Assembly (NCBI GenBank): GCA_041661385.1 | Contig: JBAZUP010000001.1 | Location: 7,382-71,381, forward strand | Length of the DNA stretch: 64,000 bases | Origin: Patescibacteria group bacterium | GTDB taxonomy: Bacteria; Patescibacteriota; Patescibacteriia; Magasanikbacterales; GWA2-37-8 | Direction: 5' to 3' | In this document: positions 1 to 64,000 of the stretch, piece after piece | How the letters are laid out: the number at the start of each line of letters is the position of its first letter | Numbering within the stretch: position 1 is the stretch's first letter | Program-made: the position numbers and the translations under genes | The notes under the pieces: generated by a model | Seen by the model: the letters and a program-made list of their open reading frames with translations, nothing else | What the model was told of the DNA's origin: nothing | The model's database searches: none

Positions 1-1
1 C

Positions 2-751
2 GGCACTCAAGGTCAGGCACCAGGGTTATCCGCTACTTATAATTCTGGATATGCATATGGGAACAGCAATTTAAGTAAAATATTTTTAGGCAGCGGTGGC
101 GGTGGTGTCGGCGGGGCCGGCAGTGGTATTGTGTATATTAATGGTAATTCAATAATCGTTTCGAGTGGAGGATATATATATAATTACGGTCAGTCTGCTG
201 TTTATGGATGGGGAGGGGCCGGTGGTGCGGGTGGGTCAATTTATCTGAAAGGAAATACAGTAAATCTTGCTAATGGTTTTGTGACGGCTTATTCCGGCTC
301 CGCCGATAGTTTCCCTTGGTTCACCGACGAGTGTAGTTCCTTATATCCAGGCAATGGGGGTGTGGGTCGAATAAAAATTGAATCGAATTCTGTAACCGGC
401 GTAACAAATCCAGCCGCGACAGTTGTTTCATCTATAAATTATTATAGTTCTGGTAATTATACTTCCGGACCAGTTCAGGTCGGTCCGTCAGTTACTAGTT
501 GGGGCGCCATTTCTTGGCTTTCGACTTTGACTGCAGGACAAAGCGTAGCCATGCAAGTTAGATCAGCAAATAATTCAGCAATGACTGGGGCTTCCAGCTG
601 GTGCTCGGTTGCAAGTGGTAATACCGCCGCATGTTTGCGTGCGGGGGATACCTATTTACAATATCAAGCCTCTTTAGCAAATGGCTCAAATCTTACACTA
701 ACTCCTTCCCTTGATAGTATTACAATCAATTATTTCGGTTATTCACCTTGA
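2..751 (+). CDS. glycine-rich secreted/surface protein, 5'-partial (reading frame open to window edge)
   Basis: Frame stays open from base 2 with no stop before 751. Gly-rich GGAGGAGG/GSGGGGVGGAGSG runs and S/T/N-rich composition suggest a beta-helix-like fold. The listed M at 131 is probably internal. Confidence 0.5.
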   Translation, partial: GTQGQAPGLSATYNSGYAYGNSNLSKIFLGSGGGGVGGAGSGIVYINGNSIIVSSGGYIYNYGQSAVYGWGGAGGAGGSIYLKGNTVNLANGFVTAYSGSADSFPWFTDECSSLYPGNGGVGRIKIESNSVTGVTNPAATVVSSINYYSSGNYTSGPVQVGPSVTSWGAISWLSTLTAGQSVAMQVRSANNSAMTGASSWCSVASGNTAACLRAGDTYLQYQASLANGSNLTLTPSLDSITINYFGYSP

Positions 752-830
752 TAACATTCTGTTAAAGTAGTAAAATTAGGGTAAGGTAAGCAAAAAATAA
801 TAAATAAAAGTAATTTTAATAGTTTGAGTT

Positions 831-1616
831 ATGTTTGAAGATCAAGTTCTAAATCATACACAACCGCCAGCAAATTTACCTTCTGAACCGGCAGATATTT
901 TTGAGGGAGTAGATAAGGCAGTGGCTCACTCGGCGGCTGTTTCAACGCCGGTTCCAAATGCTCTTAAGTCTGGATTGTTGAAAGCTAAACCGGCGCCAAC
1001 CATTTTACCGGATCCTGGTTATTCACCTCCTGCACAGCCGGAAACAATTATTGTACAGACTCATAAGCCGAGAGCTAGTTCAAATTTTTCAAGACTTCTG
1101 AAAGTAATAATTGGAATTGTTGGTTTTTTTAGTTTGATCGTTTTGGCTTATGGTGGTTACTTTTTATATCAAAAACTTCAAGTCGTTAAATCAGTAAAAA
1201 ATGATTTGTCAGAAACATCTGTCGAAAACACTCAAAATAATTCAGTGGTGCCGGTTGTGACTACTTCTTCGACGCCACTACCTTCGTCCGAAGTTTTGTT
1301 TGGTGATGCTGATACCGATAAAGATGGTTTAACAGACTCAGAAGAAAAAATGCTTGGTACTGATCCTAAAAAAGCTGATACCGATGGTGATGGCCTTAGT
1401 GATTCTGATGAAGTAAAAATTTGGCTTACTGATCCGCTTAAAGCTGATACTGATGGTGATGGTTATTTGGACGGATCAGAAATTTTAAACGGTTTTAATC
1501 CGCGTGGGCCAGGTAAATTTGCTCCGCCGATGCCGATTGTCCGTTTTGTTACAACTACCGTATCAAGTTCTGATTTGATTTATACCAATAATGTAATAAA
1601 AGCTGAAATTAAATAA
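831..1616 (+). CDS. membrane-anchored protein with thrombospondin type-3-like Ca-binding repeats (DxDxDGxxDxxE)
   Basis: One hydrophobic TM segment (IIGIVGFFSLIVLAYGGYFLY). Three repeats: DTDKDGLTDSEE, DTDGDGLSDSDE, DTDGDGYLDGSE. Confidence 0.6.
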   Translation: MFEDQVLNHTQPPANLPSEPADIFEGVDKAVAHSAAVSTPVPNALKSGLLKAKPAPTILPDPGYSPPAQPETIIVQTHKPRASSNFSRLLKVIIGIVGFFSLIVLAYGGYFLYQKLQVVKSVKNDLSETSVENTQNNSVVPVVTTSSTPLPSSEVLFGDADTDKDGLTDSEEKMLGTDPKKADTDGDGLSDSDEVKIWLTDPLKADTDGDGYLDGSEILNGFNPRGPGKFAPPMPIVRFVTTTVSSSDLIYTNNVIKAEIK

Positions 1617-1619
1617 ATT

Positions 1620-2783
1620 ATGTTTTGGAGCAAATCCAAAAAAACGGTTGAAGAATCTGAGATAGATCAAAAGTTGACCGTTTATACTATTCCGGATGAG
1701 TTTTATGGTGGCGGAAATCCGGTCATCAAATTTCGTAATGTCGAAAAAAGTTTTGGTCCGGCACCTGCAGCAGCAGTTGTTCCGCCAAGTAAGGTTTTGT
1801 CATTAGCGCCAAAACCAATTATGCCAAGTGTGGCTGTATCAGCAAAAACAGCTGTCGGTTTTTTTGGTAATTGGAAATTAATGGCACTCGCGGCGGCTTC
1901 GTTATTTATCTTATTTTTGGGAGGTTCTGGTTTTTATTATTGGCGAACGATGCGGGCAGTGCCGCCCAAGGTTCCGGCAAAACAGGTAGAAACTGTAAAA
2001 CAAAATCCTGTACCAATAGTTGTACCGGAGTTAATTCCTACAACCACACCAGAAGTCGCGAGTTCAACTGAGCAGGAGCCGGCAGTTTCTTCGACAACTA
2101 CCCAAGCTTTGGACGGTGGAGCGCTAGAATTTCCTTCTATTTTGCTCGGTAATAGTGCGGATTTAGACCAAGACGGGCTAACTGACACAGAGGAAGAATT
2201 ATTTAAAACTGACCCAAGTAAAGCTGATTCAGACGCTGATGGCTACGAAGATGGTACGGAAATATTTTATCTATATAGTCCGTCAGTTGTTGCGCCAACT
2301 CGACTCATTACAACCGATGCAGTAAAGGAATTTTTGAATCCTCGATTTAATTATAAAATATATTATCCGACCTCTTGGGCGATCGGCAATGTTGATCCAG
2401 ATTATCGTGATGTTCTATTTAGTACGATTACCGGTGAAAACGTAGAGGTGCGGGTGTTTGATAAAAAAATCGGAGAAACTTTTGATAGTTGGTTTGCGAA
2501 TTGGGCAAAGGGTGAACAGCTTGGTTCTCTTAAAGATTTCATGACAGTTTTTAAAGGCCCCGGCCGCGCTCGAAATGATAATTTGGTTTATTATTTTGAA
2601 GATCGAGAAAAGATTTACGTGCTGATTTATCATGTCATCGGTTCCGGCAGTGTTAATTATCGCGATGTGATAAATATGATGGCAAGAAGTTTTAGATTGC
2701 CAAGTGAGAGTGGAGCAGTTTTACCGGAACAAAAAGTTATTCGCGAAACAGCACCCGGTGCGGAAGTTCCGCTGGTACCATAA
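1620..2783 (+). CDS. paralogous membrane-anchored TSP3-repeat protein
   Basis: TM helix (LMALAAASLFILFLGGSGFYYW). Repeats DLDQDGLTDTEEE and DSDADGYEDGTE. Same architecture as the upstream gene. Confidence 0.6.
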   Translation: MFWSKSKKTVEESEIDQKLTVYTIPDEFYGGGNPVIKFRNVEKSFGPAPAAAVVPPSKVLSLAPKPIMPSVAVSAKTAVGFFGNWKLMALAAASLFILFLGGSGFYYWRTMRAVPPKVPAKQVETVKQNPVPIVVPELIPTTTPEVASSTEQEPAVSSTTTQALDGGALEFPSILLGNSADLDQDGLTDTEEELFKTDPSKADSDADGYEDGTEIFYLYSPSVVAPTRLITTDAVKEFLNPRFNYKIYYPTSWAIGNVDPDYRDVLFSTITGENVEVRVFDKKIGETFDSWFANWAKGEQLGSLKDFMTVFKGPGRARNDNLVYYFEDREKIYVLIYHVIGSGSVNYRDVINMMARSFRLPSESGAVLPEQKVIRETAPGAEVPLVP

Positions 2784-2785
2784 GT

Positions 2786-3232
2786 ATGGCTGAGATTCTT
2801 TATTATAAAAAAGTTTCGTGTCCGGTTAGTAAAGGGCAAGTAGAAAAAATTGTAGATTTGGCCGCAAGTTTTGAGAAAAAAATTTGTGGTATAACAGAAG
2901 TATCAATCGTTTCGGAAAATATTATAAAAAAGTTAAACAAAAAATTTCGAGGAAAAGATAAAGTTACCGATGTGCTTTCTTTCTCCTTGAGAAAAGGGGG
3001 GATAGTGGCGGGCCCTTTTTTTGGCGAACTTTATATTTGTTATCCACAAATTGTAAGGCAAGCAAAAGAATTTGGTGTTTCAGTTAATGAGGAATTTTCA
3101 AGAATGTTAGTGCATGGCTTGTTGCATCTCGCGGATCATGATCATCAAAAAAAAGCTGAATCAGATAAAATGTTTAAATTACAGGAAAAAATAATTACAG
3201 TTGCAAAAAAGAATAGAGTAATTAAAATATGA
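2786..3232 (+). CDS. ybeY: rRNA maturation endoribonuclease YbeY
   Basis: 148 aa with the metal-binding motif HGLLHLADHDH (HxxxHxxxxxH) near the C-terminus. Typical size. Confidence 0.85.
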   Translation: MAEILYYKKVSCPVSKGQVEKIVDLAASFEKKICGITEVSIVSENIIKKLNKKFRGKDKVTDVLSFSLRKGGIVAGPFFGELYICYPQIVRQAKEFGVSVNEEFSRMLVHGLLHLADHDHQKKAESDKMFKLQEKIITVAKKNRVIKI

Positions 3233-3597
3233 CAACTGTCGAAAGATTATTGAGGAGTTTTGCAGATGCCGGGCGAGGCGTTGTGTATGTTTTTAAAAAA
3301 GAACAAAATTTTCGCTTGCAGATTTTTGCTGGTCTAATAGTTTTTGTTACGATTTTCGTTTTACCTCTTCGCTCTTGGGAAACTATTGTTCTTATTTTAA
3401 TGGTGGTTATGGTTCTAACTATGGAACTTTTAAATACTGCTCTAGAAAATTTTACGGATTTGTTTAAACCCCGCATTCATCCGTATGTCGGCATTATTAA
3501 GGATATTATGGCGGCAGCGGTTCTCATTACTGCTCTTGGTGCTTTAGTTATTGGTAGCATTATTATTTATCCTCACTTTATCGGTTTGCTAAAATAG
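3229..3597 (+). CDS. dgkA: diacylglycerol/undecaprenol kinase family (DgkA-like)
   Basis: 122 aa, three TM segments, conserved ELLNTALE motif of the DAGK_prokar family. 4-bp overlap with ybeY. Confidence 0.7.
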   Translation: MTTVERLLRSFADAGRGVVYVFKKEQNFRLQIFAGLIVFVTIFVLPLRSWETIVLILMVVMVLTMELLNTALENFTDLFKPRIHPYVGIIKDIMAAAVLITALGALVIGSIIIYPHFIGLLK

Positions 3598-4895
3598 TGT
3601 ATAATATAGTCAGTCTGAAATGTTTTATGAGGAAAGGTTCGCAAAACTTGATTACCGGTATAGATATCGGTTCATCGGCGGTTAGACTAGCAGTTGGACA
3701 ATTTGTCCGACGTGACGGATCCGACGAAGAACTCGAATTGCAGATTTTGGGTGCAGTAGAAGCCCCGTCTTCCGGTGTAAAAAACGGCACTATCAACAGC
3801 ATCGACGATGTTGTTTCTTCGGTTTCCGCTTGTCTTGAAGAAGCTGAGCGAGTAGTAGGGAGTCCGATTAAAAGTGCTTGGGTAGGTGTTTCTGGTCACA
3901 ATATTATTTCACAGCCCAGCCGCGCCTATGTTGCGGTTTCAAAAGGTGATAACGAAATTACCAGAGAAGATGTACTTAGAGTAATAGAATCATCAAAATC
4001 GGTCGCCACACCGCTTAACTTTGAAGTTTTACACGTCTTACCAAAGAGCTTTAGTATTGACGGGCAAAGTAATATCAAAGATCCGATCGGTATGACGGGC
4101 ATGCGTCTCGAGGTTGATTCGCAAATAATTTTAGGTCCGACACCGCAAATTAAAAATTTGACCAGAGCAATCTTTCGCACCGGCCTAGAAATAGATGGAT
4201 TAGTTTTAAATATTATTGCCGCTTCAGACGCTGTTCTTACTGATCAACAAAAAGAAATTGGGGTAGTAGTTGTGAATATTGGTGTTTCAACCACCAGTCT
4301 CGTGGTTTTTGAAGAAGGGGAGATCATTCACACTGCAGTTCTCAAGGTAGGCAGTGGACACGTGACCAACGATCTTGCACTTGGTTTGCGCACGAATGTC
4401 GATGTTGCTGAGGCAATTAAAATCGAATTTGGTGATTGTGTATCGAGTAATATTAATCGCCGCGACGAAATCGACCTTCAAACTCTTGGAGCTCCGGAGC
4501 AAGAATTTGTCCGCAAGCAAATGGTGGGTGAAATTGTCGAAATGCGCATGGAAGAAATATTACAAATGATTGATGCTGATTTACGCAAAATAAATCGTAA
4601 CGGTAATTTACCGGCTGGTGCCGTATTTATTGGCGGGGGAGCGAAAATTCCACATTTGGTCGATTTAGCTCGTAAGAAATTACGATTACCAGCAATGCTT
4701 GGTTATCCGCTTGATATGATAGGTGTTTCCGATCGTATCAGTGATTTATCCTTTACTACCGCAATTGGACTGGTAAAAAATGGTGCAATGGAAAGCGTTA
4801 CCGGACCGGCTAATTCAGTTATGGGTGCGTCGCGTCGTAAAGCCGGCGGGTGGTTAAAAAAATTTGGACAGTGGTTTAAGATTTTGATTCCATGA
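3597..4895 (+). CDS. ftsA: cell division protein FtsA (actin-like ATPase)
   Basis: ITGIDIGSSAVRLAVG phosphate-1 motif and actin-fold ATPase segments. Sits immediately upstream of ftsZ. True start may be the internal M at 3627. Confidence 0.9.
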   Translation: MYNIVSLKCFMRKGSQNLITGIDIGSSAVRLAVGQFVRRDGSDEELELQILGAVEAPSSGVKNGTINSIDDVVSSVSACLEEAERVVGSPIKSAWVGVSGHNIISQPSRAYVAVSKGDNEITREDVLRVIESSKSVATPLNFEVLHVLPKSFSIDGQSNIKDPIGMTGMRLEVDSQIILGPTPQIKNLTRAIFRTGLEIDGLVLNIIAASDAVLTDQQKEIGVVVVNIGVSTTSLVVFEEGEIIHTAVLKVGSGHVTNDLALGLRTNVDVAEAIKIEFGDCVSSNINRRDEIDLQTLGAPEQEFVRKQMVGEIVEMRMEEILQMIDADLRKINRNGNLPAGAVFIGGGAKIPHLVDLARKKLRLPAMLGYPLDMIGVSDRISDLSFTTAIGLVKNGAMESVTGPANSVMGASRRKAGGWLKKFGQWFKILIP

Positions 4896-4900
4896 AAATC

Positions 4901-4929
4901 TTGACAGTAAATTGACTACCAGTTACACT
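4901..4929 (+). promoter_or_regulatory. sigma70-like promoter upstream of ftsZ (TTGACA-17 nt-TACACT)
   Basis: TTGACA at 4901-4906, 17-nt spacer, TACACT at 4924-4929, in the ftsA-ftsZ intergenic region. Confidence 0.45.
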
Positions 4930-4982
4930 ATACTGCGAAGACTTGTCTTCGTTATTTTATTAATAGGGGTTGAATACCAAAT

Positions 4983-6206
4983 TTGTTCAATCCACTGAAT
5001 TCAAAATTTATGCCGCAAGTTAAACCGGAGATGGAGGCATTTGCCAAAATAAAAGTTGTGGGTGTGGGTGGATCCGGTGGGTCAGCCATAAACCGCATGA
5101 TGGCTACCAAAATACGTGGTGTAGATTTTATTGCTATGAACACGGATGTTCAGGCTCTTCATTATAACAGCGCTCCTCACAAAATTCATATTGGTAAATC
5201 TGTTACGCGCGGACTTGGCGCTGGTATGGATCCTGAAATTGGCAGACGCGCGGCTGAAGAATCACAAAATGAAATTCGTGAAGCGCTTAAAGATACCGAC
5301 ATGGTTTTTATTACGTGTGGTATGGGTGGCGGAACTGGTTCCGGGGCTTCATCTTTAGTTGCTCAAATTGCCAAAGAAATGGGTGCATTAACAATTGCCG
5401 TGGTAACTAAACCGTTTAGTTGGGAAGGTCCTCAGCGCTGCGCGATTGCGGAAAAAGCCTGGGAGGAGCTCGCAAAAAATGTTGATTCGATTATAACGAT
5501 ACCCAACGATCGAATATTACAGGTTGTTGAAAAGAAAACTGGTCTGCTTGAAGCGTTTAAAATTGCTGATGATGTGTTGCGCCAAGGTGTTCAAGGTATT
5601 TCTGAGCTTATTACTATTCCAGGTTTAATCAATGTTGATTTTGCCGATGTCAAAGCCATTATGCGCGACACCGGTTCAGCGCTTATGGGAATTGGTTCCA
5701 GTACCGGTGAAAATCGCGCAATTGAAGCAGCGCGAGGCGCTATTTCGAGTCCGCTTCTTGAGTTATCAATTGACGGTGCTCATGGCATACTATTTACTAT
5801 CACCGGCGGACCGGACCTTGCAATGTCCGAAGTTAGTGAAGCGGCCAAAATTATTACTAGTTCCGCCGCGCCAGACGCCAAGATTATTTTTGGAGCGATC
5901 ATTGATGAATCAATGACTGGCAGTATGCGTATTTCGGTAGTTGCTACCGGTTTCGATGGTCGTCGTCCAAGCTCTAATCGCGAAGAGGAATCCAATGCTG
6001 GTTTTTTGGGTGGTAAATACGTTCCAAGTAACTTCTTACGCAAAACTCAAAAAGAAGAGGAAGAAAAAGAAAAAATGTTTAAAACTATAGTTCAAAAATC
6101 ACCAGTTACACCAGTAGCCACTCCGGATAAAAATAAAACCCCGGTTCAAACTCCTGAAGAAGAATTAGAAATTCCTACTTTTATTCGTCGCAAAATGGGT
6201 TTGTAA
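4983..6206 (+). CDS. ftsZ: cell division GTPase FtsZ
   Basis: Tubulin signature GGGTGSG, VGVGGSGGSAINRM N-terminus, charged C-terminal tail with conserved IPTFIRRK peptide. Confidence 0.95.
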   Translation: MFNPLNSKFMPQVKPEMEAFAKIKVVGVGGSGGSAINRMMATKIRGVDFIAMNTDVQALHYNSAPHKIHIGKSVTRGLGAGMDPEIGRRAAEESQNEIREALKDTDMVFITCGMGGGTGSGASSLVAQIAKEMGALTIAVVTKPFSWEGPQRCAIAEKAWEELAKNVDSIITIPNDRILQVVEKKTGLLEAFKIADDVLRQGVQGISELITIPGLINVDFADVKAIMRDTGSALMGIGSSTGENRAIEAARGAISSPLLELSIDGAHGILFTITGGPDLAMSEVSEAAKIITSSAAPDAKIIFGAIIDESMTGSMRISVVATGFDGRRPSSNREEESNAGFLGGKYVPSNFLRKTQKEEEEKEKMFKTIVQKSPVTPVATPDKNKTPVQTPEEELEIPTFIRRKMGL

Positions 6207-6220
6207 ACTAGAGAAATCAC

Positions 6221-6673
6221 ATGCGTTGTCCGGTTTGCAATTATAAAGAATTAAGCGTACTCGACACCCGCTCTTCTGAGGATGGTCTTTCGGTGCGTCG
6301 CCGGCGTGAGTGCGACAAATGTCATTATCGGTTTTCCACTGTGGAAGAAACAGAATTACTCGACATTATAGTCGTAAAACAAAATGGCGAACGCCAAAGT
6401 TACATGCGTGAAAAAATCGAAAGCGGCATTCGTCGTTCGCTTACCAAGCGTCCTTATACACAGGAAAAATTTCATCAACTCGTTCACCTCATTGAAAGAG
6501 ATATTCAAAAAAAGAAACGCCGTGAAATTGCGAGTAAAGAAATAGGTGAGAGTGTCATGAAGCATCTTCACAGTTTCGATAAAATCGCGTATATTAGGTT
6601 TGCGAGTGTTTACCGAGATTTTAAAGATGTAAAAACTTTTGAAAAAGAACTCAAAAAGTTGAAAATGAAATAA
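6221..6673 (+). CDS. nrdR: transcriptional repressor NrdR (zinc ribbon + ATP-cone)
   Basis: MRCPVCNY...CDKC zinc ribbon at the N-terminus. 150 aa. ATP-cone-like remainder. Confidence 0.9.
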   Translation: MRCPVCNYKELSVLDTRSSEDGLSVRRRRECDKCHYRFSTVEETELLDIIVVKQNGERQSYMREKIESGIRRSLTKRPYTQEKFHQLVHLIERDIQKKKRREIASKEIGESVMKHLHSFDKIAYIRFASVYRDFKDVKTFEKELKKLKMK

Positions 6674-6677
6674 TGTT

Positions 6678-7142
6678 ATGCTGTTTAAGCATGCGGACGA
6701 AAAAACAGAGCCAAAAAAAACCGAACTGGCCATTCCGCCGGTGGTTGATGCTGCCTCCGCAGTTAGTGTCGAACCAGTCAAAGTTGAAAAAGATGTGAGT
6801 CCGGCCGCTCTACGCGAATTACTTGAAAAGAATCTCAAGTGGTCACAGATCATTTATGAACAAAACCGCAAAATTAACGGCAAGCTTTTTTGGACCGCTT
6901 TTGCCAATTGGGTTCGTCTTATTATTCTAGTTGGCACCTTTGCGGCAGCAGCATGGTTTTTGCCGCCGTTAGTTGGAAATGTTTTTAATCAGTATAACTC
7001 TATTATGACCGGCATTACTGATCCTTCATCGGCTATCAAGGGTGGTTCGGCCGCAGATTTGTGTAAACTTCTTCCGGCTAATTTACAAGATGGTTGCAAA
7101 AATATTACGAGCAATCCTTCAACAAATATTCCTAAACAATAA
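6678..7142 (+). CDS. hypothetical membrane protein
   Basis: 154 aa with one hydrophobic segment (LIILVGTFAAAAWFLPPLV). No recognisable family. Confidence 0.4.
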   Translation: MLFKHADEKTEPKKTELAIPPVVDAASAVSVEPVKVEKDVSPAALRELLEKNLKWSQIIYEQNRKINGKLFWTAFANWVRLIILVGTFAAAAWFLPPLVGNVFNQYNSIMTGITDPSSAIKGGSAADLCKLLPANLQDGCKNITSNPSTNIPKQ

Positions 7143-7146
7143 AAAA

Positions 7147-7177
7147 CCCGCCACATCGGCGGGCTTTTTCTTTTTTA
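7147..7177. terminator. bidirectional rho-independent terminator between convergent genes
   Basis: Hairpin cccgcc-acatc-ggcggg followed by a T-run (ctttttctttttt). A-run on the other side. Confidence 0.7.
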
Positions 7178-8425
7178 TTATTTTAAAGTCGGGTAAAGTG
7201 GAAATTTTTTGGTCAGGTTTTTAACCTGATTTTTTATTTCGGCTAGTTTAGTGTCGTCTTTATGATTTAAAATTACTTCTTCAATCCAGGCAGCCACTTG
7301 CTTCATTTCAATTTCTTTCATACCTCTCGTGGTTAGGGCAGGTGTGCCTAGGCGAATGCCAGACGGATCCATAGGTGAGCGCGGATCATCAGGAATCATG
7401 TTTTTATTCACCGTGATGCCGGCTTTGTCGAGCGCAATTTGTGCTTCTTTGCCGGATAATCCTTTTGGTGTTACATCCATGAGAAGGAGGTGATTGTCGG
7501 TGCCGCCAAAACAAAGTTTATAGCCAAGTTTGTTAAATTCTGTTTCTAGCACTTTGGCATTCTTTTTAATTTGTTTTGCATATTCCTTAAATTCCGGCAG
7601 TAGTGCTTCTTTAAATGCGACCGCTTTCGCGGCAATATTATTTTCGTGTGGTCCGCCCTGCATGCCGGGGAATACCGCTTTATCAATTTGTTTAGCAAAT
7701 TTTTCTTTACACATTATCATGCCGCCGCGTGGTCCACGTAAAGTTTTGTGAGTTGTGGTGGTCACAATATCAAAAACCGGTACTGGGTTATTCATTTGTC
7801 CGCCGGCAATGAGACCGGCAATGTGAGCGATGTCCGCCATTGTTATCGCTCCGACCTCATCGGCGATAGCTTTTATTTTTTCATATTCAATTTCACGTGA
7901 ATAAGCTGAATAACCGACCAAAATTAGTTTTGGTTTGTGTTCTAGTGCCATTTGGCGCAGATTATCAAGATCAATTTTACCGCTCGCATCGGTTTTATAT
8001 CGGACAAAATTATAGATTTGCGCGGAAAAGGTCACTGGGTGCCCGTGGGTAAGGTGCCCGCCATGTGAGAGGTCCATGCCAAGCACGGTGTCCCCAGGCT
8101 TTAATATGGCTGAGTAGGCGATCATGTTGGCCGGCGCTCCGGAGAGCGGCTGAACATTTACATGTTCAGCGCCAAAAAGCATTTTGGCCCGGTCAATGGC
8201 GAGTTGCTCTACTTCATCAATAAATTCACATCCGCCATAGTAGCGTTTGCCAGGGTAGCCTTCTGAATATTTATTTGTTAATACGGAGCCGAGCGCTTCA
8301 AGTACCGCAGGGGAGACAAAATTTTCCGATGGAATCATTTCGAGGCCCTCTTCTTCGCGGTTCTGCTCGCGGCCAATGCTGGCTTTTATTTCCGGGTCAA
8401 ACTCCTTTAGCGTTTGAATGTGCAT
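7178..8425 (-). CDS. glyA: serine hydroxymethyltransferase
   Basis: 415 aa SHMT with conserved GGHLTHGHP and PLP-lysine region ([14 protein letters not shown]). Confidence 0.95.
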
Positions 8426-8426
8426 A

Positions 8427-9314
8427 TTATTTAAATATTTTCTTTAAGATTGAATTTATAAAATCAAATGATCCATCATTCAGAATAAGAGCGTCATAAT
8501 GCCGTTCAAAATGTACTATATTTTCATCGGTTACATCAACATTCAGAAAACCAATTTTTAAAAGATTATTGCATACAAATCCTTCAATCATGCCAATGTC
8601 GCCAAAATTATCACCTAGCAATATGACATTCTTCCGGTTTTTTATCGTTTCATACACTGGAAAATTTTGTAGCATGGTTTCGTCTTTGTTCACGCCGGTT
8701 ATTATTGGTTTTTTAATATCCACTGCGTTTCCGTTTTCATCCCAGACAAATTCATTGCTAATAATGTGAATATTCGAAAAAAATAATTTTTCATGTTCAA
8801 AAAACTTTCGAATTGCTTCACTGCCGAGACCACTTGCCGACATTATGACCAGGGGAATATTATTTTTATGCAAAGTTTTTAGAAATTCTGCAACGCCAGG
8901 TCGAAATTTTACGACTCCCGATGTCATGGCTTTTTCAATGTCTTTACGGTGTAGTCCACATTCACGAAGAAGTTTGAAATGAGCGGTCCACCATTCTTCC
9001 ATTATGTCTTTCTTTTTTTCTTTTGTTACAGCAGGGTCTCGTTCGATTGTTCCATAGTGCGCATAGAGGGCTTTGGCGCGAGGCGCGTAATCGGGAGTGA
9101 GATAATTGTGATCGCGAAGGATAGCGGTAATCGATGGCGTTGGTACTCCGTTTACAAAGGCGAGGGTGAGGGTGCGGTCAAAATCGGCAATAATATGAAG
9201 GTTCTTTGCTCCGCCGTTTGCAATTTCGTGTTCGATTTTTTCAAACAATACCTCGTTAGAAATTCTGATTTTGTCGGTAATCATAAGCCTCAAATAGTGG
9301 CTCCATGATATCAT
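8427..9314 (-). CDS. HAD-superfamily pyrimidine 5'-nucleotidase (UMPH-1/NT5C3-like)
   Basis: HAD motif [11 protein letters not shown]. Overall resemblance to the cytosolic pyrimidine 5'-nucleotidase family. Confidence 0.65.
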
Positions 9315-9335
9315 TTAGAAGAGTTGATTGCAAAC

Positions 9336-10964
9336 CTATTTCCAGCGCTTTACCAGGTAGGTTCTGTCCGGTTTGTAGCCTAATTTTTTATAGTAATCCT
9401 TCACGCCCACTCCTGAAATAACCGCCAGATTTTTAATTTTATTTTTTTTACAGATTTTTTCCGCTTCAATAATCAGTTTCTTGCCAAGACCTTGGTGCTG
9501 GCTTGATTGGCTGCCTTTTTTACCGATTCGAATTAACTGTCCGTAAGTATGAAGCTCGCGGATATAGGCTGGGAAAGGTGCAGTTTTATTTTTTAAGCTT
9601 ACAATTCGGAGACGACAAAAAGCAAAAACAACTTGGCGTTTTTTATCTTCAAAACTTAAAAAATATTCCGTACCGCCGGCAGTTTGGTATTTTTCTAAAA
9701 ATAATTTCGGTGTCAGGTCTTTAATCTGCGTTAAATCAACATGGCCGGCTTCACGACAACGAAGGCATCTGCAAACCAGTCCTTCGTTTTTCATTTCCTC
9801 ATGAATCACTTGGCGCAAGTTTGTTACTCGGTTACCTTCTTCAATGTGTTGACCAGGAATGTCGCGGATTAATCGTGAGATTCGCACATAGCGGGGGACT
9901 TCGCTTTTGAAAGTTTTTATAATATTTACCAAATCTTTGGTTGGATAAGCATGATACTTTCCTTGTTGAAGCCAATCATATAGTTCCGAACCTTTTACTA
10001 CAGTGCAAGGGTAAATTTTTATCATGTCAGGCCGAAGTCCGGGGTCGGAAAAAACTTCTCGCAGCATTTTTAGATCGCTTTTTGGTGTTGCACCCGGTAG
10101 TTGAGGCATTAAATGGAAATCAGTTTTAAAACCAAAATTTCTCGCGAGTTCAGTTGCCTTTTTTGCTTGTTCAATAGTATGACCGCGTTTAATTATTTTA
10201 AGTATTTTATCGTCGGTGTGTTGAACACCGATTTCAAGACGAGTGCAGCCTTGCTCGCGCATTTGCCAAAGAGTTTTTTCTGAAATACTATCCGGGCGAG
10301 TTTCAAGTGTGAGTCCAATTATTCGATGTTTGGATTTTTCGTTTATTTTTTGTTGTTTAACCAGCTCGGTTTTTATTTTTTCAAATGGAGAAGTTTCTTT
10401 TAATTTAATTTTTGTACCGTTTGCCGCCGCAAAAGATTGTAAAATAAACCAATATTGATAAGGAAGCGCATAGGCGTTCCAGGTTCCTCCTTTGACAATT
10501 AACTCTATTTTATCGGTTGGGTGGCCGTTGCGCTCAATTGATTCCAGGCGGCGTGCCATTTGTTCGTAGGGGTTAAATTTTAACGAAAGGGCGCGGCTGG
10601 CAGCTGGTTCATCGGCCAGGTAACTTTTAGGCATTCGAACGTCTAGCGGGCAATAAATGCATTCTCCGGGGCAAGGATAAGGCTTAACAAGCGACGTAAC
10701 AATGGTGACGCCGGAAAGAGTTCGAACCGAACGACGCGTTAAAAGTTTTTCCATTGCAGGGCTGGTTTTGATGCTTTTCTTTCGCAATAAGCTGTGGTAT
10801 GCTTTAAGCAAATCAGTTTTATCAGGAGTGCCTTTTGAGGTCGGAAATTGTTTTACTAAAGCTCGTTTTAACACGCTAAACTCAAGCTCATTTTTAGGGA
10901 GTTTTTTTAGAGCGGAAAATACAATTTTTTCTGCCAAATTCATAGTAAAGTTGAGTATGGACAT
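9336..10964 (-). CDS. elp3: Elp3-like radical SAM + GNAT protein (tRNA wobble-uridine carboxymethylation)
   Basis: Radical SAM cysteine motif CPGECIYCP. C-terminal GNAT acetyltransferase motif (QHQGLGKKLIEEAE). 542 aa. Start may be the M at 10943. Confidence 0.8.
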   Translation of the reverse strand: MSILNFTMNLAEKIVFSALKKLPKNELEFSVLKRALVKQFPTSKGTPDKTDLLKAYHSLLRKKSIKTSPAMEKLLTRRSVRTLSGVTIVTSLVKPYPCPGECIYCPLDVRMPKSYLADEPAASRALSLKFNPYEQMARRLESIERNGHPTDKIELIVKGGTWNAYALPYQYWFILQSFAAANGTKIKLKETSPFEKIKTELVKQQKINEKSKHRIIGLTLETRPDSISEKTLWQMREQGCTRLEIGVQHTDDKILKIIKRGHTIEQAKKATELARNFGFKTDFHLMPQLPGATPKSDLKMLREVFSDPGLRPDMIKIYPCTVVKGSELYDWLQQGKYHAYPTKDLVNIIKTFKSEVPRYVRISRLIRDIPGQHIEEGNRVTNLRQVIHEEMKNEGLVCRCLRCREAGHVDLTQIKDLTPKLFLEKYQTAGGTEYFLSFEDKKRQVVFAFCRLRIVSLKNKTAPFPAYIRELHTYGQLIRIGKKGSQSSQHQGLGKKLIIEAEKICKKNKIKNLAVISGVGVKDYYKKLGYKPDRTYLVKRWK

Positions 10965-11649
10965 TATACAGAAGACCCGCGACGATTACAATAAAATTGC
11001 CTCTTTTTTTGCAGAAACCCGCAGTCATCCGGGTGAGCTGGTACAGTTTAAACCTTTTATCGCGGACGGTCAACAGATTCTGGATTGGGGTTGCGGGAAT
11101 GGCCGGCTGCTTTACATGCTTGAAAAATTTAAAATTAATTATTTTGGCCTTGACCAAAGCAAGGGCCTTTTAAATCAAGCTGAAGCGGAACACCTCAAAC
11201 TGATAAAAAATAAAACTGCCGCATTTTTTTGCACTGCGCATCGTGAAAAAAAATTCCCGCCGGAAACTTTTGATCTAATTTTTTTAATTGCGTCATTTCA
11301 TCATTTGCCGGACAAAAAAAGCCGGCTCAAATTATTAAAAAAATTATATCAGGAATGCAAGACAGGCGGTAAAATGGTCATGACCAATTGGAATTTGGAT
11401 AGCGTCTGGGCAAAAAATAAATTAAAAATTGACTGGGAAAAAACTGGTGACGATGATTTTCTTATTCCCTGGAAAGACAAGAGCGGCAAGGTTTTAGTTA
11501 AACGGTATTATCATAATTTTCAAAGAGATGAAATTAAGGAACTCGCTGTTAAAGCTGGCTGGAAAGTGTTAAAATTATATTATTCAGATGGTCCGGGGGA
11601 GGCAAATAAAAAAACCGGTAAAAATTTGGTGTTAATCGCTGAGAAGTAA
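10957..11649 (+). CDS. class I SAM-dependent methyltransferase (Trm9/Methyltransf_11-like)
   Basis: SAM motif ILDWGCGNGRL. The ORF track's start at 10702 overlaps elp3 on the opposite strand, so the first internal ATG at 10957 (MDIIQK) is taken. Confidence 0.65.
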   Translation: MDIIQKTRDDYNKIASFFAETRSHPGELVQFKPFIADGQQILDWGCGNGRLLYMLEKFKINYFGLDQSKGLLNQAEAEHLKLIKNKTAAFFCTAHREKKFPPETFDLIFLIASFHHLPDKKSRLKLLKKLYQECKTGGKMVMTNWNLDSVWAKNKLKIDWEKTGDDDFLIPWKDKSGKVLVKRYYHNFQRDEIKELAVKAGWKVLKLYYSDGPGEANKKTGKNLVLIAEK

Positions 11650-11650
11650 T

Positions 11651-12868
11651 ATGCGTATTCTGCAAATTGAAAAATTTTTTTATAACCGAGGCGGCTCAAG
11701 TCGTGTATTTTTTGACACGATTGAAGGTTTGCGCCGCAGGGGTAATGAAGTCGCAGAATTTTCTATGCAAGACGGACGTAATTATCCGTCTAAATATGAA
11801 AAATATTTCGCTCCATCTTTGCCGGAATTAAAAAGCCGCTTAAGTTTTAGAGAACAATTTCAGGTTTTTAAGCGGTTATTTAAATCGGAAATAATTGAAA
11901 CCAAACTAACAAATTTAATTGATGATTTTAAACCAGAAGTCGCGCACATTCATAATGCCTATCATCACTTATCTGCCAGCACGTTTATTACTCTTCAGAA
12001 AAAAAATGTTCCGGTAGTTTTAACATTGCACGATGTTTTTCCGCTCTGTCCGAATCACAGCTTATTAATAGGGGAAACACTTGGCGAAAAAGAGCTAAAA
12101 AATAATTTATTCAATTGTCTTCGTTATAAATGCGTCGACGGAAAATTTTTACCAAGCCTCGCCGGGGTATTTGAGGCGCTTTATTATCGGTATCATGGGG
12201 TTTGGAAAAATATTAAAATTTTTATTTGCCCAAGTCAGTTTATGGCCGATAAAATGGTGGAGTATGGTTTTGCGCGTGAAAAGATGCGCGTCATTCGTAA
12301 TCCATTTGTGGTTACACCGTCAGTTTTGCCATTGGGAGATAAAGTTGTCTATCTTGGCCGTTTACATCATGAAAAGGGGATAAAAGTATTTCTTCGTGCC
12401 GCGGAAAAACTTCGAGATTTGCAGCTCGTTGTAGCTGGCAGCGGACAAGATGAAAATTGGGTGAATAATTTTTTGAAGGAAAAAAAATTAAATAATGTTG
12501 AAAGAGTTGGTTGGGTCAGCGGGGAAAAATGGAAACAAATAATGAACGAAGCACGGGTGGTGGTAGTACCGTCGGTATTTTTAGAAAATTGTTCAGTAAG
12601 TATTTTAGAAGCGTTAAGCCACGGCCGATTGGTAGTTGCTAGTGACCGAGGGGGAAATCCGGAAATGATTATTAACGGCAAGACCGGATTTTTATGTCGC
12701 CCAGAAGATCCAGATGACCTTGCTCGCGCAATTCGTGAGGCGATAGAATTACCCGATGCGGAAGCGCAAAGAATGATTGCTTTTGGTCGAGAATTAGTTG
12801 AAACAAATCATAATCCTACAAATTATTTTACGAAATTAAAAGGGGTTTATAATGAAGTAATTAAATAA
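11651..12868 (+). CDS. glycosyltransferase family 4
   Basis: GT-B fold with C-terminal EX7E-type motif region (EALSHGRLVVASDRGGNPEMI). Confidence 0.8.
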   Translation: MRILQIEKFFYNRGGSSRVFFDTIEGLRRRGNEVAEFSMQDGRNYPSKYEKYFAPSLPELKSRLSFREQFQVFKRLFKSEIIETKLTNLIDDFKPEVAHIHNAYHHLSASTFITLQKKNVPVVLTLHDVFPLCPNHSLLIGETLGEKELKNNLFNCLRYKCVDGKFLPSLAGVFEALYYRYHGVWKNIKIFICPSQFMADKMVEYGFAREKMRVIRNPFVVTPSVLPLGDKVVYLGRLHHEKGIKVFLRAAEKLRDLQLVVAGSGQDENWVNNFLKEKKLNNVERVGWVSGEKWKQIMNEARVVVVPSVFLENCSVSILEALSHGRLVVASDRGGNPEMIINGKTGFLCRPEDPDDLARAIREAIELPDAEAQRMIAFGRELVETNHNPTNYFTKLKGVYNEVIK

Positions 12869-13090
12869 AGGGACTTGTTTTACGACTCAATATCCCTGTG
12901 GATAACCCTTTGACCGTTTTTTCCATTCAGCGTATAGTTAATCTCAGTATAAAAATATGAACTTAAATTACACCCGAAATAATGTAGCAATTAAGTTGGC
13001 AGTCGCTGCTGCCTTGCTTCAAGCTATTTGTTTTATCTCGGGTGAACATAGTTCAAATCTTGCCTAAAAGATTATATCGAACCAAATTCA

Positions 13091-13116
13091 CCCGAGATAA
13101 TATCTCGGGTTTTTTT
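13091..13116 (+). terminator. rho-independent terminator (also the 3' arm of an attenuator-like structure)
   Basis: Hairpin cccgagata-a-tatctcggg followed by TTTTTTT. Confidence 0.6.
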
Positions 13117-13225
13117 ATAACGTAAGAATCGGCCAGAAAGGATAATTTTGCATTTTGGCCGGTCCTTAAGTTAATAGGGCCAAAACCTACCCCAGTGGCG
13201 GGGTAAACCAGGGAGGTAGTACGTA

Positions 13226-13618
13226 ATGTGCGAAAATTCTGTTGAGGCAACTCTTCACCGTACGCTGCTGAGCAGGCACACCGCTCAGTCGAGACTCTCG
13301 CATTACGAGGGTTCACCCGAAGAGCTCAGGGAGCTCGCGCGGGTCGCCTGGCTGTTCGCCGGGTCAAGGCCGGGCAAGTTGCCCGACACGGTCGTTCTTT
13401 CCGGCGGCATTCCGCCGACCGGTTTCTTCAGTAAGGATGGTGCGACTCGCACCACCCACGGGATGCTGAAGCCCGAGGCGGTACGCGTGGACATCATCGT
13501 GCTCATCACGAAGCGGGGCGCCTGCAAGGGCGCTGCCGAGATCCAGGTCATCGATTTCCAGGCCTGGGATTCCGAGGTCTGGGAGACGCAGAAGGCACGC
13601 AGTGCCGTAGCCGCCTAA
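13226..13618 (+). CDS. hypothetical protein encoded in GC-rich island 1 (foreign-looking)
   Basis: ~60% GC with strong GC3 periodicity in this frame only. Strong SD GGGAGG 9 nt upstream of the ATG. No family recognised. Confidence 0.45.
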   Translation: MCENSVEATLHRTLLSRHTAQSRLSHYEGSPEELRELARVAWLFAGSRPGKLPDTVVLSGGIPPTGFFSKDGATRTTHGMLKPEAVRVDIIVLITKRGACKGAAEIQVIDFQAWDSEVWETQKARSAVAA

Positions 13619-13790
13619 GGGCGGCAAAAAAAGGTCTGGCGAAGCCTTGTCCGGTTCTTAATAAAAGAACTGACCAAATTCGCCGCATCATTGGCTACCG
13701 ATATTATTATCGATATCCATCGTGCAAACAAGGTTTCTAAATGGTGACGGTTTGCTTTTTTTTTGCTATAATAGGCGTATTAGAAACTCT

Positions 13791-14714
13791 ATGTGGCTTT
13801 CCGTTGCGTTTATTGGCTATGCGTGTCTCGCTGTAGTCTCCATTCTTGATAAATTCATTCTCTCCAAAGAGAAAATTCTTCCGTCCGTTTTTGTATTTTA
13901 TTCTACAATTTTTCTTTTACCGCTCAACTTTGCGGTATTTTTTCTGTCTGCTCGTCCATCGATTTATGTTTCTGGCGTGATAATTTTGTCTGCGGCGGCT
14001 TTTTCGTTTGGACTTTGGACAATGTACCGCGCTTTTGAAAAAAGTGAAGTTAGCCACATGGGTCCTTTTATCGGCGGGCTTATTCCGTTGTTTATTCTCG
14101 TTTTAGGACAGATTTTTTTACCAGAATTCATTACTACCAAACAAGTTATTGGGATCTTGCTCCTCAGTTTTGGCACGATTACCATTTCAATTCAAAAAAA
14201 CATGGGGCGATATTGGAAAAATAGTATTATCTGGGCGTTGGTTGCAGCGGTCTCATTTTCTATTTCTCACATTTCATCCAAATATGTTTATTCCGCAGTC
14301 GGTTTTGGAGCGGGCTTTACCTATATTTGGGGTGCAATGGGTTTTGTCGGGTTAGCGCTGTTATTTACAAAAAATGTTCAGTCAGCAGTTTTTCCTCATC
14401 GCAATATAATTATTTCATTAAAAAACAAAATTTCTTTTCAACATAATAAATCTAAACATCAGGTGGTCGTGGTTGCATCCGACAAGGTGCTTAGCGCGGT
14501 TGGTTCGCTTTCAATTCAATATGCAGTATCGCTTGGCAGTGTTACCAAGGTGTATGCGCTGAGTGGCGCGCAGTATGCTTTTCTAATTTTATTAGTATTT
14601 ATTTTGTCTAGATTTTTTCCGAAAATTTTTCGAGAAAAATATGACGATGGTGAAGTTTATCGTGAATTGATAGCAGTAATTATTATTGCTGTTGGTCTAG
14701 CTTTTTTGGTTTAA
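13791..14714 (+). CDS. polytopic membrane protein, DMT/EamA-like transporter
   Basis: ~10 hydrophobic segments, ~300 aa. Extended -10 (TGcTATAAT at 13764-13772) 19 nt upstream of the ATG at 13791. The track's upstream start at 13722 is a GTG. Confidence 0.5.
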   Translation: MWLSVAFIGYACLAVVSILDKFILSKEKILPSVFVFYSTIFLLPLNFAVFFLSARPSIYVSGVIILSAAAFSFGLWTMYRAFEKSEVSHMGPFIGGLIPLFILVLGQIFLPEFITTKQVIGILLLSFGTITISIQKNMGRYWKNSIIWALVAAVSFSISHISSKYVYSAVGFGAGFTYIWGAMGFVGLALLFTKNVQSAVFPHRNIIISLKNKISFQHNKSKHQVVVVASDKVLSAVGSLSIQYAVSLGSVTKVYALSGAQYAFLILLVFILSRFFPKIFREKYDDGEVYRELIAVIIIAVGLAFLV

Positions 14715-14718
14715 TATT

Positions 14719-15723
14719 ATGAATCACTCCAGGTTTCAGCATCCGAAATTAATGTTGGTTACGGTGTTATTGGCTTTTATTACTATCGCTTGGGCGTGGT
14801 TTATATTTTTTGACAGTATTCACAACAAAAATATGTCTTATGGTTTTTCGTTTGATCCAGAATACGCCGGTTCTTTGAAACTAGATCCCCAAGAGGCGTT
14901 TAAAACAATTATCAATGATTGGAATTTTAAGTATGTTCGTTTGCCGGCTCATTGGGAAAAAATTGAAGCTACCAAAGGCGTTTTTAATTTTAATGAAATA
15001 GATGGATATATTTCTGAAGCAGATAAATCTGGTGTAAAAGTAATTTTGGCCATTGGTAATAAAACACCGCGTTGGCCAGAGTGCCATGCTCCGGCTTGGG
15101 CAAATGCTTTGCCTCGTGAAGAATATATGGTTGAGCTTCGAAAATACATGAGTCAGGTTGTTGAGCATTATAAAAATCATCCTTCAATCGAAATGTGGCA
15201 AGTGGAAAACGAACCGTTTTTACCATTTGGTGAATGTTTGCTTTTGACTCATGCCGAATTAAAAGAAGAAATTAATTTGGTAAAGAAAATTGATGGTAAT
15301 CATCCGGTACTCGTTGCTGACAGCGGCGAACTTAGCACATGGTATTTTACCAGTAAAGCAGCCGATTATTTTGGTACTACATTATATCGGGTTGTTTGGA
15401 ACAAGGTTCTTGGTTATTGGAATTATGATTGGGTGCCGGCGGTTATATATCGTTGGAAAATGTTTTTAGTTGGCAGACCGCTCGATAAAGCGTTTGTGGT
15501 GGAGCTGCAGGCCGAGCCGTGGTCACCAAATCAACCCCTCATGGAGTTGCCGATTGCGGAACAAAATCGATCCATGAATATAACTCGTTTAAAAAAGAAC
15601 ATTGATTTTGCGCAGCGTATTGGAGTCGCTCGTACTTATCTTTGGGGTGCTGAATGGTGGGTTTGGTTGCGTAAAAGTGGTTATAACGAAATTCCAGATT
15701 TTATCAGCACGCTTAATAAATAA
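14719..15723 (+). CDS. membrane-anchored glycoside hydrolase, clan GH-A (GH5-like)
   Basis: N-terminal TM. Conserved W-x-x-ENEP catalytic acid/base motif (WQVENEP) typical of GH5/GH-A (beta/alpha)8 hydrolases. Confidence 0.55.
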   Translation: MNHSRFQHPKLMLVTVLLAFITIAWAWFIFFDSIHNKNMSYGFSFDPEYAGSLKLDPQEAFKTIINDWNFKYVRLPAHWEKIEATKGVFNFNEIDGYISEADKSGVKVILAIGNKTPRWPECHAPAWANALPREEYMVELRKYMSQVVEHYKNHPSIEMWQVENEPFLPFGECLLLTHAELKEEINLVKKIDGNHPVLVADSGELSTWYFTSKAADYFGTTLYRVVWNKVLGYWNYDWVPAVIYRWKMFLVGRPLDKAFVVELQAEPWSPNQPLMELPIAEQNRSMNITRLKKNIDFAQRIGVARTYLWGAEWWVWLRKSGYNEIPDFISTLNK

Positions 15724-15749
15724 AAAACAATCCAATTTGGATTGTTTTG

Positions 15750-15823
15750 TGCGCGCTGGGGGATTCGAACCCTCGACCCCCTCGGTGTAAACGAGGTGCT
15801 CTAACCAACTGAGCTAAGCGCGC
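15750..15823 (-). tRNA. tRNA-Val (anticodon TAC)
   Basis: Reverse complement folds as a cloverleaf. Acceptor stem GCGCGCT/AGCGCGC. Anticodon stem CCTCG/CGAGG with loop TTTACAC. TTCGAAT T-loop. No encoded CCA. Confidence 0.85.
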
Positions 15824-15893
15824 AAGGCACAAACATTCTATACTAAAATTAAAAAAAAGTCCAGAGTAGAGATGTAGATCACATTAAAATTAC

Positions 15894-17072
15894 ATGCGTT
15901 CAGAAAAACAAGTATTTTTACATCGCGGCATTTATAAACCTTCTGCTACACTTTCAGAGGCGGTGTTTATGATTACCGGCATGACCATTGGTGCGGGAGT
16001 TCTCGCCATTCCTTATGCTGTAGCACAGGTCGGACTTCTCACCGGCATTGCTTATATTGCCGCTCTTGGTTTAATTATAATGTTTTTAAATTTAATGATC
16101 GGGGAGATCGCCAGCCGCACAAAAGAGCCGATGCAACTGGCTGGTTTTGCCGGAAAATATCTTGGGAGTTGGGCAAAATATTTTCTTTCTTTTATTTTCT
16201 TATTTAGCGCTTTTGGAACTTTGCTCGTTTATGTTATCGGTGAAGGAACTTCGCTCGCTGCAGTTTTTGGCGGTTCACCCACGCTTTGGAGTGTGGTTTT
16301 TTGGTCAGTCGGTAGTTTTCTTATCTGGGGTGGTTTAAAGCGAATTAAAAGCATTGATAAATTATTCGGTATCATAATTATGGGAATAATTACCGGATTA
16401 TCACTTTATCTTTTACCGCGTTTTAATTTTGCGGAATTATCATATTTTGACGGCTCACAGATATTTTTTCCGCTAGGTGTAATTCTTTTCGCTCTTCATG
16501 CCTCACCGGCAATTTCCGAAGCCCATGCTCTTTTGCCGAATCGAGCTCGTGATTTTCGTCGAGCTTTAATTCTTGGAACTATCATACCAATTCTATTGTA
16601 TATTATCTTTACGATTGCGGTGGTTGGTTTTACTGGAGCCGAAACGTCCGAAATAGCGACCATTGGGCTTGGCGTGGCTCTAGGGCCGTTTATTGGGGTT
16701 ATGGCGAATGTTTTTGCTGTCTTAGCCATGAGCACGGGTTTTATTGGCCTTGGCACAGCTTTGCGTGAGACATTATCATGGGATTTAAAGGTGCCAGATA
16801 AAGGATCGCTTTTTTTGGTTGTTTCAGTACCTTTAATTCTATTTCTATTTGGAATTCGTAGTTTTATTTCGGTTTTGGATGTTGTTGGTACAGTTGGTAT
16901 TGCTTTTGAAGGTATTATTATGGGGTGGGTATATCTGCGGGCGCGCAAGGGCTCAGATGCATTGCCGGAAAGTTACTTATCTCCGCGTCATCCATTACTT
17001 ATTTCTTTTCCGGTTATCGCGTTCTTCGGTTCACTGCTTCTCTTTAGTTTCTATCGTTTTTTTGTAAAATAA
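15894..17072 (+). CDS. amino acid permease (APC/HAAAP superfamily)
   Basis: 392 aa, ~11 TM segments. N-terminal GMTIGAGVLAIPYA motif typical of amino-acid transporter families. Confidence 0.65.
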   Translation: MRSEKQVFLHRGIYKPSATLSEAVFMITGMTIGAGVLAIPYAVAQVGLLTGIAYIAALGLIIMFLNLMIGEIASRTKEPMQLAGFAGKYLGSWAKYFLSFIFLFSAFGTLLVYVIGEGTSLAAVFGGSPTLWSVVFWSVGSFLIWGGLKRIKSIDKLFGIIIMGIITGLSLYLLPRFNFAELSYFDGSQIFFPLGVILFALHASPAISEAHALLPNRARDFRRALILGTIIPILLYIIFTIAVVGFTGAETSEIATIGLGVALGPFIGVMANVFAVLAMSTGFIGLGTALRETLSWDLKVPDKGSLFLVVSVPLILFLFGIRSFISVLDVVGTVGIAFEGIIMGWVYLRARKGSDALPESYLSPRHPLLISFPVIAFFGSLLLFSFYRFFVK

Positions 17073-17090
17073 AAAAATATATTTAATAAC

Positions 17091-17717
17091 AATAGCGCGG
17101 CCTCAGCCGCGCTTTTTTTGTTTTTATTTTATAATAAATATCGCCTTGTCGGGCGGATGTTCGCTACCCCATTTGTGCAAACAAACGGGGTAGCACCCCA
17201 AAATTGCCGAGCTAGCTGTTCGGCTCCGCAACTCACATCAGCTCAACGAGCTGTGGCGCAGAACTCGTCGCTTGACACTCCTCAAACAGCTGCACCACCC
17301 ACGCTCGTTTTCACTGTGTCGAGTTGTGTCACCTCACATGCGCTCGGAACCGAACGTTGGCTAATTACCAACTGGTGACCGAGCCTATACGTAGTGAGTT
17401 GCAAACTACCCGAGGAAATTAGATTTTTTCAATGTGATTATGCTGATTTGAAAAAATCTAATTTCGCCGGCCATTTATTCTCGTTCCACAAAGGCTCGGA
17501 GGTGAATTGTTGGTAATTGGCCAACAACGGGGGTTTGGGGAAGTCGATATCCCGAGTTCTCGCGAACGAGTGGTTATATCGACGATCTCCCCAAAACCTT
17601 TGGTTACTTTCAGTTATGAAAGTAACATTGAGAATAATTTAAGAGAAAATAGAGTAAACATCGCGATAGCGATAAGATGTATTTAAATATAAATAGCGAG
17701 GCTGAGGCCGCGCTATT
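17091..17717 (+). repeat. intergenic modular repeat, copy A (~627 bp, flanked by 22-bp terminal inverted repeats)
   Basis: Left end aatagcgcggcctcagccgcgc, right end gcgaggctgaggccgcgctatt (reverse complement, 1 mismatch). Shares modules M1-M4 with copies B and C. Confidence 0.6.
17095..17119 (+). terminator. terminator hairpin gcgcgg-cctcag-ccgcgc + T7; also the left terminal inverted repeat of repeat copy A
   Basis: Perfect 6-bp GC stem followed by TTTTTTT directly after the permease stop. Confidence 0.6.
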
Positions 17718-17738
17718 ATAATAATTAATTAAATTTGT

Positions 17739-19505
17739 TTATGGTGTGACGATTGCTCCGTTCTTAAATCCTTTATCTGTATTCGGAAGAATGTTTGAAG
17801 TATTATTCAGTTTAATATTAAATTCTTTACCAACCTCATCATCAATTCCGTAATAGGTTGTTGCCGAAATTAAGTTTAAAATATATCCGGCCTGTTCAGC
17901 TTTGGGGGTCACAGACACTTCAAAATAGAATCCGCTTTCACTGTCCGCAGGTACAGCGCTGTCATAAGTCCAGCTCATAGTTCGGTTTGCCTGGTTAAAA
18001 ATCAATTCAGGCCCGATTGTTACGCTTTGTTTCCCGGTAAAGGTGACTCCGGGAGCTAGGGTAAAAATTAAGCGATTGCCACGCAGGGAATTTATTTTGT
18101 CAAAAAGGGTAGTGAATATCCAATATTTGGTTGTTTTGCCAACCTGTGGGGGTAGAAGTCCGCGGCCTAACTGGTCACCTTCATCGGTATAATATCTCGC
18201 CACACTGCGTAGAAATACTTCGGCGGAAAGGGAAATGCTCGTTGCGGATCCGTCGGTTGTAAAAGCTTGCCCCGGCATATCGGCTGCTTCGGCTTCAAAT
18301 ACAGGTTTGATTGTTAGGGTCTTTATTCCGGATGCTTTTTTGTCGAAGTTTGGAAGCAAATATATTTTTATATCAAATTGATCGCCCGAATTTGGTTTGC
18401 CATCGGACAGGGTTGTGCGAGTTTTTTCATTAATTATCAGGTTGTTGCCATCTTTGGTTAGGTGGTTTTCGGTGGCAGTAAGAGCGAGGTCGACTACGCC
18501 AGGTGTGGTTTGGATAATAATCTTTTGGTTTTTTAATGAAAACTGGCTATCATTTTTCCACATTATTCTCACTGGTAAAATTGAAAGCGGTTCCGCATAG
18601 GGTGGAGCTTCTTGCAGTCTGGTCGAAAGAGTAATTCGCGGACTAAACAATTCTAGCCGGTTTTTTTGAGTGCTTTGAATAAAAGTTTTTCCATTAATAA
18701 TCACTCTGGTGTCTGCAGTAAATAGATAATTTCCTCCTTTGGTCGGAGTAAAGAATGTTTCTGAGTAGGAAGTGGTGGCATTTGGAGGTAGTTCAAATAC
18801 CTTATCTATCATTTTTCCGTTAATGTTTAATCGGATATCAGACAGGGTAATATTTCCGGTATTTATTAAATCTACTGAATAGGGTATTTTTTGATTAGAA
18901 AAAGTTTTTGATGGTGAGTTGAGGGTCGCGTGCAAAACGCTGTCTGTAAGAGTGAGTAAATAAATACCAGAAGATTGATCAATATTTGTATTTCCTTCGG
19001 GCTTAAATGAAAGAGTTGCAATTAATTTTTCTGTTTCATTAATATTAGACCAAAGCGTTCCATAGATATCGGCAGAACCGTGGCTTCCGGGCGGAAGGGA
19101 GCCGATTGTAATGGTGTGGTTTTTGAGATCAAGATTAGAAGTGAGTTTTTCGTCAACAATAAACCCCTGAGGTAATCGCAAGGCAAGAATCGCGTTATTA
19201 AGATTTTGTTTGCTGTTGTTTGTATAGTCGATAGAAAGATGTACCGGACTGCCGCTTTTTATTCGTTCTGATCCAAGTGATATAGAAATAGCTACTTCAC
19301 TTCCAATACTGGGTTTCCATGTGAAAAAGAAAGCGCTGCTGCCGAACATTAAAATGGCAAATCCAAGTAGAAACATGTCAAACACAAATAGTTGTTTGGC
19401 GTGTTCATAAACACCGTGATACTTGCGGTGGTAATGGTTATGAAAGAAATTGTAGATAGCTTTAATCATTTGATTGATATTATACCTTACTCCTCGTGCA
19501 AACAA
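17739..19505 (-). CDS. membrane-anchored large extracellular protein (hypothetical, beta-rich)
   Basis: N-terminal TM (LLGFAILMFGSSAFFFTW) then ~520 aa of S/T/N-rich domain. Same operon as the HTH gene. Confidence 0.5.
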   Translation of the reverse strand: MFARGVRYNINQMIKAIYNFFHNHYHRKYHGVYEHAKQLFVFDMFLLGFAILMFGSSAFFFTWKPSIGSEVAISISLGSERIKSGSPVHLSIDYTNNSKQNLNNAILALRLPQGFIVDEKLTSNLDLKNHTITIGSLPPGSHGSADIYGTLWSNINETEKLIATLSFKPEGNTNIDQSSGIYLLTLTDSVLHATLNSPSKTFSNQKIPYSVDLINTGNITLSDIRLNINGKMIDKVFELPPNATTSYSETFFTPTKGGNYLFTADTRVIINGKTFIQSTQKNRLELFSPRITLSTRLQEAPPYAEPLSILPVRIMWKNDSQFSLKNQKIIIQTTPGVVDLALTATENHLTKDGNNLIINEKTRTTLSDGKPNSGDQFDIKIYLLPNFDKKASGIKTLTIKPVFEAEAADMPGQAFTTDGSATSISLSAEVFLRSVARYYTDEGDQLGRGLLPPQVGKTTKYWIFTTLFDKINSLRGNRLIFTLAPGVTFTGKQSVTIGPELIFNQANRTMSWTYDSAVPADSESGFYFEVSVTPKAEQAGYILNLISATTYYGIDDEVGKEFNIKLNNTSNILPNTDKGFKNGAIVTP

Positions 19506-19514
19506 AAACTCCCC

Positions 19515-19895
19515 TTATTGAAGTGGGGGAGTTGGTTTGTTGTTTAAAACTGGGGGAACAGCCGGTTTGTTTGTTTCACCGGTTTCAGTCGGTAATTTTG
19601 GTTTTATAGACTTTGGGTTGGGGGAGTAGAGTGGGTTCTTTATTTTCCACTTATCCACATATTGTCCAATACCTTTTTTAAGCAATTTGTTTTTTACGGT
19701 GGTATGTCGTTGTGACCATTTAACTAAGCTTTCAAAATTAAGTTTATATCGTCCGGAAACTACCACATAAGTTACTTCCTGAGATCGTATTGCACGACGG
19801 ATTGTTTGCGAATTAACACCAAAAAGCCGGGCTGCCTCGGATATAGATACCCGAATTAGCTCTTTCTGCTCTTTGTTATTTATGTCTTCGGCCAT
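19515..19895 (-). CDS. helix-turn-helix DNA-binding protein (excisionase/MerR-like HTH) with Pro-rich tail
   Basis: HTH segment ISEAARLFGVNSQTIRRAI. Start taken at the ATG at 19895 (MAEDINN); the track's start at 19940 would overlap the operator. Confidence 0.55.
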   Translation of the reverse strand: MAEDINNKEQKELIRVSISEAARLFGVNSQTIRRAIRSQEVTYVVVSGRYKLNFESLVKWSQRHTTVKNKLLKKGIGQYVDKWKIKNPLYSPNPKSIKPKLPTETGETNKPAVPPVLNNKPTPPLQ

Positions 19896-19901
19896 AGTAT
19901 T

Positions 19902-19930
19902 TGTACACGGTTGTATACGATAGTGTATAC
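19902..19930. promoter_or_regulatory. operator-like palindrome array: tgtacacggttgtatacgatagtgtataca
   Basis: Three TGTAYACR half-site palindromes directly upstream of the HTH gene start. Confidence 0.45.
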
Positions 19931-19988
19931 ATCCTAGCATAAAATCGATTATTTGTCAAGGGGTAAGGCATTAAAAATATTTTATGTT

Positions 19989-20008
19989 TGTATACAATAT
20001 TGTATACA
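19989..20008. promoter_or_regulatory. operator-like site tgtatacaatattgtataca
   Basis: Two TGTATACA palindromes 4 bp apart. Confidence 0.45.
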
Positions 20009-20069
20009 AACTTTAATACAAAATGGCTAAAATAAGCGATTCACATTTGAAAAAATATGGCATTTTTTT

Positions 20070-20089
20070 TGTATACAATAGCGTATACA
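20070..20089. promoter_or_regulatory. operator-like site tgtatacaatagcgtataca
   Basis: Near-identical copy of the 19989 site. Confidence 0.45.
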
Positions 20090-20097
20090 AATATCAA

Positions 20098-20470
20098 ATA
20101 TGCGCGGCCTCAGCCGCGCTATTTTTTTATATCGCCCTGTCGGGCGGATGTTCGCTACCCCATTTGTGCAAACAAACGGGGTAGCACCCCAAAATTGCCT
20201 CGCAGTTGTTTCACTCGACAAATGTCACGTCGAAATCAAAACGATTTTTTCAAAGGTGCATAGTCGCATTGAAAAAATCTAATTTCGCCGGCCATTTGCT
20301 CTCGTTCCACAAAGGCTCGGGGGGACATTTGTTGGCCAACCAGTGGGGGTTTGGGGGCCGCCAGCTGTTTGAGGAGCTCGCGCGACGAGTTCTGCCGGCC
20401 CCCAGAACCTTTTGATTACTTTTCAGTTATGAAAAGTGATGCCGCCGGCAGGGCTAAGGAAATAAGTATT
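20098..20470 (+). repeat. intergenic modular repeat, copy B
   Basis: Starts with the same gcgcggcctcagccgcgc hairpin + T-run. ~95% identity to copy A over module M1. Shares M2-M4 with compensatory stem differences. Confidence 0.6.
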
Positions 20471-20665
20471 ATAGAGAAATGATTGAATTGATTGAGCCTG
20501 CCCGCAATGCTACGCATAGCGTTGCAGGCGGGCGACAGCGAGAAAGGGTTCCTCGACTACGCTCGGAATGACATTTTGTCCAGTTTAATTGTCAGAGATG
20601 CATATATATGAGCGAATATGCAAAAATCCGCTAAAATACGCCATTTCCCCAAAATATCCCAATGT

Positions 20666-20694
20666 TTGACTATTCACCCATATTTTGATACTAT
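20666..20694 (+). promoter_or_regulatory. sigma70-like promoter (TTGACT-17 nt-TACTAT) upstream of the ECF sigma gene
   Basis: TTGACT at 20666-20671, TACTAT at 20689-20694. Confidence 0.4.
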
Positions 20695-20795
20695 ATGCCT
20701 TAATTATGTCAGCATTCGGAACCGTTATATATAATAGATAAAGGGAGGTTAAAGTGGCCTAGTGTAACACTTTTATTTTTTTTGCGTCTACTATA

Positions 20796-21350
20796 ATGTC
20801 AGGTAAATTCTCAGAGAAAATTCTACTGTACCGATTGAAGACGAAGAACGATCCAGAGAGCTACGCGAAACTCTACGACACATACGTGGAACAGATTTAT
20901 CGTTTCGTATATTTTAAAGTGTCCGGTAGAGAAGAAGCAGAAGACATCACCTCGGATGTTTTTTTAAAAGCTTGGCACTATGTACAAGAGGGGCGCGATA
21001 TCAAAAATTTTAAAGCTTTGCTTTATAAAATTGCCCGCAACTGCGTCATAGATTTATATCGAAAAAAATCCTCAAAACCAGAAAGTTATTTAGAAGATCA
21101 GTTGGCAAAAGGTTTTGAAGCTGGCGATCGTGGCGCCTGGTTAAAAAAAGAAACTACCGCGATTGATTCCGAACAAATTTTAAAAGCGTTAAAAAAATTA
21201 AAACAAGAATATCAGGAAGTGATTACGCTCCGGTATGTGGATGAACTTGAAGTAAGTGAGATAGCCGAAATAGTTGGTAAGGGGCCGGTGGCCGTGCGGG
21301 TCACGATTCATCGGGCGATTACAAAACTTAAAACATTTTTGGAAGAATAA
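20796..21350 (+). CDS. RNA polymerase sigma factor, ECF (sigma-70 family group 4)
   Basis: Region 2 (IYRFVYFKVSG...DITSDVFLKAWH) and region 4 HTH (ITLRYVDELEVSEIAEIVG...AVRVTIHRAITKLK). 184 aa. Confidence 0.85.
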   Translation: MSGKFSEKILLYRLKTKNDPESYAKLYDTYVEQIYRFVYFKVSGREEAEDITSDVFLKAWHYVQEGRDIKNFKALLYKIARNCVIDLYRKKSSKPESYLEDQLAKGFEAGDRGAWLKKETTAIDSEQILKALKKLKQEYQEVITLRYVDELEVSEIAEIVGKGPVAVRVTIHRAITKLKTFLEE

Positions 21351-21356
21351 ACACTT

Positions 21357-22724
21357 ATGAGTCGCGAACTCAAGCGACAACTGAATTCAATGAAGCATGA
21401 GGCTGTAAAGCCAAATGCTGAATGGGTGGCTAAAAACCGCTCGCTTTTGCTTTCTCAAATAAAAAATACTATTCCTCAAAAAGTAAAGGTATCTTTTAAT
21501 ACTCGTTTTGAAGCGGTACTTGCCATCCTTATGCCAGAATCTTTGGTATCCGGCACAGTACGTTTTGTAGCTATCTCACTCATTGTGGTTATGGTTGCTC
21601 CTTCTTTGTATTACGGTACAGTCATGGCTTCGCAAGAATCTTTGCCAGGTGAAAATCTTTATGGCGCCAAACGTTATGCAGAAAAAATTCAGGTTACAGT
21701 AGTTGGTCTTATCGGTAACACCTCAGATGAAACCAAATTGCATGTTGAGCTCGCCAAAAAACGCGCCGATGAAACTAGTAAAATTATTAATGATCCTTCA
21801 AAAATGTCCAATGTTGCTAATACCGTTGCGGACTTACGAAGTGAAATGAATACGATTAGTGATAAATTAGACCAGAGTAAAAATTCCGGCACCATGTCAG
21901 CAGGGGACGCTCAAAATATCAAACAAAACACCGATCAAATTAAGGAAGTTTTACAGGTTGCCAAAAATGATTTAATGGCTGTTTCCGCTGGAAATGATCG
22001 TACTTTAAATGAAGTAAAACAAACCAAAGATTTAGTTCAAGATGTTTCAATGCAGGCCGTAGAAGTTATGGTTACCAAACACCTTGAAGGTGATACCTCA
22101 GTTTCTAAAGCAGAAGTAAAAGCTGCTATTGATTCCACTGTTCAAACCTCAGTTGGTGAAGTTGCTCAATCCAGAGAAAATATTGCCGGCATGCAGACGA
22201 TTTTACAAACTGCCAAATCTGATGTTGGCGGTTTGGTAAATGATTTTAAAGGTTCCGCCATGTCCAGCACCACTCAAGAAATAACAAATAAAATTGCCGT
22301 CGTTTATGACAAAGCCAACCAAGCCGTGCAAGTTACCGATACGATTAGCGAGGAAGCTGGTCGAAAGGCGGTAGAGGTTAAGGCTTTACTTGGTTCCGAT
22401 AATTTAGCTGGAGCAGTAGATCGAATGAAAGAATTGTCACAGGCCTCAAAAGATATTGAAACCATTTCTGATAAAACTATTGAACAAACTCAACCGCTCA
22501 TTCCTATTGTGCAGGTTGTAAAAGATGTTGTCGCAAGTGGCACCACTTCTAGTATCGATATTGTTTCGAGTTCAGTAAAATTATTAACAATTGATGCAAT
22601 TATTTCGACTGGTACCATTAATACCACCAGTCTCACTACTTTACCGCTACCGAAATATCCGACCAGTACTATTAGTACTACACCGAAAGTTCAGTCCAGC
22701 ACGCCGCCAATTAGTACACATTAA
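21357..22724 (+). CDS. putative membrane-bound anti-sigma factor / extracytoplasmic sensor
   Basis: 6 bp downstream of the ECF sigma gene. Single TM (FVAISLIVVMVAPSLYY). Long extracytoplasmic, probably coiled-coil region, and a T/S/P-rich tail. Confidence 0.45.
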   Translation: MSRELKRQLNSMKHEAVKPNAEWVAKNRSLLLSQIKNTIPQKVKVSFNTRFEAVLAILMPESLVSGTVRFVAISLIVVMVAPSLYYGTVMASQESLPGENLYGAKRYAEKIQVTVVGLIGNTSDETKLHVELAKKRADETSKIINDPSKMSNVANTVADLRSEMNTISDKLDQSKNSGTMSAGDAQNIKQNTDQIKEVLQVAKNDLMAVSAGNDRTLNEVKQTKDLVQDVSMQAVEVMVTKHLEGDTSVSKAEVKAAIDSTVQTSVGEVAQSRENIAGMQTILQTAKSDVGGLVNDFKGSAMSSTTQEITNKIAVVYDKANQAVQVTDTISEEAGRKAVEVKALLGSDNLAGAVDRMKELSQASKDIETISDKTIEQTQPLIPIVQVVKDVVASGTTSSIDIVSSSVKLLTIDAIISTGTINTTSLTTLPLPKYPTSTISTTPKVQSSTPPISTH

Positions 22725-22954
22725 TTTATTTATTCAGGTATCCTCTCCCTCCCTGCAACAAAAAGATTTGTTACAGAGAGGGGAGGGAATACGTTATAAA
22801 CCCGAATCAGTTATAAATGTCGAGAGGTGAATAGTCACCTTGGCTGGTTCATTAGTAGTGGATATCGAAGGTCGCAAGGTTTTCGAGTCCGCTCCGCCCT
22901 AAATCGCGATTCCGTCCGGAAAAGCGGTTTGGAGTGATAATATTTATATTTATT

Positions 22955-25900
22955 ATGCAGAATGTATTAAAATTAGGCCGTAAAGTCCTAACCGTTAGTA
23001 CCGTCTTCAGTACCATTTTGTGGTCTGTAGGTGTCTCAGCTTTGGTACCAGCAATGGCCCAAGCCGAAACCTGCCCAACTTTCAAGTCGGGTGACCTCAT
23101 TAAAGTAACTGGCCGACCAGCCATTTACGCTGTTGATTCTAACGGCAAAGTTCTTTATTTCCCAAGTGGAGATGAATTCAAGAGTTGGAATTCCAATGAT
23201 TCCTACGGTGGTTATACCGCCATTTCACAAGCATGTTACGACGCGCTTCCAGTGCCAAGTATGGCCCCAATGGGTGTCAACTTCCGCCCTGGTTCATATG
23301 TTGTCAAGCGCATTTCCTCAGATCAATTATATGTAATAGAACCAAACAACACTTTGGCCAAAGTTACCTCTGAGGTAGCCAAAGCATTGTATGGAACTAC
23401 CTACAAAGCAAGAACAGTAGCCGATGTATTCTGGAACAGTTACACCAACCGTGCAGCTGATCTTACAGAAGCAAAAGCTCACCCAGGCATGCTCATCAGC
23501 AATGGTGGCAAAACCTATTTTGTGAACACCGACGGCTCACTTTCACAAGTTTCAGCCACTGGTTTCACAGCCAACCGCTTCAAACAAGCCTTCGTTCGCC
23601 CGGTCGCCAGCATCGCTGGTTTCACCATGGGTGCCGAAATTGCTGCTGAAGACGGAAAGACTTCTGACCGAACTCAAACTGGCGGCGTAGTTGCAACCAT
23701 TCCTGGTGGCACCGTTTCCGGCGGTTCTGTTTCAGTTGGTCTCGCAATCGATAACCCAGCAGCCGGTTTATTGGCTTCTGGTACCGCTTTCAATAAAGTA
23801 TTGAAAGTTACTTTGACTGCCGGTTCCGCTGATGTTGCTGTTACTGGTTTAACCCTCAAGAAGAGCGGTTTTGCTGCTAACTCAGCTATCAACGGCGCTG
23901 ATGTTGTAGATGCTTCTGGAGTTCGCCACGGCAACGTGTCCGGATCCATTGACACCGACAACAACCTCACCCTATTGTTCTCTGGCTCTCCAATTGTTGT
24001 AAAAGCCAATTCCAGCCAGACTGTAACAGTTCGCGTGAATATTGCCGCATCTGGTACCACCGGTACCATGCAGTTCAGCTTAGCTGGTTCAGGTTCTGTC
24101 ACCACCAACGGTGGTTCAGTATCCGGCAGCTTCCCTGTCACTGGTAACGTTTTCACCTTACAAGATGGTTCAAACGCTATTGCCGCAGTAGCATTGAATG
24201 AACAACCAGTTAACGCCTCTGGCGCTACCTTGAACGTTGATTCAAACAATGAACAAGAAATTGCGAAGTTCTCAATCAATGAAACATCCAGCCGTGAAAA
24301 TGTTCAATTAAGCAGCCTTACCCTTTACAACAATGGTACTTCTGCTGACACTGACATCCAAGATGTTCAATTGGTTGGACAAGACGGCACCGTTCTTGCC
24401 ACAGCTCAACAGCTCAACAAGACCGTTGTCTTCAGCCTCGTCCCTGCTTATAACATCGACAAAGGCGTCACCAAGAACTTTACCGTTCGCGCTAAAATCG
24501 TAAATGGTGCAGCTCGTACCATTCAATTCGTAGTTTACAATGACTATGATGCGATTTTGGTCGGTGGTAACACTGGTGCAAACATCTTACCAACAACCAC
24601 CTCTGGTGGAACTGCTGGTACAGGTACAACTTTCCCAGTAGGTAACAAGACCAGTTATAACCTTGTAACTATTGGTTCAGGTTCTATCAGCTTTAACAAG
24701 GACACCTCTTCACCTTCATCCGCTATTTCCCCAGGAACTAACGGTGTTGTAATCGCGAAATTCTTCGCGAAGCCAACTGGTGAAAACATGGAACTCCGCC
24801 AAATTTCCTTGAACATCGTCACTTCGACCCCGTCATTATTGACTGGTTCAGTAGTTGTCAAGGTTAATGGCGCTTCCGTATGGAGTGGTTCGCCAGCATT
24901 ATTTGCCGGTGCCGCATTAACAGAAACCCTTTCTTCCTATCCTGTCTTGACTGCTGGTCAGAACAGCTACATTACGGTTGAAAGCAATGTTATGAGTGGT
25001 GCTGCTAGTGGCGAAACAGTTTACGCCGCTATGGACCTCGTCCAAGTTAAACGCTTAGTAACCAACGACATTGTTGACCCAGGCACAAACAGCTCACAAG
25101 GCAACACCTTGGCTGTGCAAGCTGCCGCACTGAAGGTAACCACCATGGCTACCCCAGTTGCGCAGAGTGTAGTTGCCGGTTCAGCCGGTGTAGTACTTGC
25201 CAACATTGAATTAAATGCTGGTACAGTATCTTCTGGTGAAGACGTCCGAGTTTCCAAAATTGTCATTTCTGACGTTTGGTCAGGAACTTTGACTGATATT
25301 GGAAACCTCGCATTGTATGATGCTAATGGTAATCAGATTGTGACTACCGCAAGCACCGCTACTAATGCCGCTTCATCTTCGTTCAACCTTGCCAACCCAA
25401 TCACTGTGCCAAAAGCCGGTGCTGTTACTCTCACTCTAAAAGGTGATGTATTAACTGGTACCACTTCAACCCACAAATTCTCCGTTGCTAGCATTGCGGA
25501 CGTTACTGCTACTGGCATTTCAACTGGTAACTCTTTGAGTTCAACCATTACGGGTGGCGTTGGTTCTGGTCAGTTATTGTCCGTTACTGGCTCTGGCACA
25601 TTGTCATTGTCCACAGTTTCTGGTGGTTCAGCCTCACCTTCGAACGACCAAACAGTCCTCGTTGGTCAGACTGCCGTTCCAGTATTCGCAGTTAAATTAA
25701 CTGCACAAAATGAACCAATTAAGATCACCAGCTTCAAGATTACCGCTACTGGTACTATTGGTACATCTAACGACATTGTGAACTTGAAACTTTATCGTGA
25801 CAACGATACAGCTCCGTTCGCATCTGCTGGTCAAATGAACTACGTCAGTGCAAACAACTACACATACACTTGGACTGCTACCGATAACCTGCTCCCAGCA

Positions 25901-26623
25901 GCGGTACAACCAGGCACCCCAGTAACCATCTACGTCAAAGCTGACGTAGGTGCACAGGGAAATGTAGTTATCGGTGACAGCTTCCGCTTCGCATTCGCCA
26001 CCAACACCGACATCGGTGCCAAGGGCGCTTCCAGCGGTCAGACTTTGGTCAATGCTTCTATAGTTGGTACTCCAGCTGTAACTGCATTCACTTCCATTGT
26101 TCCGTTCAGCGTTTCACTCGCTGCACAGGCTCCAACTGGCAACCAGACTCAATCAATTGTGGCTGGCACTCAGTTAGCAATTGTTAAAATCACCAACAAT
26201 GGTGGTTCAAAGATTACTGTTACCGGTGTTAAATTCACTGATAATGGTACTCACTCTGGTTCAACCACAACTTACAAGTTGTATTACTCAGATTTGAACT
26301 CTGTTAATTTCGTTGGTAACACAGCTTCTAGTACTTGGACTAGCGTAGATTTCTCGAATCTTACTGCTTCAAGCACAGGCACCGGTCCCTTCACCATTGA
26401 TGGTGGAGCCTACCGCTACGTCACTGTTGCTATCAATACACTTGGTTCCGCTGTTTCTGGAGATAACTTCCAATTGTCAATTGCATCACTTGGTGATGTG
26501 AAATACTCAGTTGTTGGTTCAGATCTCGGTTATAGCGTAGATGCCAGTGGTAATTTGGCAACTGTTGCAACCGGTCTCAAAGCTGATGGAAAACCATCCT
26601 TAGCCACTCTTTCCAAGCAATAA
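22955..26623 (+). CDS. giant secreted surface protein (S-layer/adhesin-like, T/S/G/V-rich beta repeats)
   Basis: Sec signal peptide MQNVLKLGRKVLTVSTVFSTILWSVGVSALVPAMA|QA. ~1220 aa rich in Thr/Ser/Gly/Val/Ala with repeated Ig-like segments. First ATG at 22955; the track's GTG is at 22934. Confidence 0.6.
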   Translation: MQNVLKLGRKVLTVSTVFSTILWSVGVSALVPAMAQAETCPTFKSGDLIKVTGRPAIYAVDSNGKVLYFPSGDEFKSWNSNDSYGGYTAISQACYDALPVPSMAPMGVNFRPGSYVVKRISSDQLYVIEPNNTLAKVTSEVAKALYGTTYKARTVADVFWNSYTNRAADLTEAKAHPGMLISNGGKTYFVNTDGSLSQVSATGFTANRFKQAFVRPVASIAGFTMGAEIAAEDGKTSDRTQTGGVVATIPGGTVSGGSVSVGLAIDNPAAGLLASGTAFNKVLKVTLTAGSADVAVTGLTLKKSGFAANSAINGADVVDASGVRHGNVSGSIDTDNNLTLLFSGSPIVVKANSSQTVTVRVNIAASGTTGTMQFSLAGSGSVTTNGGSVSGSFPVTGNVFTLQDGSNAIAAVALNEQPVNASGATLNVDSNNEQEIAKFSINETSSRENVQLSSLTLYNNGTSADTDIQDVQLVGQDGTVLATAQQLNKTVVFSLVPAYNIDKGVTKNFTVRAKIVNGAARTIQFVVYNDYDAILVGGNTGANILPTTTSGGTAGTGTTFPVGNKTSYNLVTIGSGSISFNKDTSSPSSAISPGTNGVVIAKFFAKPTGENMELRQISLNIVTSTPSLLTGSVVVKVNGASVWSGSPALFAGAALTETLSSYPVLTAGQNSYITVESNVMSGAASGETVYAAMDLVQVKRLVTNDIVDPGTNSSQGNTLAVQAAALKVTTMATPVAQSVVAGSAGVVLANIELNAGTVSSGEDVRVSKIVISDVWSGTLTDIGNLALYDANGNQIVTTASTATNAASSSFNLANPITVPKAGAVTLTLKGDVLTGTTSTHKFSVASIADVTATGISTGNSLSSTITGGVGSGQLLSVTGSGTLSLSTVSGGSASPSNDQTVLVGQTAVPVFAVKLTAQNEPIKITSFKITATGTIGTSNDIVNLKLYRDNDTAPFASAGQMNYVSANNYTYTWTATDNLLPAAVQPGTPVTIYVKADVGAQGNVVIGDSFRFAFATNTDIGAKGASSGQTLVNASIVGTPAVTAFTSIVPFSVSLAAQAPTGNQTQSIVAGTQLAIVKITNNGGSKITVTGVKFTDNGTHSGSTTTYKLYYSDLNSVNFVGNTASSTWTSVDFSNLTASSTGTGPFTIDGGAYRYVTVAINTLGSAVSGDNFQLSIASLGDVKYSVVGSDLGYSVDASGNLATVATGLKADGKPSLATLSKQ

Positions 26624-26676
26624 TCCGCTTGAGTTAGAAACTAAGCACAGTTTCTCGATAGCTCACAATCGTCAAA

Positions 26677-26708
26677 ACCACCTGCCTTCGGGCAGGTGGT
26701 TTTTGTTT
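26677..26708 (+). terminator. rho-independent terminator after the surface-protein gene
   Basis: accacctgcc-ttcg-ggcaggtggt followed by TTTTGTTT. Confidence 0.75.
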
Positions 26709-26734
26709 CCTTGGTTTTATTTTAAAACGTTTTT

Positions 26735-27190
26735 CCACCCATTTTGTGCGCCCAAAACGGGTGGATCCCAAAAGGCGCCGAGCTGATACTTAGCTCGGCA
26801 AATGCCTCGGCGAAATCAAAACGATTTTTTCAAAAGTGCAAGGTCGCATTGAAAAAATCTAATTTCGTCGGGCAGTTTGCGGCTCGCTTCATATAGGCTC
26901 GGTCACGAATTGTTACCAATTGGCGAGTCCGAGTCTTTTGTGAAGCGATGCCACTTGTCTGGGCGAGGTGAACGTGGGTGGCGCAGTTGTTTGAGCCCAC
27001 AGGCGAGTTCTGCGCCACAGTGAGACGAGCCCTAGAAAGTGGCGAAGTGGAACAACCGACTCGGAGCCTTTTTGGTTTCTTTTTGGGCGAACAAAAAGAA
27101 ACCGCTCGCCGCGCAGGCGTGGCAGCCAGTCCGGCGAGGACTGTTGTTTGAGTAACAGCCAGATTGGTGACTATCTTTGACAAAGACCCG
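26735..27190 (+). repeat. intergenic modular repeat, copy C
   Basis: Shares the loop-ttgtgc hairpin, module M2 (gattttttcaa...ttgaaaaaatc palindrome, ~90% identical to copy B) and a cagaactcg/ctcaaacagctg segment in inverted orientation. Confidence 0.55.
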
Positions 27191-27252
27191 TTATTTAACT
27201 ATAATAAGCGAAGCTTCAACCCCTTAATGAAGTCCCTTTTTTATAATTTATT

Positions 27253-29316
27253 ATGTCAAAAAAGCACATCGAAACGATAATAAAATGGTTAATTTTCGCC
27301 ACCTTTTTTGTCCCGCTCGTCGTCGCGCCGAGTTCATTTATCTTTCCTTTCATTGTTCCTAAAATTCTTCTTTTCCGTTCGCTTACTACCCTTATTATTG
27401 CGCTATACGCCATTCTTTTATATATCAACCCCGCTCAATATCGCCCCCGCGCTTCTTGGTTAAATTGGGCAGTACTCGGTTTTCTAGTTAGTTTTACCCT
27501 TTCTACTTTTTTTGGTTCTGATCCGTATCACAGTTTTTGGGATAACCACGAACGCATGCTTGGTCTTTTTACCATTATTCATTATATTGCTTATTTTTTT
27601 ATATGCGCCCAGGTATTTCGTACCTGGGAGGATTGGAAATTGGCATTGCAAATCTTTTTAGTTGCCGGATCTTGTGTAATGTTTGTCGGATTGCTCCAAG
27701 TATTTAATCCAAATTTTCTTCTTAATGGCGGAAGTGGGCGTGTTATAGCGACAGTTGGCAATGCTATTTATGTCGGTGGTTATGGTTTATTTTTGTTTGC
27801 GGTTGCTAGTTTGTTATTTTTGAAAGAAAAAAATATTTGGTTAAAAGTAATATACGTTTTACTTGCGATTTTGGCGCTCATCGGCATTATTTTCAGCGGC
27901 ACCCGTGGTTCTTTACTTGGTTTAATATTTGGTATTGGCCTTGCGATGATAAGTTATGCTTTTACTTTAAAAGGAAAATCAAAAGTAAAAAATTATTTAT
28001 TAGGAGCTATAATTTTGGGCGTAGCGGTTTTGGGGCTCGCTTATGTAAATCGCCAGTCCAAATTTGTTACCGATATTCCGGCGCTTTCTCGCGTTCTAAA
28101 TACTTCTGTAAAAGAATTACAAGAGGGTGCCCGTGTCATTGCTTGGGGGGCGGCGTTTCAGGGCTGGAAAGACCGACCGATTCTCGGTTGGGGTCCAAAT
28201 AACTTTTTCTATGCATTTAATGCCCATTATGACGCTCGTTCGCTAGAATACGGCTATGGTGAAACCTGGTTCGATAATGCCCACAACATTTTGGTAAATA
28301 CGCTTGCAGTACAAGGGGTAGTTGGCATTATTACTTATCTTGCTATTTTTGCCGCCGCAATTTATATGTTAGTTTCGGCTTACCGAGGTGGTCGGGTCGA
28401 TCGGCACATTGCAGTTATTGGCGCAGCTTATCTCATGGCCCATTTACTTGAAAATGTTACAGTATTTGAAAATCCGACTTCATATTTATATTTTGTATTC
28501 TGGCTCGCCATGATCAACAGTTTGTCTAAAGTTGTTTTTGTAATTAGTGCGGAAAAAAATAAAGTAGTTTTAGATCAAAAAGCCGGTAACGGAATATTGC
28601 TTGGAGCCGGGCTTACCGCGGCGTTATTTATTTTTGTTCTCAATATTCAACCTGCCCGCGCGAATATGAAAACTTTGGACGCGCTTCAAATGATTAATGG
28701 AGATGTGACTCAATCTGTACCGCTTATTGAATCTGCGCTTGATTTTAATTCGCCTCACATTGATGATATCAGAAGTGATATTAGTAGAACACTCGTTGGT
28801 TCGCTTGGTGACACTAGCAGCAAGCTCGATGTTAGTTTAAAAAAACAGCTTTATAATATAGTTGAATCTTCAATGCTTGCGAATATTGAATTACACCCCT
28901 ACGACATTCGCAATCACTTAACTCTTGCGCAACTTTATCAAACTTTTGCGATTCAAAATAATGACGCGAGCGAAATGATAAAAGCCGAAAAATATTTGAC
29001 GGACACGATGGCTCTTTCACCTCGTCGCCAGCAGGTTATATATAATCTAGCAATTGTAAAACTTCAACTCGGTAAGGTGGCAGAAGCTGAAACATTATTT
29101 AAGCAAACTATTACCGATGATCCAAAGATCGCCGAAGGATATTTCCGCCTTGCTTATATGTTTGCGGCAATCGGCCAACCCGAAAAGGCTCTCGCGGTAA
29201 TAAAACAAGCCAGCGACAATAATGTTACCCTTGGCGAAGATCAATTAAATGCTATTAATCAAGTAATCATACAGGCTGCCAAAGCTGCCGGAGCGTCAAC
29301 TAAAACTAAGAAATAA
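27253..29316 (+). CDS. Wzy_C / O-antigen-ligase-family membrane protein with C-terminal TPR domain (candidate O-oligosaccharyltransferase or polymerase)
   Basis: ~10 TM N-terminal domain with a Wzy_C-like loop (FSGTRGSLLGLIFGIGLAM). C-terminal soluble region of TPR-like repeats (LAQLYQTF..., YNLAIVKLQLGKVAEAE, YFRLAYMFAAIGQPEKA). Confidence 0.7.
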   Translation: MSKKHIETIIKWLIFATFFVPLVVAPSSFIFPFIVPKILLFRSLTTLIIALYAILLYINPAQYRPRASWLNWAVLGFLVSFTLSTFFGSDPYHSFWDNHERMLGLFTIIHYIAYFFICAQVFRTWEDWKLALQIFLVAGSCVMFVGLLQVFNPNFLLNGGSGRVIATVGNAIYVGGYGLFLFAVASLLFLKEKNIWLKVIYVLLAILALIGIIFSGTRGSLLGLIFGIGLAMISYAFTLKGKSKVKNYLLGAIILGVAVLGLAYVNRQSKFVTDIPALSRVLNTSVKELQEGARVIAWGAAFQGWKDRPILGWGPNNFFYAFNAHYDARSLEYGYGETWFDNAHNILVNTLAVQGVVGIITYLAIFAAAIYMLVSAYRGGRVDRHIAVIGAAYLMAHLLENVTVFENPTSYLYFVFWLAMINSLSKVVFVISAEKNKVVLDQKAGNGILLGAGLTAALFIFVLNIQPARANMKTLDALQMINGDVTQSVPLIESALDFNSPHIDDIRSDISRTLVGSLGDTSSKLDVSLKKQLYNIVESSMLANIELHPYDIRNHLTLAQLYQTFAIQNNDASEMIKAEKYLTDTMALSPRRQQVIYNLAIVKLQLGKVAEAETLFKQTITDDPKIAEGYFRLAYMFAAIGQPEKALAVIKQASDNNVTLGEDQLNAINQVIIQAAKAAGASTKTKK

Positions 29317-29321
29317 TCAAT

Positions 29322-29396
29322 TATATGGGTTTTGCCCATATAAGCTCACTCGCTCGAAAATGAAATAAATTTTCATTTTACTCACTTATTTCGCAT
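29322..29396 (+). promoter_or_regulatory. conserved inter-operon element, copy 1 (palindrome atatggg-ttttg-cccatat + conserved leader)
   Basis: ~80% identical to 50513-50591. Both sit between a stop codon and the first gene of a nucleotide-sugar operon. Confidence 0.4.
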
Positions 29397-30182
29397 ATGA
29401 AAACAATAATCCTTTGTGGTGGCACCGGTACCAGAATGAAAGAGGAAACTGAATTTAAACCAAAGCCCTTGGTTTTGGTCGGTGGAAAGCCAATTCTTTG
29501 GCATATTATGAAAACATACGCTCATTATGGATATAATGATTTTATTTTAGCGCTTGGGTATAAAGGAGACATGATTAAGCAGTATTTCTTAAACTGGCGG
29601 AATTATACTAATGATTTTACTTTGAGTACCAAAAATCATGAAATAACTTTTCATAATAATGATGTGGATGATTTTAAGATTACCTTCGTCGAAACCGGCG
29701 AGAATAGCTTGACCGGTGAGAGGGTCCGTCGTTGTGCGAAGTACCTTGGAACGGATGATTTCATGATTACTTATGGTGACGGTCTCGCTGATATTAATAT
29801 TAAACAACTGGTTGATTTTCATAAAACTCAAAATACTATTGGCACGACTACTGCCGTTCATCATATCAACCGGTTCGGATTATTGGATATTGATTTTAAA
29901 ACTAACAAATTAAAAGGTTTTTATCAGCACAAAGTAACTGAAGAAAACGATCGTCAGCAAGCCAAAGATTTCATCAATGGCGGTTTTATGGTTTTTAAAA
30001 ATGAAGTGTTGAAGCAAGTTGAAGCTGATAGTATGATAGAAAGCATTTTTGAGCCGCTTGCCGTGGCTGGTCAAATGTCAATTTTTGAACATAATGGCAA
30101 GTGGAAATGCATGGATACTTATAAGGAAGTCGAAGAAATGAATGAACTTTGGAAAAAGGATCCGTTTTGGAAAGTTTGGTAA
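29397..30182 (+). CDS. rfbF: glucose-1-phosphate cytidylyltransferase
   Basis: MKTIILCGGTGTRMKEETEFKPKPLVLVGGKPILWHIM. 261 aa, highly characteristic of RfbF/DdhA. Confidence 0.9.
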   Translation: MKTIILCGGTGTRMKEETEFKPKPLVLVGGKPILWHIMKTYAHYGYNDFILALGYKGDMIKQYFLNWRNYTNDFTLSTKNHEITFHNNDVDDFKITFVETGENSLTGERVRRCAKYLGTDDFMITYGDGLADINIKQLVDFHKTQNTIGTTTAVHHINRFGLLDIDFKTNKLKGFYQHKVTEENDRQQAKDFINGGFMVFKNEVLKQVEADSMIESIFEPLAVAGQMSIFEHNGKWKCMDTYKEVEEMNELWKKDPFWKVW

Positions 30183-30196
30183 TTAACCAATTTTTT

Positions 30197-31150
30197 ATGT
30201 CTCTAAAAGGAAAAAATGTTCTGGTTACCGGCGCAACTGGCCTCGTCGGTTCGCATTTAACCGAAAAACTTTTGTCTCTGGGCGCGCTAGTTACTGTTAC
30301 CAAACGCTCTAGTAATCCGCGTTCATATTTTGCTGGTAAAAATTTCGGTGAAAAGGTAATCATGGCCGATTGTGATCTTAAAGATTTTCAACGGGTTTTT
30401 GATGTGGTCACTCGCTATGAAATCGAATATATTTTTCATGTGGCCGCTCAGCCAATAGTTGAAACTGCATATTTTAACCCGCGTGAAACTCTGGAAGATA
30501 ACATTAACGGCACAATAAATATTTTGGAATCAGCTCGTCTTTATCCGCGGGTTAAGGGTGTTGTTGTTGCCTCAAGCGACAAAGCCTACGGTAAGAAATG
30601 CGACAATGCGACGGAGGACGCGCCAATGGCCGGTGATCATCCTTATGACGTTTCTAAGTCCTGTGCAGACCTTATTACGCGTACTTATGCGAAGACTTAT
30701 GGAATGCCGGTTGCAGTTAGTCGATTTGGTAATATTTATGGTCCTGGCGATCTAAATCTTAATCGTATTGTACCCGGCATTATGAAAGCTGCTATTTTGG
30801 GGGAGGAGCTTGTTATCCGTAGTGATGGTAAATTTATTCGGGATTATGTTTATATAAAAGATGTGGTAGATGGTTATTTAAAATTGATGAATAATATTGA
30901 AAAATATAAAGGTGAAGCCTTTAATTTCAGTACCGGTTATAATTATTCAGTTTTGGAAATGGTAGAAAAAATTGGCGCCGTCATGGGTAAAAAAGTTAAT
31001 TTCAAAATTGTAAATAATCAAAAAAATGAAATTCCGGAACAAAGCTTGAATTATGACAAAGCGGAAAAATTGTTAAATTGGAAATCTGCTTTTACTTTTG
31101 AAGAGGGGATAAAAGAAACCTTTGAGTGGTATAAAAATTATTTAAAATAA
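30197..31150 (+). CDS. rfbG: CDP-glucose 4,6-dehydratase (extended SDR)
   Basis: Rossmann motif VLVTGATGLVGSHL. Extended-SDR dehydratase directly after rfbF. ATG at 30197; the track's start at 30149 is a TTG. Confidence 0.8.
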   Translation: MSLKGKNVLVTGATGLVGSHLTEKLLSLGALVTVTKRSSNPRSYFAGKNFGEKVIMADCDLKDFQRVFDVVTRYEIEYIFHVAAQPIVETAYFNPRETLEDNINGTINILESARLYPRVKGVVVASSDKAYGKKCDNATEDAPMAGDHPYDVSKSCADLITRTYAKTYGMPVAVSRFGNIYGPGDLNLNRIVPGIMKAAILGEELVIRSDGKFIRDYVYIKDVVDGYLKLMNNIEKYKGEAFNFSTGYNYSVLEMVEKIGAVMGKKVNFKIVNNQKNEIPEQSLNYDKAEKLLNWKSAFTFEEGIKETFEWYKNYLK

Positions 31151-31156
31151 TTTTTT

Positions 31157-32929
31157 ATGGCGGTTATGACTGGCGCGGAGGTGGTAGCAAATTTTTTAAA
31201 GAAAAATAAAATTTCTCATGTTTTTGATGTCGCGGGCGGCATGATTGCCTATCTTGAAGATGCGATCAGCCGGACTCCGGAAATTCAATGCTTGCCCAGC
31301 CGGCACGAACAAGCCAGCGGTTTTGCCGCCGAGGGCTATGCCCGGATAAGCAAAAATTTTGGTGTTGCTACGGCTACCAGTGGCCCCGGTGCCACCAATC
31401 TTATTACCGCCATTGGCAGTTGTTTTTTTGATTCGGTGCCGACCATGTATATTACCGGTCAGGTAAACACCAAAGATATCAAAAAAAACGCCAATATTCG
31501 GCAAAATGGATTTCAGGAAACGGATATCGTTTCGGTGGTAAAAACGCTTACGAAATACGCAAAACAGGTATTAAAGGTGGGTGATGTTTTGTACGAGCTT
31601 GAAAAGGCGCATTTTTTTATGAAATCAGGCAGGCCCGGACCCGTCTTACTTGATATCCCGATTGATCTTCAGCGTACTTCGTTGGAAATATCGAAGTTTA
31701 GAAAATTTTATGGCTCCCCAGAGCATAAAAAACTCCTCAAGAAATCCGTTGAACCGGGTCTAAAAAATAAAATTAAAAAACTTGAAAAGCTAATTAAGGA
31801 ATCTAGTGCCCCGGTAATCTTAATCGGCGGCGGCATTCAAATCTCTAACACCCAAAAGGAATTAGAAAATTTTGTAAAAAGAAATAATCTTCCGGTTGTC
31901 AGCTCGCTGATGGGTTTAGATTCTTTTCCCGGTTCCTCAGATGATTTTGTCGGTTTTATCGGCAGTTACGGAAATCGCGAGGCCAATATTGTATTTGCTA
32001 ATGCCGACCTGATTATTTCGCTTGGTTCGCGTTTGGATGTGCGGCAAATAGGCAACCCGGCGCTGTTTGCAACGCATGCTAAGGTAGTTCAAGTGGATAT
32101 CGATCCGTATTCTATAAACAACATTGTAAAATCTCACCTGTCATTTGGAATGGATTTGAGAAGTTTTTTTAATCTGGCCAAGAATTTAAGGGCGAATCCA
32201 AAAAACGCCTGGCGGTTTTTTATTCGCAGGGTAAAAGAAAACTTTTCAAAAAAGAGCGTCAAATCTAAACAAATCGATCCCAATACTTTTATATCCAAAT
32301 TATCAGCCGTCTCCGGTAGAGATGTTTCGGTTGTTTCCGATGTCGGTAACCACCAGATGTGGCTGGCACAATCTTGGAAAACCAAGCCTGGTCAGCGCCT
32401 GTTATTTAGCGGTGGCATGGGTAGCATGGGGTTTGCTTTGCCGGCAGCAATCGGGGCACACTTTGCTGACACAAACAAAACCGTGGTCGTACTTTGCGGC
32501 GATGGCGGGTTTCAAATGAATATTCAGGAGTTAGAAACTGTTCGGCACCAAAAAGTACCGCTTAAGATATTTATATTAAACAACCAGTCGCTCGGCATGG
32601 TCAAAGATTTTCAAACCACATACCTGAAGAGTAATTTTCAATCTACCGTAATTGGTTATTCAAATCCCAGTTTTAGGAAGATTGCCTCCGCCTACGAGCT
32701 GGATTATGTTTCTATTGACAGCGGTTTGAAAGAAATTGAATTTTCCAAAATTTTAAATTCAAAAAAAGCAGTTTTAGTTGAAGTTAAAATACCGTTTAAC
32801 ACCACCCTTGAACCAAAAGTAACTTTTGGAAACGCTCTCGATAACCAATATCCGTTTTTAAGTGAGGAAAAAATGAAATTACTACGGGCAATCAAGGCGG
32901 AGTTTGAAGTAACAAAAAAATCGGCTTAG
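31157..32929 (+). CDS. thiamine-diphosphate-dependent acetolactate-synthase-like enzyme (YerE-like candidate branched-sugar synthase)
   Basis: 590 aa TPP enzyme fold. N-terminal Pyr domain, central domain, C-terminal GDGGFQMNIQELET TPP-binding motif. Located inside the CDP-sugar operon. Confidence 0.75.
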   Translation: MAVMTGAEVVANFLKKNKISHVFDVAGGMIAYLEDAISRTPEIQCLPSRHEQASGFAAEGYARISKNFGVATATSGPGATNLITAIGSCFFDSVPTMYITGQVNTKDIKKNANIRQNGFQETDIVSVVKTLTKYAKQVLKVGDVLYELEKAHFFMKSGRPGPVLLDIPIDLQRTSLEISKFRKFYGSPEHKKLLKKSVEPGLKNKIKKLEKLIKESSAPVILIGGGIQISNTQKELENFVKRNNLPVVSSLMGLDSFPGSSDDFVGFIGSYGNREANIVFANADLIISLGSRLDVRQIGNPALFATHAKVVQVDIDPYSINNIVKSHLSFGMDLRSFFNLAKNLRANPKNAWRFFIRRVKENFSKKSVKSKQIDPNTFISKLSAVSGRDVSVVSDVGNHQMWLAQSWKTKPGQRLLFSGGMGSMGFALPAAIGAHFADTNKTVVVLCGDGGFQMNIQELETVRHQKVPLKIFILNNQSLGMVKDFQTTYLKSNFQSTVIGYSNPSFRKIASAYELDYVSIDSGLKEIEFSKILNSKKAVLVEVKIPFNTTLEPKVTFGNALDNQYPFLSEEKMKLLRAIKAEFEVTKKSA

Positions 32930-32931
32930 AT

Positions 32932-33825
32932 ATGTCTTTAAAAACTACCGTTTTTCTGGCAGGCGGATCAGGATTTATCGGCAAAAATATATTGGAACAG
33001 TTAGGTGATAAATATAATATTATCGCTCCGGACCGCGCTGAGCTGAATCTATTAGATAGCGAGGCCGTGCTGGATTTTTTTAAAAAAAATCCGGTTGATA
33101 TTGTCGTTAATTCAGCTGCGGAAGGAGTGTATATAAAAAACCGGATTGACCCGATGATAACTCTGAATAATTTAAAAATATTTTATAATCTTGTAAGAGC
33201 AAAAAAATATTTTAATCGAATGGTAATGCTGGGTTCAGGGGCGGAATATGATAAAAAACAGAATCTTAAAAAGACCTCGGAAAATGACTTTGATCGGACA
33301 GTTCCAGCCGATGAGTATGGCCTTTATAAATATATCTGCGCGAAATTCGCGGGCGAGGTAGACTATATTACCCATCTTCGACTATTTGGAGTTTTTGGAA
33401 AATATGAAAATTATGAGATTCGATTTATTTCCAATGCTATTTGTAAGGTGCTTTTTAATTTGCCGATTACCATACGGCAAGACGTAAAATTTGATTACAT
33501 ATTTATTGATGATTTTGTAAAAATTTTAGATCAAATTATCAAAAAAAAACCGGTGGAGAAATTTATTAATATTGGTAGAGGTGAGGATGTTAGTTTGAAA
33601 ACTCTCGCGGAAATGATTATCAAGGAAGTAGGTGTTAAGGTTCCGATTAAAATTTCCGAACCAGGTTTAGGCAATGAGTATAGTTGCAATAATTCCCGGT
33701 TGCTAAATGAGATGGAAATGATTGATTTTACTCCTTTTAGTGTTTCTATTTCAAACTTGGTGGAGTATTATCGTAAGATTTTGCCGACATTGAACAAAAA
33801 ATCATTTATTGATTATGAGAGATAA
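32932..33825 (+). CDS. NAD(P)-dependent sugar epimerase/reductase (extended SDR)
   Basis: Rossmann motif FLAGGSGFIGKNI. ~300 aa. Confidence 0.7.
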   Translation: MSLKTTVFLAGGSGFIGKNILEQLGDKYNIIAPDRAELNLLDSEAVLDFFKKNPVDIVVNSAAEGVYIKNRIDPMITLNNLKIFYNLVRAKKYFNRMVMLGSGAEYDKKQNLKKTSENDFDRTVPADEYGLYKYICAKFAGEVDYITHLRLFGVFGKYENYEIRFISNAICKVLFNLPITIRQDVKFDYIFIDDFVKILDQIIKKKPVEKFINIGRGEDVSLKTLAEMIIKEVGVKVPIKISEPGLGNEYSCNNSRLLNEMEMIDFTPFSVSISNLVEYYRKILPTLNKKSFIDYER

Positions 33826-34870
33826 TTTTAATAAAATTATTGATGAAGATTTAGCCTATATAATGAAAGCCGATTTGCCATGGCATGAATTGGAAGGAAA
33901 AAATATTTTAATCGCCGGCGCCAACGGTGCACTGCCGGCTTACATGGTGGAAACAATTTTATATCTGAACAAAAATTTGTTAAAAAATAAAGCGAAAATT
34001 TTTGCTTTGGTTAGAAATATTGAAAAAGCTCAAAAAAAATTTGGACGTCACAAAGACGATAAAAATTTGGAGTTTGTTATCCAGGACGTTTGTGACAAGA
34101 TAAATTTATCGAATGATTTAGATTACATAATTCATGCGGCAAGCCAGGCGAGTCCTAAATATTATGGCAGCGATCCGGTTGGGACACTTTTGCCAAACGT
34201 ACTTGGCACTTACAATCTTTTGGAATTAGCAAGAGAAAAAAGTCTGAAAGGTTTTATCTTTTTCAGCTCGGGGGCTGTTTACGGCCCAATTGGGGATAAT
34301 CAGCAGGCAAATAACGAAAAAAAATTTGGCATACTAGATCCGTTTACCATTGAATCTTGTTATCCGGAAAGCAAACGAATGGGTGAAAACATGTGCCAGG
34401 CCTGGCTTAGCCAGTACAAAATTCCTATCAAGGTGGTCAGACCATTTCATACCTATGGTCCGGGTGTTGGACTTAATGATGGACGGGTTTTTGCAGATTT
34501 TGTCCGTAATATAGTCAATAATGAAGATATTACTATGAATAGTGATGGAAGCGCAAAAAGAACTTTTTGTTATCTTGCCGATGCCGCAATCGCATTTTTT
34601 ACCGTGTTATTAAAAGGAAATATCGGTGAGGCTTATAACGTCAGCGGTGACAAATTGGTAAGTATTAGCGAGTTAGCCGGTACTCTGGTAAATATGTTTC
34701 CGGAGAAAAATCTAAAAATAAAAAGAAATGAAATTTTAGATAAAAATTATCTTAAAACCGCCGCTTCCGGGCATCTTCCGGATATCAGCAAAATTGTCGG
34801 ATTGGGGTGGAAGCCAGTTTATTCAATCGAGGAAGGCTTCAGGAGGATGATTAAAAGCTTTGAGCAATAA
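33809..34870 (+). CDS. NAD-dependent epimerase/dehydratase family protein
   Basis: ILIAGANGALPAY glycine-rich motif and YxxxK region. 353 aa. Confidence 0.7.
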   Translation: MIMRDNFNKIIDEDLAYIMKADLPWHELEGKNILIAGANGALPAYMVETILYLNKNLLKNKAKIFALVRNIEKAQKKFGRHKDDKNLEFVIQDVCDKINLSNDLDYIIHAASQASPKYYGSDPVGTLLPNVLGTYNLLELAREKSLKGFIFFSSGAVYGPIGDNQQANNEKKFGILDPFTIESCYPESKRMGENMCQAWLSQYKIPIKVVRPFHTYGPGVGLNDGRVFADFVRNIVNNEDITMNSDGSAKRTFCYLADAAIAFFTVLLKGNIGEAYNVSGDKLVSISELAGTLVNMFPEKNLKIKRNEILDKNYLKTAASGHLPDISKIVGLGWKPVYSIEEGFRRMIKSFEQ

Positions 34871-34891
34871 GGATATTCATTATATATTCAT

Positions 34892-35818
34892 ATGAAAAAA
34901 TTAATAGAAAATAAATTGGACTATAAAAAAGGTGCTATTCCAAAGGCGGAGTACATTGATATTATGTATCAAAATCACGCCGTCTTATTTGAGTATGCGG
35001 ATTTTATCAAGGATACTGATATCGAAAAAATAGAAATTTCCAATGGAGAAGTAATAATGGTAACCAAAGACTCCGGTATTAAAATTCTTTGCGCGAAAGG
35101 GGATAAAAGAATTGCCCCAATTGAAATATTGAATTTTGACCATTATGAAAAAAGCGAGCTTGATTTTACCCTGAAACTAATTGATAAAAAAAGCACCGTT
35201 TTTGATATCGGTGCGAATTATGGATGGTATTCATTTAATATCGCTAAATCATTTCCAGATTGTAAAATATATGCGTTTGAGCCAATACCCAGGACCTATT
35301 CATATTTGAAAACCAACATTGAATTAAATAAATTTTCAAATATAAATATAAATAATTTCGGTTTTTCCGACGTGGAGAAGGAAATTCCATTTTATTATTA
35401 CCCCGAAGGGTCGGCAAATGCTTCTGCAGCGAATTTGACGAATACGGATTCAGTGGTAAAAATAAATTGTCCGGTAATAATGTTGGATAATTTTGTCGCG
35501 AAGAACAATGTCGGATTAGATTTTATAAAATGCGATATTGAGGGGGCCGAGCTGTTAGCTTTTAAGGGGGGATTGAAATCTATCGCTAAATATAAACCGG
35601 TTATTTTTACCGAGATGCTTAGAAAATGGTCGGAAAAATTTAACTATCATCCGAATGAAATTATTAAATTATTGACAGACATCGGTTATGGGTGTTTTGT
35701 GATCGACGGTGATTATTTGAAACCATTTTACAAAATGGACGAGCAAACCATAGAAACAAATTTTTTCTTTTTGCATTTAGACCATCATAAGAAAAAAATA
35801 AATATGTTTCTTAAATAA
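34892..35818 (+). CDS. FkbM-family methyltransferase
   Basis: Signature FDIGANYGWYS. Confidence 0.8.
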   Translation: MKKLIENKLDYKKGAIPKAEYIDIMYQNHAVLFEYADFIKDTDIEKIEISNGEVIMVTKDSGIKILCAKGDKRIAPIEILNFDHYEKSELDFTLKLIDKKSTVFDIGANYGWYSFNIAKSFPDCKIYAFEPIPRTYSYLKTNIELNKFSNININNFGFSDVEKEIPFYYYPEGSANASAANLTNTDSVVKINCPVIMLDNFVAKNNVGLDFIKCDIEGAELLAFKGGLKSIAKYKPVIFTEMLRKWSEKFNYHPNEIIKLLTDIGYGCFVIDGDYLKPFYKMDEQTIETNFFFLHLDHHKKKINMFLK

Positions 35819-35828
35819 CTACATTTTT

Positions 35829-36767
35829 ATGGATGAAAAAAAACTTATCAGCGTGGTAACGCCGACTTATAATGAGGAGTTGAATGTTGAGGAATTATAT
35901 AATCAAACGAAGGCGGTTTTTGCTGGCTTGCCGCAATATAATTACGAGCATATTTTTATTGATAACGCATCTAAGGATAAAACTGTCGGGATTTTGAAAA
36001 ATATTGCCGTGAAAGATAAGAATGTTAAAATCATTGTTAATTCTAAGAATTTTGGCCATATTCGTTCGCCATACCATGGTTTGTTACAGGCCCGCGGTCA
36101 GGCAATTATTCTTTTGGTCGCCGACCTTCAGGATCCCCCGCAGTTAATAAATGATTTTTTAAAAAAATGGGAAGAGGGTTATTCAATAGTGGTCGGAGTA
36201 AAGAATAAAAGCGAAGAAAACCCCCTTATGTTTGCTGTCCGGAAATTGTATTATTATTTGATTAATAAATTTTCAGAAGTGGAACAAATTAAAAATTTCA
36301 CCGGTTTTGGATTGTATGACCAAAAATTTATTGAAATTTTACGGACCATAGATGATCCGTATCCATATTTGAGGGGAATGGTCACGGAATTGGGTTGGAA
36401 TCGGTTCGAAGTACCATATGTTCAACCGTCGCGAAAAAAAGGTAAAACCAGTAATAATTTTTATTCGCTCTATGATGTGGCGATGTTGGGTTTTGTCAAT
36501 CACTCAAAAATTCCGCTTCGGTTGGCAAGTTTTATCGGATTTGGGATGTCGGTAATAAGTTTTGTGATTGGTATAATTTATTTTACCTTCAAATTGCTTT
36601 ATTGGGACCGTTTCCAGACCGGTTTAGCCCCTCTAATTATTGGAATTTTTCTATTTTCTTCGGTTCAATTATTTTTTATTGGTATTTTGGGCGAATATAT
36701 TAGTGCTATTTATACCCAGGTTCGCCACCGCCCCCTGTTGATTGAAAAAGAGCGGATAAATTTTTAG
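35829..36767 (+). CDS. GT2 polyprenyl-phosphate glycosyltransferase (GtrB/ArnC/DPM1-like) with C-terminal TM helices
   Basis: ISVVTPTYNEE N-terminus and DxD region (LVADLQD). Two C-terminal TM helices. Confidence 0.8.
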   Translation: MDEKKLISVVTPTYNEELNVEELYNQTKAVFAGLPQYNYEHIFIDNASKDKTVGILKNIAVKDKNVKIIVNSKNFGHIRSPYHGLLQARGQAIILLVADLQDPPQLINDFLKKWEEGYSIVVGVKNKSEENPLMFAVRKLYYYLINKFSEVEQIKNFTGFGLYDQKFIEILRTIDDPYPYLRGMVTELGWNRFEVPYVQPSRKKGKTSNNFYSLYDVAMLGFVNHSKIPLRLASFIGFGMSVISFVIGIIYFTFKLLYWDRFQTGLAPLIIGIFLFSSVQLFFIGILGEYISAIYTQVRHRPLLIEKERINF

Positions 36768-36777
36768 TTGTCATTCT

Positions 36778-37923
36778 GTGCCTGTCAAAGAACTCCTTAA
36801 TAGAAATAATGAATCTAGCTCAATTATGTCGCAATCTGGAGTATTAGTAAAAAATGGAAAATTGAAATTTTTGGATTTTGTCCGGGCGGCGGCAACCATC
36901 GCTGTATTTGTCTTTCATACCGGTTACCTTTTTGCGTTTTCCAGAACTAGTATTATCAATTGGGTAAAATTGGTAACCGATGGCGGTACGGTTGGTGTCA
37001 GTGTTTTTTTTGTTTTGAGTGGTTTTCTGCTTTTTTATCAGCTTTACAAAAACAAGGAGCAGCTAGATGGTCCTAAATTAAAAGCTTATATCAAAAAAAG
37101 ACTACTTAGAATTTTACCGTTGTATTATTTTTCTTTATTTTTTATTGTTATATTTTTGCGGCATGATATCCTTTTTGCTGCCGATGGCGTACGGTCGATT
37201 TTATATAATTTAATATTTACTCGCGGGATAAAAAGCGGTGGGGGAGGTGGCACTATTACTATTAATCCGGTTTATTGGTCGCTAGTGGTAGAAATGCATT
37301 TTTATATTTTGTTACCGATTTTTTATCATTTTTTTTATAAATTAAAAAATATATTACTATTTGTGGGAGTACTATTGTTGGGCGTTGCCTATCGTTTGGC
37401 GCTGGTTTATTTGGTTAAGACACCCAGTATGCAATTTATGCGGTTCACACCCGCAAATTTTGATTATTTCGCGCTCGGCATGCTTGGTGCGTATTTATAT
37501 GTAAATCACGCCAAGGTTTTGAATTATATCGGCAATCAGTATCTGCAAATTGCTTCGGTGGTCGTGTTTATATTGTTTGTGCATTATTACGATTTGAGTT
37601 TCTTGCCGACATTATCCTATGTTTTTGCTCCGGTTCTTCTTGGTTTTATTACCGTTTTTTGCATGTTGTCGTTTTTGATGAACGACCGGTCTCTATTATC
37701 AAAAATATTTACTTCCGCACCATTTTTGTATATAGCCAAAATTAGTTTTAGTATTTATATTTGGCACGCCATTATTATTAGTAAAGTAGACGTTCTCGCA
37801 CTTCCGAACGCTCAAAAAATTATTATCAACATCGTCTTAACTTTAGTTGTTTCGGCCACTACATATTATTTGGTAGAAGCACCCTTTTTAAGAGTAAAAA
37901 ATCGGAAAATTGCTTCGGTATAG
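36778..37923 (+). CDS. acyltransferase family 3 (OafA-like O-acetyltransferase)
   Basis: ~10 TM protein with FLDFVRAAATIAVFVFH motif. Confidence 0.8.
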   Translation: MPVKELLNRNNESSSIMSQSGVLVKNGKLKFLDFVRAAATIAVFVFHTGYLFAFSRTSIINWVKLVTDGGTVGVSVFFVLSGFLLFYQLYKNKEQLDGPKLKAYIKKRLLRILPLYYFSLFFIVIFLRHDILFAADGVRSILYNLIFTRGIKSGGGGGTITINPVYWSLVVEMHFYILLPIFYHFFYKLKNILLFVGVLLLGVAYRLALVYLVKTPSMQFMRFTPANFDYFALGMLGAYLYVNHAKVLNYIGNQYLQIASVVVFILFVHYYDLSFLPTLSYVFAPVLLGFITVFCMLSFLMNDRSLLSKIFTSAPFLYIAKISFSIYIWHAIIISKVDVLALPNAQKIIINIVLTLVVSATTYYLVEAPFLRVKNRKIASV

Positions 37924-38042
37924 TTGATTTTACGCATAAATTAGCTAAAAAGTCAGGTTTAACCTTGATTTTTTTGCTATTTTAGGGTATTATTATTGGT
38001 CTTTTGGCCACTCTCGGCCGAAAGCAAACCAGGAGAGAATCC

Positions 38043-38627
38043 GTGAATTCCGAATCGCTGAACCAGCAGGTGTGGGTCGCCGTGACCAGACTCACCGCCC
38101 TTTTCAAGGGCGATCCAAACGGCGAGGAAGCTGTGAAGAATGCTTTGGCTCAGTTGCTCCGACTGGTGGATCCCTCGAAGCCCTACGGCACGGTGCTGTT
38201 TGACAGTCTCTCCAGGCTCACTTGGAGCATCGCCTTCGAGGGCGTTGCTCTCCGGTTGAATCCGAAGACCAAGAAGCCCGAGGTCTTCCTCAGGAAGCGT
38301 GCCGACGATGACACGGCCTATCCTGGGGAGTGGCATGCCCCCGGTTCGGCCTTCCGTCCCCGGGAGAAGCCAAACCTCGTCGCGAGGCGTCTCTCTCGTG
38401 AGTTCGGGTCCGAGATCATGGACTTCAAGCTGGTGGGGCAGTACTTCTCCAACGAGCAGAGAGGCGACTTCTTGTCGCTCATCTACCTCGTGAAGTTCGA
38501 CGGCGAGCCCCGCGTCGACAACCGGCACATCTGGTGTCCGGTCGACAAGCTGCCGGAGAATACGGTCAACATTCACCGGGATCACCTCATCCCGGCTGCG
38601 GTCGCTGCATATCGCTCGTCTCACTAG
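38043..38627 (+). CDS. Nudix hydrolase resembling GDP-mannose mannosyl hydrolase (Gmm/NudD/WcaH), encoded in GC-rich island 2
   Basis: ~60% GC with GC3 periodicity on the + strand. AGGAGA SD 6 nt before GTG 38043; the track's TTG is at 38004. Modified Nudix box GEWHAPGSAFRPREKPNLVARRLSREFG aligns position-by-position with the Gmm box [29 protein letters not shown]. Confidence 0.5.
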   Translation: MNSESLNQQVWVAVTRLTALFKGDPNGEEAVKNALAQLLRLVDPSKPYGTVLFDSLSRLTWSIAFEGVALRLNPKTKKPEVFLRKRADDDTAYPGEWHAPGSAFRPREKPNLVARRLSREFGSEIMDFKLVGQYFSNEQRGDFLSLIYLVKFDGEPRVDNRHIWCPVDKLPENTVNIHRDHLIPAAVAAYRSSH

Positions 38628-38647
38628 GCTATCGTTCTTTTCCGGCC

Positions 38648-38694
38648 AAAGCGCCCTATCCCATACTCTTCGGAGTTAATAGATAGGGCGCTTC
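38648..38694 (+). terminator. long-stem hairpin after the Nudix gene (putative terminator)
   Basis: aaagcgccctatc ...21 nt... gatagggcgctt, a 12-bp stem. No strong T-run. Confidence 0.4.
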
Positions 38695-38711
38695 TTTAAT
38701 TACCCCAAAGT

Positions 38712-38740
38712 TTGCATTTTTACCTTAAAATTGGTAAAAT
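38712..38740 (+). promoter_or_regulatory. sigma70-like promoter for rfbH (TTGCAT-17 nt-TAAAAT)
   Basis: TTGCAT at 38712-38717, TAAAAT at 38735-38740. Confidence 0.45.
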
Positions 38741-38777
38741 TATCGCCTAATCATCGCAGAAAAAGTGCTAAATAAGT

Positions 38778-40085
38778 ATGGAAGAATCGCTAAAAAATGA
38801 GCTATTAAAGGCCTATAAAGCCAAATTTATCCGAAAGCCGTTTGTGCCCGGTGAATCATCGGTTCCGGTATCCGGTAAGGTTTTTGACGAAGAGGAAATT
38901 ATCCTGGCCACCGAAGCGGTTTTAGACGGTTGGTGGACTGAAGGACGGTTTACAACCCTTTTTGAACACAAAATTTCCAAGTGGCTCGGGGTAAATTATG
39001 CATCACTAGTAAATTCAGGATCATCTGCTAATTTGGTTGCTCTCATCGCCTTAACTTCTATAAAATTAGGCGACAAAAGACTCAAACCCGGTGATGAAGT
39101 GATTACCGTCGCGGCGGGTTTCCCGAGTACCGTAACACCCATTATTCAAAACGGACTCACTCCGGTTTTTGTAGACGTTGATTTAGGTACATACAACATC
39201 AATATTGAGGCGATGAAAAAGGCTCTGTCGGTAAAAACCCGGGCGGTTATGGTCGCACATACGCTCGGTAATCCATTTGATTTGAAAGAAGTAAAAAGTT
39301 TTTGCGAAAAAAATGATTTATGGTTGATTGAAGATGATTGCGACGCACTTGGGGCAAAATTTAGTGGAAAACACACCGGCACGTTTGGTCATATTGCTAC
39401 CTGCAGTTTTTATCCTGCCCACCATATTACCATGGGGGAGGGTGGTGCGGTTTTTACCAATGACCCGAAGCTTTTTAAAATTATTGAATCAGTCCGTGAT
39501 TGGGGGCGCGATTGTTGGTGCGAACCCGGCAATGATAATACTTGCCAAAAACGCTTCGGCTGGAAATTGGGTGAATTACCGGAAGGGTACGACCACAAAT
39601 ATATTTATTCGGAAATCGGTTATAATTTAAAGCTTACCGATATGCAGGCGGCGATTGGTCTTGCTCAATTTGATAAACTGGACAGTTTTATTGCAAAACG
39701 AAAAGAAAATTTTAAAATTCTTTACGAAGGATTAAAAAAATACGGCCAATATTTTATTTTGCCGGAGTGGTTGTCGGAATCCGACCCAAGCTGGTTTGGT
39801 TTTTTGCTCACCGTAAAAAACAATGCGCCATTTAAACGCGGGGAAATTGTTAAATTCCTTCAGGACAAAAAAATTGCCACCAGATATCTTTTTGCCGGTA
39901 ATTTACTTCGTCAACCCTCTTTTGTAGACCGGAAGCCGGATTATCGTGTAGTTGGTAACCTGGAAAATACCGATATTATTATGAATAATACTTTTTGGAT
40001 TGGGGTTTACCCTGGTCTGACAGCGGAAATGCTAAATTATGTGGTTAGTTGTTTTTCAGTGTTTATAGAGCAATTAAAGGGTTAG
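38778..40085 (+). CDS. rfbH: CDP-6-deoxy-D-xylo-4-hexulose-3-dehydrase (E1, PMP-dependent, DegT family)
   Basis: 435 aa. Active-site His replaces the usual Lys ([14 protein letters not shown]). Fe-S cysteine cluster [14 protein letters not shown]-terminus like RfbH. Confidence 0.85.
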
Positions 40086-40089
40086 TAGA

Positions 40090-41613
40090 TTGTATATGTT
40101 ACAGGTTAATAAATTTTACATAATATATTCATTAAACTGGCTGACGTTGGCGGTTATTTCTGTTTTTCAATATCCAATGTTATTTAGTAAATCCTGTTTT
40201 TTTCAAAAGAATTGGTTATTTTGCGCTGAAAATGTTACAGGCAGTAGCAAGTTTATCGATATTTTTATAATCTCGATATTTTTTATAAATTTATTTTTAA
40301 GCGGTATATTTTGTTGGAAGGTTTTTAAGAAAGAATATATTATTAAAAATAATATAAAATATTTAATAATTGGCTTGTCTTTGCTGTTGCCGATTTTTAT
40401 ATTTCCTTTCGGATCTGGTGATATGACCCACTATTTTAGCTCGGGTAAAGCAGCATCAGGGGGGATAAATTTATATTCCAGCCAGTGGAATTGGGAAAAG
40501 GATTATAACAATTCGCAAGTAGTTGAAATTTTGGCCGGGTATTCATACGGGCCAATTGTTTTGGATATATTAAATATATTTTATAAATTAAGTAATAATA
40601 AAATATATACATTCATATTGTTTTGGAAAATATTTATGGTCGGTGTAGTTGCGCTTTGCGGGTATTTAATAAAATATATAATAAAAATGATTGTCCCAAG
40701 CGCAAGCTTAAATAATTTTTATATTTTTTGGTTCACCCAACCAATTTTTTTATTTGAATGTTTGGTCGATGGTCATTTTGATATTTTGTGGCTTGTATTT
40801 CTTTTGTTAGCTATTATTTTTGCTCACCATAATAAATGGTGGTTAGTTTTTCCGCTTTTGGCAATAGGGGTTTGGATTAAATTTATACCAATTTTAGTTG
40901 CTCCCTGGTTTTTATTGTGGTGGTGGCAAAAAACAAACCGACTAAATTGGAAAAGCAACACAGTGAATTTGTTTGTTGGTTCAATTTTGACGATTTTATT
41001 AACAATCGGTGTTTGGTATAAATACTGGGTAGGATTTAGTGTTTTTAATTTTATTATATTGCAATCTAAGTGGGCTATTTCAAGTATATTTTCAGTAGTT
41101 TATTATAGTTTCCTGCCATTCTTCAAAAATATTTTTGGTACCAATTACCATTGGTATTTAACTCGGTTTGCCCACGCAGTTGTACTTGTTGCGTTTATAT
41201 ATTTATTAGTTCCTTTAATAAAAAATATTTTTAAAATATTTTTAAAAAAACAAACTTTTTCAACTTCACAATATATCGTTTCAATTTTTATAAGTTTATT
41301 TTCATATTTAGTAATCTGGCAAAAATCTATTTGGCCTTGGTATTTTGTATGGATTTTGCCGCTTGGTTTAATTGTTTATTTTATCAGTAGAAATTTATAT
41401 TTAGAAAAATTATTAATTTGGCTTGGAACGGCACCCCTAATTTCCTACATCGTTTGGTTTATAAATTGGCAATTAATTCATACAGACGCTTTTGGTGAAT
41501 ATTGGTATTTCTGTTTTACCGTTTTTTTTGTAACTGGGTATCCATTGTATAATTTTATTAAATGGCGTAAGCAAGGGTATTCAGATGTTTTAGATAATGT
41601 TAATAATATATGA
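40090..41613 (+). CDS. polytopic membrane protein, putative GT-C glycosyltransferase or Wzy-like polymerase
   Basis: 507 aa, >12 hydrophobic segments, Trp/Tyr-rich loops. No soluble domain. Confidence 0.4.
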
Positions 41614-42635
41614 AAAAAGCGCTAATCACCGGTATTACCGGACAAGACGGATCATATTTGGCGGAATTTCTTTTGTCAAAAGGTTACGAAGTCCATGGAA
41701 TTATCCGCCGTTCCAGCAGTTTTAATACGGGCCGGATTGACGGAATATTTCAGGATCCGCACGCCGAGCGGCCAAAAATGATTTTGCACTATGGCGATTT
41801 GACAGACGGCAGTAATTTGAACCGCATTCTCGAAAAGGTAAAGCCCGATGAGATATATAATCTGGGCGCACAGAGTCATGTGTTGGTCAGTTTTGAAATG
41901 CCGGAGTATACCGGAGAGGTGGATGGGTTAGGTACGCTGCGACTACTCGATGCAGTAAGAGAAACCGGTCTCAAGGTTAAATTTTATCAGGCCGGATCTT
42001 CGGAAATGTTTGGTAAGGTTTTGGAAACTCCTCAAAAAGAAACCACGCCCTTTTATCCGCGCAGCCCTTATGGCTGTGCCAAAGCCTACGCTCATTATTT
42101 GGCGGTTAATTATCGCGAGGCATACAACATGTTTATTTGTAACGGTATCTTATTCAATCACGAATCTCCCCGCCGCGGTGGAACTTTTGTCACCAAGAAA
42201 ACTGTAGCTGCCCTCGCAAAAATAAAAGCCGGCAAGCAGGACAAGCTTTACCTAGGAAATTTGGAGTCCAAACGCGATTGGGGTTATGCGAAGGAATATG
42301 TTGAAGCGATGTGGGCCATGCTTCAGCATACCAAGCCGGCTGATTATGTAATTGCGACCGGCGAAACCCACAGTGTGCGGGAGTTGGCAGAAATTGCGGC
42401 AAAATATTTTGGTTTCGAATTGGTCTGGAAAGGTGAAGGACTGAACGAAAAGGGGGTTGATAAAAAAACCGGTAAAACAATCATTGAAATTGACCCGCAT
42501 TATTTCCGTCCCACCGAAGTCGATTATTTGATTGGTGATGCTTCAAAAGCAAAGAAAGAATTAGGCTGGGAAGCCAAAGTTAAATTTAAAGAGTTAATAG
42601 AAATAATGTGCAGGGAAGAAATGGAAAAAGTATGA
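41610..42635 (+). CDS. gmd: GDP-mannose 4,6-dehydratase
   Basis: [46 protein letters not shown], near-canonical GMD N-terminus. 341 aa. Confidence 0.95.
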
Positions 42636-43798
42636 TCAAACTTATCAAATCAACCTTTTTTCACGAATCAGAAGTGAAAGAAAAATTGGTAGATTTTATC
42701 CGCAGCGCCGATGTGTTGAGCATGGGTGCGAATTGTTTTTTGTTTGAAAAACAATTTTCAGCGAAGCAACAGCGCCGTAACGCGGTTTTCGTGAGTAGTG
42801 GCAGTATGGCCAATCTGGTCTTGGTTCAGGCTTTACTTAATCTAGGCCGACTGAAAAAAGGGGACAGGGTGGGAGTTTCGGCGCTTACCTGGTCGACCAA
42901 CGTTATGCCTATTATTCAGCTTGGACTTGAACCGGTAATTTTGGATGTTGAACTAAACAACTTAAATACTTCCTTAAAGATTTTGAAGGAGACCCATAAA
43001 AAAACTAAACTCAAAGCTCTATTTTTAACTAATGCGCTTGGTTTTTCTGCCGACATTGATTCAATTAAGGAATTTTGCAATCAGGAAAAAATTATATTTT
43101 TGGAAGATAATTGTGAAGCACTCGGCTCAAAGGTAGATGGTAAATTGTTGGGTAATTTTGGTTTAGCTTCAACTTTTTCCAGTTTTGTTGGCCATCATTT
43201 TTCCACCATTGAAGGAGGTATGATTTGTACCGACGACGATGAATTGCACCAAATGTTGCTTATGGTTCGGGCGCACGGCTGGGACCGTAATTTAAACGAA
43301 GAACAACAAACAAAGTTAAGGAATGCGAATAAAGTCGACGATTTCTACGCCCGTTATACATTTTATGACTTGGCGTACAATGCGCGGCCGACCGAAATTC
43401 AAGGGTTTATCGGTCAAAGTCAGCTTGTTTATTGGGATGAAATTGTTTCAAAACGGGAGTCGAATTTTAAAAGTTTTACCGGAGCGGTAAAAAATAATAA
43501 AGATATTATTCCGTTGGAAATTTCTCACCTGGATTTAGTTTCAAATTTCGCCATGCCGCTGGTATTTAAAACCAATAAATTATTTTTAGAGTATAAAGAC
43601 AAATTTATTAAGTCAAATGTTGAAATCCGGCCAATCATCGCCGGCAATATCAGCAACCAGCCATTTTTTAAGAAATATATTAAACAAAGTTTTTCTTGTC
43701 CTAACGCCGAATATATTCACAAAAATGGCTTTTATTTTGGCAACAACCCGGAGATGACTGAAGCGGAAATGAGCGAGCTTTGTGGTTTAATCAGATAA
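42632..43798 (+). CDS. colD: GDP-4-keto-6-deoxy-D-mannose 3-dehydratase (ColD-like, DegT family with His in place of PLP-Lys)
   Basis: 388 aa, ATGA overlap with gmd. Active-site region [15 protein letters not shown] has His-His where aminotransferases have Lys. Confidence 0.7.
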
Positions 43799-43801
43799 CA
43801 T

Positions 43802-44749
43802 ATGGAAAAAAGTTCTAAAATTTATATTGCCGGACATCGAGGCATGGTGGGCTCAGCGATTGTCCGGAAGCTGCAAGTGGCCGGTTATACTAATTTAGTT
43901 TTAAAAACTCACCAGGAATTGGATTTACTGAATCAAACTGAAGTAAGAAAGTTTTTTGAAAAAGAAAAACCGGAATATGTGGTTGTGGCGGCGGCCCGGG
44001 TCGGCGGAATTGCAGCGAATATGGAAAAGCCGGCTGAATTTTTGTTTGAAAATCTGCAGATTCAAAATAATATTATCTGGTCAGCCCACGAAGCTGTAGT
44101 AACAAAATTATTATTTTTGGGTAGTAGTTGTATCTATCCGCGGGAATGCTTTCAGCCAATGAAGGAAGAGTACTTTATGACCGGCCCAGTTGAGCCCACC
44201 AACGAAGGGTATGCAATAGCCAAAATCGCCGGTATCGAATTGTGTCGTTCTATTTCGGCCGAGTTTAATCAGGATTTTATTTCTTGTCTACCAACCAATA
44301 TTTATGGCGAGAATGACAATTTTGATCCCGAATCTTCTCACGTTGTACCCGCCTTAATTAGAAAGATTCATGACGCGAAAGTTAATCAGCAGAATGAATT
44401 GGTTGTTTGGGGCACGGGTAAGGCAAGGAGAGAGTTTATGCACGTAGACGATTTAGCGGAGGCTTGCCTATTTTTGCTGGAAAATTTTTCTGCCAGAAAT
44501 CAGAAAGTGCCGTTTGTTAATATTGGTACCGGTGAGGATGTTTCTATAAAAGAACTTGTAGAAAAACTGTCAAAAGTTATTGGTTATGAAGGTAAAATAA
44601 TGTGGGATCATAGTAAACCCGATGGTATGCCGAGAAAACTACTTGAGGTTAGCAAGCTTAGTAAGCTTGGTTGGAAGTATAAAACCAATCTTGATGATGG
44701 ACTGTCGTTGATATATCAATGGTATTTAGAAAATATTTATGGAAAATAA
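43802..44749 (+). CDS. fcl: GDP-L-fucose synthase family (GDP-L-colitose synthase ColC candidate)
   Basis: IYIAGHRGMVGSAIVRKL N-terminus. 315 aa GDP-fucose-synthetase fold. Confidence 0.85.
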   Translation: MEKSSKIYIAGHRGMVGSAIVRKLQVAGYTNLVLKTHQELDLLNQTEVRKFFEKEKPEYVVVAAARVGGIAANMEKPAEFLFENLQIQNNIIWSAHEAVVTKLLFLGSSCIYPRECFQPMKEEYFMTGPVEPTNEGYAIAKIAGIELCRSISAEFNQDFISCLPTNIYGENDNFDPESSHVVPALIRKIHDAKVNQQNELVVWGTGKARREFMHVDDLAEACLFLLENFSARNQKVPFVNIGTGEDVSIKELVEKLSKVIGYEGKIMWDHSKPDGMPRKLLEVSKLSKLGWKYKTNLDDGLSLIYQWYLENIYGK

Positions 44750-45521
44750 ACCGTTAGTATCAGTAATAACTACCAGTTTTAATTCAGAAAAAACAATCAG
44801 ACAAACGATTGAGTCGGTTTTGCATCAAACTTATTCCAACATTGAGTATATTATTATTGATGGAAAATCATCGGATCATACAATTGATATTGTCAGGGAG
44901 TACGAGCCAAAGTTTAACGGCCGGATGAGAGTGATATCAGAGAAAGATGATGGAATATATTTTGCATTAAATAAGGGTTTGGGAGTAGCTAAAGGAGAAT
45001 TAGTAAGTTTCGCAAATAGTGATGATTGGTACGAACTAAATGCTGTAGAACAAGCCGTCCGGGTTCACCAAAAGGACCCCGAGGCATTTATCTACGGAAT
45101 TTTAAGATATATTCAAGATGGAAAAGTGTTACAAATATCTACTGGTAGTCATGAATTTTTACCTGGCGCGCTTATACCATATCCGACCTGGTTTGTGCCG
45201 ATGTATTTGTTTAAAAAGCACGGTCTTTTTGAAACTAAATATCGGATCGGTTCAGATGTTGATTTGGTTTTAAGATATTTTAAAAACGGCGTTAAATTTT
45301 ATCGCATTGATTCAATTTTATCAAACTTTAGAACCGGAGGAGAGTCTGACAAACATGTTAACTTATCACGAATTGAGGTTTTAAAATCAATGTGTGAATT
45401 AGGTTATATTTCTAAGAATAAATTATTGTACAACGTGACTTTATTAAAATTAACCACAATTAAAGAAAGAATGTTTAATAAAATCCGGTCATTTGTTGTT
45501 AAAATTGTTAAATATGATTAA
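44739..45521 (+). CDS. glycosyltransferase family 2
   Basis: LVSVITTSFNSEKTIRQTIESVLHQTY and DGKSSD/DxD motifs. Confidence 0.8.
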   Translation: MENKPLVSVITTSFNSEKTIRQTIESVLHQTYSNIEYIIIDGKSSDHTIDIVREYEPKFNGRMRVISEKDDGIYFALNKGLGVAKGELVSFANSDDWYELNAVEQAVRVHQKDPEAFIYGILRYIQDGKVLQISTGSHEFLPGALIPYPTWFVPMYLFKKHGLFETKYRIGSDVDLVLRYFKNGVKFYRIDSILSNFRTGGESDKHVNLSRIEVLKSMCELGYISKNKLLYNVTLLKLTTIKERMFNKIRSFVVKIVKYD

Positions 45522-45526
45522 GAAAT

Positions 45527-46825
45527 ATGAATATTTTTTCAGATATTAAAGATTTTTTAAAAACCAGAACCCTTCGAGAGAGTAGCTATGTTTTTGTTGG
45601 TTCGGCAATTAATGGTGTTTCACTGTTTGCTATTAATGTTTTTTTGGGGAACAGATTCTCCAAGGAATGGTTTGGTACGTTTTCACTCATTATTGTTGTT
45701 TTGGCTGTAGTTTCAGAATTATCAGATTTTGGTTTAAATGGGGGGATGATGAGGTTTGCTCCTTACTATATAGGTTCGGGGGAAAATGATAAATTTTTAA
45801 AATTAGTTAAGGTTGTTTGGGGGTGGCGTGTAAAAATTTCTTCAGTATTAACAATTGGCGGCATAATTTTTGCTTATCCGCTATCTCGATATGTTATTGG
45901 CCAGCCACAGATCGCAAGTTATTTAGCCTTTTCCTTTTTGGGTATCGGCGGCGTAATTTTACTTGGTTTCATTAGTTCATATTTACAAGTGCAGCAAAAA
46001 TTTTTACTCAATTCCTTTTTGCAAGTATTAAAAGGTGTTGGCAAGCTGGTCTTAATAGCTTGTTTAATGTTTTTCGGTTTTAGCAATCTCTATCCGTATA
46101 TATCTATTTATATAATAGTTCCTTGGTTTTTAGTTTTTTCTTTCTTTATTTTGAAACCTGACAGTTTTTTAAAAATACACACTACCAAAGAAGAAAAATC
46201 AGAGATAAATATTCGACTCGGTAAATTCGGCTTTTGGCTTGCTTTGAATTCCGTTTTTATGATTATTGCTGGCAAGGTTGATCAGATTATGGTAAGTCGG
46301 ATTTTAGATCTAGAAAAGCTTGCCACCTTCTCCATTGCAATGCAATTTTTATATTTTTATAGTTTAGTTCTTGGCTCAATAAGTTCAGTTATAACTCCCA
46401 AGATTAACTCCTTAAGGAATAAACTAGAATTGATAAGTTATATTAAAAAAAGTTATCGTATTTTAATTCCGGTATTTATTGTTGCGCTGTTTTTGATATT
46501 TCCTACAAAATACTTGATAATTTTATTTTTTGGACAAAAATATTTAGACGCGATTCCAATATATCTAATTTTAAGCTACAGCACACTCTCGAGCTTAATT
46601 TTTTTACCATTTAGCTTGGTACTGCTCGCTTATTCCAAGACAAAATTAATTGCTTTGTCCGGCTTTTTGCAGTTTATAATAAATTTGGCATTGAATTGGT
46701 TTTTTATTCGAACTTTTGGCCTGGTGGGTGCCGCCATATCATATGGTATATCTGTAATATTATTTAACTTGTATAACGTATTTTGGTCTTTATATTTGTT
46801 AAAATACAGAGAAATTATTGTTTAA
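45527..46825 (+). CDS. wzx: Wzx-like oligosaccharide flippase (MOP superfamily polysaccharide biosynthesis protein)
   Basis: 432 aa, ~12 TM. Architecture of polysaccharide biosynthesis protein/Wzx. Confidence 0.7.
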   Translation: MNIFSDIKDFLKTRTLRESSYVFVGSAINGVSLFAINVFLGNRFSKEWFGTFSLIIVVLAVVSELSDFGLNGGMMRFAPYYIGSGENDKFLKLVKVVWGWRVKISSVLTIGGIIFAYPLSRYVIGQPQIASYLAFSFLGIGGVILLGFISSYLQVQQKFLLNSFLQVLKGVGKLVLIACLMFFGFSNLYPYISIYIIVPWFLVFSFFILKPDSFLKIHTTKEEKSEINIRLGKFGFWLALNSVFMIIAGKVDQIMVSRILDLEKLATFSIAMQFLYFYSLVLGSISSVITPKINSLRNKLELISYIKKSYRILIPVFIVALFLIFPTKYLIILFFGQKYLDAIPIYLILSYSTLSSLIFLPFSLVLLAYSKTKLIALSGFLQFIINLALNWFFIRTFGLVGAAISYGISVILFNLYNVFWSLYLLKYREIIV

Positions 46826-46837
46826 TAGTATAAATTT

Positions 46838-47620
46838 ATGCCGGCTGTTACCGCGCACTGCATAATCAAAAATGAAGAAGATTTCGTCGGGTATGCCATC
46901 CGGTCTATTATTAATTTTGTGGATTTGGTTATTGTTTTTGATACTGGCTCGACCGACAAAACAGTACAAATTGTTCAAAATCTGATGAGGGAATATCCAA
47001 ATAAAATATTATTTGAAGAAAAAGGACTGTGTAATAAAAAACGTCATACCGAACTTCGCCAAGAAATGTTGAACAAAACTATCACCGATTGGTTTATGAT
47101 CTTGGACGGGGATGAGGTTTGGACCAATCAAGGTATGGAAGAAGCTTTGGGTCTCGTTAAGGGTGGCAAGGTTGACTACATTCAAAGTAATTTTTATGAA
47201 TGTGTTGGGGACATATTTCACACTCATCGTAAACCAGGCTATAAAACGGTGCGTTTTTTTAAAAGTGAAAATATCAAATGGCAGGGGGACTATTGCGGGG
47301 ATTTGGTAGTTTCAAAAGTAAGCAATCATCCTGTGGATATAGCTAAAACGGCTGTCTTATTAACTAATAAATTTTGGCATTTAACTCACCTAAGGCGGTC
47401 ATTTTGTGGAAATGATGATTATAGTTCCGGGGGCAGTAGGAAAGAAAAAAGAAGATTGACATATTTTATAATTGGTAGGAAAATCATAGAGCCGATTCCA
47501 GAAGTTTTTTCCAAAAATTCCGCAAATTTTAGAATGTCTTGGTCGGATTCGTTTATTAATTTTTTTAAATTAGTATTGTTTAAAAATAAATATTATATTT
47601 GGGTTAAAAAATCCGGTTAA
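46838..47620 (+). CDS. GT2-like glycosyltransferase
   Basis: N-terminal IIKNEEDFVGYAIRSI...VFDTGSTDKT and LDGDE (DxD). Confidence 0.55.
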   Translation: MPAVTAHCIIKNEEDFVGYAIRSIINFVDLVIVFDTGSTDKTVQIVQNLMREYPNKILFEEKGLCNKKRHTELRQEMLNKTITDWFMILDGDEVWTNQGMEEALGLVKGGKVDYIQSNFYECVGDIFHTHRKPGYKTVRFFKSENIKWQGDYCGDLVVSKVSNHPVDIAKTAVLLTNKFWHLTHLRRSFCGNDDYSSGGSRKEKRRLTYFIIGRKIIEPIPEVFSKNSANFRMSWSDSFINFFKLVLFKNKYYIWVKKSG

Positions 47621-47692
47621 AGAGGGCAGTTTGTTGCTAAACCGCGTTTGCAGTAGTATAATTATGAATTATTTAGTATTAATATTATAACT

Positions 47693-48433
47693 ATGGAAAA
47701 AATAAAAAATAAAGTTATGAAGTGGCTTGGTACCAACCCGACCATATTTTCTCTCAGAAAAAAAGTTGGAGAAATTTTGGTTGAGTATTATGGGACAAAG
47801 AATGGATTTATATCTTTTTTTGATGATCCGCTCAGTAACAAAGGTCTTATTTTGGTAAGGCAAGTTAGAAAAGAAACTGAGTCTAGTATGAAAGATCAAG
47901 AAGCGCTTTTTATATACACCACAGTTGTAAAAACCGAAAAAATTCCTGGGGACGTTGCCGAAGTCGGGGTCTATAAAGGCGGTTCAATTAAACTCATTTG
48001 TGAAGCCACAAAAAAGCCAATACACGCATTTGATACTTTTGAGGGTTTGCCGGATTTATCCGAGCACGATAATCCGCAACAATTCCATAGGGGTGACTTT
48101 TCTTTTTCATTAGAAAGTGTTAAAAAATATCTAAAAGATTACACAAATATTTCTTTTTATAAGGGGCTTTTTCCTTTTACTGCCGAACCTGTAAAAAACA
48201 AAATGTTTTCGTTTGTTCATTTTGATGTGGATATTTATGAATCCACTTTGGAGTGCCTGAAATTTTTTTACCCTAGGATGAATAAGGGAGGTGCTATTAT
48301 AAGTCATGATTATTTTGGTGCACCCGGTGTAACAAAAGCATTCGATGAGTTTTTTGCGGATAAGCCAGAAATAATAATTACACCATTTGGCACGGGTCGT
48401 GCCACTGGTCAGTGTCTAGTTATTAAAGTGTAA
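47693..48433 (+). CDS. TylF/MycF-family sugar O-methyltransferase (class I SAM-dependent)
   Basis: AEVGVYKGGS SAM-binding motif and HFDVDIYEST typical of macrocin-O-methyltransferase-like proteins. Confidence 0.6.
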   Translation: MEKIKNKVMKWLGTNPTIFSLRKKVGEILVEYYGTKNGFISFFDDPLSNKGLILVRQVRKETESSMKDQEALFIYTTVVKTEKIPGDVAEVGVYKGGSIKLICEATKKPIHAFDTFEGLPDLSEHDNPQQFHRGDFSFSLESVKKYLKDYTNISFYKGLFPFTAEPVKNKMFSFVHFDVDIYESTLECLKFFYPRMNKGGAIISHDYFGAPGVTKAFDEFFADKPEIIITPFGTGRATGQCLVIKV

Positions 48434-48463
48434 TATTGCATACTTATTACTTAAATTAATAGA

Positions 48464-49801
48464 ATGATTGATAAAATTAGCGTTGCTTCCCTCGCCAGCG
48501 ATATGGGTATAGGGGGAGTCGCGAGAGAAATAGTTACAATAAACAAGAATCTGAATAAGGAATTCTTTAATCATTTTGTAATTTCAATGGGACCAAGAGA
48601 CGATGTCCGGTCGAAATATATTGATGAAGATAAAATTTTTTTTATTTCTAATCCCAAAGAAATAAGCCAAATATTGGAAGAAAATAAGATTAATGTTTTG
48701 TATGCGCACAGACATGGCAGAAACGAGGCAATCTACGACGCAATTGCCAAGGAAATTAGCGATAATGTAGCGCTTTTGGAAATGAATACCTTTAGTGTAT
48801 TGGACAAAGGATTTTTTGGCCAGCGATGTGAAAAACATGTTTTCGTTAGTCGGACTAATTTGTTAAAATATTGCGTCCAAAACAATATAAATTTTGATTT
48901 TAAAAAACTCAAGACGGTTTTTGGGTTGGTTGATTGTAATCGTTGGTTAGAAAATGTGCCTACAGAAACAGAGGTAAAAGAGTATAAAGAGAAACTGGGC
49001 CTGGAAGGAAATTTTGTGGTGGGTAGGGCGGCTAGACCGGTAATGGGAAAATGGGACGATGAGATGTTGGTAATGTGGAAAAGGCTTAGCAAGATGAACA
49101 ACAAAATTAAATTTTTAATTTATGGGGTTCCAGAGGAGCGAAAGCAATTGCTAATGGCTGCTGGCAAGGCCGAAAATTTGATAATGCTTGAACCAACATC
49201 TTCGGATAAAGAACTTAGACTTTTTTATTCTGCAATCGATGTCTTCGCTCATGATAGTAGGCTTGGGGAATGCGCCTGTGCAACAATTGCGGAGGCGATG
49301 CTTTTTAAAAAGCCGGTTGTAGTCAAATCTACTCCATTTCCTAGATTTACGTTGGGAAGAAGTCATACAAATGATAATGGTCAAATAGAGCAGATTAAAA
49401 ACGGAGAAAATGGCTATGTGGTTGTCGGTGGAGTTGCCATGGCCGAAGCGATTAACTATTTATATAACCACCAAGAAGAAGCCATACAGATGGGGGAAAA
49501 AAATAATAGAGAAGTTTTAGATAAATATAATGCCAAAATAGGCATAAAAACCTTTGAAAAAATATTTATTGATAGTGTTTTAGATAAAAAAATTGACGTA
49601 GCGTCTAATATTTTCGCCTATTACAATTCCAATAATTTTTTTCCGGACGAACACAGTACGAGAGACTGGTTTAAGGAATATTATAGGCGGCTTGAAGATA
49701 TCTTCGGTAAGGAGTATTCTAGTTCTGTCTCGGAAAAATGTTTGTTGTATTATTTGAAATATAAGAGAAAATTTGAAACATTGCTAAAAAAAGTACTATG
49801 A
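48464..49801 (+). CDS. putative glycosyltransferase (GT4-like GT-B fold)
   Basis: C-terminal region ATIAEAMLFKKPVVVKSTPFP resembles the GT4 nucleotide-sugar binding motif. 445 aa. Confidence 0.45.
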   Translation: MIDKISVASLASDMGIGGVAREIVTINKNLNKEFFNHFVISMGPRDDVRSKYIDEDKIFFISNPKEISQILEENKINVLYAHRHGRNEAIYDAIAKEISDNVALLEMNTFSVLDKGFFGQRCEKHVFVSRTNLLKYCVQNNINFDFKKLKTVFGLVDCNRWLENVPTETEVKEYKEKLGLEGNFVVGRAARPVMGKWDDEMLVMWKRLSKMNNKIKFLIYGVPEERKQLLMAAGKAENLIMLEPTSSDKELRLFYSAIDVFAHDSRLGECACATIAEAMLFKKPVVVKSTPFPRFTLGRSHTNDNGQIEQIKNGENGYVVVGGVAMAEAINYLYNHQEEAIQMGEKNNREVLDKYNAKIGIKTFEKIFIDSVLDKKIDVASNIFAYYNSNNFFPDEHSTRDWFKEYYRRLEDIFGKEYSSSVSEKCLLYYLKYKRKFETLLKKVL

Positions 49802-50517
49802 AAGCGATGATTTTGGCTGCGGGCGAGGGGGTCCGACTTCGCCCCCTTACAAACAATATTCCTAAAGTAATGGTCAAAATTGATGGTAAACCTCTTTTGG
49901 AACACAATGTGAATTTAGTCCGTAGTTATGGGGTGCGGGAGATAATTACCAATGTTCATTACAAGCCAGAAATTATAAGTAATTATTTTCAAGACGGAGA
50001 CAAGTTTGGCGTATCTATTTTCTATTCTAAAGAAAAAGAACTCCTGGGCAGTGCCGGCGGAATAAAAAAGGTTGCCAACAAATTAAATAAAACGTTTTTT
50101 GTTTTGTATGGTGACAACTTAAGCAACTGCAACCTAAAAGATCTTCTCACAACTCACAAGAAGAATAAAACTATTTGTACCCTAGTAATTTTTGATAAGA
50201 TTAAGAATAAAAACACTGGTAAAGGTGGAGGTAGAATTTTGTTAAATAAGGATAAAACAGTTAGACAATTTATTGAGAATGGAGAAGAAATCAGTAATTT
50301 TTGCAATGCGGGAATCTATGTGCTTGAACCGGAAATATTTAAGTATATTCCTAATGGAAAAAAATTTGATTTTGGTAATGATGTTTTCCCTTTGCTTCTG
50401 AAGCGCAATATTAAAATAGGTACCTACAAATTAGGTAAAAAAGGGTATCTTTATGCGTGTGATACTATGAAGTACTACCGACAAACACAAGATTTTTTTA
50501 AACATAATGTATTATAG
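49798..50517 (+). CDS. sugar-1-phosphate nucleotidyl(guanylyl)transferase
   Basis: MILAAGEGVRLRPLTNNIPKVMV NTP-transferase motif. Paralog of 55356-56078. Confidence 0.8.
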   Translation: MKAMILAAGEGVRLRPLTNNIPKVMVKIDGKPLLEHNVNLVRSYGVREIITNVHYKPEIISNYFQDGDKFGVSIFYSKEKELLGSAGGIKKVANKLNKTFFVLYGDNLSNCNLKDLLTTHKKNKTICTLVIFDKIKNKNTGKGGGRILLNKDKTVRQFIENGEEISNFCNAGIYVLEPEIFKYIPNGKKFDFGNDVFPLLLKRNIKIGTYKLGKKGYLYACDTMKYYRQTQDFFKHNVL

Positions 50518-50591
50518 GGGCTTTGCCCATATAAACTCATTCGTTTGAAAATATTTCAGCAAGCTAAATATTTTACTCACTCATTTCGTTT
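50513..50591 (+). promoter_or_regulatory. conserved inter-operon element, copy 2
   Basis: tataggggctttgcccatata palindrome + ttttactcactcatttcgtttATG leader, matching 29322-29396. Confidence 0.4.
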
Positions 50592-51584
50592 ATGATTTTA
50601 ACCAGAACGCCACTGAGAATTCCTCTCGGCGGAGGGGGGACCGACCTTCCGACTTTTTATCAACAGCACGGTGGATTTGTGTTTAGTGCAGCTATTGATA
50701 AGTATATGTACATAAGCATTGTTCGGCCAATTTTGGATTCGTTAGTTCGTATCAAATATTCGCGCACCGAGGTTGTAGAAAATGTGACACAGGTGAAGAA
50801 TCAGTTGGCACAAGCAGCTTTGGAATATTATGGAATCAAAGATAAAATTGAAATTACATCAACGGCCGATGTGCCGGCGGGGACGGGAATGGGTTCGTCT
50901 GGGTCATATTTGGTTGGGCTTTTAAAAGGACTCCAAGCATTAACGCGCCAGAGTTCCAGTGTTCAAGAGTTGGCGGAATTGGCTTGCCATATTGAAATTG
51001 ATTTATTGCGCAAACCCGTCGGTAAACAGGATCAATATTTAGCTGCGTATGGTGGTTTTACGGTACTGAATATAGATAAAAATGGGTTAGTGCAGGTCTC
51101 GGAGGCAGCCGTATCTCATGAAATAGCCGAAGAATTGCAGAGTAAATTATTATTATTTTTTACCGGCATAACTCGTGATGCTATGGTTATTCTGAGCGAG
51201 CAAGGTGTTGCGGTAGAAAAAAAAGAAAGCGATGTTACAAAATCTTTGTTGCGGATTAAGGAAATTGGTCTGGAAATAAAAAGCTCCATCGAAGCTGGAA
51301 ATTTGGATAATTTTGGCAGATTAATGGATGAGCATTGGAAGGTGAAAAAAACCATGTCCACAAAAATGTCTGATCCAAACATGGATAGGCTTTATGAATT
51401 AGCCAAAGAGCGAGGAGCTTTGGGTGGTAAAATTATGGGGGCGGGCGGCGGCGGATTTTTTGTATTTTATTGTCCAGGAGAAAAAGAGAAAAAAGGTGTA
51501 CGTGATATTATGAAGTTAAATGGTCTGGTGGAAATGCCGTTTAGTTTTGAAAAAGAGGGGGCAAAAACGCTGGTCGGTTTTTAA
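50592..51584 (+). CDS. hddA: GHMP-family sugar kinase (D-glycero-alpha-D-manno-heptose 7-phosphate kinase HddA-like)
   Basis: PLRIPLGGGGTDLPTFY N-terminus and GMGSSGS ATP motif. Neighbourhood with gmhA/gmhB/hddC. Confidence 0.7.
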   Translation: MILTRTPLRIPLGGGGTDLPTFYQQHGGFVFSAAIDKYMYISIVRPILDSLVRIKYSRTEVVENVTQVKNQLAQAALEYYGIKDKIEITSTADVPAGTGMGSSGSYLVGLLKGLQALTRQSSSVQELAELACHIEIDLLRKPVGKQDQYLAAYGGFTVLNIDKNGLVQVSEAAVSHEIAEELQSKLLLFFTGITRDAMVILSEQGVAVEKKESDVTKSLLRIKEIGLEIKSSIEAGNLDNFGRLMDEHWKVKKTMSTKMSDPNMDRLYELAKERGALGGKIMGAGGGGFFVFYCPGEKEKKGVRDIMKLNGLVEMPFSFEKEGAKTLVGF

Positions 51585-51607
51585 TTTAATCCTAGTAGTT
51601 TTGTTAT

Positions 51608-52357
51608 ATGAAAGAGAATAAACCTTATTCTGCGGAATACGCAAACAACATGGAGCTTCGCCGGTATTTCTCTGACCTTGCCTTGAGTCATTTAAGTTTA
51701 ATTAGATTACATAGCGAAAGCGGGCATTTGCCTAGCCTGAAAAATTTAACGCCGGAACAGATAGTGGCAAATATTGAATCAAGCGGACAAGAAGATTGGT
51801 CAAATGTGGTACGGCATTGCTTGGCTGAAGCTGGCGCGGCAGACGCCTTGGCAAATTTATTAGGTTTGTCTGAAGAAGAAAAAGAAGATTTGGTTCAGGC
51901 GGCTATTTTGCATGATTTTGATAAAAGAATTGAAATAGAAACTCTAAGTGGTACTCAGGGAAAATATACGCAGGCCGCGGCAGAGTTTAAATTGGTAAGC
52001 AAGGAAACTTTGCAAAAGAAAGGAATAAAACCGGAAATTATTAATATTATTAACGTGATTGGCGATGTTGATGGTATTCAAAACGAAAATACAAATTTGT
52101 CGCAGAAAATCATGTTTTACATTGACAATATTACCGATGAGACTAATTTGGTAGGTGTAAAAGTTAAGCGTGGCCGCCTAGTTAAACGCTATCCAAAATT
52201 TGCTGAAGAAAATGAATATATGGATAAATGGGTGAGCAGCACCGAAGCGGTGCAGAAAGAGCTTGCCGAGAAGATAGGTTTACCCAACCCAGAAGAATTA
52301 CCCGATTTTATTTTAACAAAAATCAAGCAGTTGGCCGCAGAACAATCTCATAAATAA
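51608..52357 (+). CDS. HD-domain protein (putative metal-dependent phosphohydrolase)
   Basis: H...HD metal motif (VVRHCLAEAG ... AAILHDFDK). Confidence 0.4.
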   Translation: MKENKPYSAEYANNMELRRYFSDLALSHLSLIRLHSESGHLPSLKNLTPEQIVANIESSGQEDWSNVVRHCLAEAGAADALANLLGLSEEEKEDLVQAAILHDFDKRIEIETLSGTQGKYTQAAAEFKLVSKETLQKKGIKPEIINIINVIGDVDGIQNENTNLSQKIMFYIDNITDETNLVGVKVKRGRLVKRYPKFAEENEYMDKWVSSTEAVQKELAEKIGLPNPEELPDFILTKIKQLAAEQSHK

Positions 52358-52372
52358 GCTTGATAATAAAAG

Positions 52373-52399
52373 CGCGAGATAGGGAGGACCTATCTCGCG
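52373..52399. terminator. bidirectional terminator hairpin between convergent genes
   Basis: cgcgagatagg-gagga-cctatctcgcg, an 11-bp stem. Confidence 0.6.
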
Positions 52400-52407
52400 T
52401 ACTACAT

Positions 52408-53943
52408 TTATTTTGCAAGGCGTTGATCGCCAATCTCTCTTTCTTTACGTCGCCGTTTGTAGTCTTCGGTATTCACCGTTTCCCACGCCCAATCGCGCAG
52501 TATGACCACTTCCTCCGGCGGCACTATTGTATTTTTCATTACAGCATTTTTCCAATTCATCGTGTCCGGATCGAAATCCGGCGATAAATGGCCTCCTTTT
52601 ATTGCAATGCTGTAAAGTTTGCTCCCAGGGAACGGGATGGGAATGAAGAATGTTACGTGTCTCGCGCCAGCGTCGATGAGTTTTTTTGCGAGCTCAACAG
52701 TCTCATTCATTTCAGCTTTCGTTTCATCGGGGAACCCAATCATCATATTGACGGGGCAGTTGATCCCGATTTTCACGGCTTCGCGCACTAGTTCAAGCAC
52801 GTTGAGCTTGTCATGACGAAGTTTGGACGAGGCGTATTTGTCCAGAATGCGTTGATTTCCAGATTCAACCGGAAAGACGATTTCATTAAATCCGGCCGCA
52901 CTCAGGATTTCCAAATATTCCACGTCTGGCTTTAGTCGCCCAGTTGAGGTCGGGATACCAAAGTGGACGAGGTTTACGCCGTTTATACCGCTAATCTTCA
53001 GTCCGAGACCCGCGAGGCGATGAAAAAGGTCTTTGATTCGAGCTTTTTTGGCGAGGAGACTATCATCCTCAATGTAGAGGTGGGTTACTCCAAGCGCCAA
53101 CAGTATCTTTAGTTCCTCCATAACGCGGTCGATGGATTTGAAACGCAACGAACCAGTACCACCAGTGAGGGAGTCCGTCTCACGCTCTTCACTGATATGA
53201 CAGTAAGCGCAATGAAATGGACAGCCACGGGAGGTCATGATTGAGGCGTAACGCTCTCGTTGATCGGTCATGGGGACGCTGCTGTGGGGGCTGTTGATCT
53301 CGTCATACTTGGCAAATGGCAGCAGATCCCATGCAGGAATCGGCAGCTCATCAAGATTACTCGAGATCAAATTCGGCGTCACCGGACGAGTTATGACGGA
53401 TCCCTTGTGAAGATACTTAATTCCGTCAACTTTGTCGAACGAGGAATTTTGCTGCCAGGCGCGGACGAGATTAACGATAATTTTTTCACCCTCGGTAAGG
53501 ACTACAACGTCCACCAAGCGGCTTGCAAAGAATCGTTCTGACAGCGCGCGGGCATTAACACCACCTGCGATAACCAAGGTATTTGGGTTTACTTCCTTAG
53601 CAATTTTGGCCACCTCCAGAGCCATATTGGTCTGGGGCGTAAAGTTGTTGCTGATGCCCACTATATCGTAGCTACCTTTGGTAAAATATTCCCGCAAGCG
53701 ATCCGCGGTCATACCAATACGCGTAAGGCCGTTTGGCAGAAGAACACGGTTGTGGAATGTATTACTAAGGTAGTCTTCATTTGTTCCAACTGAAGCGTCC
53801 AACAAATCAACTTCAAATCCTGCTCGACGAAGGGCGCCGGCAAGGTACAATGGGCCGAGCGAGCCATCCGGTCGTGGCATTTCAATTGCCATTAGTTGAT
53901 TGGGTGGATAGACCAAAAGAATCTTCGGTTGAAGCTTTGACAT
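52408..53943 (-). CDS. B12-binding (class B) radical SAM enzyme
   Basis: N-terminal cobalamin-binding Rossmann-like domain, then radical SAM core with CPFHCAYCH (CxxxCxxC). Confidence 0.85.
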   Translation of the reverse strand: MSKLQPKILLVYPPNQLMAIEMPRPDGSLGPLYLAGALRRAGFEVDLLDASVGTNEDYLSNTFHNRVLLPNGLTRIGMTADRLREYFTKGSYDIVGISNNFTPQTNMALEVAKIAKEVNPNTLVIAGGVNARALSERFFASRLVDVVVLTEGEKIIVNLVRAWQQNSSFDKVDGIKYLHKGSVITRPVTPNLISSNLDELPIPAWDLLPFAKYDEINSPHSSVPMTDQRERYASIMTSRGCPFHCAYCHISEERETDSLTGGTGSLRFKSIDRVMEELKILLALGVTHLYIEDDSLLAKKARIKDLFHRLAGLGLKISGINGVNLVHFGIPTSTGRLKPDVEYLEILSAAGFNEIVFPVESGNQRILDKYASSKLRHDKLNVLELVREAVKIGINCPVNMMIGFPDETKAEMNETVELAKKLIDAGARHVTFFIPIPFPGSKLYSIAIKGGHLSPDFDPDTMNWKNAVMKNTIVPPEEVVILRDWAWETVNTEDYKRRRKEREIGDQRLAK

Positions 53944-54104
53944 GGCTATCTCCTTGTTGTGAAGGTTGTTTCGATTGTATGTTGGTTTTTAGTAAAAGTC
54001 AAGGGTAATACCCCGCCTGAATTTAAATTCCAAATTGTCAAATTTAGGGTCAGTTTTTAGCTTATTTATCAGAAAAGACAATTTATTGGTACAAGTATTT
54101 TTTA

Positions 54105-54133
54105 TTGACTTTTTTGACTAAAAAAGTTATATT
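54105..54133 (+). promoter_or_regulatory. sigma70 promoter for the gmhA operon (TTGACT-17 nt-TATATT)
   Basis: TTGACT at 54105-54110, TATATT at 54128-54133, ~40 nt upstream of the gmhA ATG. Confidence 0.5.
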
Positions 54134-54173
54134 AGTATTGATTAAAATAGTTGTATTTTCTTTAAAGAAGCTT

Positions 54174-54779
54174 ATGACAAGTATAGATTATATATCAACT
54201 TATCTATCTGGGGTTAGCGAAATTGCAAAGAAAATTGATAAGGATGCGATCGAAAGGGCCGTCAGTTTGATTTTTGAGACCAGAAAACGCAGTGGCAGGT
54301 TATTTATTCTCGGAGTCGGTGGAAGCGCCGGAAATGCGGGTCATGCGGTTAATGATTTCAGAAAATTAGTTGGTATTGAAAGCTATGCCCCAACGGACAA
54401 TGTTTCGGAGTTAACAGCCAGAACAAATGATGATGGTTGGGATACGGTTTTTGTAAACTGGTTAAGAGGCAGTAGGTTGAAATCGGAGGATTGTATTTTG
54501 GTATTGTCGGTAGGTGGTGGAAATGAGGAGAAAAATATTAGTGGTAATATTGTTAAAGCATTGAAATTCGCTAAAGAAGTGGGTTGCAGTGTTTTGGGTA
54601 TTGTTGGTCGTGACGGAGGTTATACTGCTAAAGTTGCGAATGTTACGGTTCTCATTCCGATTTATAGCCCTGAAACCGTTACTCCTCTCTCAGAGGCATA
54701 TCAGGCGGTGGTGTGGCATCTGCTTGTTTCAAGTCCAGCCTTGAAGGTTCAAGAAGCAAAGTGGGAGTCAGTGAAATAG
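54174..54779 (+). CDS. gmhA: phosphoheptose isomerase (SIS domain)
   Basis: LGVGGSAGNAGHAVNDF SIS motif. ~200 aa. ATG at 54174; the track's start at 54105 is a TTG inside the promoter. Confidence 0.85.
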   Translation: MTSIDYISTYLSGVSEIAKKIDKDAIERAVSLIFETRKRSGRLFILGVGGSAGNAGHAVNDFRKLVGIESYAPTDNVSELTARTNDDGWDTVFVNWLRGSRLKSEDCILVLSVGGGNEEKNISGNIVKALKFAKEVGCSVLGIVGRDGGYTAKVANVTVLIPIYSPETVTPLSEAYQAVVWHLLVSSPALKVQEAKWESVK

Positions 54780-54781
54780 TT

Positions 54782-55351
54782 ATGAGTAATAAGGCAATAT
54801 TTTTAGATAGAGATGGCACAATTATAAAGCATGTCGAGCTAATGCACTCCGTTGACGATTTGCGTTTATTGCCTGGTTCCGCAAGTGCAATCAATACGTT
54901 TAATCGATTGGGGTATTTGGTGATTATCGTTACTAACCAGCCAGTAGTGGCGCGAGGTATAGTCGAACCAAAGGAGATTGATAAAATACACGAAGTCTTA
55001 ATAGAAAGATTGCACGGTAGGGGGGCGCACATTGATCGAGTATATTTTTGTCCGCACCACCCAGAAGCGACTGTTTCGGAATATCGATTGCGGTGTCTGT
55101 GTCGTAAACCTGAACCCGGTATGATTTTGGAAGGTTTAAAAAGTCTAAATATAAATCCTGATCAAAGTTTCATGATTGGTGACGCCTTGATTGATGTGGT
55201 CTCTGGGAAAAAAGCCGGTTTAAAAACAATTTTAGTAAAATCCGGTCCTGGACATGCGCGTTTGGACGAAAAATTTAATGATATAAAATCCGATTTTACC
55301 GTTAATACTTTGCTTCAAGCGGCGAAAATAGTAATGGCTAATACTATTTAA
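54782..55351 (+). CDS. gmhB: D,D-heptose 1,7-bisphosphate phosphatase (HAD)
   Basis: AIFLDRDGTII HAD motif I. Cys-rich zinc site (CPHHPEA...CLCRKP). 189 aa. Confidence 0.8.
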   Translation: MSNKAIFLDRDGTIIKHVELMHSVDDLRLLPGSASAINTFNRLGYLVIIVTNQPVVARGIVEPKEIDKIHEVLIERLHGRGAHIDRVYFCPHHPEATVSEYRLRCLCRKPEPGMILEGLKSLNINPDQSFMIGDALIDVVSGKKAGLKTILVKSGPGHARLDEKFNDIKSDFTVNTLLQAAKIVMANTI

Positions 55352-55355
55352 TTTT

Positions 55356-56078
55356 ATGGCGAGCATAAAACAAGCCGTTATATTATGCGCCGGCCTAGGA
55401 ACTCGTTTGCGACCGCTTACTGACACCCTGCCAAAACCCATGATACCATTTTTGGATAAACCGCTTTTGGAATGGAATATCGAAAAGTTTAAGAAGCACG
55501 GAGTAAGAGAATTTTTTATAAATCTATTTTACTTGCCGGATGTTATCCGGGATTATTTTGGAGATGGCGCAAAGTGGGGTGTTAAAATAAATTATTTTCA
55601 AGAGAAAAAAATCTTGGGGACTGCTGGGGGGGTAAAAAACTTCGCTAGTAAGTTGAATCAAAATTTTTTTTTAATTTACGGTGATATACTAAGCTTGGTG
55701 GATTATTCCAAAATGGCCGGCCGATTTTCTGAATACTCAGACGCCATCGGTATGCAGATAATGCAGAGAACAGATAATTATGTTGATGCTGATGTGGCCG
55801 AACTGGCAAAAGATGGCAGCTTTACGAAAATACATCCAAAACCGCACAGCGAGAAGTATTCAAATGCGTATCGCATGAAAGGAGTGTTTATTTTGAGTAA
55901 AGAAATTCTAGATTATATTCCAGTAGATACTTTTTACGAAATTGGAAAGCAACTTTTGCCCAATGTGGTAAGTGCTGGAAAAAGATTTTATAGTTACGAG
56001 TGTGCAGATTATACTAAGGGTATTGATACGATGGATAAGTACCGGGAAGTGGAAGAGTACTTAAGGAAAAGTATTTAA
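55356..56078 (+). CDS. sugar-1-phosphate nucleotidyltransferase (heptose/mannose-1-P guanylyltransferase-like, HddC candidate)
   Basis: AVILCAGLGTRLRPLTDTLPKPMI. Confidence 0.8.
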   Translation: MASIKQAVILCAGLGTRLRPLTDTLPKPMIPFLDKPLLEWNIEKFKKHGVREFFINLFYLPDVIRDYFGDGAKWGVKINYFQEKKILGTAGGVKNFASKLNQNFFLIYGDILSLVDYSKMAGRFSEYSDAIGMQIMQRTDNYVDADVAELAKDGSFTKIHPKPHSEKYSNAYRMKGVFILSKEILDYIPVDTFYEIGKQLLPNVVSAGKRFYSYECADYTKGIDTMDKYREVEEYLRKSI

Positions 56079-56088
56079 TTGAAATTTC

Positions 56089-57054
56089 ATGAAGTTGTCA
56101 AAAATAAACAAACCAAGAATTCTTTTGGTCGGAGCCGGAAAATTTGGCTGGAAACACCTGCTTGTTTGGCAAAAGCTCGCTAGTCGTGGTTTGGTTACTT
56201 TTGTTGGTGTGGTTGTGAGGGATCCGGTTATAAGAAAGAAAGTCGGCGCTCTTAAAGTGCCGGTATTCTCGAAATTAACTGATGAAATTTTAAAGACTGT
56301 TGACGCTGTTGATATTGTGACTCCAGCGGGCACCCATTTTGATTTGGCAAAAGAATGTTTGATTCATACCAATGTTTTTTTGGAGAAACCGATGACTTTA
56401 TCAGCTCAGGAAGCCCGGGAACTCAACCAGATTGCGGCAGAAAAAAACCGTTATCTGGCACTCGGCCATATATATCGTTTCAATGGTGCTATTCAAAAAT
56501 TAAAAAAAATAATGGCCGCGAGTCCCACCAAACCATTTTTTATAGAATCTACCTTCGTCGATATACCGTCAAAGTTGCCTAACGATTGCGGCATCCTATT
56601 TTCCGATTTACACGGTTTTGATATTTTAGATTATCTGTTGGAATCGTCGCCAGAGTTAATTTACGCAATCGGCAGTCGTCGAAGTGCAACTGAGCGCTTT
56701 GAAAACAACGCAACTGTTTTACTTCGTTATCCAAATCATGTTGATGCCGTGGTAAAACTCAGTTGGACCGCAGTACCCAAAACTCGTTCAATGACGATTC
56801 TGTTTCCCGATAAGAGAATTTTTGTTGATCTTGCGGATCAAATCATTACAGTTACCACGTTGCGAGGTATAAAGAAGATTGGCTGCTTTAAAACCATGCC
56901 ACTTGAGGCCGAACTCGCAAATTTTGTGGAAGTTTTAAAAAATAAGCCGGTAGTATATGCAGATGGAACGGTAGGACTCAGGCTCGTCCATCTCACCAAG
57001 GAGATAGAACGTTCATATCGGGAAAACCGGCCAATTTCATTTCATTCTTTGTAA
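56089..57054 (+). CDS. Gfo/Idh/MocA-family NAD(P) oxidoreductase
   Basis: N-terminal Rossmann ILLVGAGKFGWKHL and EKP motif (FLEKPM). Confidence 0.7.
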   Translation: MKLSKINKPRILLVGAGKFGWKHLLVWQKLASRGLVTFVGVVVRDPVIRKKVGALKVPVFSKLTDEILKTVDAVDIVTPAGTHFDLAKECLIHTNVFLEKPMTLSAQEARELNQIAAEKNRYLALGHIYRFNGAIQKLKKIMAASPTKPFFIESTFVDIPSKLPNDCGILFSDLHGFDILDYLLESSPELIYAIGSRRSATERFENNATVLLRYPNHVDAVVKLSWTAVPKTRSMTILFPDKRIFVDLADQIITVTTLRGIKKIGCFKTMPLEAELANFVEVLKNKPVVYADGTVGLRLVHLTKEIERSYRENRPISFHSL

Positions 57055-57071
57055 TCTATGTTATATATAAT

Positions 57072-58169
57072 ATGCAGCGACCACGAGTAGCCATTATAGG
57101 TGCTGGAATTTTCGGGATTAGTTGCGCTCTAGAGCTTGGAGAAACTTGCCAAGTTACCGTATATGAGCAAAACAGTGAAATTATGCGCGGAGGAACTTAT
57201 GGTAACCAGTATCGGCATCACTTTGGCTATCACTATCCGCGTAGCCCCGAAACCGTACGGCAATGCCAAGAAGCCGAAAAAGATTTTGTTGATCTCTGGG
57301 GCGAAGCGATTATTGGTGACTTTCCCGCCTACTATGCTATTGCTACTGAAGGTTCTAAAATAACGGCAGAGCAGTTCTTTGCTTTTTGTGAATCTCAAAA
57401 ACTTCCGTATGAAATAAGCTATCCGAGTCGGGATTTTTTGGATCGTAGTCATGTGGAGACTTGTGTTAAAACAAAAGAGCCAGTATATAATTATTCCCGT
57501 TTGTGTAAACTGGCTAGTGATAAAATCTTGTCTAATCCGCATATTCAGGTTAAAACGGGGAATACAGTAGTCGGTTGTGAGTTTAGTAAAGTGGATGATA
57601 CAAAGATTGTATTTGTAAAAACGGCGCAAGGAGATACATATCATGACTCGTTTGATTTTGTGATTAATGCAACCTACGCGAATCATAATCAGTTTTGCAA
57701 CTGGCTTGGTTTCGCCGTGCCTCCGATTGAGTTTAGGTTGAAGGAGCTTGTTGTTGTTGAGCTTCCTAAGCCAAAATTTCTTGCGGTAACGGTTATGGAC
57801 GGACCATTTGTGACGCTTGTTCCTATGGGGAAAGAGGGGAGGTATACCTTAGGAGACGTAGCGCGTTCTCTTCATGATGTAAAAATTTCTAATGATGGCC
57901 CGCCTTGGTCAAAAGCGGATATTGCCGGGCGAGTTTCCCGATTTCCTGAAATGCAAGAGAATGATCCGTTTTTTATCCCTGCCATCAAAGACGCTAAGTA
58001 TATCCAATCGATTTATTCAATTTTACCTATTCGCCCTAATTCCGACGCCACAGATGAGCGTATCACCTCGGTTACCAATCATGGACGAGGATGTTGGTCG
58101 GTGTTTGAAGGAAAAATTATTACATGCGTTACCGCCGCAAAAACAATTAAGCGAAATCTGCAAATGTAG
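57072..58169 (+). CDS. FAD-dependent oxidoreductase
   Basis: RVAIIGAGIFGISCALEL dinucleotide-binding motif. 365 aa. Confidence 0.65.
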   Translation: MQRPRVAIIGAGIFGISCALELGETCQVTVYEQNSEIMRGGTYGNQYRHHFGYHYPRSPETVRQCQEAEKDFVDLWGEAIIGDFPAYYAIATEGSKITAEQFFAFCESQKLPYEISYPSRDFLDRSHVETCVKTKEPVYNYSRLCKLASDKILSNPHIQVKTGNTVVGCEFSKVDDTKIVFVKTAQGDTYHDSFDFVINATYANHNQFCNWLGFAVPPIEFRLKELVVVELPKPKFLAVTVMDGPFVTLVPMGKEGRYTLGDVARSLHDVKISNDGPPWSKADIAGRVSRFPEMQENDPFFIPAIKDAKYIQSIYSILPIRPNSDATDERITSVTNHGRGCWSVFEGKIITCVTAAKTIKRNLQM

Positions 58170-58321
58170 TGGTCGGTGGTTCATTTGCAAAAGCTGGGAG
58201 TTCTGCTAGAATTCATTCCAAAGGACAAACCGAAAAAAACTAAAATGTTGAATCTTGCGAAAAGTGTATTAATTATTAGTAATAGGAATACCTTAGAAAA
58301 ATATTTAATTAATAATTTTGT

Positions 58322-59044
58322 ATGAAAATATTTATCGACAGCGCAGAGGTAAAAGAGGTTGAGAAGTATCTCAGCTGGGGAATCTGTGATGGTGTAACTA
58401 CCAATCCAAGTATTTGTCTGAAATCTGGCGTAAAAGGTGGTGAAGAGGGTATGAAGAAAAGGGCAATCGAGATTGCAAAATTAATTTCACCAAATCCCTT
58501 GAGCGTTGAGGTGACTACCGATAATGAAGCAGAAATACTTGTTCAAGCCAGAAAATATAATGCCTGGGCTGAAAATATTTCCGTGAAGGTGACCATAACT
58601 GATAAAAATGGTGTTGGACTACTTCCTGTGATTTATAAGCTGGTCAGCGAGGGTGTTTCGGTAAATGTAACTGCGATGATGACTTTTAACCAGGCGATTT
58701 TGGCAGCCAAAGCAATTAACGCCGGACTCGCGGTTGCAAAAAATAAAAAGACCCACTTCATCAGTATTTTTGCCGGACGTGTTTCCGAGGAACATGGTGT
58801 AGAACAAGCTCAAAAAGTCCTTAAAGAAGTCAGAGAATGGTTAGATTTTCATAATTATAAAAATATTGAAATAATTGTCGGTTCGGTGCGCACTCCGGAG
58901 AACGTAGAATTATGGAGTAAGAGCGGTGCACACATTCTTACAATACCGCCGGAGGTTATCTCAAAATGTTTGATGTCGGCTCGTACTAAAGAGACTGTCG
59001 TGCAATTTTTAGGCGATGCCAGCAAAGCCCTGCAACAGTTATAA
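58322..59044 (+). CDS. tal: transaldolase / fructose-6-phosphate aldolase family
   Basis: MKIFIDSAEVKEV...GVTTNPS N-terminus and active-site lysine region. 240 aa. Confidence 0.85.
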   Translation: MKIFIDSAEVKEVEKYLSWGICDGVTTNPSICLKSGVKGGEEGMKKRAIEIAKLISPNPLSVEVTTDNEAEILVQARKYNAWAENISVKVTITDKNGVGLLPVIYKLVSEGVSVNVTAMMTFNQAILAAKAINAGLAVAKNKKTHFISIFAGRVSEEHGVEQAQKVLKEVREWLDFHNYKNIEIIVGSVRTPENVELWSKSGAHILTIPPEVISKCLMSARTKETVVQFLGDASKALQQL

Positions 59045-59192
59045 AATTTTGGGTTATTTAGCATATTTTTAAGTAAAATAACCTTTTTATAAAAAGGTTA
59101 TTTTGTTAATCCTTATATGAGAAAAGAGCTTGATTAAGTACGGAAAAAAGAGTAGTATTATCTTACATTTGATAATGAGTTGTTTATAAAAT

Positions 59193-60020
59193 ATGGGAAT
59201 CGGCAATCAAAAAATCTCGGCCTGTATTGTGGTTTATAACGAAGAAAAACTCATTGAACGCTGCCTGAAAAGTATTTATGGATTTGTTGATGAAATAATA
59301 TTGGTGCATGATGGGGAATGTTTAGATAAAACACTGGAAATCGCCAAAAAATATACGGATAAGATATTTATCAGGGAGCATATTGGTATTGCGGAGCCTC
59401 ACCGGAGCTTTAGCTATAGAGAAGCAAAGAACGAATGGATCTTGCAGGTTGATGCCGACGAATATTTTGCGAAAGAGGATCTGGAAAAAATATCGAATTT
59501 ATTGGAAACAGGTATAGCCGACGGCTACTGGATTAAGTGGGAAATGTGGAATGGTAAAGAAGCTGTTCGTATCGATGGTCTAAAGAAAATGGCTTTGTTT
59601 AAAAAAAGCAAAGCCTCAAATCTTGGCATCCCTCAAGTCGCAGTCGCCATTAATGGAAAAACAGAAAATGTTGACATTTTATTACATCACAAACCTCTTA
59701 CTGAAAATATTTCCTGGAAATTTTTTTTAAAAAAGATGAATTATTGGTTGGTATCTAATGTTAAATACTACTTCCCTGAATTGGTTGAATACGAATGTTT
59801 CAATGCCGATATTAATCCGTGGATTGAATATACAAAAAAAGTTCACAAATATCCGTTTTTTTACATATTTTTTTATCCATTGAAGAATTTTTTTGGACAG
59901 TTAAAAAATGGACTGTGGAAGACTCCACTCGGAATAAACATGGCGATACAACAATTTGTATATTATTTTTCTCTATATTCTAGAGTATGGAAAATGGACC
60001 GAAAGTTAAAATCGCACTAG
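59193..60020 (+). CDS. glycosyltransferase family 2
   Basis: ISACIVVYNEEKLIERCLKSI and VDADE (DxD). Confidence 0.75.
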   Translation: MGIGNQKISACIVVYNEEKLIERCLKSIYGFVDEIILVHDGECLDKTLEIAKKYTDKIFIREHIGIAEPHRSFSYREAKNEWILQVDADEYFAKEDLEKISNLLETGIADGYWIKWEMWNGKEAVRIDGLKKMALFKKSKASNLGIPQVAVAINGKTENVDILLHHKPLTENISWKFFLKKMNYWLVSNVKYYFPELVEYECFNADINPWIEYTKKVHKYPFFYIFFYPLKNFFGQLKNGLWKTPLGINMAIQQFVYYFSLYSRVWKMDRKLKSH

Positions 60021-61159
60021 TTAGAGGTGACAGTCTTAATGAATGGGAGGGTAAGTTGTGGGGAAAGCTACCCCGTAATTTCGACGTAACCGGATTTTGT
60101 TCGGCCAATAATTTGTATGATGCAAAAAGTTTATCATTTCCTGTCAAGACCTTGAGATCGACCGGAGATAATTTTTTTATAAATAATATTTGCAAATATG
60201 GACTGGGAGTCTTTCAAAAAATGTATGGTCTTGAAAATGAATTAAAGGACTTCGAAATAGCTCATACTGCGGAAATTTCGTATTTTTATACTTTACAAGC
60301 TGTCCGCGCCAAAAAAATAAATCCAAAACTAAAAGTTGTCACCACGGTATGGGATAATAGTTTTGGTAGATTTGAGTACAATTATATTTTCGGTTTGAAA
60401 GCACCTCAATTTTGGGTGCAGAAAATGCTGAGAAACATGCAAGAAATAGTCGAAGGCGTGGACATGTTTTTACCAGTAAGCAATTTAAGTGCTGCAACAC
60501 TCACCGATCTTGGTGTAGATCAAAAAAAGATCACGATTCTGACGCCTGCTGTAGATTCTGCCGGCGAACCAAAAAAGAAAATCTCAGATTATGCGCCTCA
60601 CTTGGAAGGAAAACAACCATATTTTATGGTTTGTAGGCTGGTGAAAGAAAAGGGCGTTTACGACGTTTTATATGCATGGAAAATGTTAAAGAAAGAAAAT
60701 AAGGCAGAAGACAAAGTATTATTGATCGTAGGTAAAGGACCAGAAGAACAAAATATGCGTCGTTTGGTTGCGGAATGGCATTTAGAAAAATTGATTATAT
60801 TTTTGGGTTTGATTCCGAACAGTGATCTGAAGTTTTTTTATCGTGATGCTAAGGCGTTGATATTGGCAAGCCTGCCGGGTCCGCTATGGCAAGAGCAATT
60901 TGGTTATGTTATAGCAGAAGCAATCAATCAGGGGTGTCCGGTTGTCAGTACTTATTCGGGAGCTATTCCTGAAGTCATTGGAAACGCTGGTTTGCTTTTT
61001 TCTCCAGGAAATCCAGTGGAGTTAAAAAATTGCTTGAAAAAATTAGATGATGTGAATGTGTACAGACAATTGCAAACGAATTGTGAAACAGTAAAAGAAA
61101 AATTTTTAACTGAAAAATTCGTTTCTAGATTAATAGAAATATATACAAATTTAAAATAA
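59987..61159 (+). CDS. glycosyltransferase family 4 (GT-B)
   Basis: C-terminal motif EQFGYVIAEAINQGCPVVSTYSGAIPEVI. Confidence 0.8.
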   Translation: MENGPKVKIALVRGDSLNEWEGKLWGKLPRNFDVTGFCSANNLYDAKSLSFPVKTLRSTGDNFFINNICKYGLGVFQKMYGLENELKDFEIAHTAEISYFYTLQAVRAKKINPKLKVVTTVWDNSFGRFEYNYIFGLKAPQFWVQKMLRNMQEIVEGVDMFLPVSNLSAATLTDLGVDQKKITILTPAVDSAGEPKKKISDYAPHLEGKQPYFMVCRLVKEKGVYDVLYAWKMLKKENKAEDKVLLIVGKGPEEQNMRRLVAEWHLEKLIIFLGLIPNSDLKFFYRDAKALILASLPGPLWQEQFGYVIAEAINQGCPVVSTYSGAIPEVIGNAGLLFSPGNPVELKNCLKKLDDVNVYRQLQTNCETVKEKFLTEKFVSRLIEIYTNLK

Positions 61160-61163
61160 ACAA

Positions 61164-61841
61164 ATGAAAAATTTCTTAAAATTTTTATCAATATTGAGCC
61201 AAACTGGTCTAAGAACCATATATTTTAATTTTAAATATTTGTCTTTTAATCAGGCAATCCATTTTCCAATTTTGGTTTCACGGAACGCGTTGATGAATAA
61301 AGCAGGCGGAAGAGTTGTTATTAATTGTCCAATTCGTCCCGGGTTAATAAAGATTGGTTATAGCGGTGTTACAATTTTCGATTATAAAAGATCAAAATCG
61401 GTTTGGGATGTTTCTGGGCTTGTGACATTCGGTGGCAAGGCTAATATCGGTCACGGAGCAAAAATATCAGTGGGAGAAAATGGCGAGGTTTATTTTGGGG
61501 AGAATTTTATTTTATCGGCCGAAAGTTCAATCGTCGTAAGTAACAAGAGAGTCGTGTTTGGAAATGACACTCTTCTTTCATGGAATATTCTTGTTATGGA
61601 TACAGATTTTCATGTTATAAGAGATTCCGCAGGCAAAGTTATAAATGAACCAAAGGATATAATATTAGGCTCGCATGTTTGGGTTGGTTGTGGATCTGTT
61701 ATTTTGAAAGGTAGTATCATTCCAAATGATTCCATAATTGCAGCGAACAGCCTTGTATCCGGAGTATTAACTGGAGAAAAGAAAATATTTGGTGGCCAGC
61801 CGGCTAAAGAGCTTAAAAGTGAAGTAATTTGGGAATTATAA
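61164..61841 (+). CDS. hexapeptide-repeat (LbH) acetyltransferase
   Basis: Repeated [LIV]GxxxxI hexapeptides (IGHGAKISVGENGEVYFGENFIL...ILGSHVWVGCGSVILKGSIIPNDSII). Confidence 0.75.
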   Translation: MKNFLKFLSILSQTGLRTIYFNFKYLSFNQAIHFPILVSRNALMNKAGGRVVINCPIRPGLIKIGYSGVTIFDYKRSKSVWDVSGLVTFGGKANIGHGAKISVGENGEVYFGENFILSAESSIVVSNKRVVFGNDTLLSWNILVMDTDFHVIRDSAGKVINEPKDIILGSHVWVGCGSVILKGSIIPNDSIIAANSLVSGVLTGEKKIFGGQPAKELKSEVIWEL

Positions 61842-61842
61842 T

Positions 61843-62508
61843 ATGTCAGTTGAGCAGCTTAAGTACAATTTTTCCGACGACCAAACCGGAGTGCATCGAC
61901 TGATTTTGGATAGGATTCCACCAAACAGTCGGGTTCTTGATGTTGGTTGTGCCACTGGTTATCTTGGTCAACGGTTAGTGCTGTCAGGCTGCGAGGTATG
62001 GGGTATTGAGCCGGATAAAACCAGCTATGAACATGCTCTTAATAAAGGATATAAAAATATTATCAATCTCTCTGTTGAAGCCGCGCTGGAAAGTGATATC
62101 ATAAAGAATGAGAAATTCGATAGAATAATCGTTGCTGATGTTTTAGAACACCTAGTTAATCCGATCTTGGTCCTAAATTCGCTGAAGATACATAGTAAAC
62201 CGGACGGAAAAATTTTAGTATCTTTACCAAATATAGCTCATTATTCAATTCGTTTGGCATTATTATTTGGAAAATTTGATATGGTTGACACTGGAATTTT
62301 AGACAAGACCCACCTGCATTTCTACACACTTAAAGCAATGTATAAATTATTGGAAGACGGAGGTTGGAAAATCGAGGAGGTGCGGCCGCGCGGTGATCTT
62401 GAACGCTGGTTCAGGAAGATCGGACTAGAGAAAGTGGGAAAATTTTTTCAATTTATATTTCAAAAAATATTTGCGTACCAATTTATTATTATCGCACGTC
62501 CCTTGTAA
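61843..62508 (+). CDS. class I SAM-dependent methyltransferase
   Basis: RVLDVGCATGYLG motif I and DRIIVADVLEHL motif II/III. Confidence 0.7.
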   Translation: MSVEQLKYNFSDDQTGVHRLILDRIPPNSRVLDVGCATGYLGQRLVLSGCEVWGIEPDKTSYEHALNKGYKNIINLSVEAALESDIIKNEKFDRIIVADVLEHLVNPILVLNSLKIHSKPDGKILVSLPNIAHYSIRLALLFGKFDMVDTGILDKTHLHFYTLKAMYKLLEDGGWKIEEVRPRGDLERWFRKIGLEKVGKFFQFIFQKIFAYQFIIIARPL

Positions 62509-62517
62509 AATTATATT

Positions 62518-63096
62518 ATGAAAAAATTTTTGAGTAATTTATATTATAAATATTTAAATCGCACTGAGTCGCATAATATTGGCTGTGATTATACAAAAAG
62601 AGTTTTAAAGAACAGATTTTTTGAGATTGGTGAATATACTTATGGTATTCCCAAAGTTATCGGTTTTGGTTCAGAAAAAAATCGGTTGGTTATCGGTAAG
62701 TTTTGCTCATTTGGTTCCGATATTCAGATTTTTTTATGTGCAGATCACAGAATTGATTGGGTTACGAGCTACCCGCTTGGTTTATTAAAAGGCGTTATTT
62801 CCAAAGCCGGAGGCAATATCGGCAAGGGTGATATATTGATTGGGAATGATGTTTGGGTGGGAAATAATGCGCTAATTATGTCTGGCGTTAAGATCGGCAA
62901 TGGAGCAGTCATTGGTGCTGGTTCAATTATAACAAAAGATGTTTTGCCATATGAAGTTGTCGCTGGAAATCCGGCTCGGCACATCAAGTTTAGATTCTCA
63001 GAGGAAAAAATTCAGAAATTACTGGAAATGAAGTGGTGGGATTGGTCAATCAAGGAGATAATTTCTAAATCTGATTTTTTAAGTTCTCCTTTCTAA
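62518..63096 (+). CDS. xenobiotic-acetyltransferase-family (XAT) hexapeptide acetyltransferase
   Basis: [51 protein letters not shown]. Confidence 0.8.
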
Positions 63097-63116
63097 GTTT
63101 TAGTGATTGATTTTGT

Positions 63117-63809
63117 ATGCTTCATGTTTCGATTATCATCCCAACTTATAATGAAGCCGACAACTTGGAGCCGCTGCTGCAAGAAATTTTTTCGTCAGTT
63201 GATAAAAATCGATTCGATGTCGAGGTTATTATAGTGGATGATAATTCACCCGATGGTACCGGTAGGATTGCCGACCAGCTTTCGGTTCGTTTTCCTCTTC
63301 AGATTATACATCGTTCCAGTAAACTCGGTCTCGGTAGCGCTGTGCGTGAAGGGTTTGCAAAGTCAAAAAGAGATGTTGTTGGAGTAATGGATGCCGATTT
63401 AAGCCATGATCCAAATATAGTTAATAAACTTCTCGGCGAATTGGAAAATGGCGCTGACCTGGTGATCGGGAGTCGTTTTGAAGAGGGAAGCGTGGTAGAA
63501 AAATGGAAATGGTGGCGGAAGGTTATTTCTAAAACGGGTGTTTTTATTACTAAATTTATCACTGGTGTAAATGATCCGCTCAGTGGATATTTTTTTCTGA
63601 GAAAAAAAGTCATTGACGGCGTTGATCTGACAGCGACTGGTTATAAAATTTTGTTGGAAATATTAGTTAAAGGAAATCACGGACCAGTGAAGGAGGTTCC
63701 GTTCCGCTTTAGAATTCGACTTCATAGTACAAGTAAGCTTAGCGCGGTCGAATACTGGCTATTTTTTCAGCAGATTATTGCTTATGGTTGGTATAAGTTA
63801 TTTAGATAG
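63117..63809 (+). CDS. GT2 dolichol/polyprenol-phosphate mannose(hexose) synthase-like
   Basis: VSIIIPTYNEADNLEPLLQEI...VIIVDDNSPDGTG and DADLSH. Soluble, 230 aa. Confidence 0.8.
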   Translation: MLHVSIIIPTYNEADNLEPLLQEIFSSVDKNRFDVEVIIVDDNSPDGTGRIADQLSVRFPLQIIHRSSKLGLGSAVREGFAKSKRDVVGVMDADLSHDPNIVNKLLGELENGADLVIGSRFEEGSVVEKWKWWRKVISKTGVFITKFITGVNDPLSGYFFLRKKVIDGVDLTATGYKILLEILVKGNHGPVKEVPFRFRIRLHSTSKLSAVEYWLFFQQIIAYGWYKLFR

Positions 63810-63810
63810 T

Positions 63811-64000
63811 ATGTTGAAATTAAAAAAAATTATCCAAAATAACTGGCAGCTGTCGTCGGTTTTTTTTGTTTCTGTGATTTTATTATTATGGAATATTTCC
63901 GGACGCACCTTCTGGATGGATGAAACGGCGGTTTTGTTATATTTGAAGTATCCAGTAATCGACTTCATTAAATATTATTGGACCATCCCAGATAATCATC
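63811..64000 (+). CDS. 3'-truncated membrane protein (possible polyprenol-P-sugar-dependent GT-C glycosyltransferase)
   Basis: ATG at 63811. Hydrophobic segment SSVFFVSVILLLW. Runs off the window edge. Confidence 0.3.
   Translation, partial: MLKLKKIIQNNWQLSSVFFVSVILLLWNISGRTFWMDETAVLLYLKYPVIDFIKYYWTIPDNH

Follow-up and report, generated by a model that had tools for sequence, protein, structure and literature searches.

The gene analysed here, which lies in a 64-kb stretch of Patescibacteria DNA (hereafter, the window), encodes a class-B-type radical SAM (rSAM) enzyme whose most likely role is a so far uncharacterised modification of a heptose on the cell surface. A sugar-tailoring reading of the enzyme is well supported, and we consider it quite likely that the sugar it tailors is the heptose of a cassette conserved among CPR bacteria and DPANN archaea. 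The chemistry is predicted with more reserve: C-methylation is a tentative assignment, and the combined reading of the gene as the radical, predictedly C-methylating, tailoring enzyme of this CPR/DPANN heptose cassette is equally provisional.

Gene architecture and setting in the window

The rSAM reading frame opens with an ATG that is preceded, 8 nt upstream, by a Shine-Dalgarno sequence (AAGGAG), and an entry identical to its product is already on record from a Patescibacteria MAG, where it is encoded on a contig of 778,751 bp. The preliminary description had seen in it a B12-binding domain joined to a CPFHCAYC radical SAM core, and both parts were borne out by Pfam (PF02310 and PF04055, each above its cutoff; Table 1) and by the motif itself, whose three cysteines (C241, C245, and C248) are invariant among 35 relatives, as are the R239-G240 pair that precedes the motif and the histidine (H249) directly after it. 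The AlphaFold model (pLDDT 89.4, pTM 0.90) matched known rSAM barrels as well as the B12-rSAM enzymes that carry an N-terminal Rossmann domain, and the protein has a class-I architecture in which a Rossmann-type B12-binding domain lies N-terminal to the barrel, as in class B. The earlier assignment to class B holds at this level of architecture, where the predicted fold and the structure-defined cobalamin motifs agree.

All other real genes between positions 27253 and 63809 lie on the plus strand, such that the rSAM gene is, as had been described, the lone minus-strand gene of a glycan locus of about 37 kb. The only competing minus-strand open reading frame (37977-38624) was rejected as a real gene because it overlaps a plus-strand NUDIX gene whose frame carries the coding signature (GC3 of 0.78 > GC1 > GC2). 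Antisense placement within the glycan locus, true as it is for this window, proved to be lineage-specific: the usual position of the rSAM gene in relatives is inside the operon and co-directional with it, and we therefore discarded its orientation as a functional feature. Downstream of the gene, the hairpin thought to be common to the rSAM and HD-domain genes is present and sits in the 50-bp gap between their convergent stop codons, with a T-rich run after it on the minus strand. Upstream, the divergent promoter region proposed toward gmhA contains promoter-like sites in both directions, each of them a consensus match only. The more probable start of gmhA is ATG 54174, not TTG 54105; the divergent gap then measures 230 bp instead of 161 bp.

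The convergent HD-domain gene recalls the pairing of OxsB, the best PDB match to our family profile, with the HD-domain phosphohydrolase OxsA, and the tail-to-tail arrangement with a common hairpin would fit an OxsB/OxsA-like pair that works on a nucleotide and not on a glycan sugar. This reading is already disfavoured by comparative data, and we hold it to be extremely improbable: the HD gene is found at 0 of 54 related loci and is missing even beside orthologues that are 84% and 77% identical, the HD match of its product falls under the Pfam cutoff, and the two genes, being convergent, are not co-transcribed. The HD-domain protein was thus rejected as a functional partner, and OxsA is left with no conserved counterpart among the rSAM loci. 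PDB sequence searches with the DAO, HD, and NUDIX proteins returned no matches.

Table 1. Features of the rSAM gene, its product, and its neighbours, with positions in the window; fractions out of 37 are numbers of orthologue loci in which the partner occurs.
Feature	Position	Strand	Basis
Class-B-type rSAM enzyme gene, 511 aa	52408..53943	-	B12-binding and radical SAM domains
B12-binding (Rossmann) domain codons, residues 29-159	53467..53859	-	Pfam PF02310, 58.6 bits, cutoff 32.1
Radical SAM core codons, residues 237-419	52687..53235	-	Pfam PF04055, 66.6 bits, cutoff 29.5
[4Fe-4S] motif codons, C241-PFH-C245-AY-C248	53200..53223	-	sequence motif
Hairpin, perfect 11-bp stem, 5-nt loop	52373..52399	.	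candidate bidirectional terminator
Promoter-like TTGACT-17-TACAAT, upstream of rSAM gene	54002..53974	-	consensus match only, 10/12
Promoter-like TTGACT-17-TATATT, upstream of gmhA	54105..54133	+	consensus match only, 10/12
Acetolactate-synthase-like TPP enzyme	31157-32929		
Sugar-1-phosphate nucleotidyltransferase (HddC-like), conserved partner	49798..50517	+	HddC model 108.8 bits, equivalog cutoff 300; 30/37 loci
GHMP kinase (HddA-like heptose-7-phosphate 1-kinase), conserved partner	50592..51584	+	HddA model 171.6 bits, equivalog cutoff 600; 32/37 loci
Weak HD-domain protein, convergent with rSAM gene	51608..52357	+	Pfam HD 19.9 bits, cutoff 22
SIS-domain isomerase (GmhA-like), conserved partner	54174..54779	+	GmhA model 54.8 bits, equivalog cutoff 209; 30/37 loci
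HAD-IIIA phosphatase (GmhB-like), conserved partner	54761..55351	+	GmhB model 153.5 bits, equivalog cutoff 178; 26/37 loci
Second sugar-1-phosphate nucleotidyltransferase	55356..56078	+	profile matches
GFO/IDH/MocA dehydrogenase, nucleotide-sugar 3-dehydrogenase-like, frequent partner	56089..57054	+	19/37 loci
DAO-family FAD oxidoreductase, frequent partner	57072..58169	+	20/37 loci
Small transaldolase / fructose-6-phosphate aldolase family protein, conserved partner	58322..59044	+	31/37 loci

Linkage of the rSAM gene to heptose activation

To evaluate genomic context, we used a set of 37 species-level loci from CPR bacteria and DPANN archaea with an rSAM protein at least 49% identical, and counted neighbours within 10 kb. 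Rather than sitting in unrelated surroundings, the orthologues in both groups were found within heptose-activation cassettes, which upholds the link to sugar biosynthesis that had been drawn from the window. Kinase, transaldolase, isomerase, nucleotidyltransferase, and phosphatase each recurred as partners (Table 1), all five of these heptose-activation families occurred together at 24 of the 37 loci, and a GFO/IDH/MocA or DAO gene was present at 26. The orthologue operons are laid out as transaldolase, SIS isomerase, anomeric kinase (GHMP type, with some lineages having PfkB type instead), HAD phosphatase, and nucleotidyltransferase, and they also hold the GFO/IDH/MocA dehydrogenase, the DAO flavoprotein, and glycosyltransferases, with the rSAM gene as a rule directly next to the gene for the nucleotidyltransferase. 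One relative (L015) has a compact operon with all genes co-directional and shares with another (L005) a fusion of GFO and DAO; a Pacearchaeota locus (L038) carries a GFO-DAO-rSAM trio with the DAO gene directly upstream of the rSAM gene; and one orthologue carries, as a fusion, a beta-helix of sugar-N-acetyltransferase-like type. At a further locus (L018), a PfkB kinase and a GT9 heptosyltransferase stand in place of the GHMP route, which ties the rSAM gene to heptose rather than to any single pathway. Among more distant homologues (16 loci), partner counts were 0-4 and the heptose linkage was gone.

Within the window, the heptose genes possess the expected Pfam domains and have heptose enzymes as their best NCBIfam matches, at scores below the equivalog cutoffs (Table 1), such that the heptose itself is a sugar that we infer. 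The cassette has four domain families in common with the GDP-D-glycero-alpha-D-manno-heptose pathway (GmhA, HddA, GmhB, and HddC), and it differs from the textbook version of that pathway in holding a transaldolase, a GFO/IDH/MocA dehydrogenase, a DAO flavoprotein, and the rSAM enzyme. The transaldolase would presumably supply the ketose phosphate, and its presence in such a gene set recalls the lincosamide octose route. A search of a literature library found no paper joining a B12-rSAM enzyme to heptose.

Co-localisation with heptose genes is distinct from identification of a substrate. The rSAM enzyme might act on another glycan component (such as the polyprenyl carrier, some other sugar, or a protein or lipid acceptor), in which case its gene and the heptose genes would lie together because both serve one glycoconjugate. 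All of the loci are indeed large and of mixed glycan content, rich in genes for glycosyltransferases, methyltransferases, and PMT/ArnT-like GT-C enzymes; lipids or tetrapyrroles are the substrates of relatives in the same broad group (HpnJ, ladderane, and BchE); and a SAR11-type clade, about 40% identical, has its gene in glycan loci that lack heptose genes. We nevertheless judge such a target quite improbable, as the linkage tracks the heptose genes through two kinase solutions (GHMP and PfkB/GT9) and through both bacteria and archaea while the glycosyltransferases vary, and as the gene that typically adjoins the rSAM gene is that of the nucleotidyltransferase.

Family placement and the cobalamin question

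An NCBIfam search with the rSAM protein gave 29 weak matches, none at its curated cutoff, and PDB sequence and profile searches for solved structures gave remote matches alone (≤46 bits), with less than 21% identity to any of them. The nearest named model was Sden_1168 (NF038361; 149.5 bits, cutoff 575), which was matched across both domains (residues 5-453) and was also the best model for 86 of the 87 nearest out-group clusters. Sden_1168 is annotated as a P-methyltransferase from a phosphonate context, whereas no phosphonate genes occur here, and the missed cutoff makes our protein a non-member. The second and third nearest named models, again far below their cutoffs, were BchE (TIGR02026; 109.9 bits against 481) and HpnJ (TIGR03471; 101.7 bits against 577.6), the latter proposed to rearrange a sugar ring on a lipid; hopanoid and bacteriochlorophyll genes are missing here, and neither pathway exists in these organisms. 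This sequence neighbourhood (Sden_1168/HpnJ/BchE/ApyD) includes methylases and non-methylating enzymes alike, and according to a 2026 review no structural feature parts the two among class-B enzymes (PMC12931638).

We then assessed the cobalamin-binding motifs as defined from crystal structures (PMC9204698), counting their conservation in 35 sequences, and found every one of them in the rSAM protein. The Gly-Gly motif, which on beta-4 forms the pocket for the DMB tail (PMC9204698), is G127-G128 (35/35), and the Gly-Glu motif at the start of alpha-5 is G152-E153, with G152 kept in 26 of 35 (otherwise S or A) and E153 in 31 (otherwise D). The B12-domain loop reads G96-I-S-N-N100-F101-T-P-Q-T, and the downstream Cbl motif of the beta3-alpha3 loop (G-x-S-x-[L/N/R/Y]) appears in it as G96-I-S98-N-N100, its family form being [G/A]96-I-x-S99-N100-F101. 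R239 is the equivalent of TokK R204, the Cbl-tail Arg, and is present in all 35 sequences, as is E292-D293-D294 at the 'GGE' position; at the position of TokK W215, two residues after the last Cys, where a stacking hydrophobic residue would be expected in a radical (sp3) C-methyltransferase of the GenK/Fom3/TokK kind, stands the hydrophobic I250 (29/35).

The predicted fold is equally close to AprD4 (PDB 6FD2), a cobalamin-free sugar dehydratase, and AprD4, in which no cobalamin is bound, shows together with ArsL that architecture alone is not proof of a corrinoid (PMC12931638). It is conceivable that the protein is likewise a cobalamin-independent radical SAM 1,2-diol dehydratase working on the heptose, with the GFO/IDH/MocA dehydrogenase, alone or with the DAO protein, reducing the keto intermediate to a deoxy-heptose. 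We find this decidedly improbable, however, as sequence likeness to AprD4 is confined to the barrel both in the NCBIfam model (NF033070; 49 bits against 500, residues 196-471 alone) and in the family-profile match to the PDB (residues 231-469); profile matches to the Cbl-dependent OxsB, TokK, CysS, and TsrM reach into the N-terminal domain. That domain passes the PF02310 cutoff, and its kept GG, GE, and downstream Cbl motifs, along with the Cbl-tail Arg, would make little sense in a protein that binds no corrinoid. Overall, we lean toward an enzyme that uses a corrinoid.

Weighing on the other side, the host lineages (CPR/DPANN) are not known as cobalamin makers, neither a cobalamin riboswitch nor another RNA element was found near the rSAM gene or in the 64-kb window, and no B12 transport or biosynthesis genes were seen within the window, which covers 64 kb of a genome with a 778-kb contig. 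A search of a literature library returned no paper tying Patescibacteria/CPR to cobalamin use.

Predicted chemistry on the heptose and its meaning

In the proposed pathway, the cassette would give rise to a nucleotide-activated heptose, and the rSAM step would probably take place at this NDP-sugar stage, as suggested by the common layout, where the rSAM gene is flanked by the nucleotidyltransferase gene and a GT2 gene. SAM would be reductively cleaved at the [4Fe-4S] cluster, the 5'-deoxyadenosyl radical would take a hydrogen from an unactivated heptose carbon, and the substrate radical would most likely be quenched by a methyl from methylcobalamin, which a second SAM would regenerate, such that a C-methylated heptose would enter the surface glycan. 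Among class-B enzymes, C-methyltransferases far exceed all others in how much they have been studied and how often they are represented, and no SSN group that has a characterised member is without one (PMC12931638). The preliminary description had proposed C-methylation of GenK/Fom3 type, of which C-methylation stands as the likeliest of several chemistries and the GenK/Fom3 label is overstated; the nearest named models turned out to be Sden_1168, BchE, and HpnJ. What is shared with GenK (C6') and GenD1 (C4'') is the class-B methylation of unactivated sp3 sugar carbons, as proposed here, and, in the gentamicin pathway, a pairing with sugar dehydrogenases (PMC5461906); Fom3, which methylates a cytidylylated substrate, is alike by chemical logic (PMC12931638). 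GenK, GenD1, and Fom3 belong to actinomycete secondary metabolism, whereas the present gene belongs to a primary surface-glycan cassette of CPR/DPANN and to a heptose pathway. The structurally characterised B12-rSAM C-methyltransferases MgmA/QCMT and CysS (PDB 9CCB and 9N1B) are 16-19% identical; the former acts on a protein glutamine, the latter on a pantetheine-linked natural-product intermediate.

The FkbM and TylF methyltransferases of the locus, which had been cited in favour of C-methylated or C-branched sugars, do not bear on the matter: FkbM (PF05050) and TylF (PF05711) are O-methyltransferase families and as such silent on C-methylation, and we set them aside as evidence. Should a C-branched sugar be made by this locus, the acetolactate-synthase-like TPP enzyme would be a better candidate for it than either of them.

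Against methylation, an HMMER alignment with OxsB places Asn100 at OxsB Asn186 and so suggests a hydrophilic lower-axial environment, although the register relative to TokK is ambiguous; such an environment is associated with non-radical-methylating enzymes (2026 review, PMC12931638). The enzyme could instead depend on cobalamin without methylating and use radical chemistry to rearrange the skeleton of the heptose, as in a ring contraction or the formation of a carbocycle, with cobalamin serving as electron sink or radical relay and not as methyl donor. We see this as unlikely. It has precedents in HpnJ, where rearrangement of hopanoid-linked glucosamine is proposed (we know of no in vitro reconstitution), and in OxsB, where ring contraction of a deoxyadenosine nucleotide toward oxetanocin A is shown. 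Among PDB entries, OxsB (PDB 5UL2-4) matches the family profile best (45.8 bits, E 2.6e-11), over both domains of a common two-domain core, and its substrate carries a nucleotide, as the NDP-sugar proposed here would. The loop DIVGISNNF aligns with DIIGLSVNF of OxsB (near-identical as DI[IV]G[LI]S.NF) and sets G96-x-S98-x-N100 on G182-x-S184-x-N186, of which N186 holds the lower-axial water and its equivalent N100 is kept in 30 of 35 sequences; both proteins are also acidic at the 'GGE' position (E-D-D here, A-D-E in OxsB), as opposed to D-A-N in TokK. The standing of HpnJ and BchE among the nearest named models points the same way, and non-methylating enzymes fall in the same large group (PMC12931638). 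But OxsB is only about 20% identical with a TM of about 0.6, carries extra N-terminal and helix-bundle domains, and has a CX4CX2C motif where ours is CX3CX2C. The lower-axial argument, moreover, draws on a single structure per class and on a register that moves by one residue with TokK, in which case the residue would be the invariant F101, a hydrophobic lower-face residue typical of methylases, and most characterised class-B enzymes are methylases (PMC12931638). A more specific version, which we regard as rather unlikely, is that the clade is a corrinoid-assisted non-methylase that together with the fused GFO/IDH/MocA-DAO oxidoreductase remodels the skeleton of the nucleotide-heptose, or of a transaldolase-built octose, for example by ring contraction or to a carbocycle.

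CPR bacteria and DPANN archaea live attached to host cells, and to our knowledge almost nothing is known of their surface glycans. The conserved operon described here, in which heptose-activation genes occur with an rSAM gene and often with GFO/IDH/MocA and DAO genes, points to a specific and testable modification of a surface sugar. Orphan class-B enzymes seldom come with a candidate of this kind. If the skeleton-remodelling reading were true, the product would be a surface sugar not known before and typical of CPR and DPANN organisms, and these ultra-small symbionts would need host-scavenged corrinoid for their envelope. More generally, if a corrinoid is truly needed, the enzyme would add a cofactor dependency in organisms that are apparently unable to make one, and this dependency would bear on their dependence on hosts and on their cultivation.

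Gene structure and lineage history

The gene that the preliminary description had read as a B12-binding domain joined to a CPFHCAYC radical SAM core is real and was rightly recognised: the 511-aa ORF (the rSAM gene) starts with ATG, has a Shine-Dalgarno AAGGAG 8 nt upstream, and encodes a protein matching Pfam B12-binding PF02310 at residues 29-159 (58.6 bits, cutoff 32.1) and Radical_SAM PF04055 at residues 237-419 (66.6 bits, cutoff 29.5), with the [4Fe-4S] cluster motif C241-PFH-C245-AY-C248. The public record includes an identical protein on a 778,751-bp contig of a Patescibacteria MAG. Housekeeping genes usual for CPR (e.g. FtsA, FtsZ, NrdR, SHMT) occupy the window's first 27 kb, and from a Wzy_C-like protein onward a glycan locus of ~37 kb carries nucleotide-sugar enzymes, glycosyltransferases, a flippase, and methyl- and acetyltransferases. 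The claim that the rSAM gene is the only minus-strand gene of this locus stood, all other real genes being on the plus strand; a competing minus-strand ORF overlaps a plus-strand NUDIX gene, and it is the NUDIX frame that shows the coding signature (GC3 0.78 > GC1 > GC2). Also present was the hairpin said to be shared with the convergent HD-domain gene, a perfect 11-bp stem with a 5-nt loop in the 50-bp gap between the two stop codons, and the divergent promoter region claimed toward gmhA was seen as promoter-like hexamers facing both ways (consensus matches only). For gmhA, ATG is a more likely start than TTG, at which the longest ORF begins and which falls on the -35 hexamer in a promoter-like site; the public gene call (221 aa) takes a third start, neither of these.

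Positions of the rSAM gene and other features, in the window unless a related locus is named
Feature	Position	Strand	Remark
rSAM gene	52408-53943	-	
HD gene	51608-52357	+	249 aa
Hairpin	52373-52399		
gmhA start, ATG	54174	+	
gmhA start, TTG	54105	+	
GFO/IDH/MocA dehydrogenase gene (GFO)	56089-57054		
FAD oxidoreductase gene (DAO)	57072-58169		
Transaldolase/FSA-family gene	58322-59044		
Glycan locus	27253 to window end		
TPP-enzyme cassette	29397-35818	+	
NUDIX ORF	38004-38627	+	
ORF competing with NUDIX	37977-38624	-	
Large ORF	40090-41613	+	507 aa
Large ORF	22934-26623	+	1229 aa
Large ORF	17739-19505	-	588 aa
Small GT2 gene	63117-63809		
GT-C protein gene	L001 1-160		past window end
GFO-DAO fusion	L005 12272-14281		
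GFO-DAO fusion	L015 12529-14514		
Second B12-rSAM gene	L005/L006 3015-4742		575 aa
Glycan-type region	L061 4423-18282		Pelagibacteraceae single-cell genome

Antisense placement and a terminator shared between the two genes are traits particular to the window's lineage, and the HD gene itself is lineage-specific. A pairing of the rSAM and HD proteins in the manner of OxsB and OxsA, which their adjacency might bring to mind, is highly improbable, a counterpart of the HD gene being found in 0/54 related loci. The HD-gene product has a sub-threshold HD/HDIG match only and no PDB match. The rSAM gene has a GC of 0.487 and a GC3 of 0.518 (z +2.1 against the window's genes), with neighbour means of 0.39 and 0.357; GC3 is raised in the inverted-orientation orthologues of loci L003, L007, L045 and L047 and not in the co-directional ones of L015 and L016. 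Because the GC offset tracks the inverted orientation, these data suggest that in an ancestor of the lineage the gene was inverted or replaced in situ.

Several other genes of the window drew our attention. The NUDIX ORF, just 5' of a DegT aminotransferase in the glycan locus, is a 57-62% GC island in a 39.5% GC window (GC3 z +5.7 against other genes), had zero matches in a PDB sequence search, and seems to have been acquired very recently, as a single gene, from a GC-rich donor. None of the three large ORFs has a Pfam match, and the 507-aa one, flanked by a DegT aminotransferase and a GDP-mannose 4,6-dehydratase within the glycan locus, also has no NCBIfam match. The small GT2 is weakly like polyprenyl-phosphate sugar synthases (AglJ, ArnC, PpgS, Dol-P-hexose transferase) and is followed in the source contig by a PMT/ArnT-like GT-C protein, which together suggest that a lipid-phosphate carrier delivers the sugar to an acceptor outside the cytoplasm.

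Family placement and cobalamin-binding features

No curated family cutoff was reached in the NCBIfam scan of the rSAM protein, which ranked Sden_1168 first (149.5 bits, cutoff 575), then BchE (109.9), HpnJ (101.7) and an archaeal hypothetical family, and a 35-sequence profile gave remote PDB sequence matches to OxsB (45.8 bits), AprD4 (41.8), TokK (36.0), MgmA (35.0), CysS (33.6) and TsrM (23.3). Judged by its sequence, the protein has class B architecture. A word-indexed search returned 887 matches, the best 120 of the 887 all at least 54% identical, and an exhaustive profile search returned 4,046 cluster representatives below 1e-30, only about twenty of which exceeded 400 bits before a drop to <300 bits, so that the orthogroup is well delimited. 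Among the nearest out-group clusters, Sden_1168 was the best model in 86 of 87 (best 3e-125, under cutoff), followed by HpnJ, BchE and ApyD, which places the clade as a divergent branch of a large class-B group that mixes methylases with the known non-methylating enzymes and has no feature separating them (PMC12931638). No measured affinity supports the 'GenK/Fom3-type' label of the preliminary description.

The fold is silent on cobalamin use, since AprD4 has the same fold and binds none (PMC12931638). We scored 35 family members for the base-off cobalamin features defined from the OxsB, TsrM and TokK structures, namely a 'downstream' G-x-S-x-[L/N/R/Y] loop after beta-3, Gly-Gly on beta-4, Gly-Glu at alpha-5, the Arg that immediately precedes the Cys loop, the second residue past the last Cys, and the 'GGE' position (PMC9204698). 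Every one of these motifs was found in the family: the loop as [G28/A7]96-I-x-S99(31)-N100(30)-F101(35)-T102(35)-P-Q104(35)-T105(35) (counts of 35), G127-G128 (35/35), G152 (26/35) with E153 (31/35), R239 (35/35, equivalent to TokK R204), H249 (35/35) with I250 (29/35) at the TokK W215 position, and E292-D293-D294 (35/35). Profile matches to the cobalamin enzymes OxsB, TokK, CysS and TsrM reach the N-terminal domain, whereas that to AprD4 covers the barrel only. The enzyme thus probably binds a corrinoid, and a cobalamin-free, AprD4-like dehydration, for which the GFO protein could serve as reductase, appears doubtful. Within the window, 64 kb of a 778-kb contig, there was no cobalamin riboswitch and no recognisable B12 transport or biosynthesis gene.

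HMMER aligns DIVGISNNF with OxsB DIIGLSVNF, placing N100 at OxsB Asn186, which organises lower-axial water; the TokK register is shifted by one residue and would put the invariant F101 there instead. A hydrophobic lower face goes with radical methylases and a hydrophilic one with OxsB and TsrM (2026 review, PMC12931638). N100 at this position would be at odds with a plain 'methylase' label, depending on an ambiguous alignment register.

A probable heptose cassette shared by bacteria and archaea

Scanning one genome per GTDB species gave 77 loci, mostly from Patescibacteria, with Pacearchaeota and Woesearchaeota (~49-51% identity) and a Pelagibacteraceae clade (~40%). Loci of at least 15 kb were searched with the window's neighbour proteins, a gene being counted when at most 10 kb separated it from the rSAM gene, and we compared 37 loci whose rSAM protein is at least 49% identical with 16 loci of more distant homologues as an internal control. 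This revealed GHMP kinase (HddA-like) in 32/37 close against 2/16 distant loci, transaldolase in 31/37 against 2/16, NTP-transferase (HddC-like) in 30/37 against 4/16, SIS isomerase (GmhA-like) in 30/37 against 1/16, HAD phosphatase (GmhB-like) in 26/37 against 1/16, GFO in 19/37 against 0/16 and DAO in 20/37 against 0/16. Of the 37 close loci, 24 have the complete set of five heptose genes, 28 have four or more, and 26 have GFO or DAO; between two thirds and three quarters of the time, partners share the strand of the rSAM gene. The common form, as in L015, runs NTP-transferase, rSAM, GT2, GFO-DAO fusion (661 aa), HAD, GHMP kinase, SIS and transaldolase, with small gaps or overlaps; in L038, from Pacearchaeota, the consecutive genes are GFO, one unknown, DAO and rSAM.

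One of the few orthologous loci lacking the GHMP kinase, L018, continues after the rSAM gene with a GT9 heptosyltransferase, HAD phosphatase, PfkB kinase and transaldolase. A PfkB-type set of this kind represents the second known route to nucleotide-heptose. L005/L006 have an HldE-like PfkB-cytidylyltransferase protein and GT9 beside a second B12-rSAM gene. The association with both GHMP and PfkB/GT9 loci, in bacteria and archaea, therefore links the enzyme to heptose and not to one pathway, phylum or gene order. The sugar-tailoring idea of the preliminary description withstood the refutation test set for it, an unrelated context in relatives, the context being strongly sugar-related. A substrate other than heptose in the same glycan pathway, which the varied enzymes of the locus would accommodate, is rather unlikely beside this recurrent cassette.

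The second B12-rSAM gene lies directly 3' of GT9 and differs from the orthologue, and heptose loci of such organisms can hold two class-B enzymes. P0091, a 645-aa, 58% identical orthologue on a 2.6 kb metagenomic contig, has an N-terminal ~135-aa left-handed beta-helix of the WlbB/WbpD sugar-N-acetyltransferase type, either a real fusion or an artefact of merged gene calls. The ~40% identical SAR11-type sister clade is without heptose genes, yet its setting is of glycan type; the L061 region holds GT2, a polysaccharide deacetylase, a DegT-like protein, FemAB, a further B12-rSAM gene and E1/E2 of a 2-oxoacid dehydrogenase, and the Pfam B12-binding match of the L061 rSAM copy falls below 1e-4.

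Among the partners, the GFO protein resembles nucleotide-sugar 3-dehydrogenases (best NCBIfam model archaeal UDP-GlcNAc 3-dehydrogenase, 126.5 bits, below cutoff; best PDB sequence match 7BVJ, 64 bits), and DAO drew no sequence match from the PDB and is assigned to no NCBIfam family. GFO and DAO are separate genes in the window and fused in relatives (~660 aa), and because they are often fused we take their steps to be coupled, the pair being an uncharacterised two-step oxidoreductase module. The small transaldolase gene is kept inside the cassette and overlaps the SIS gene in L015; we know of no textbook heptose cluster with a transaldolase. The combination of transaldolase, isomerase, kinase, phosphatase and nucleotidyltransferase recalls the lincosamide octose pathway, by analogy with which the product could be an octose instead of a heptose.

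Proposed chemistry and significance

Architecture, motifs and operon membership of the rSAM gene are shown, as is its conservation across two domains of life. We propose that the transaldolase would supply a ketose phosphate that the cassette turns into a nucleotide-activated heptose, from an unactivated carbon of which the rSAM enzyme's 5'-deoxyadenosyl radical would take a hydrogen; the common order NTP-transferase, rSAM, GT2 suggests action on the nucleotide sugar, prior to transfer. As outcome we tentatively favour methyl transfer from methylcobalamin, because no other class-B enzymes are nearly as well represented or as well studied as the C-methyltransferases and every similarity-network group with a characterised member includes one (PMC12931638), and because GenK and GenD1 C-methylate sugars (PMC5461906). 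Rearrangement with the help of cobalamin, in the manner of OxsB or HpnJ, with which N100 and the HpnJ model matches would agree, is unlikely against this precedent.

FkbM and TylF, which the preliminary description took together with the rSAM enzyme as a hint of C-branched or C-methylated sugars, add no support for C-methylation, both being O-methyltransferase families. A likelier source of C-branched sugars in the locus than either of these is the TPP cassette, comprising an NTP-transferase, a 4,6-dehydratase-like SDR, a 590-aa acetolactate-synthase-like TPP enzyme (458 bits, under the ALS cutoff), two more SDRs and then an FkbM methyltransferase, and resembling YerE-type TPP-dependent two-carbon deoxysugar branching (yersiniose-like).

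The rSAM genes form an uncharacterised, well-delimited clade of class-B type that belongs, in CPR bacteria and DPANN archaea, to a probable heptose cassette. The enzyme is of no new kind, orphan class-B enzymes are numerous, and the finding is moderately interesting overall; unusually for such an orphan, both a plausible substrate and a plausible set of partners can be named. There are also hints that these ultra-small symbionts carry a distinctive surface sugar and may depend on a corrinoid.
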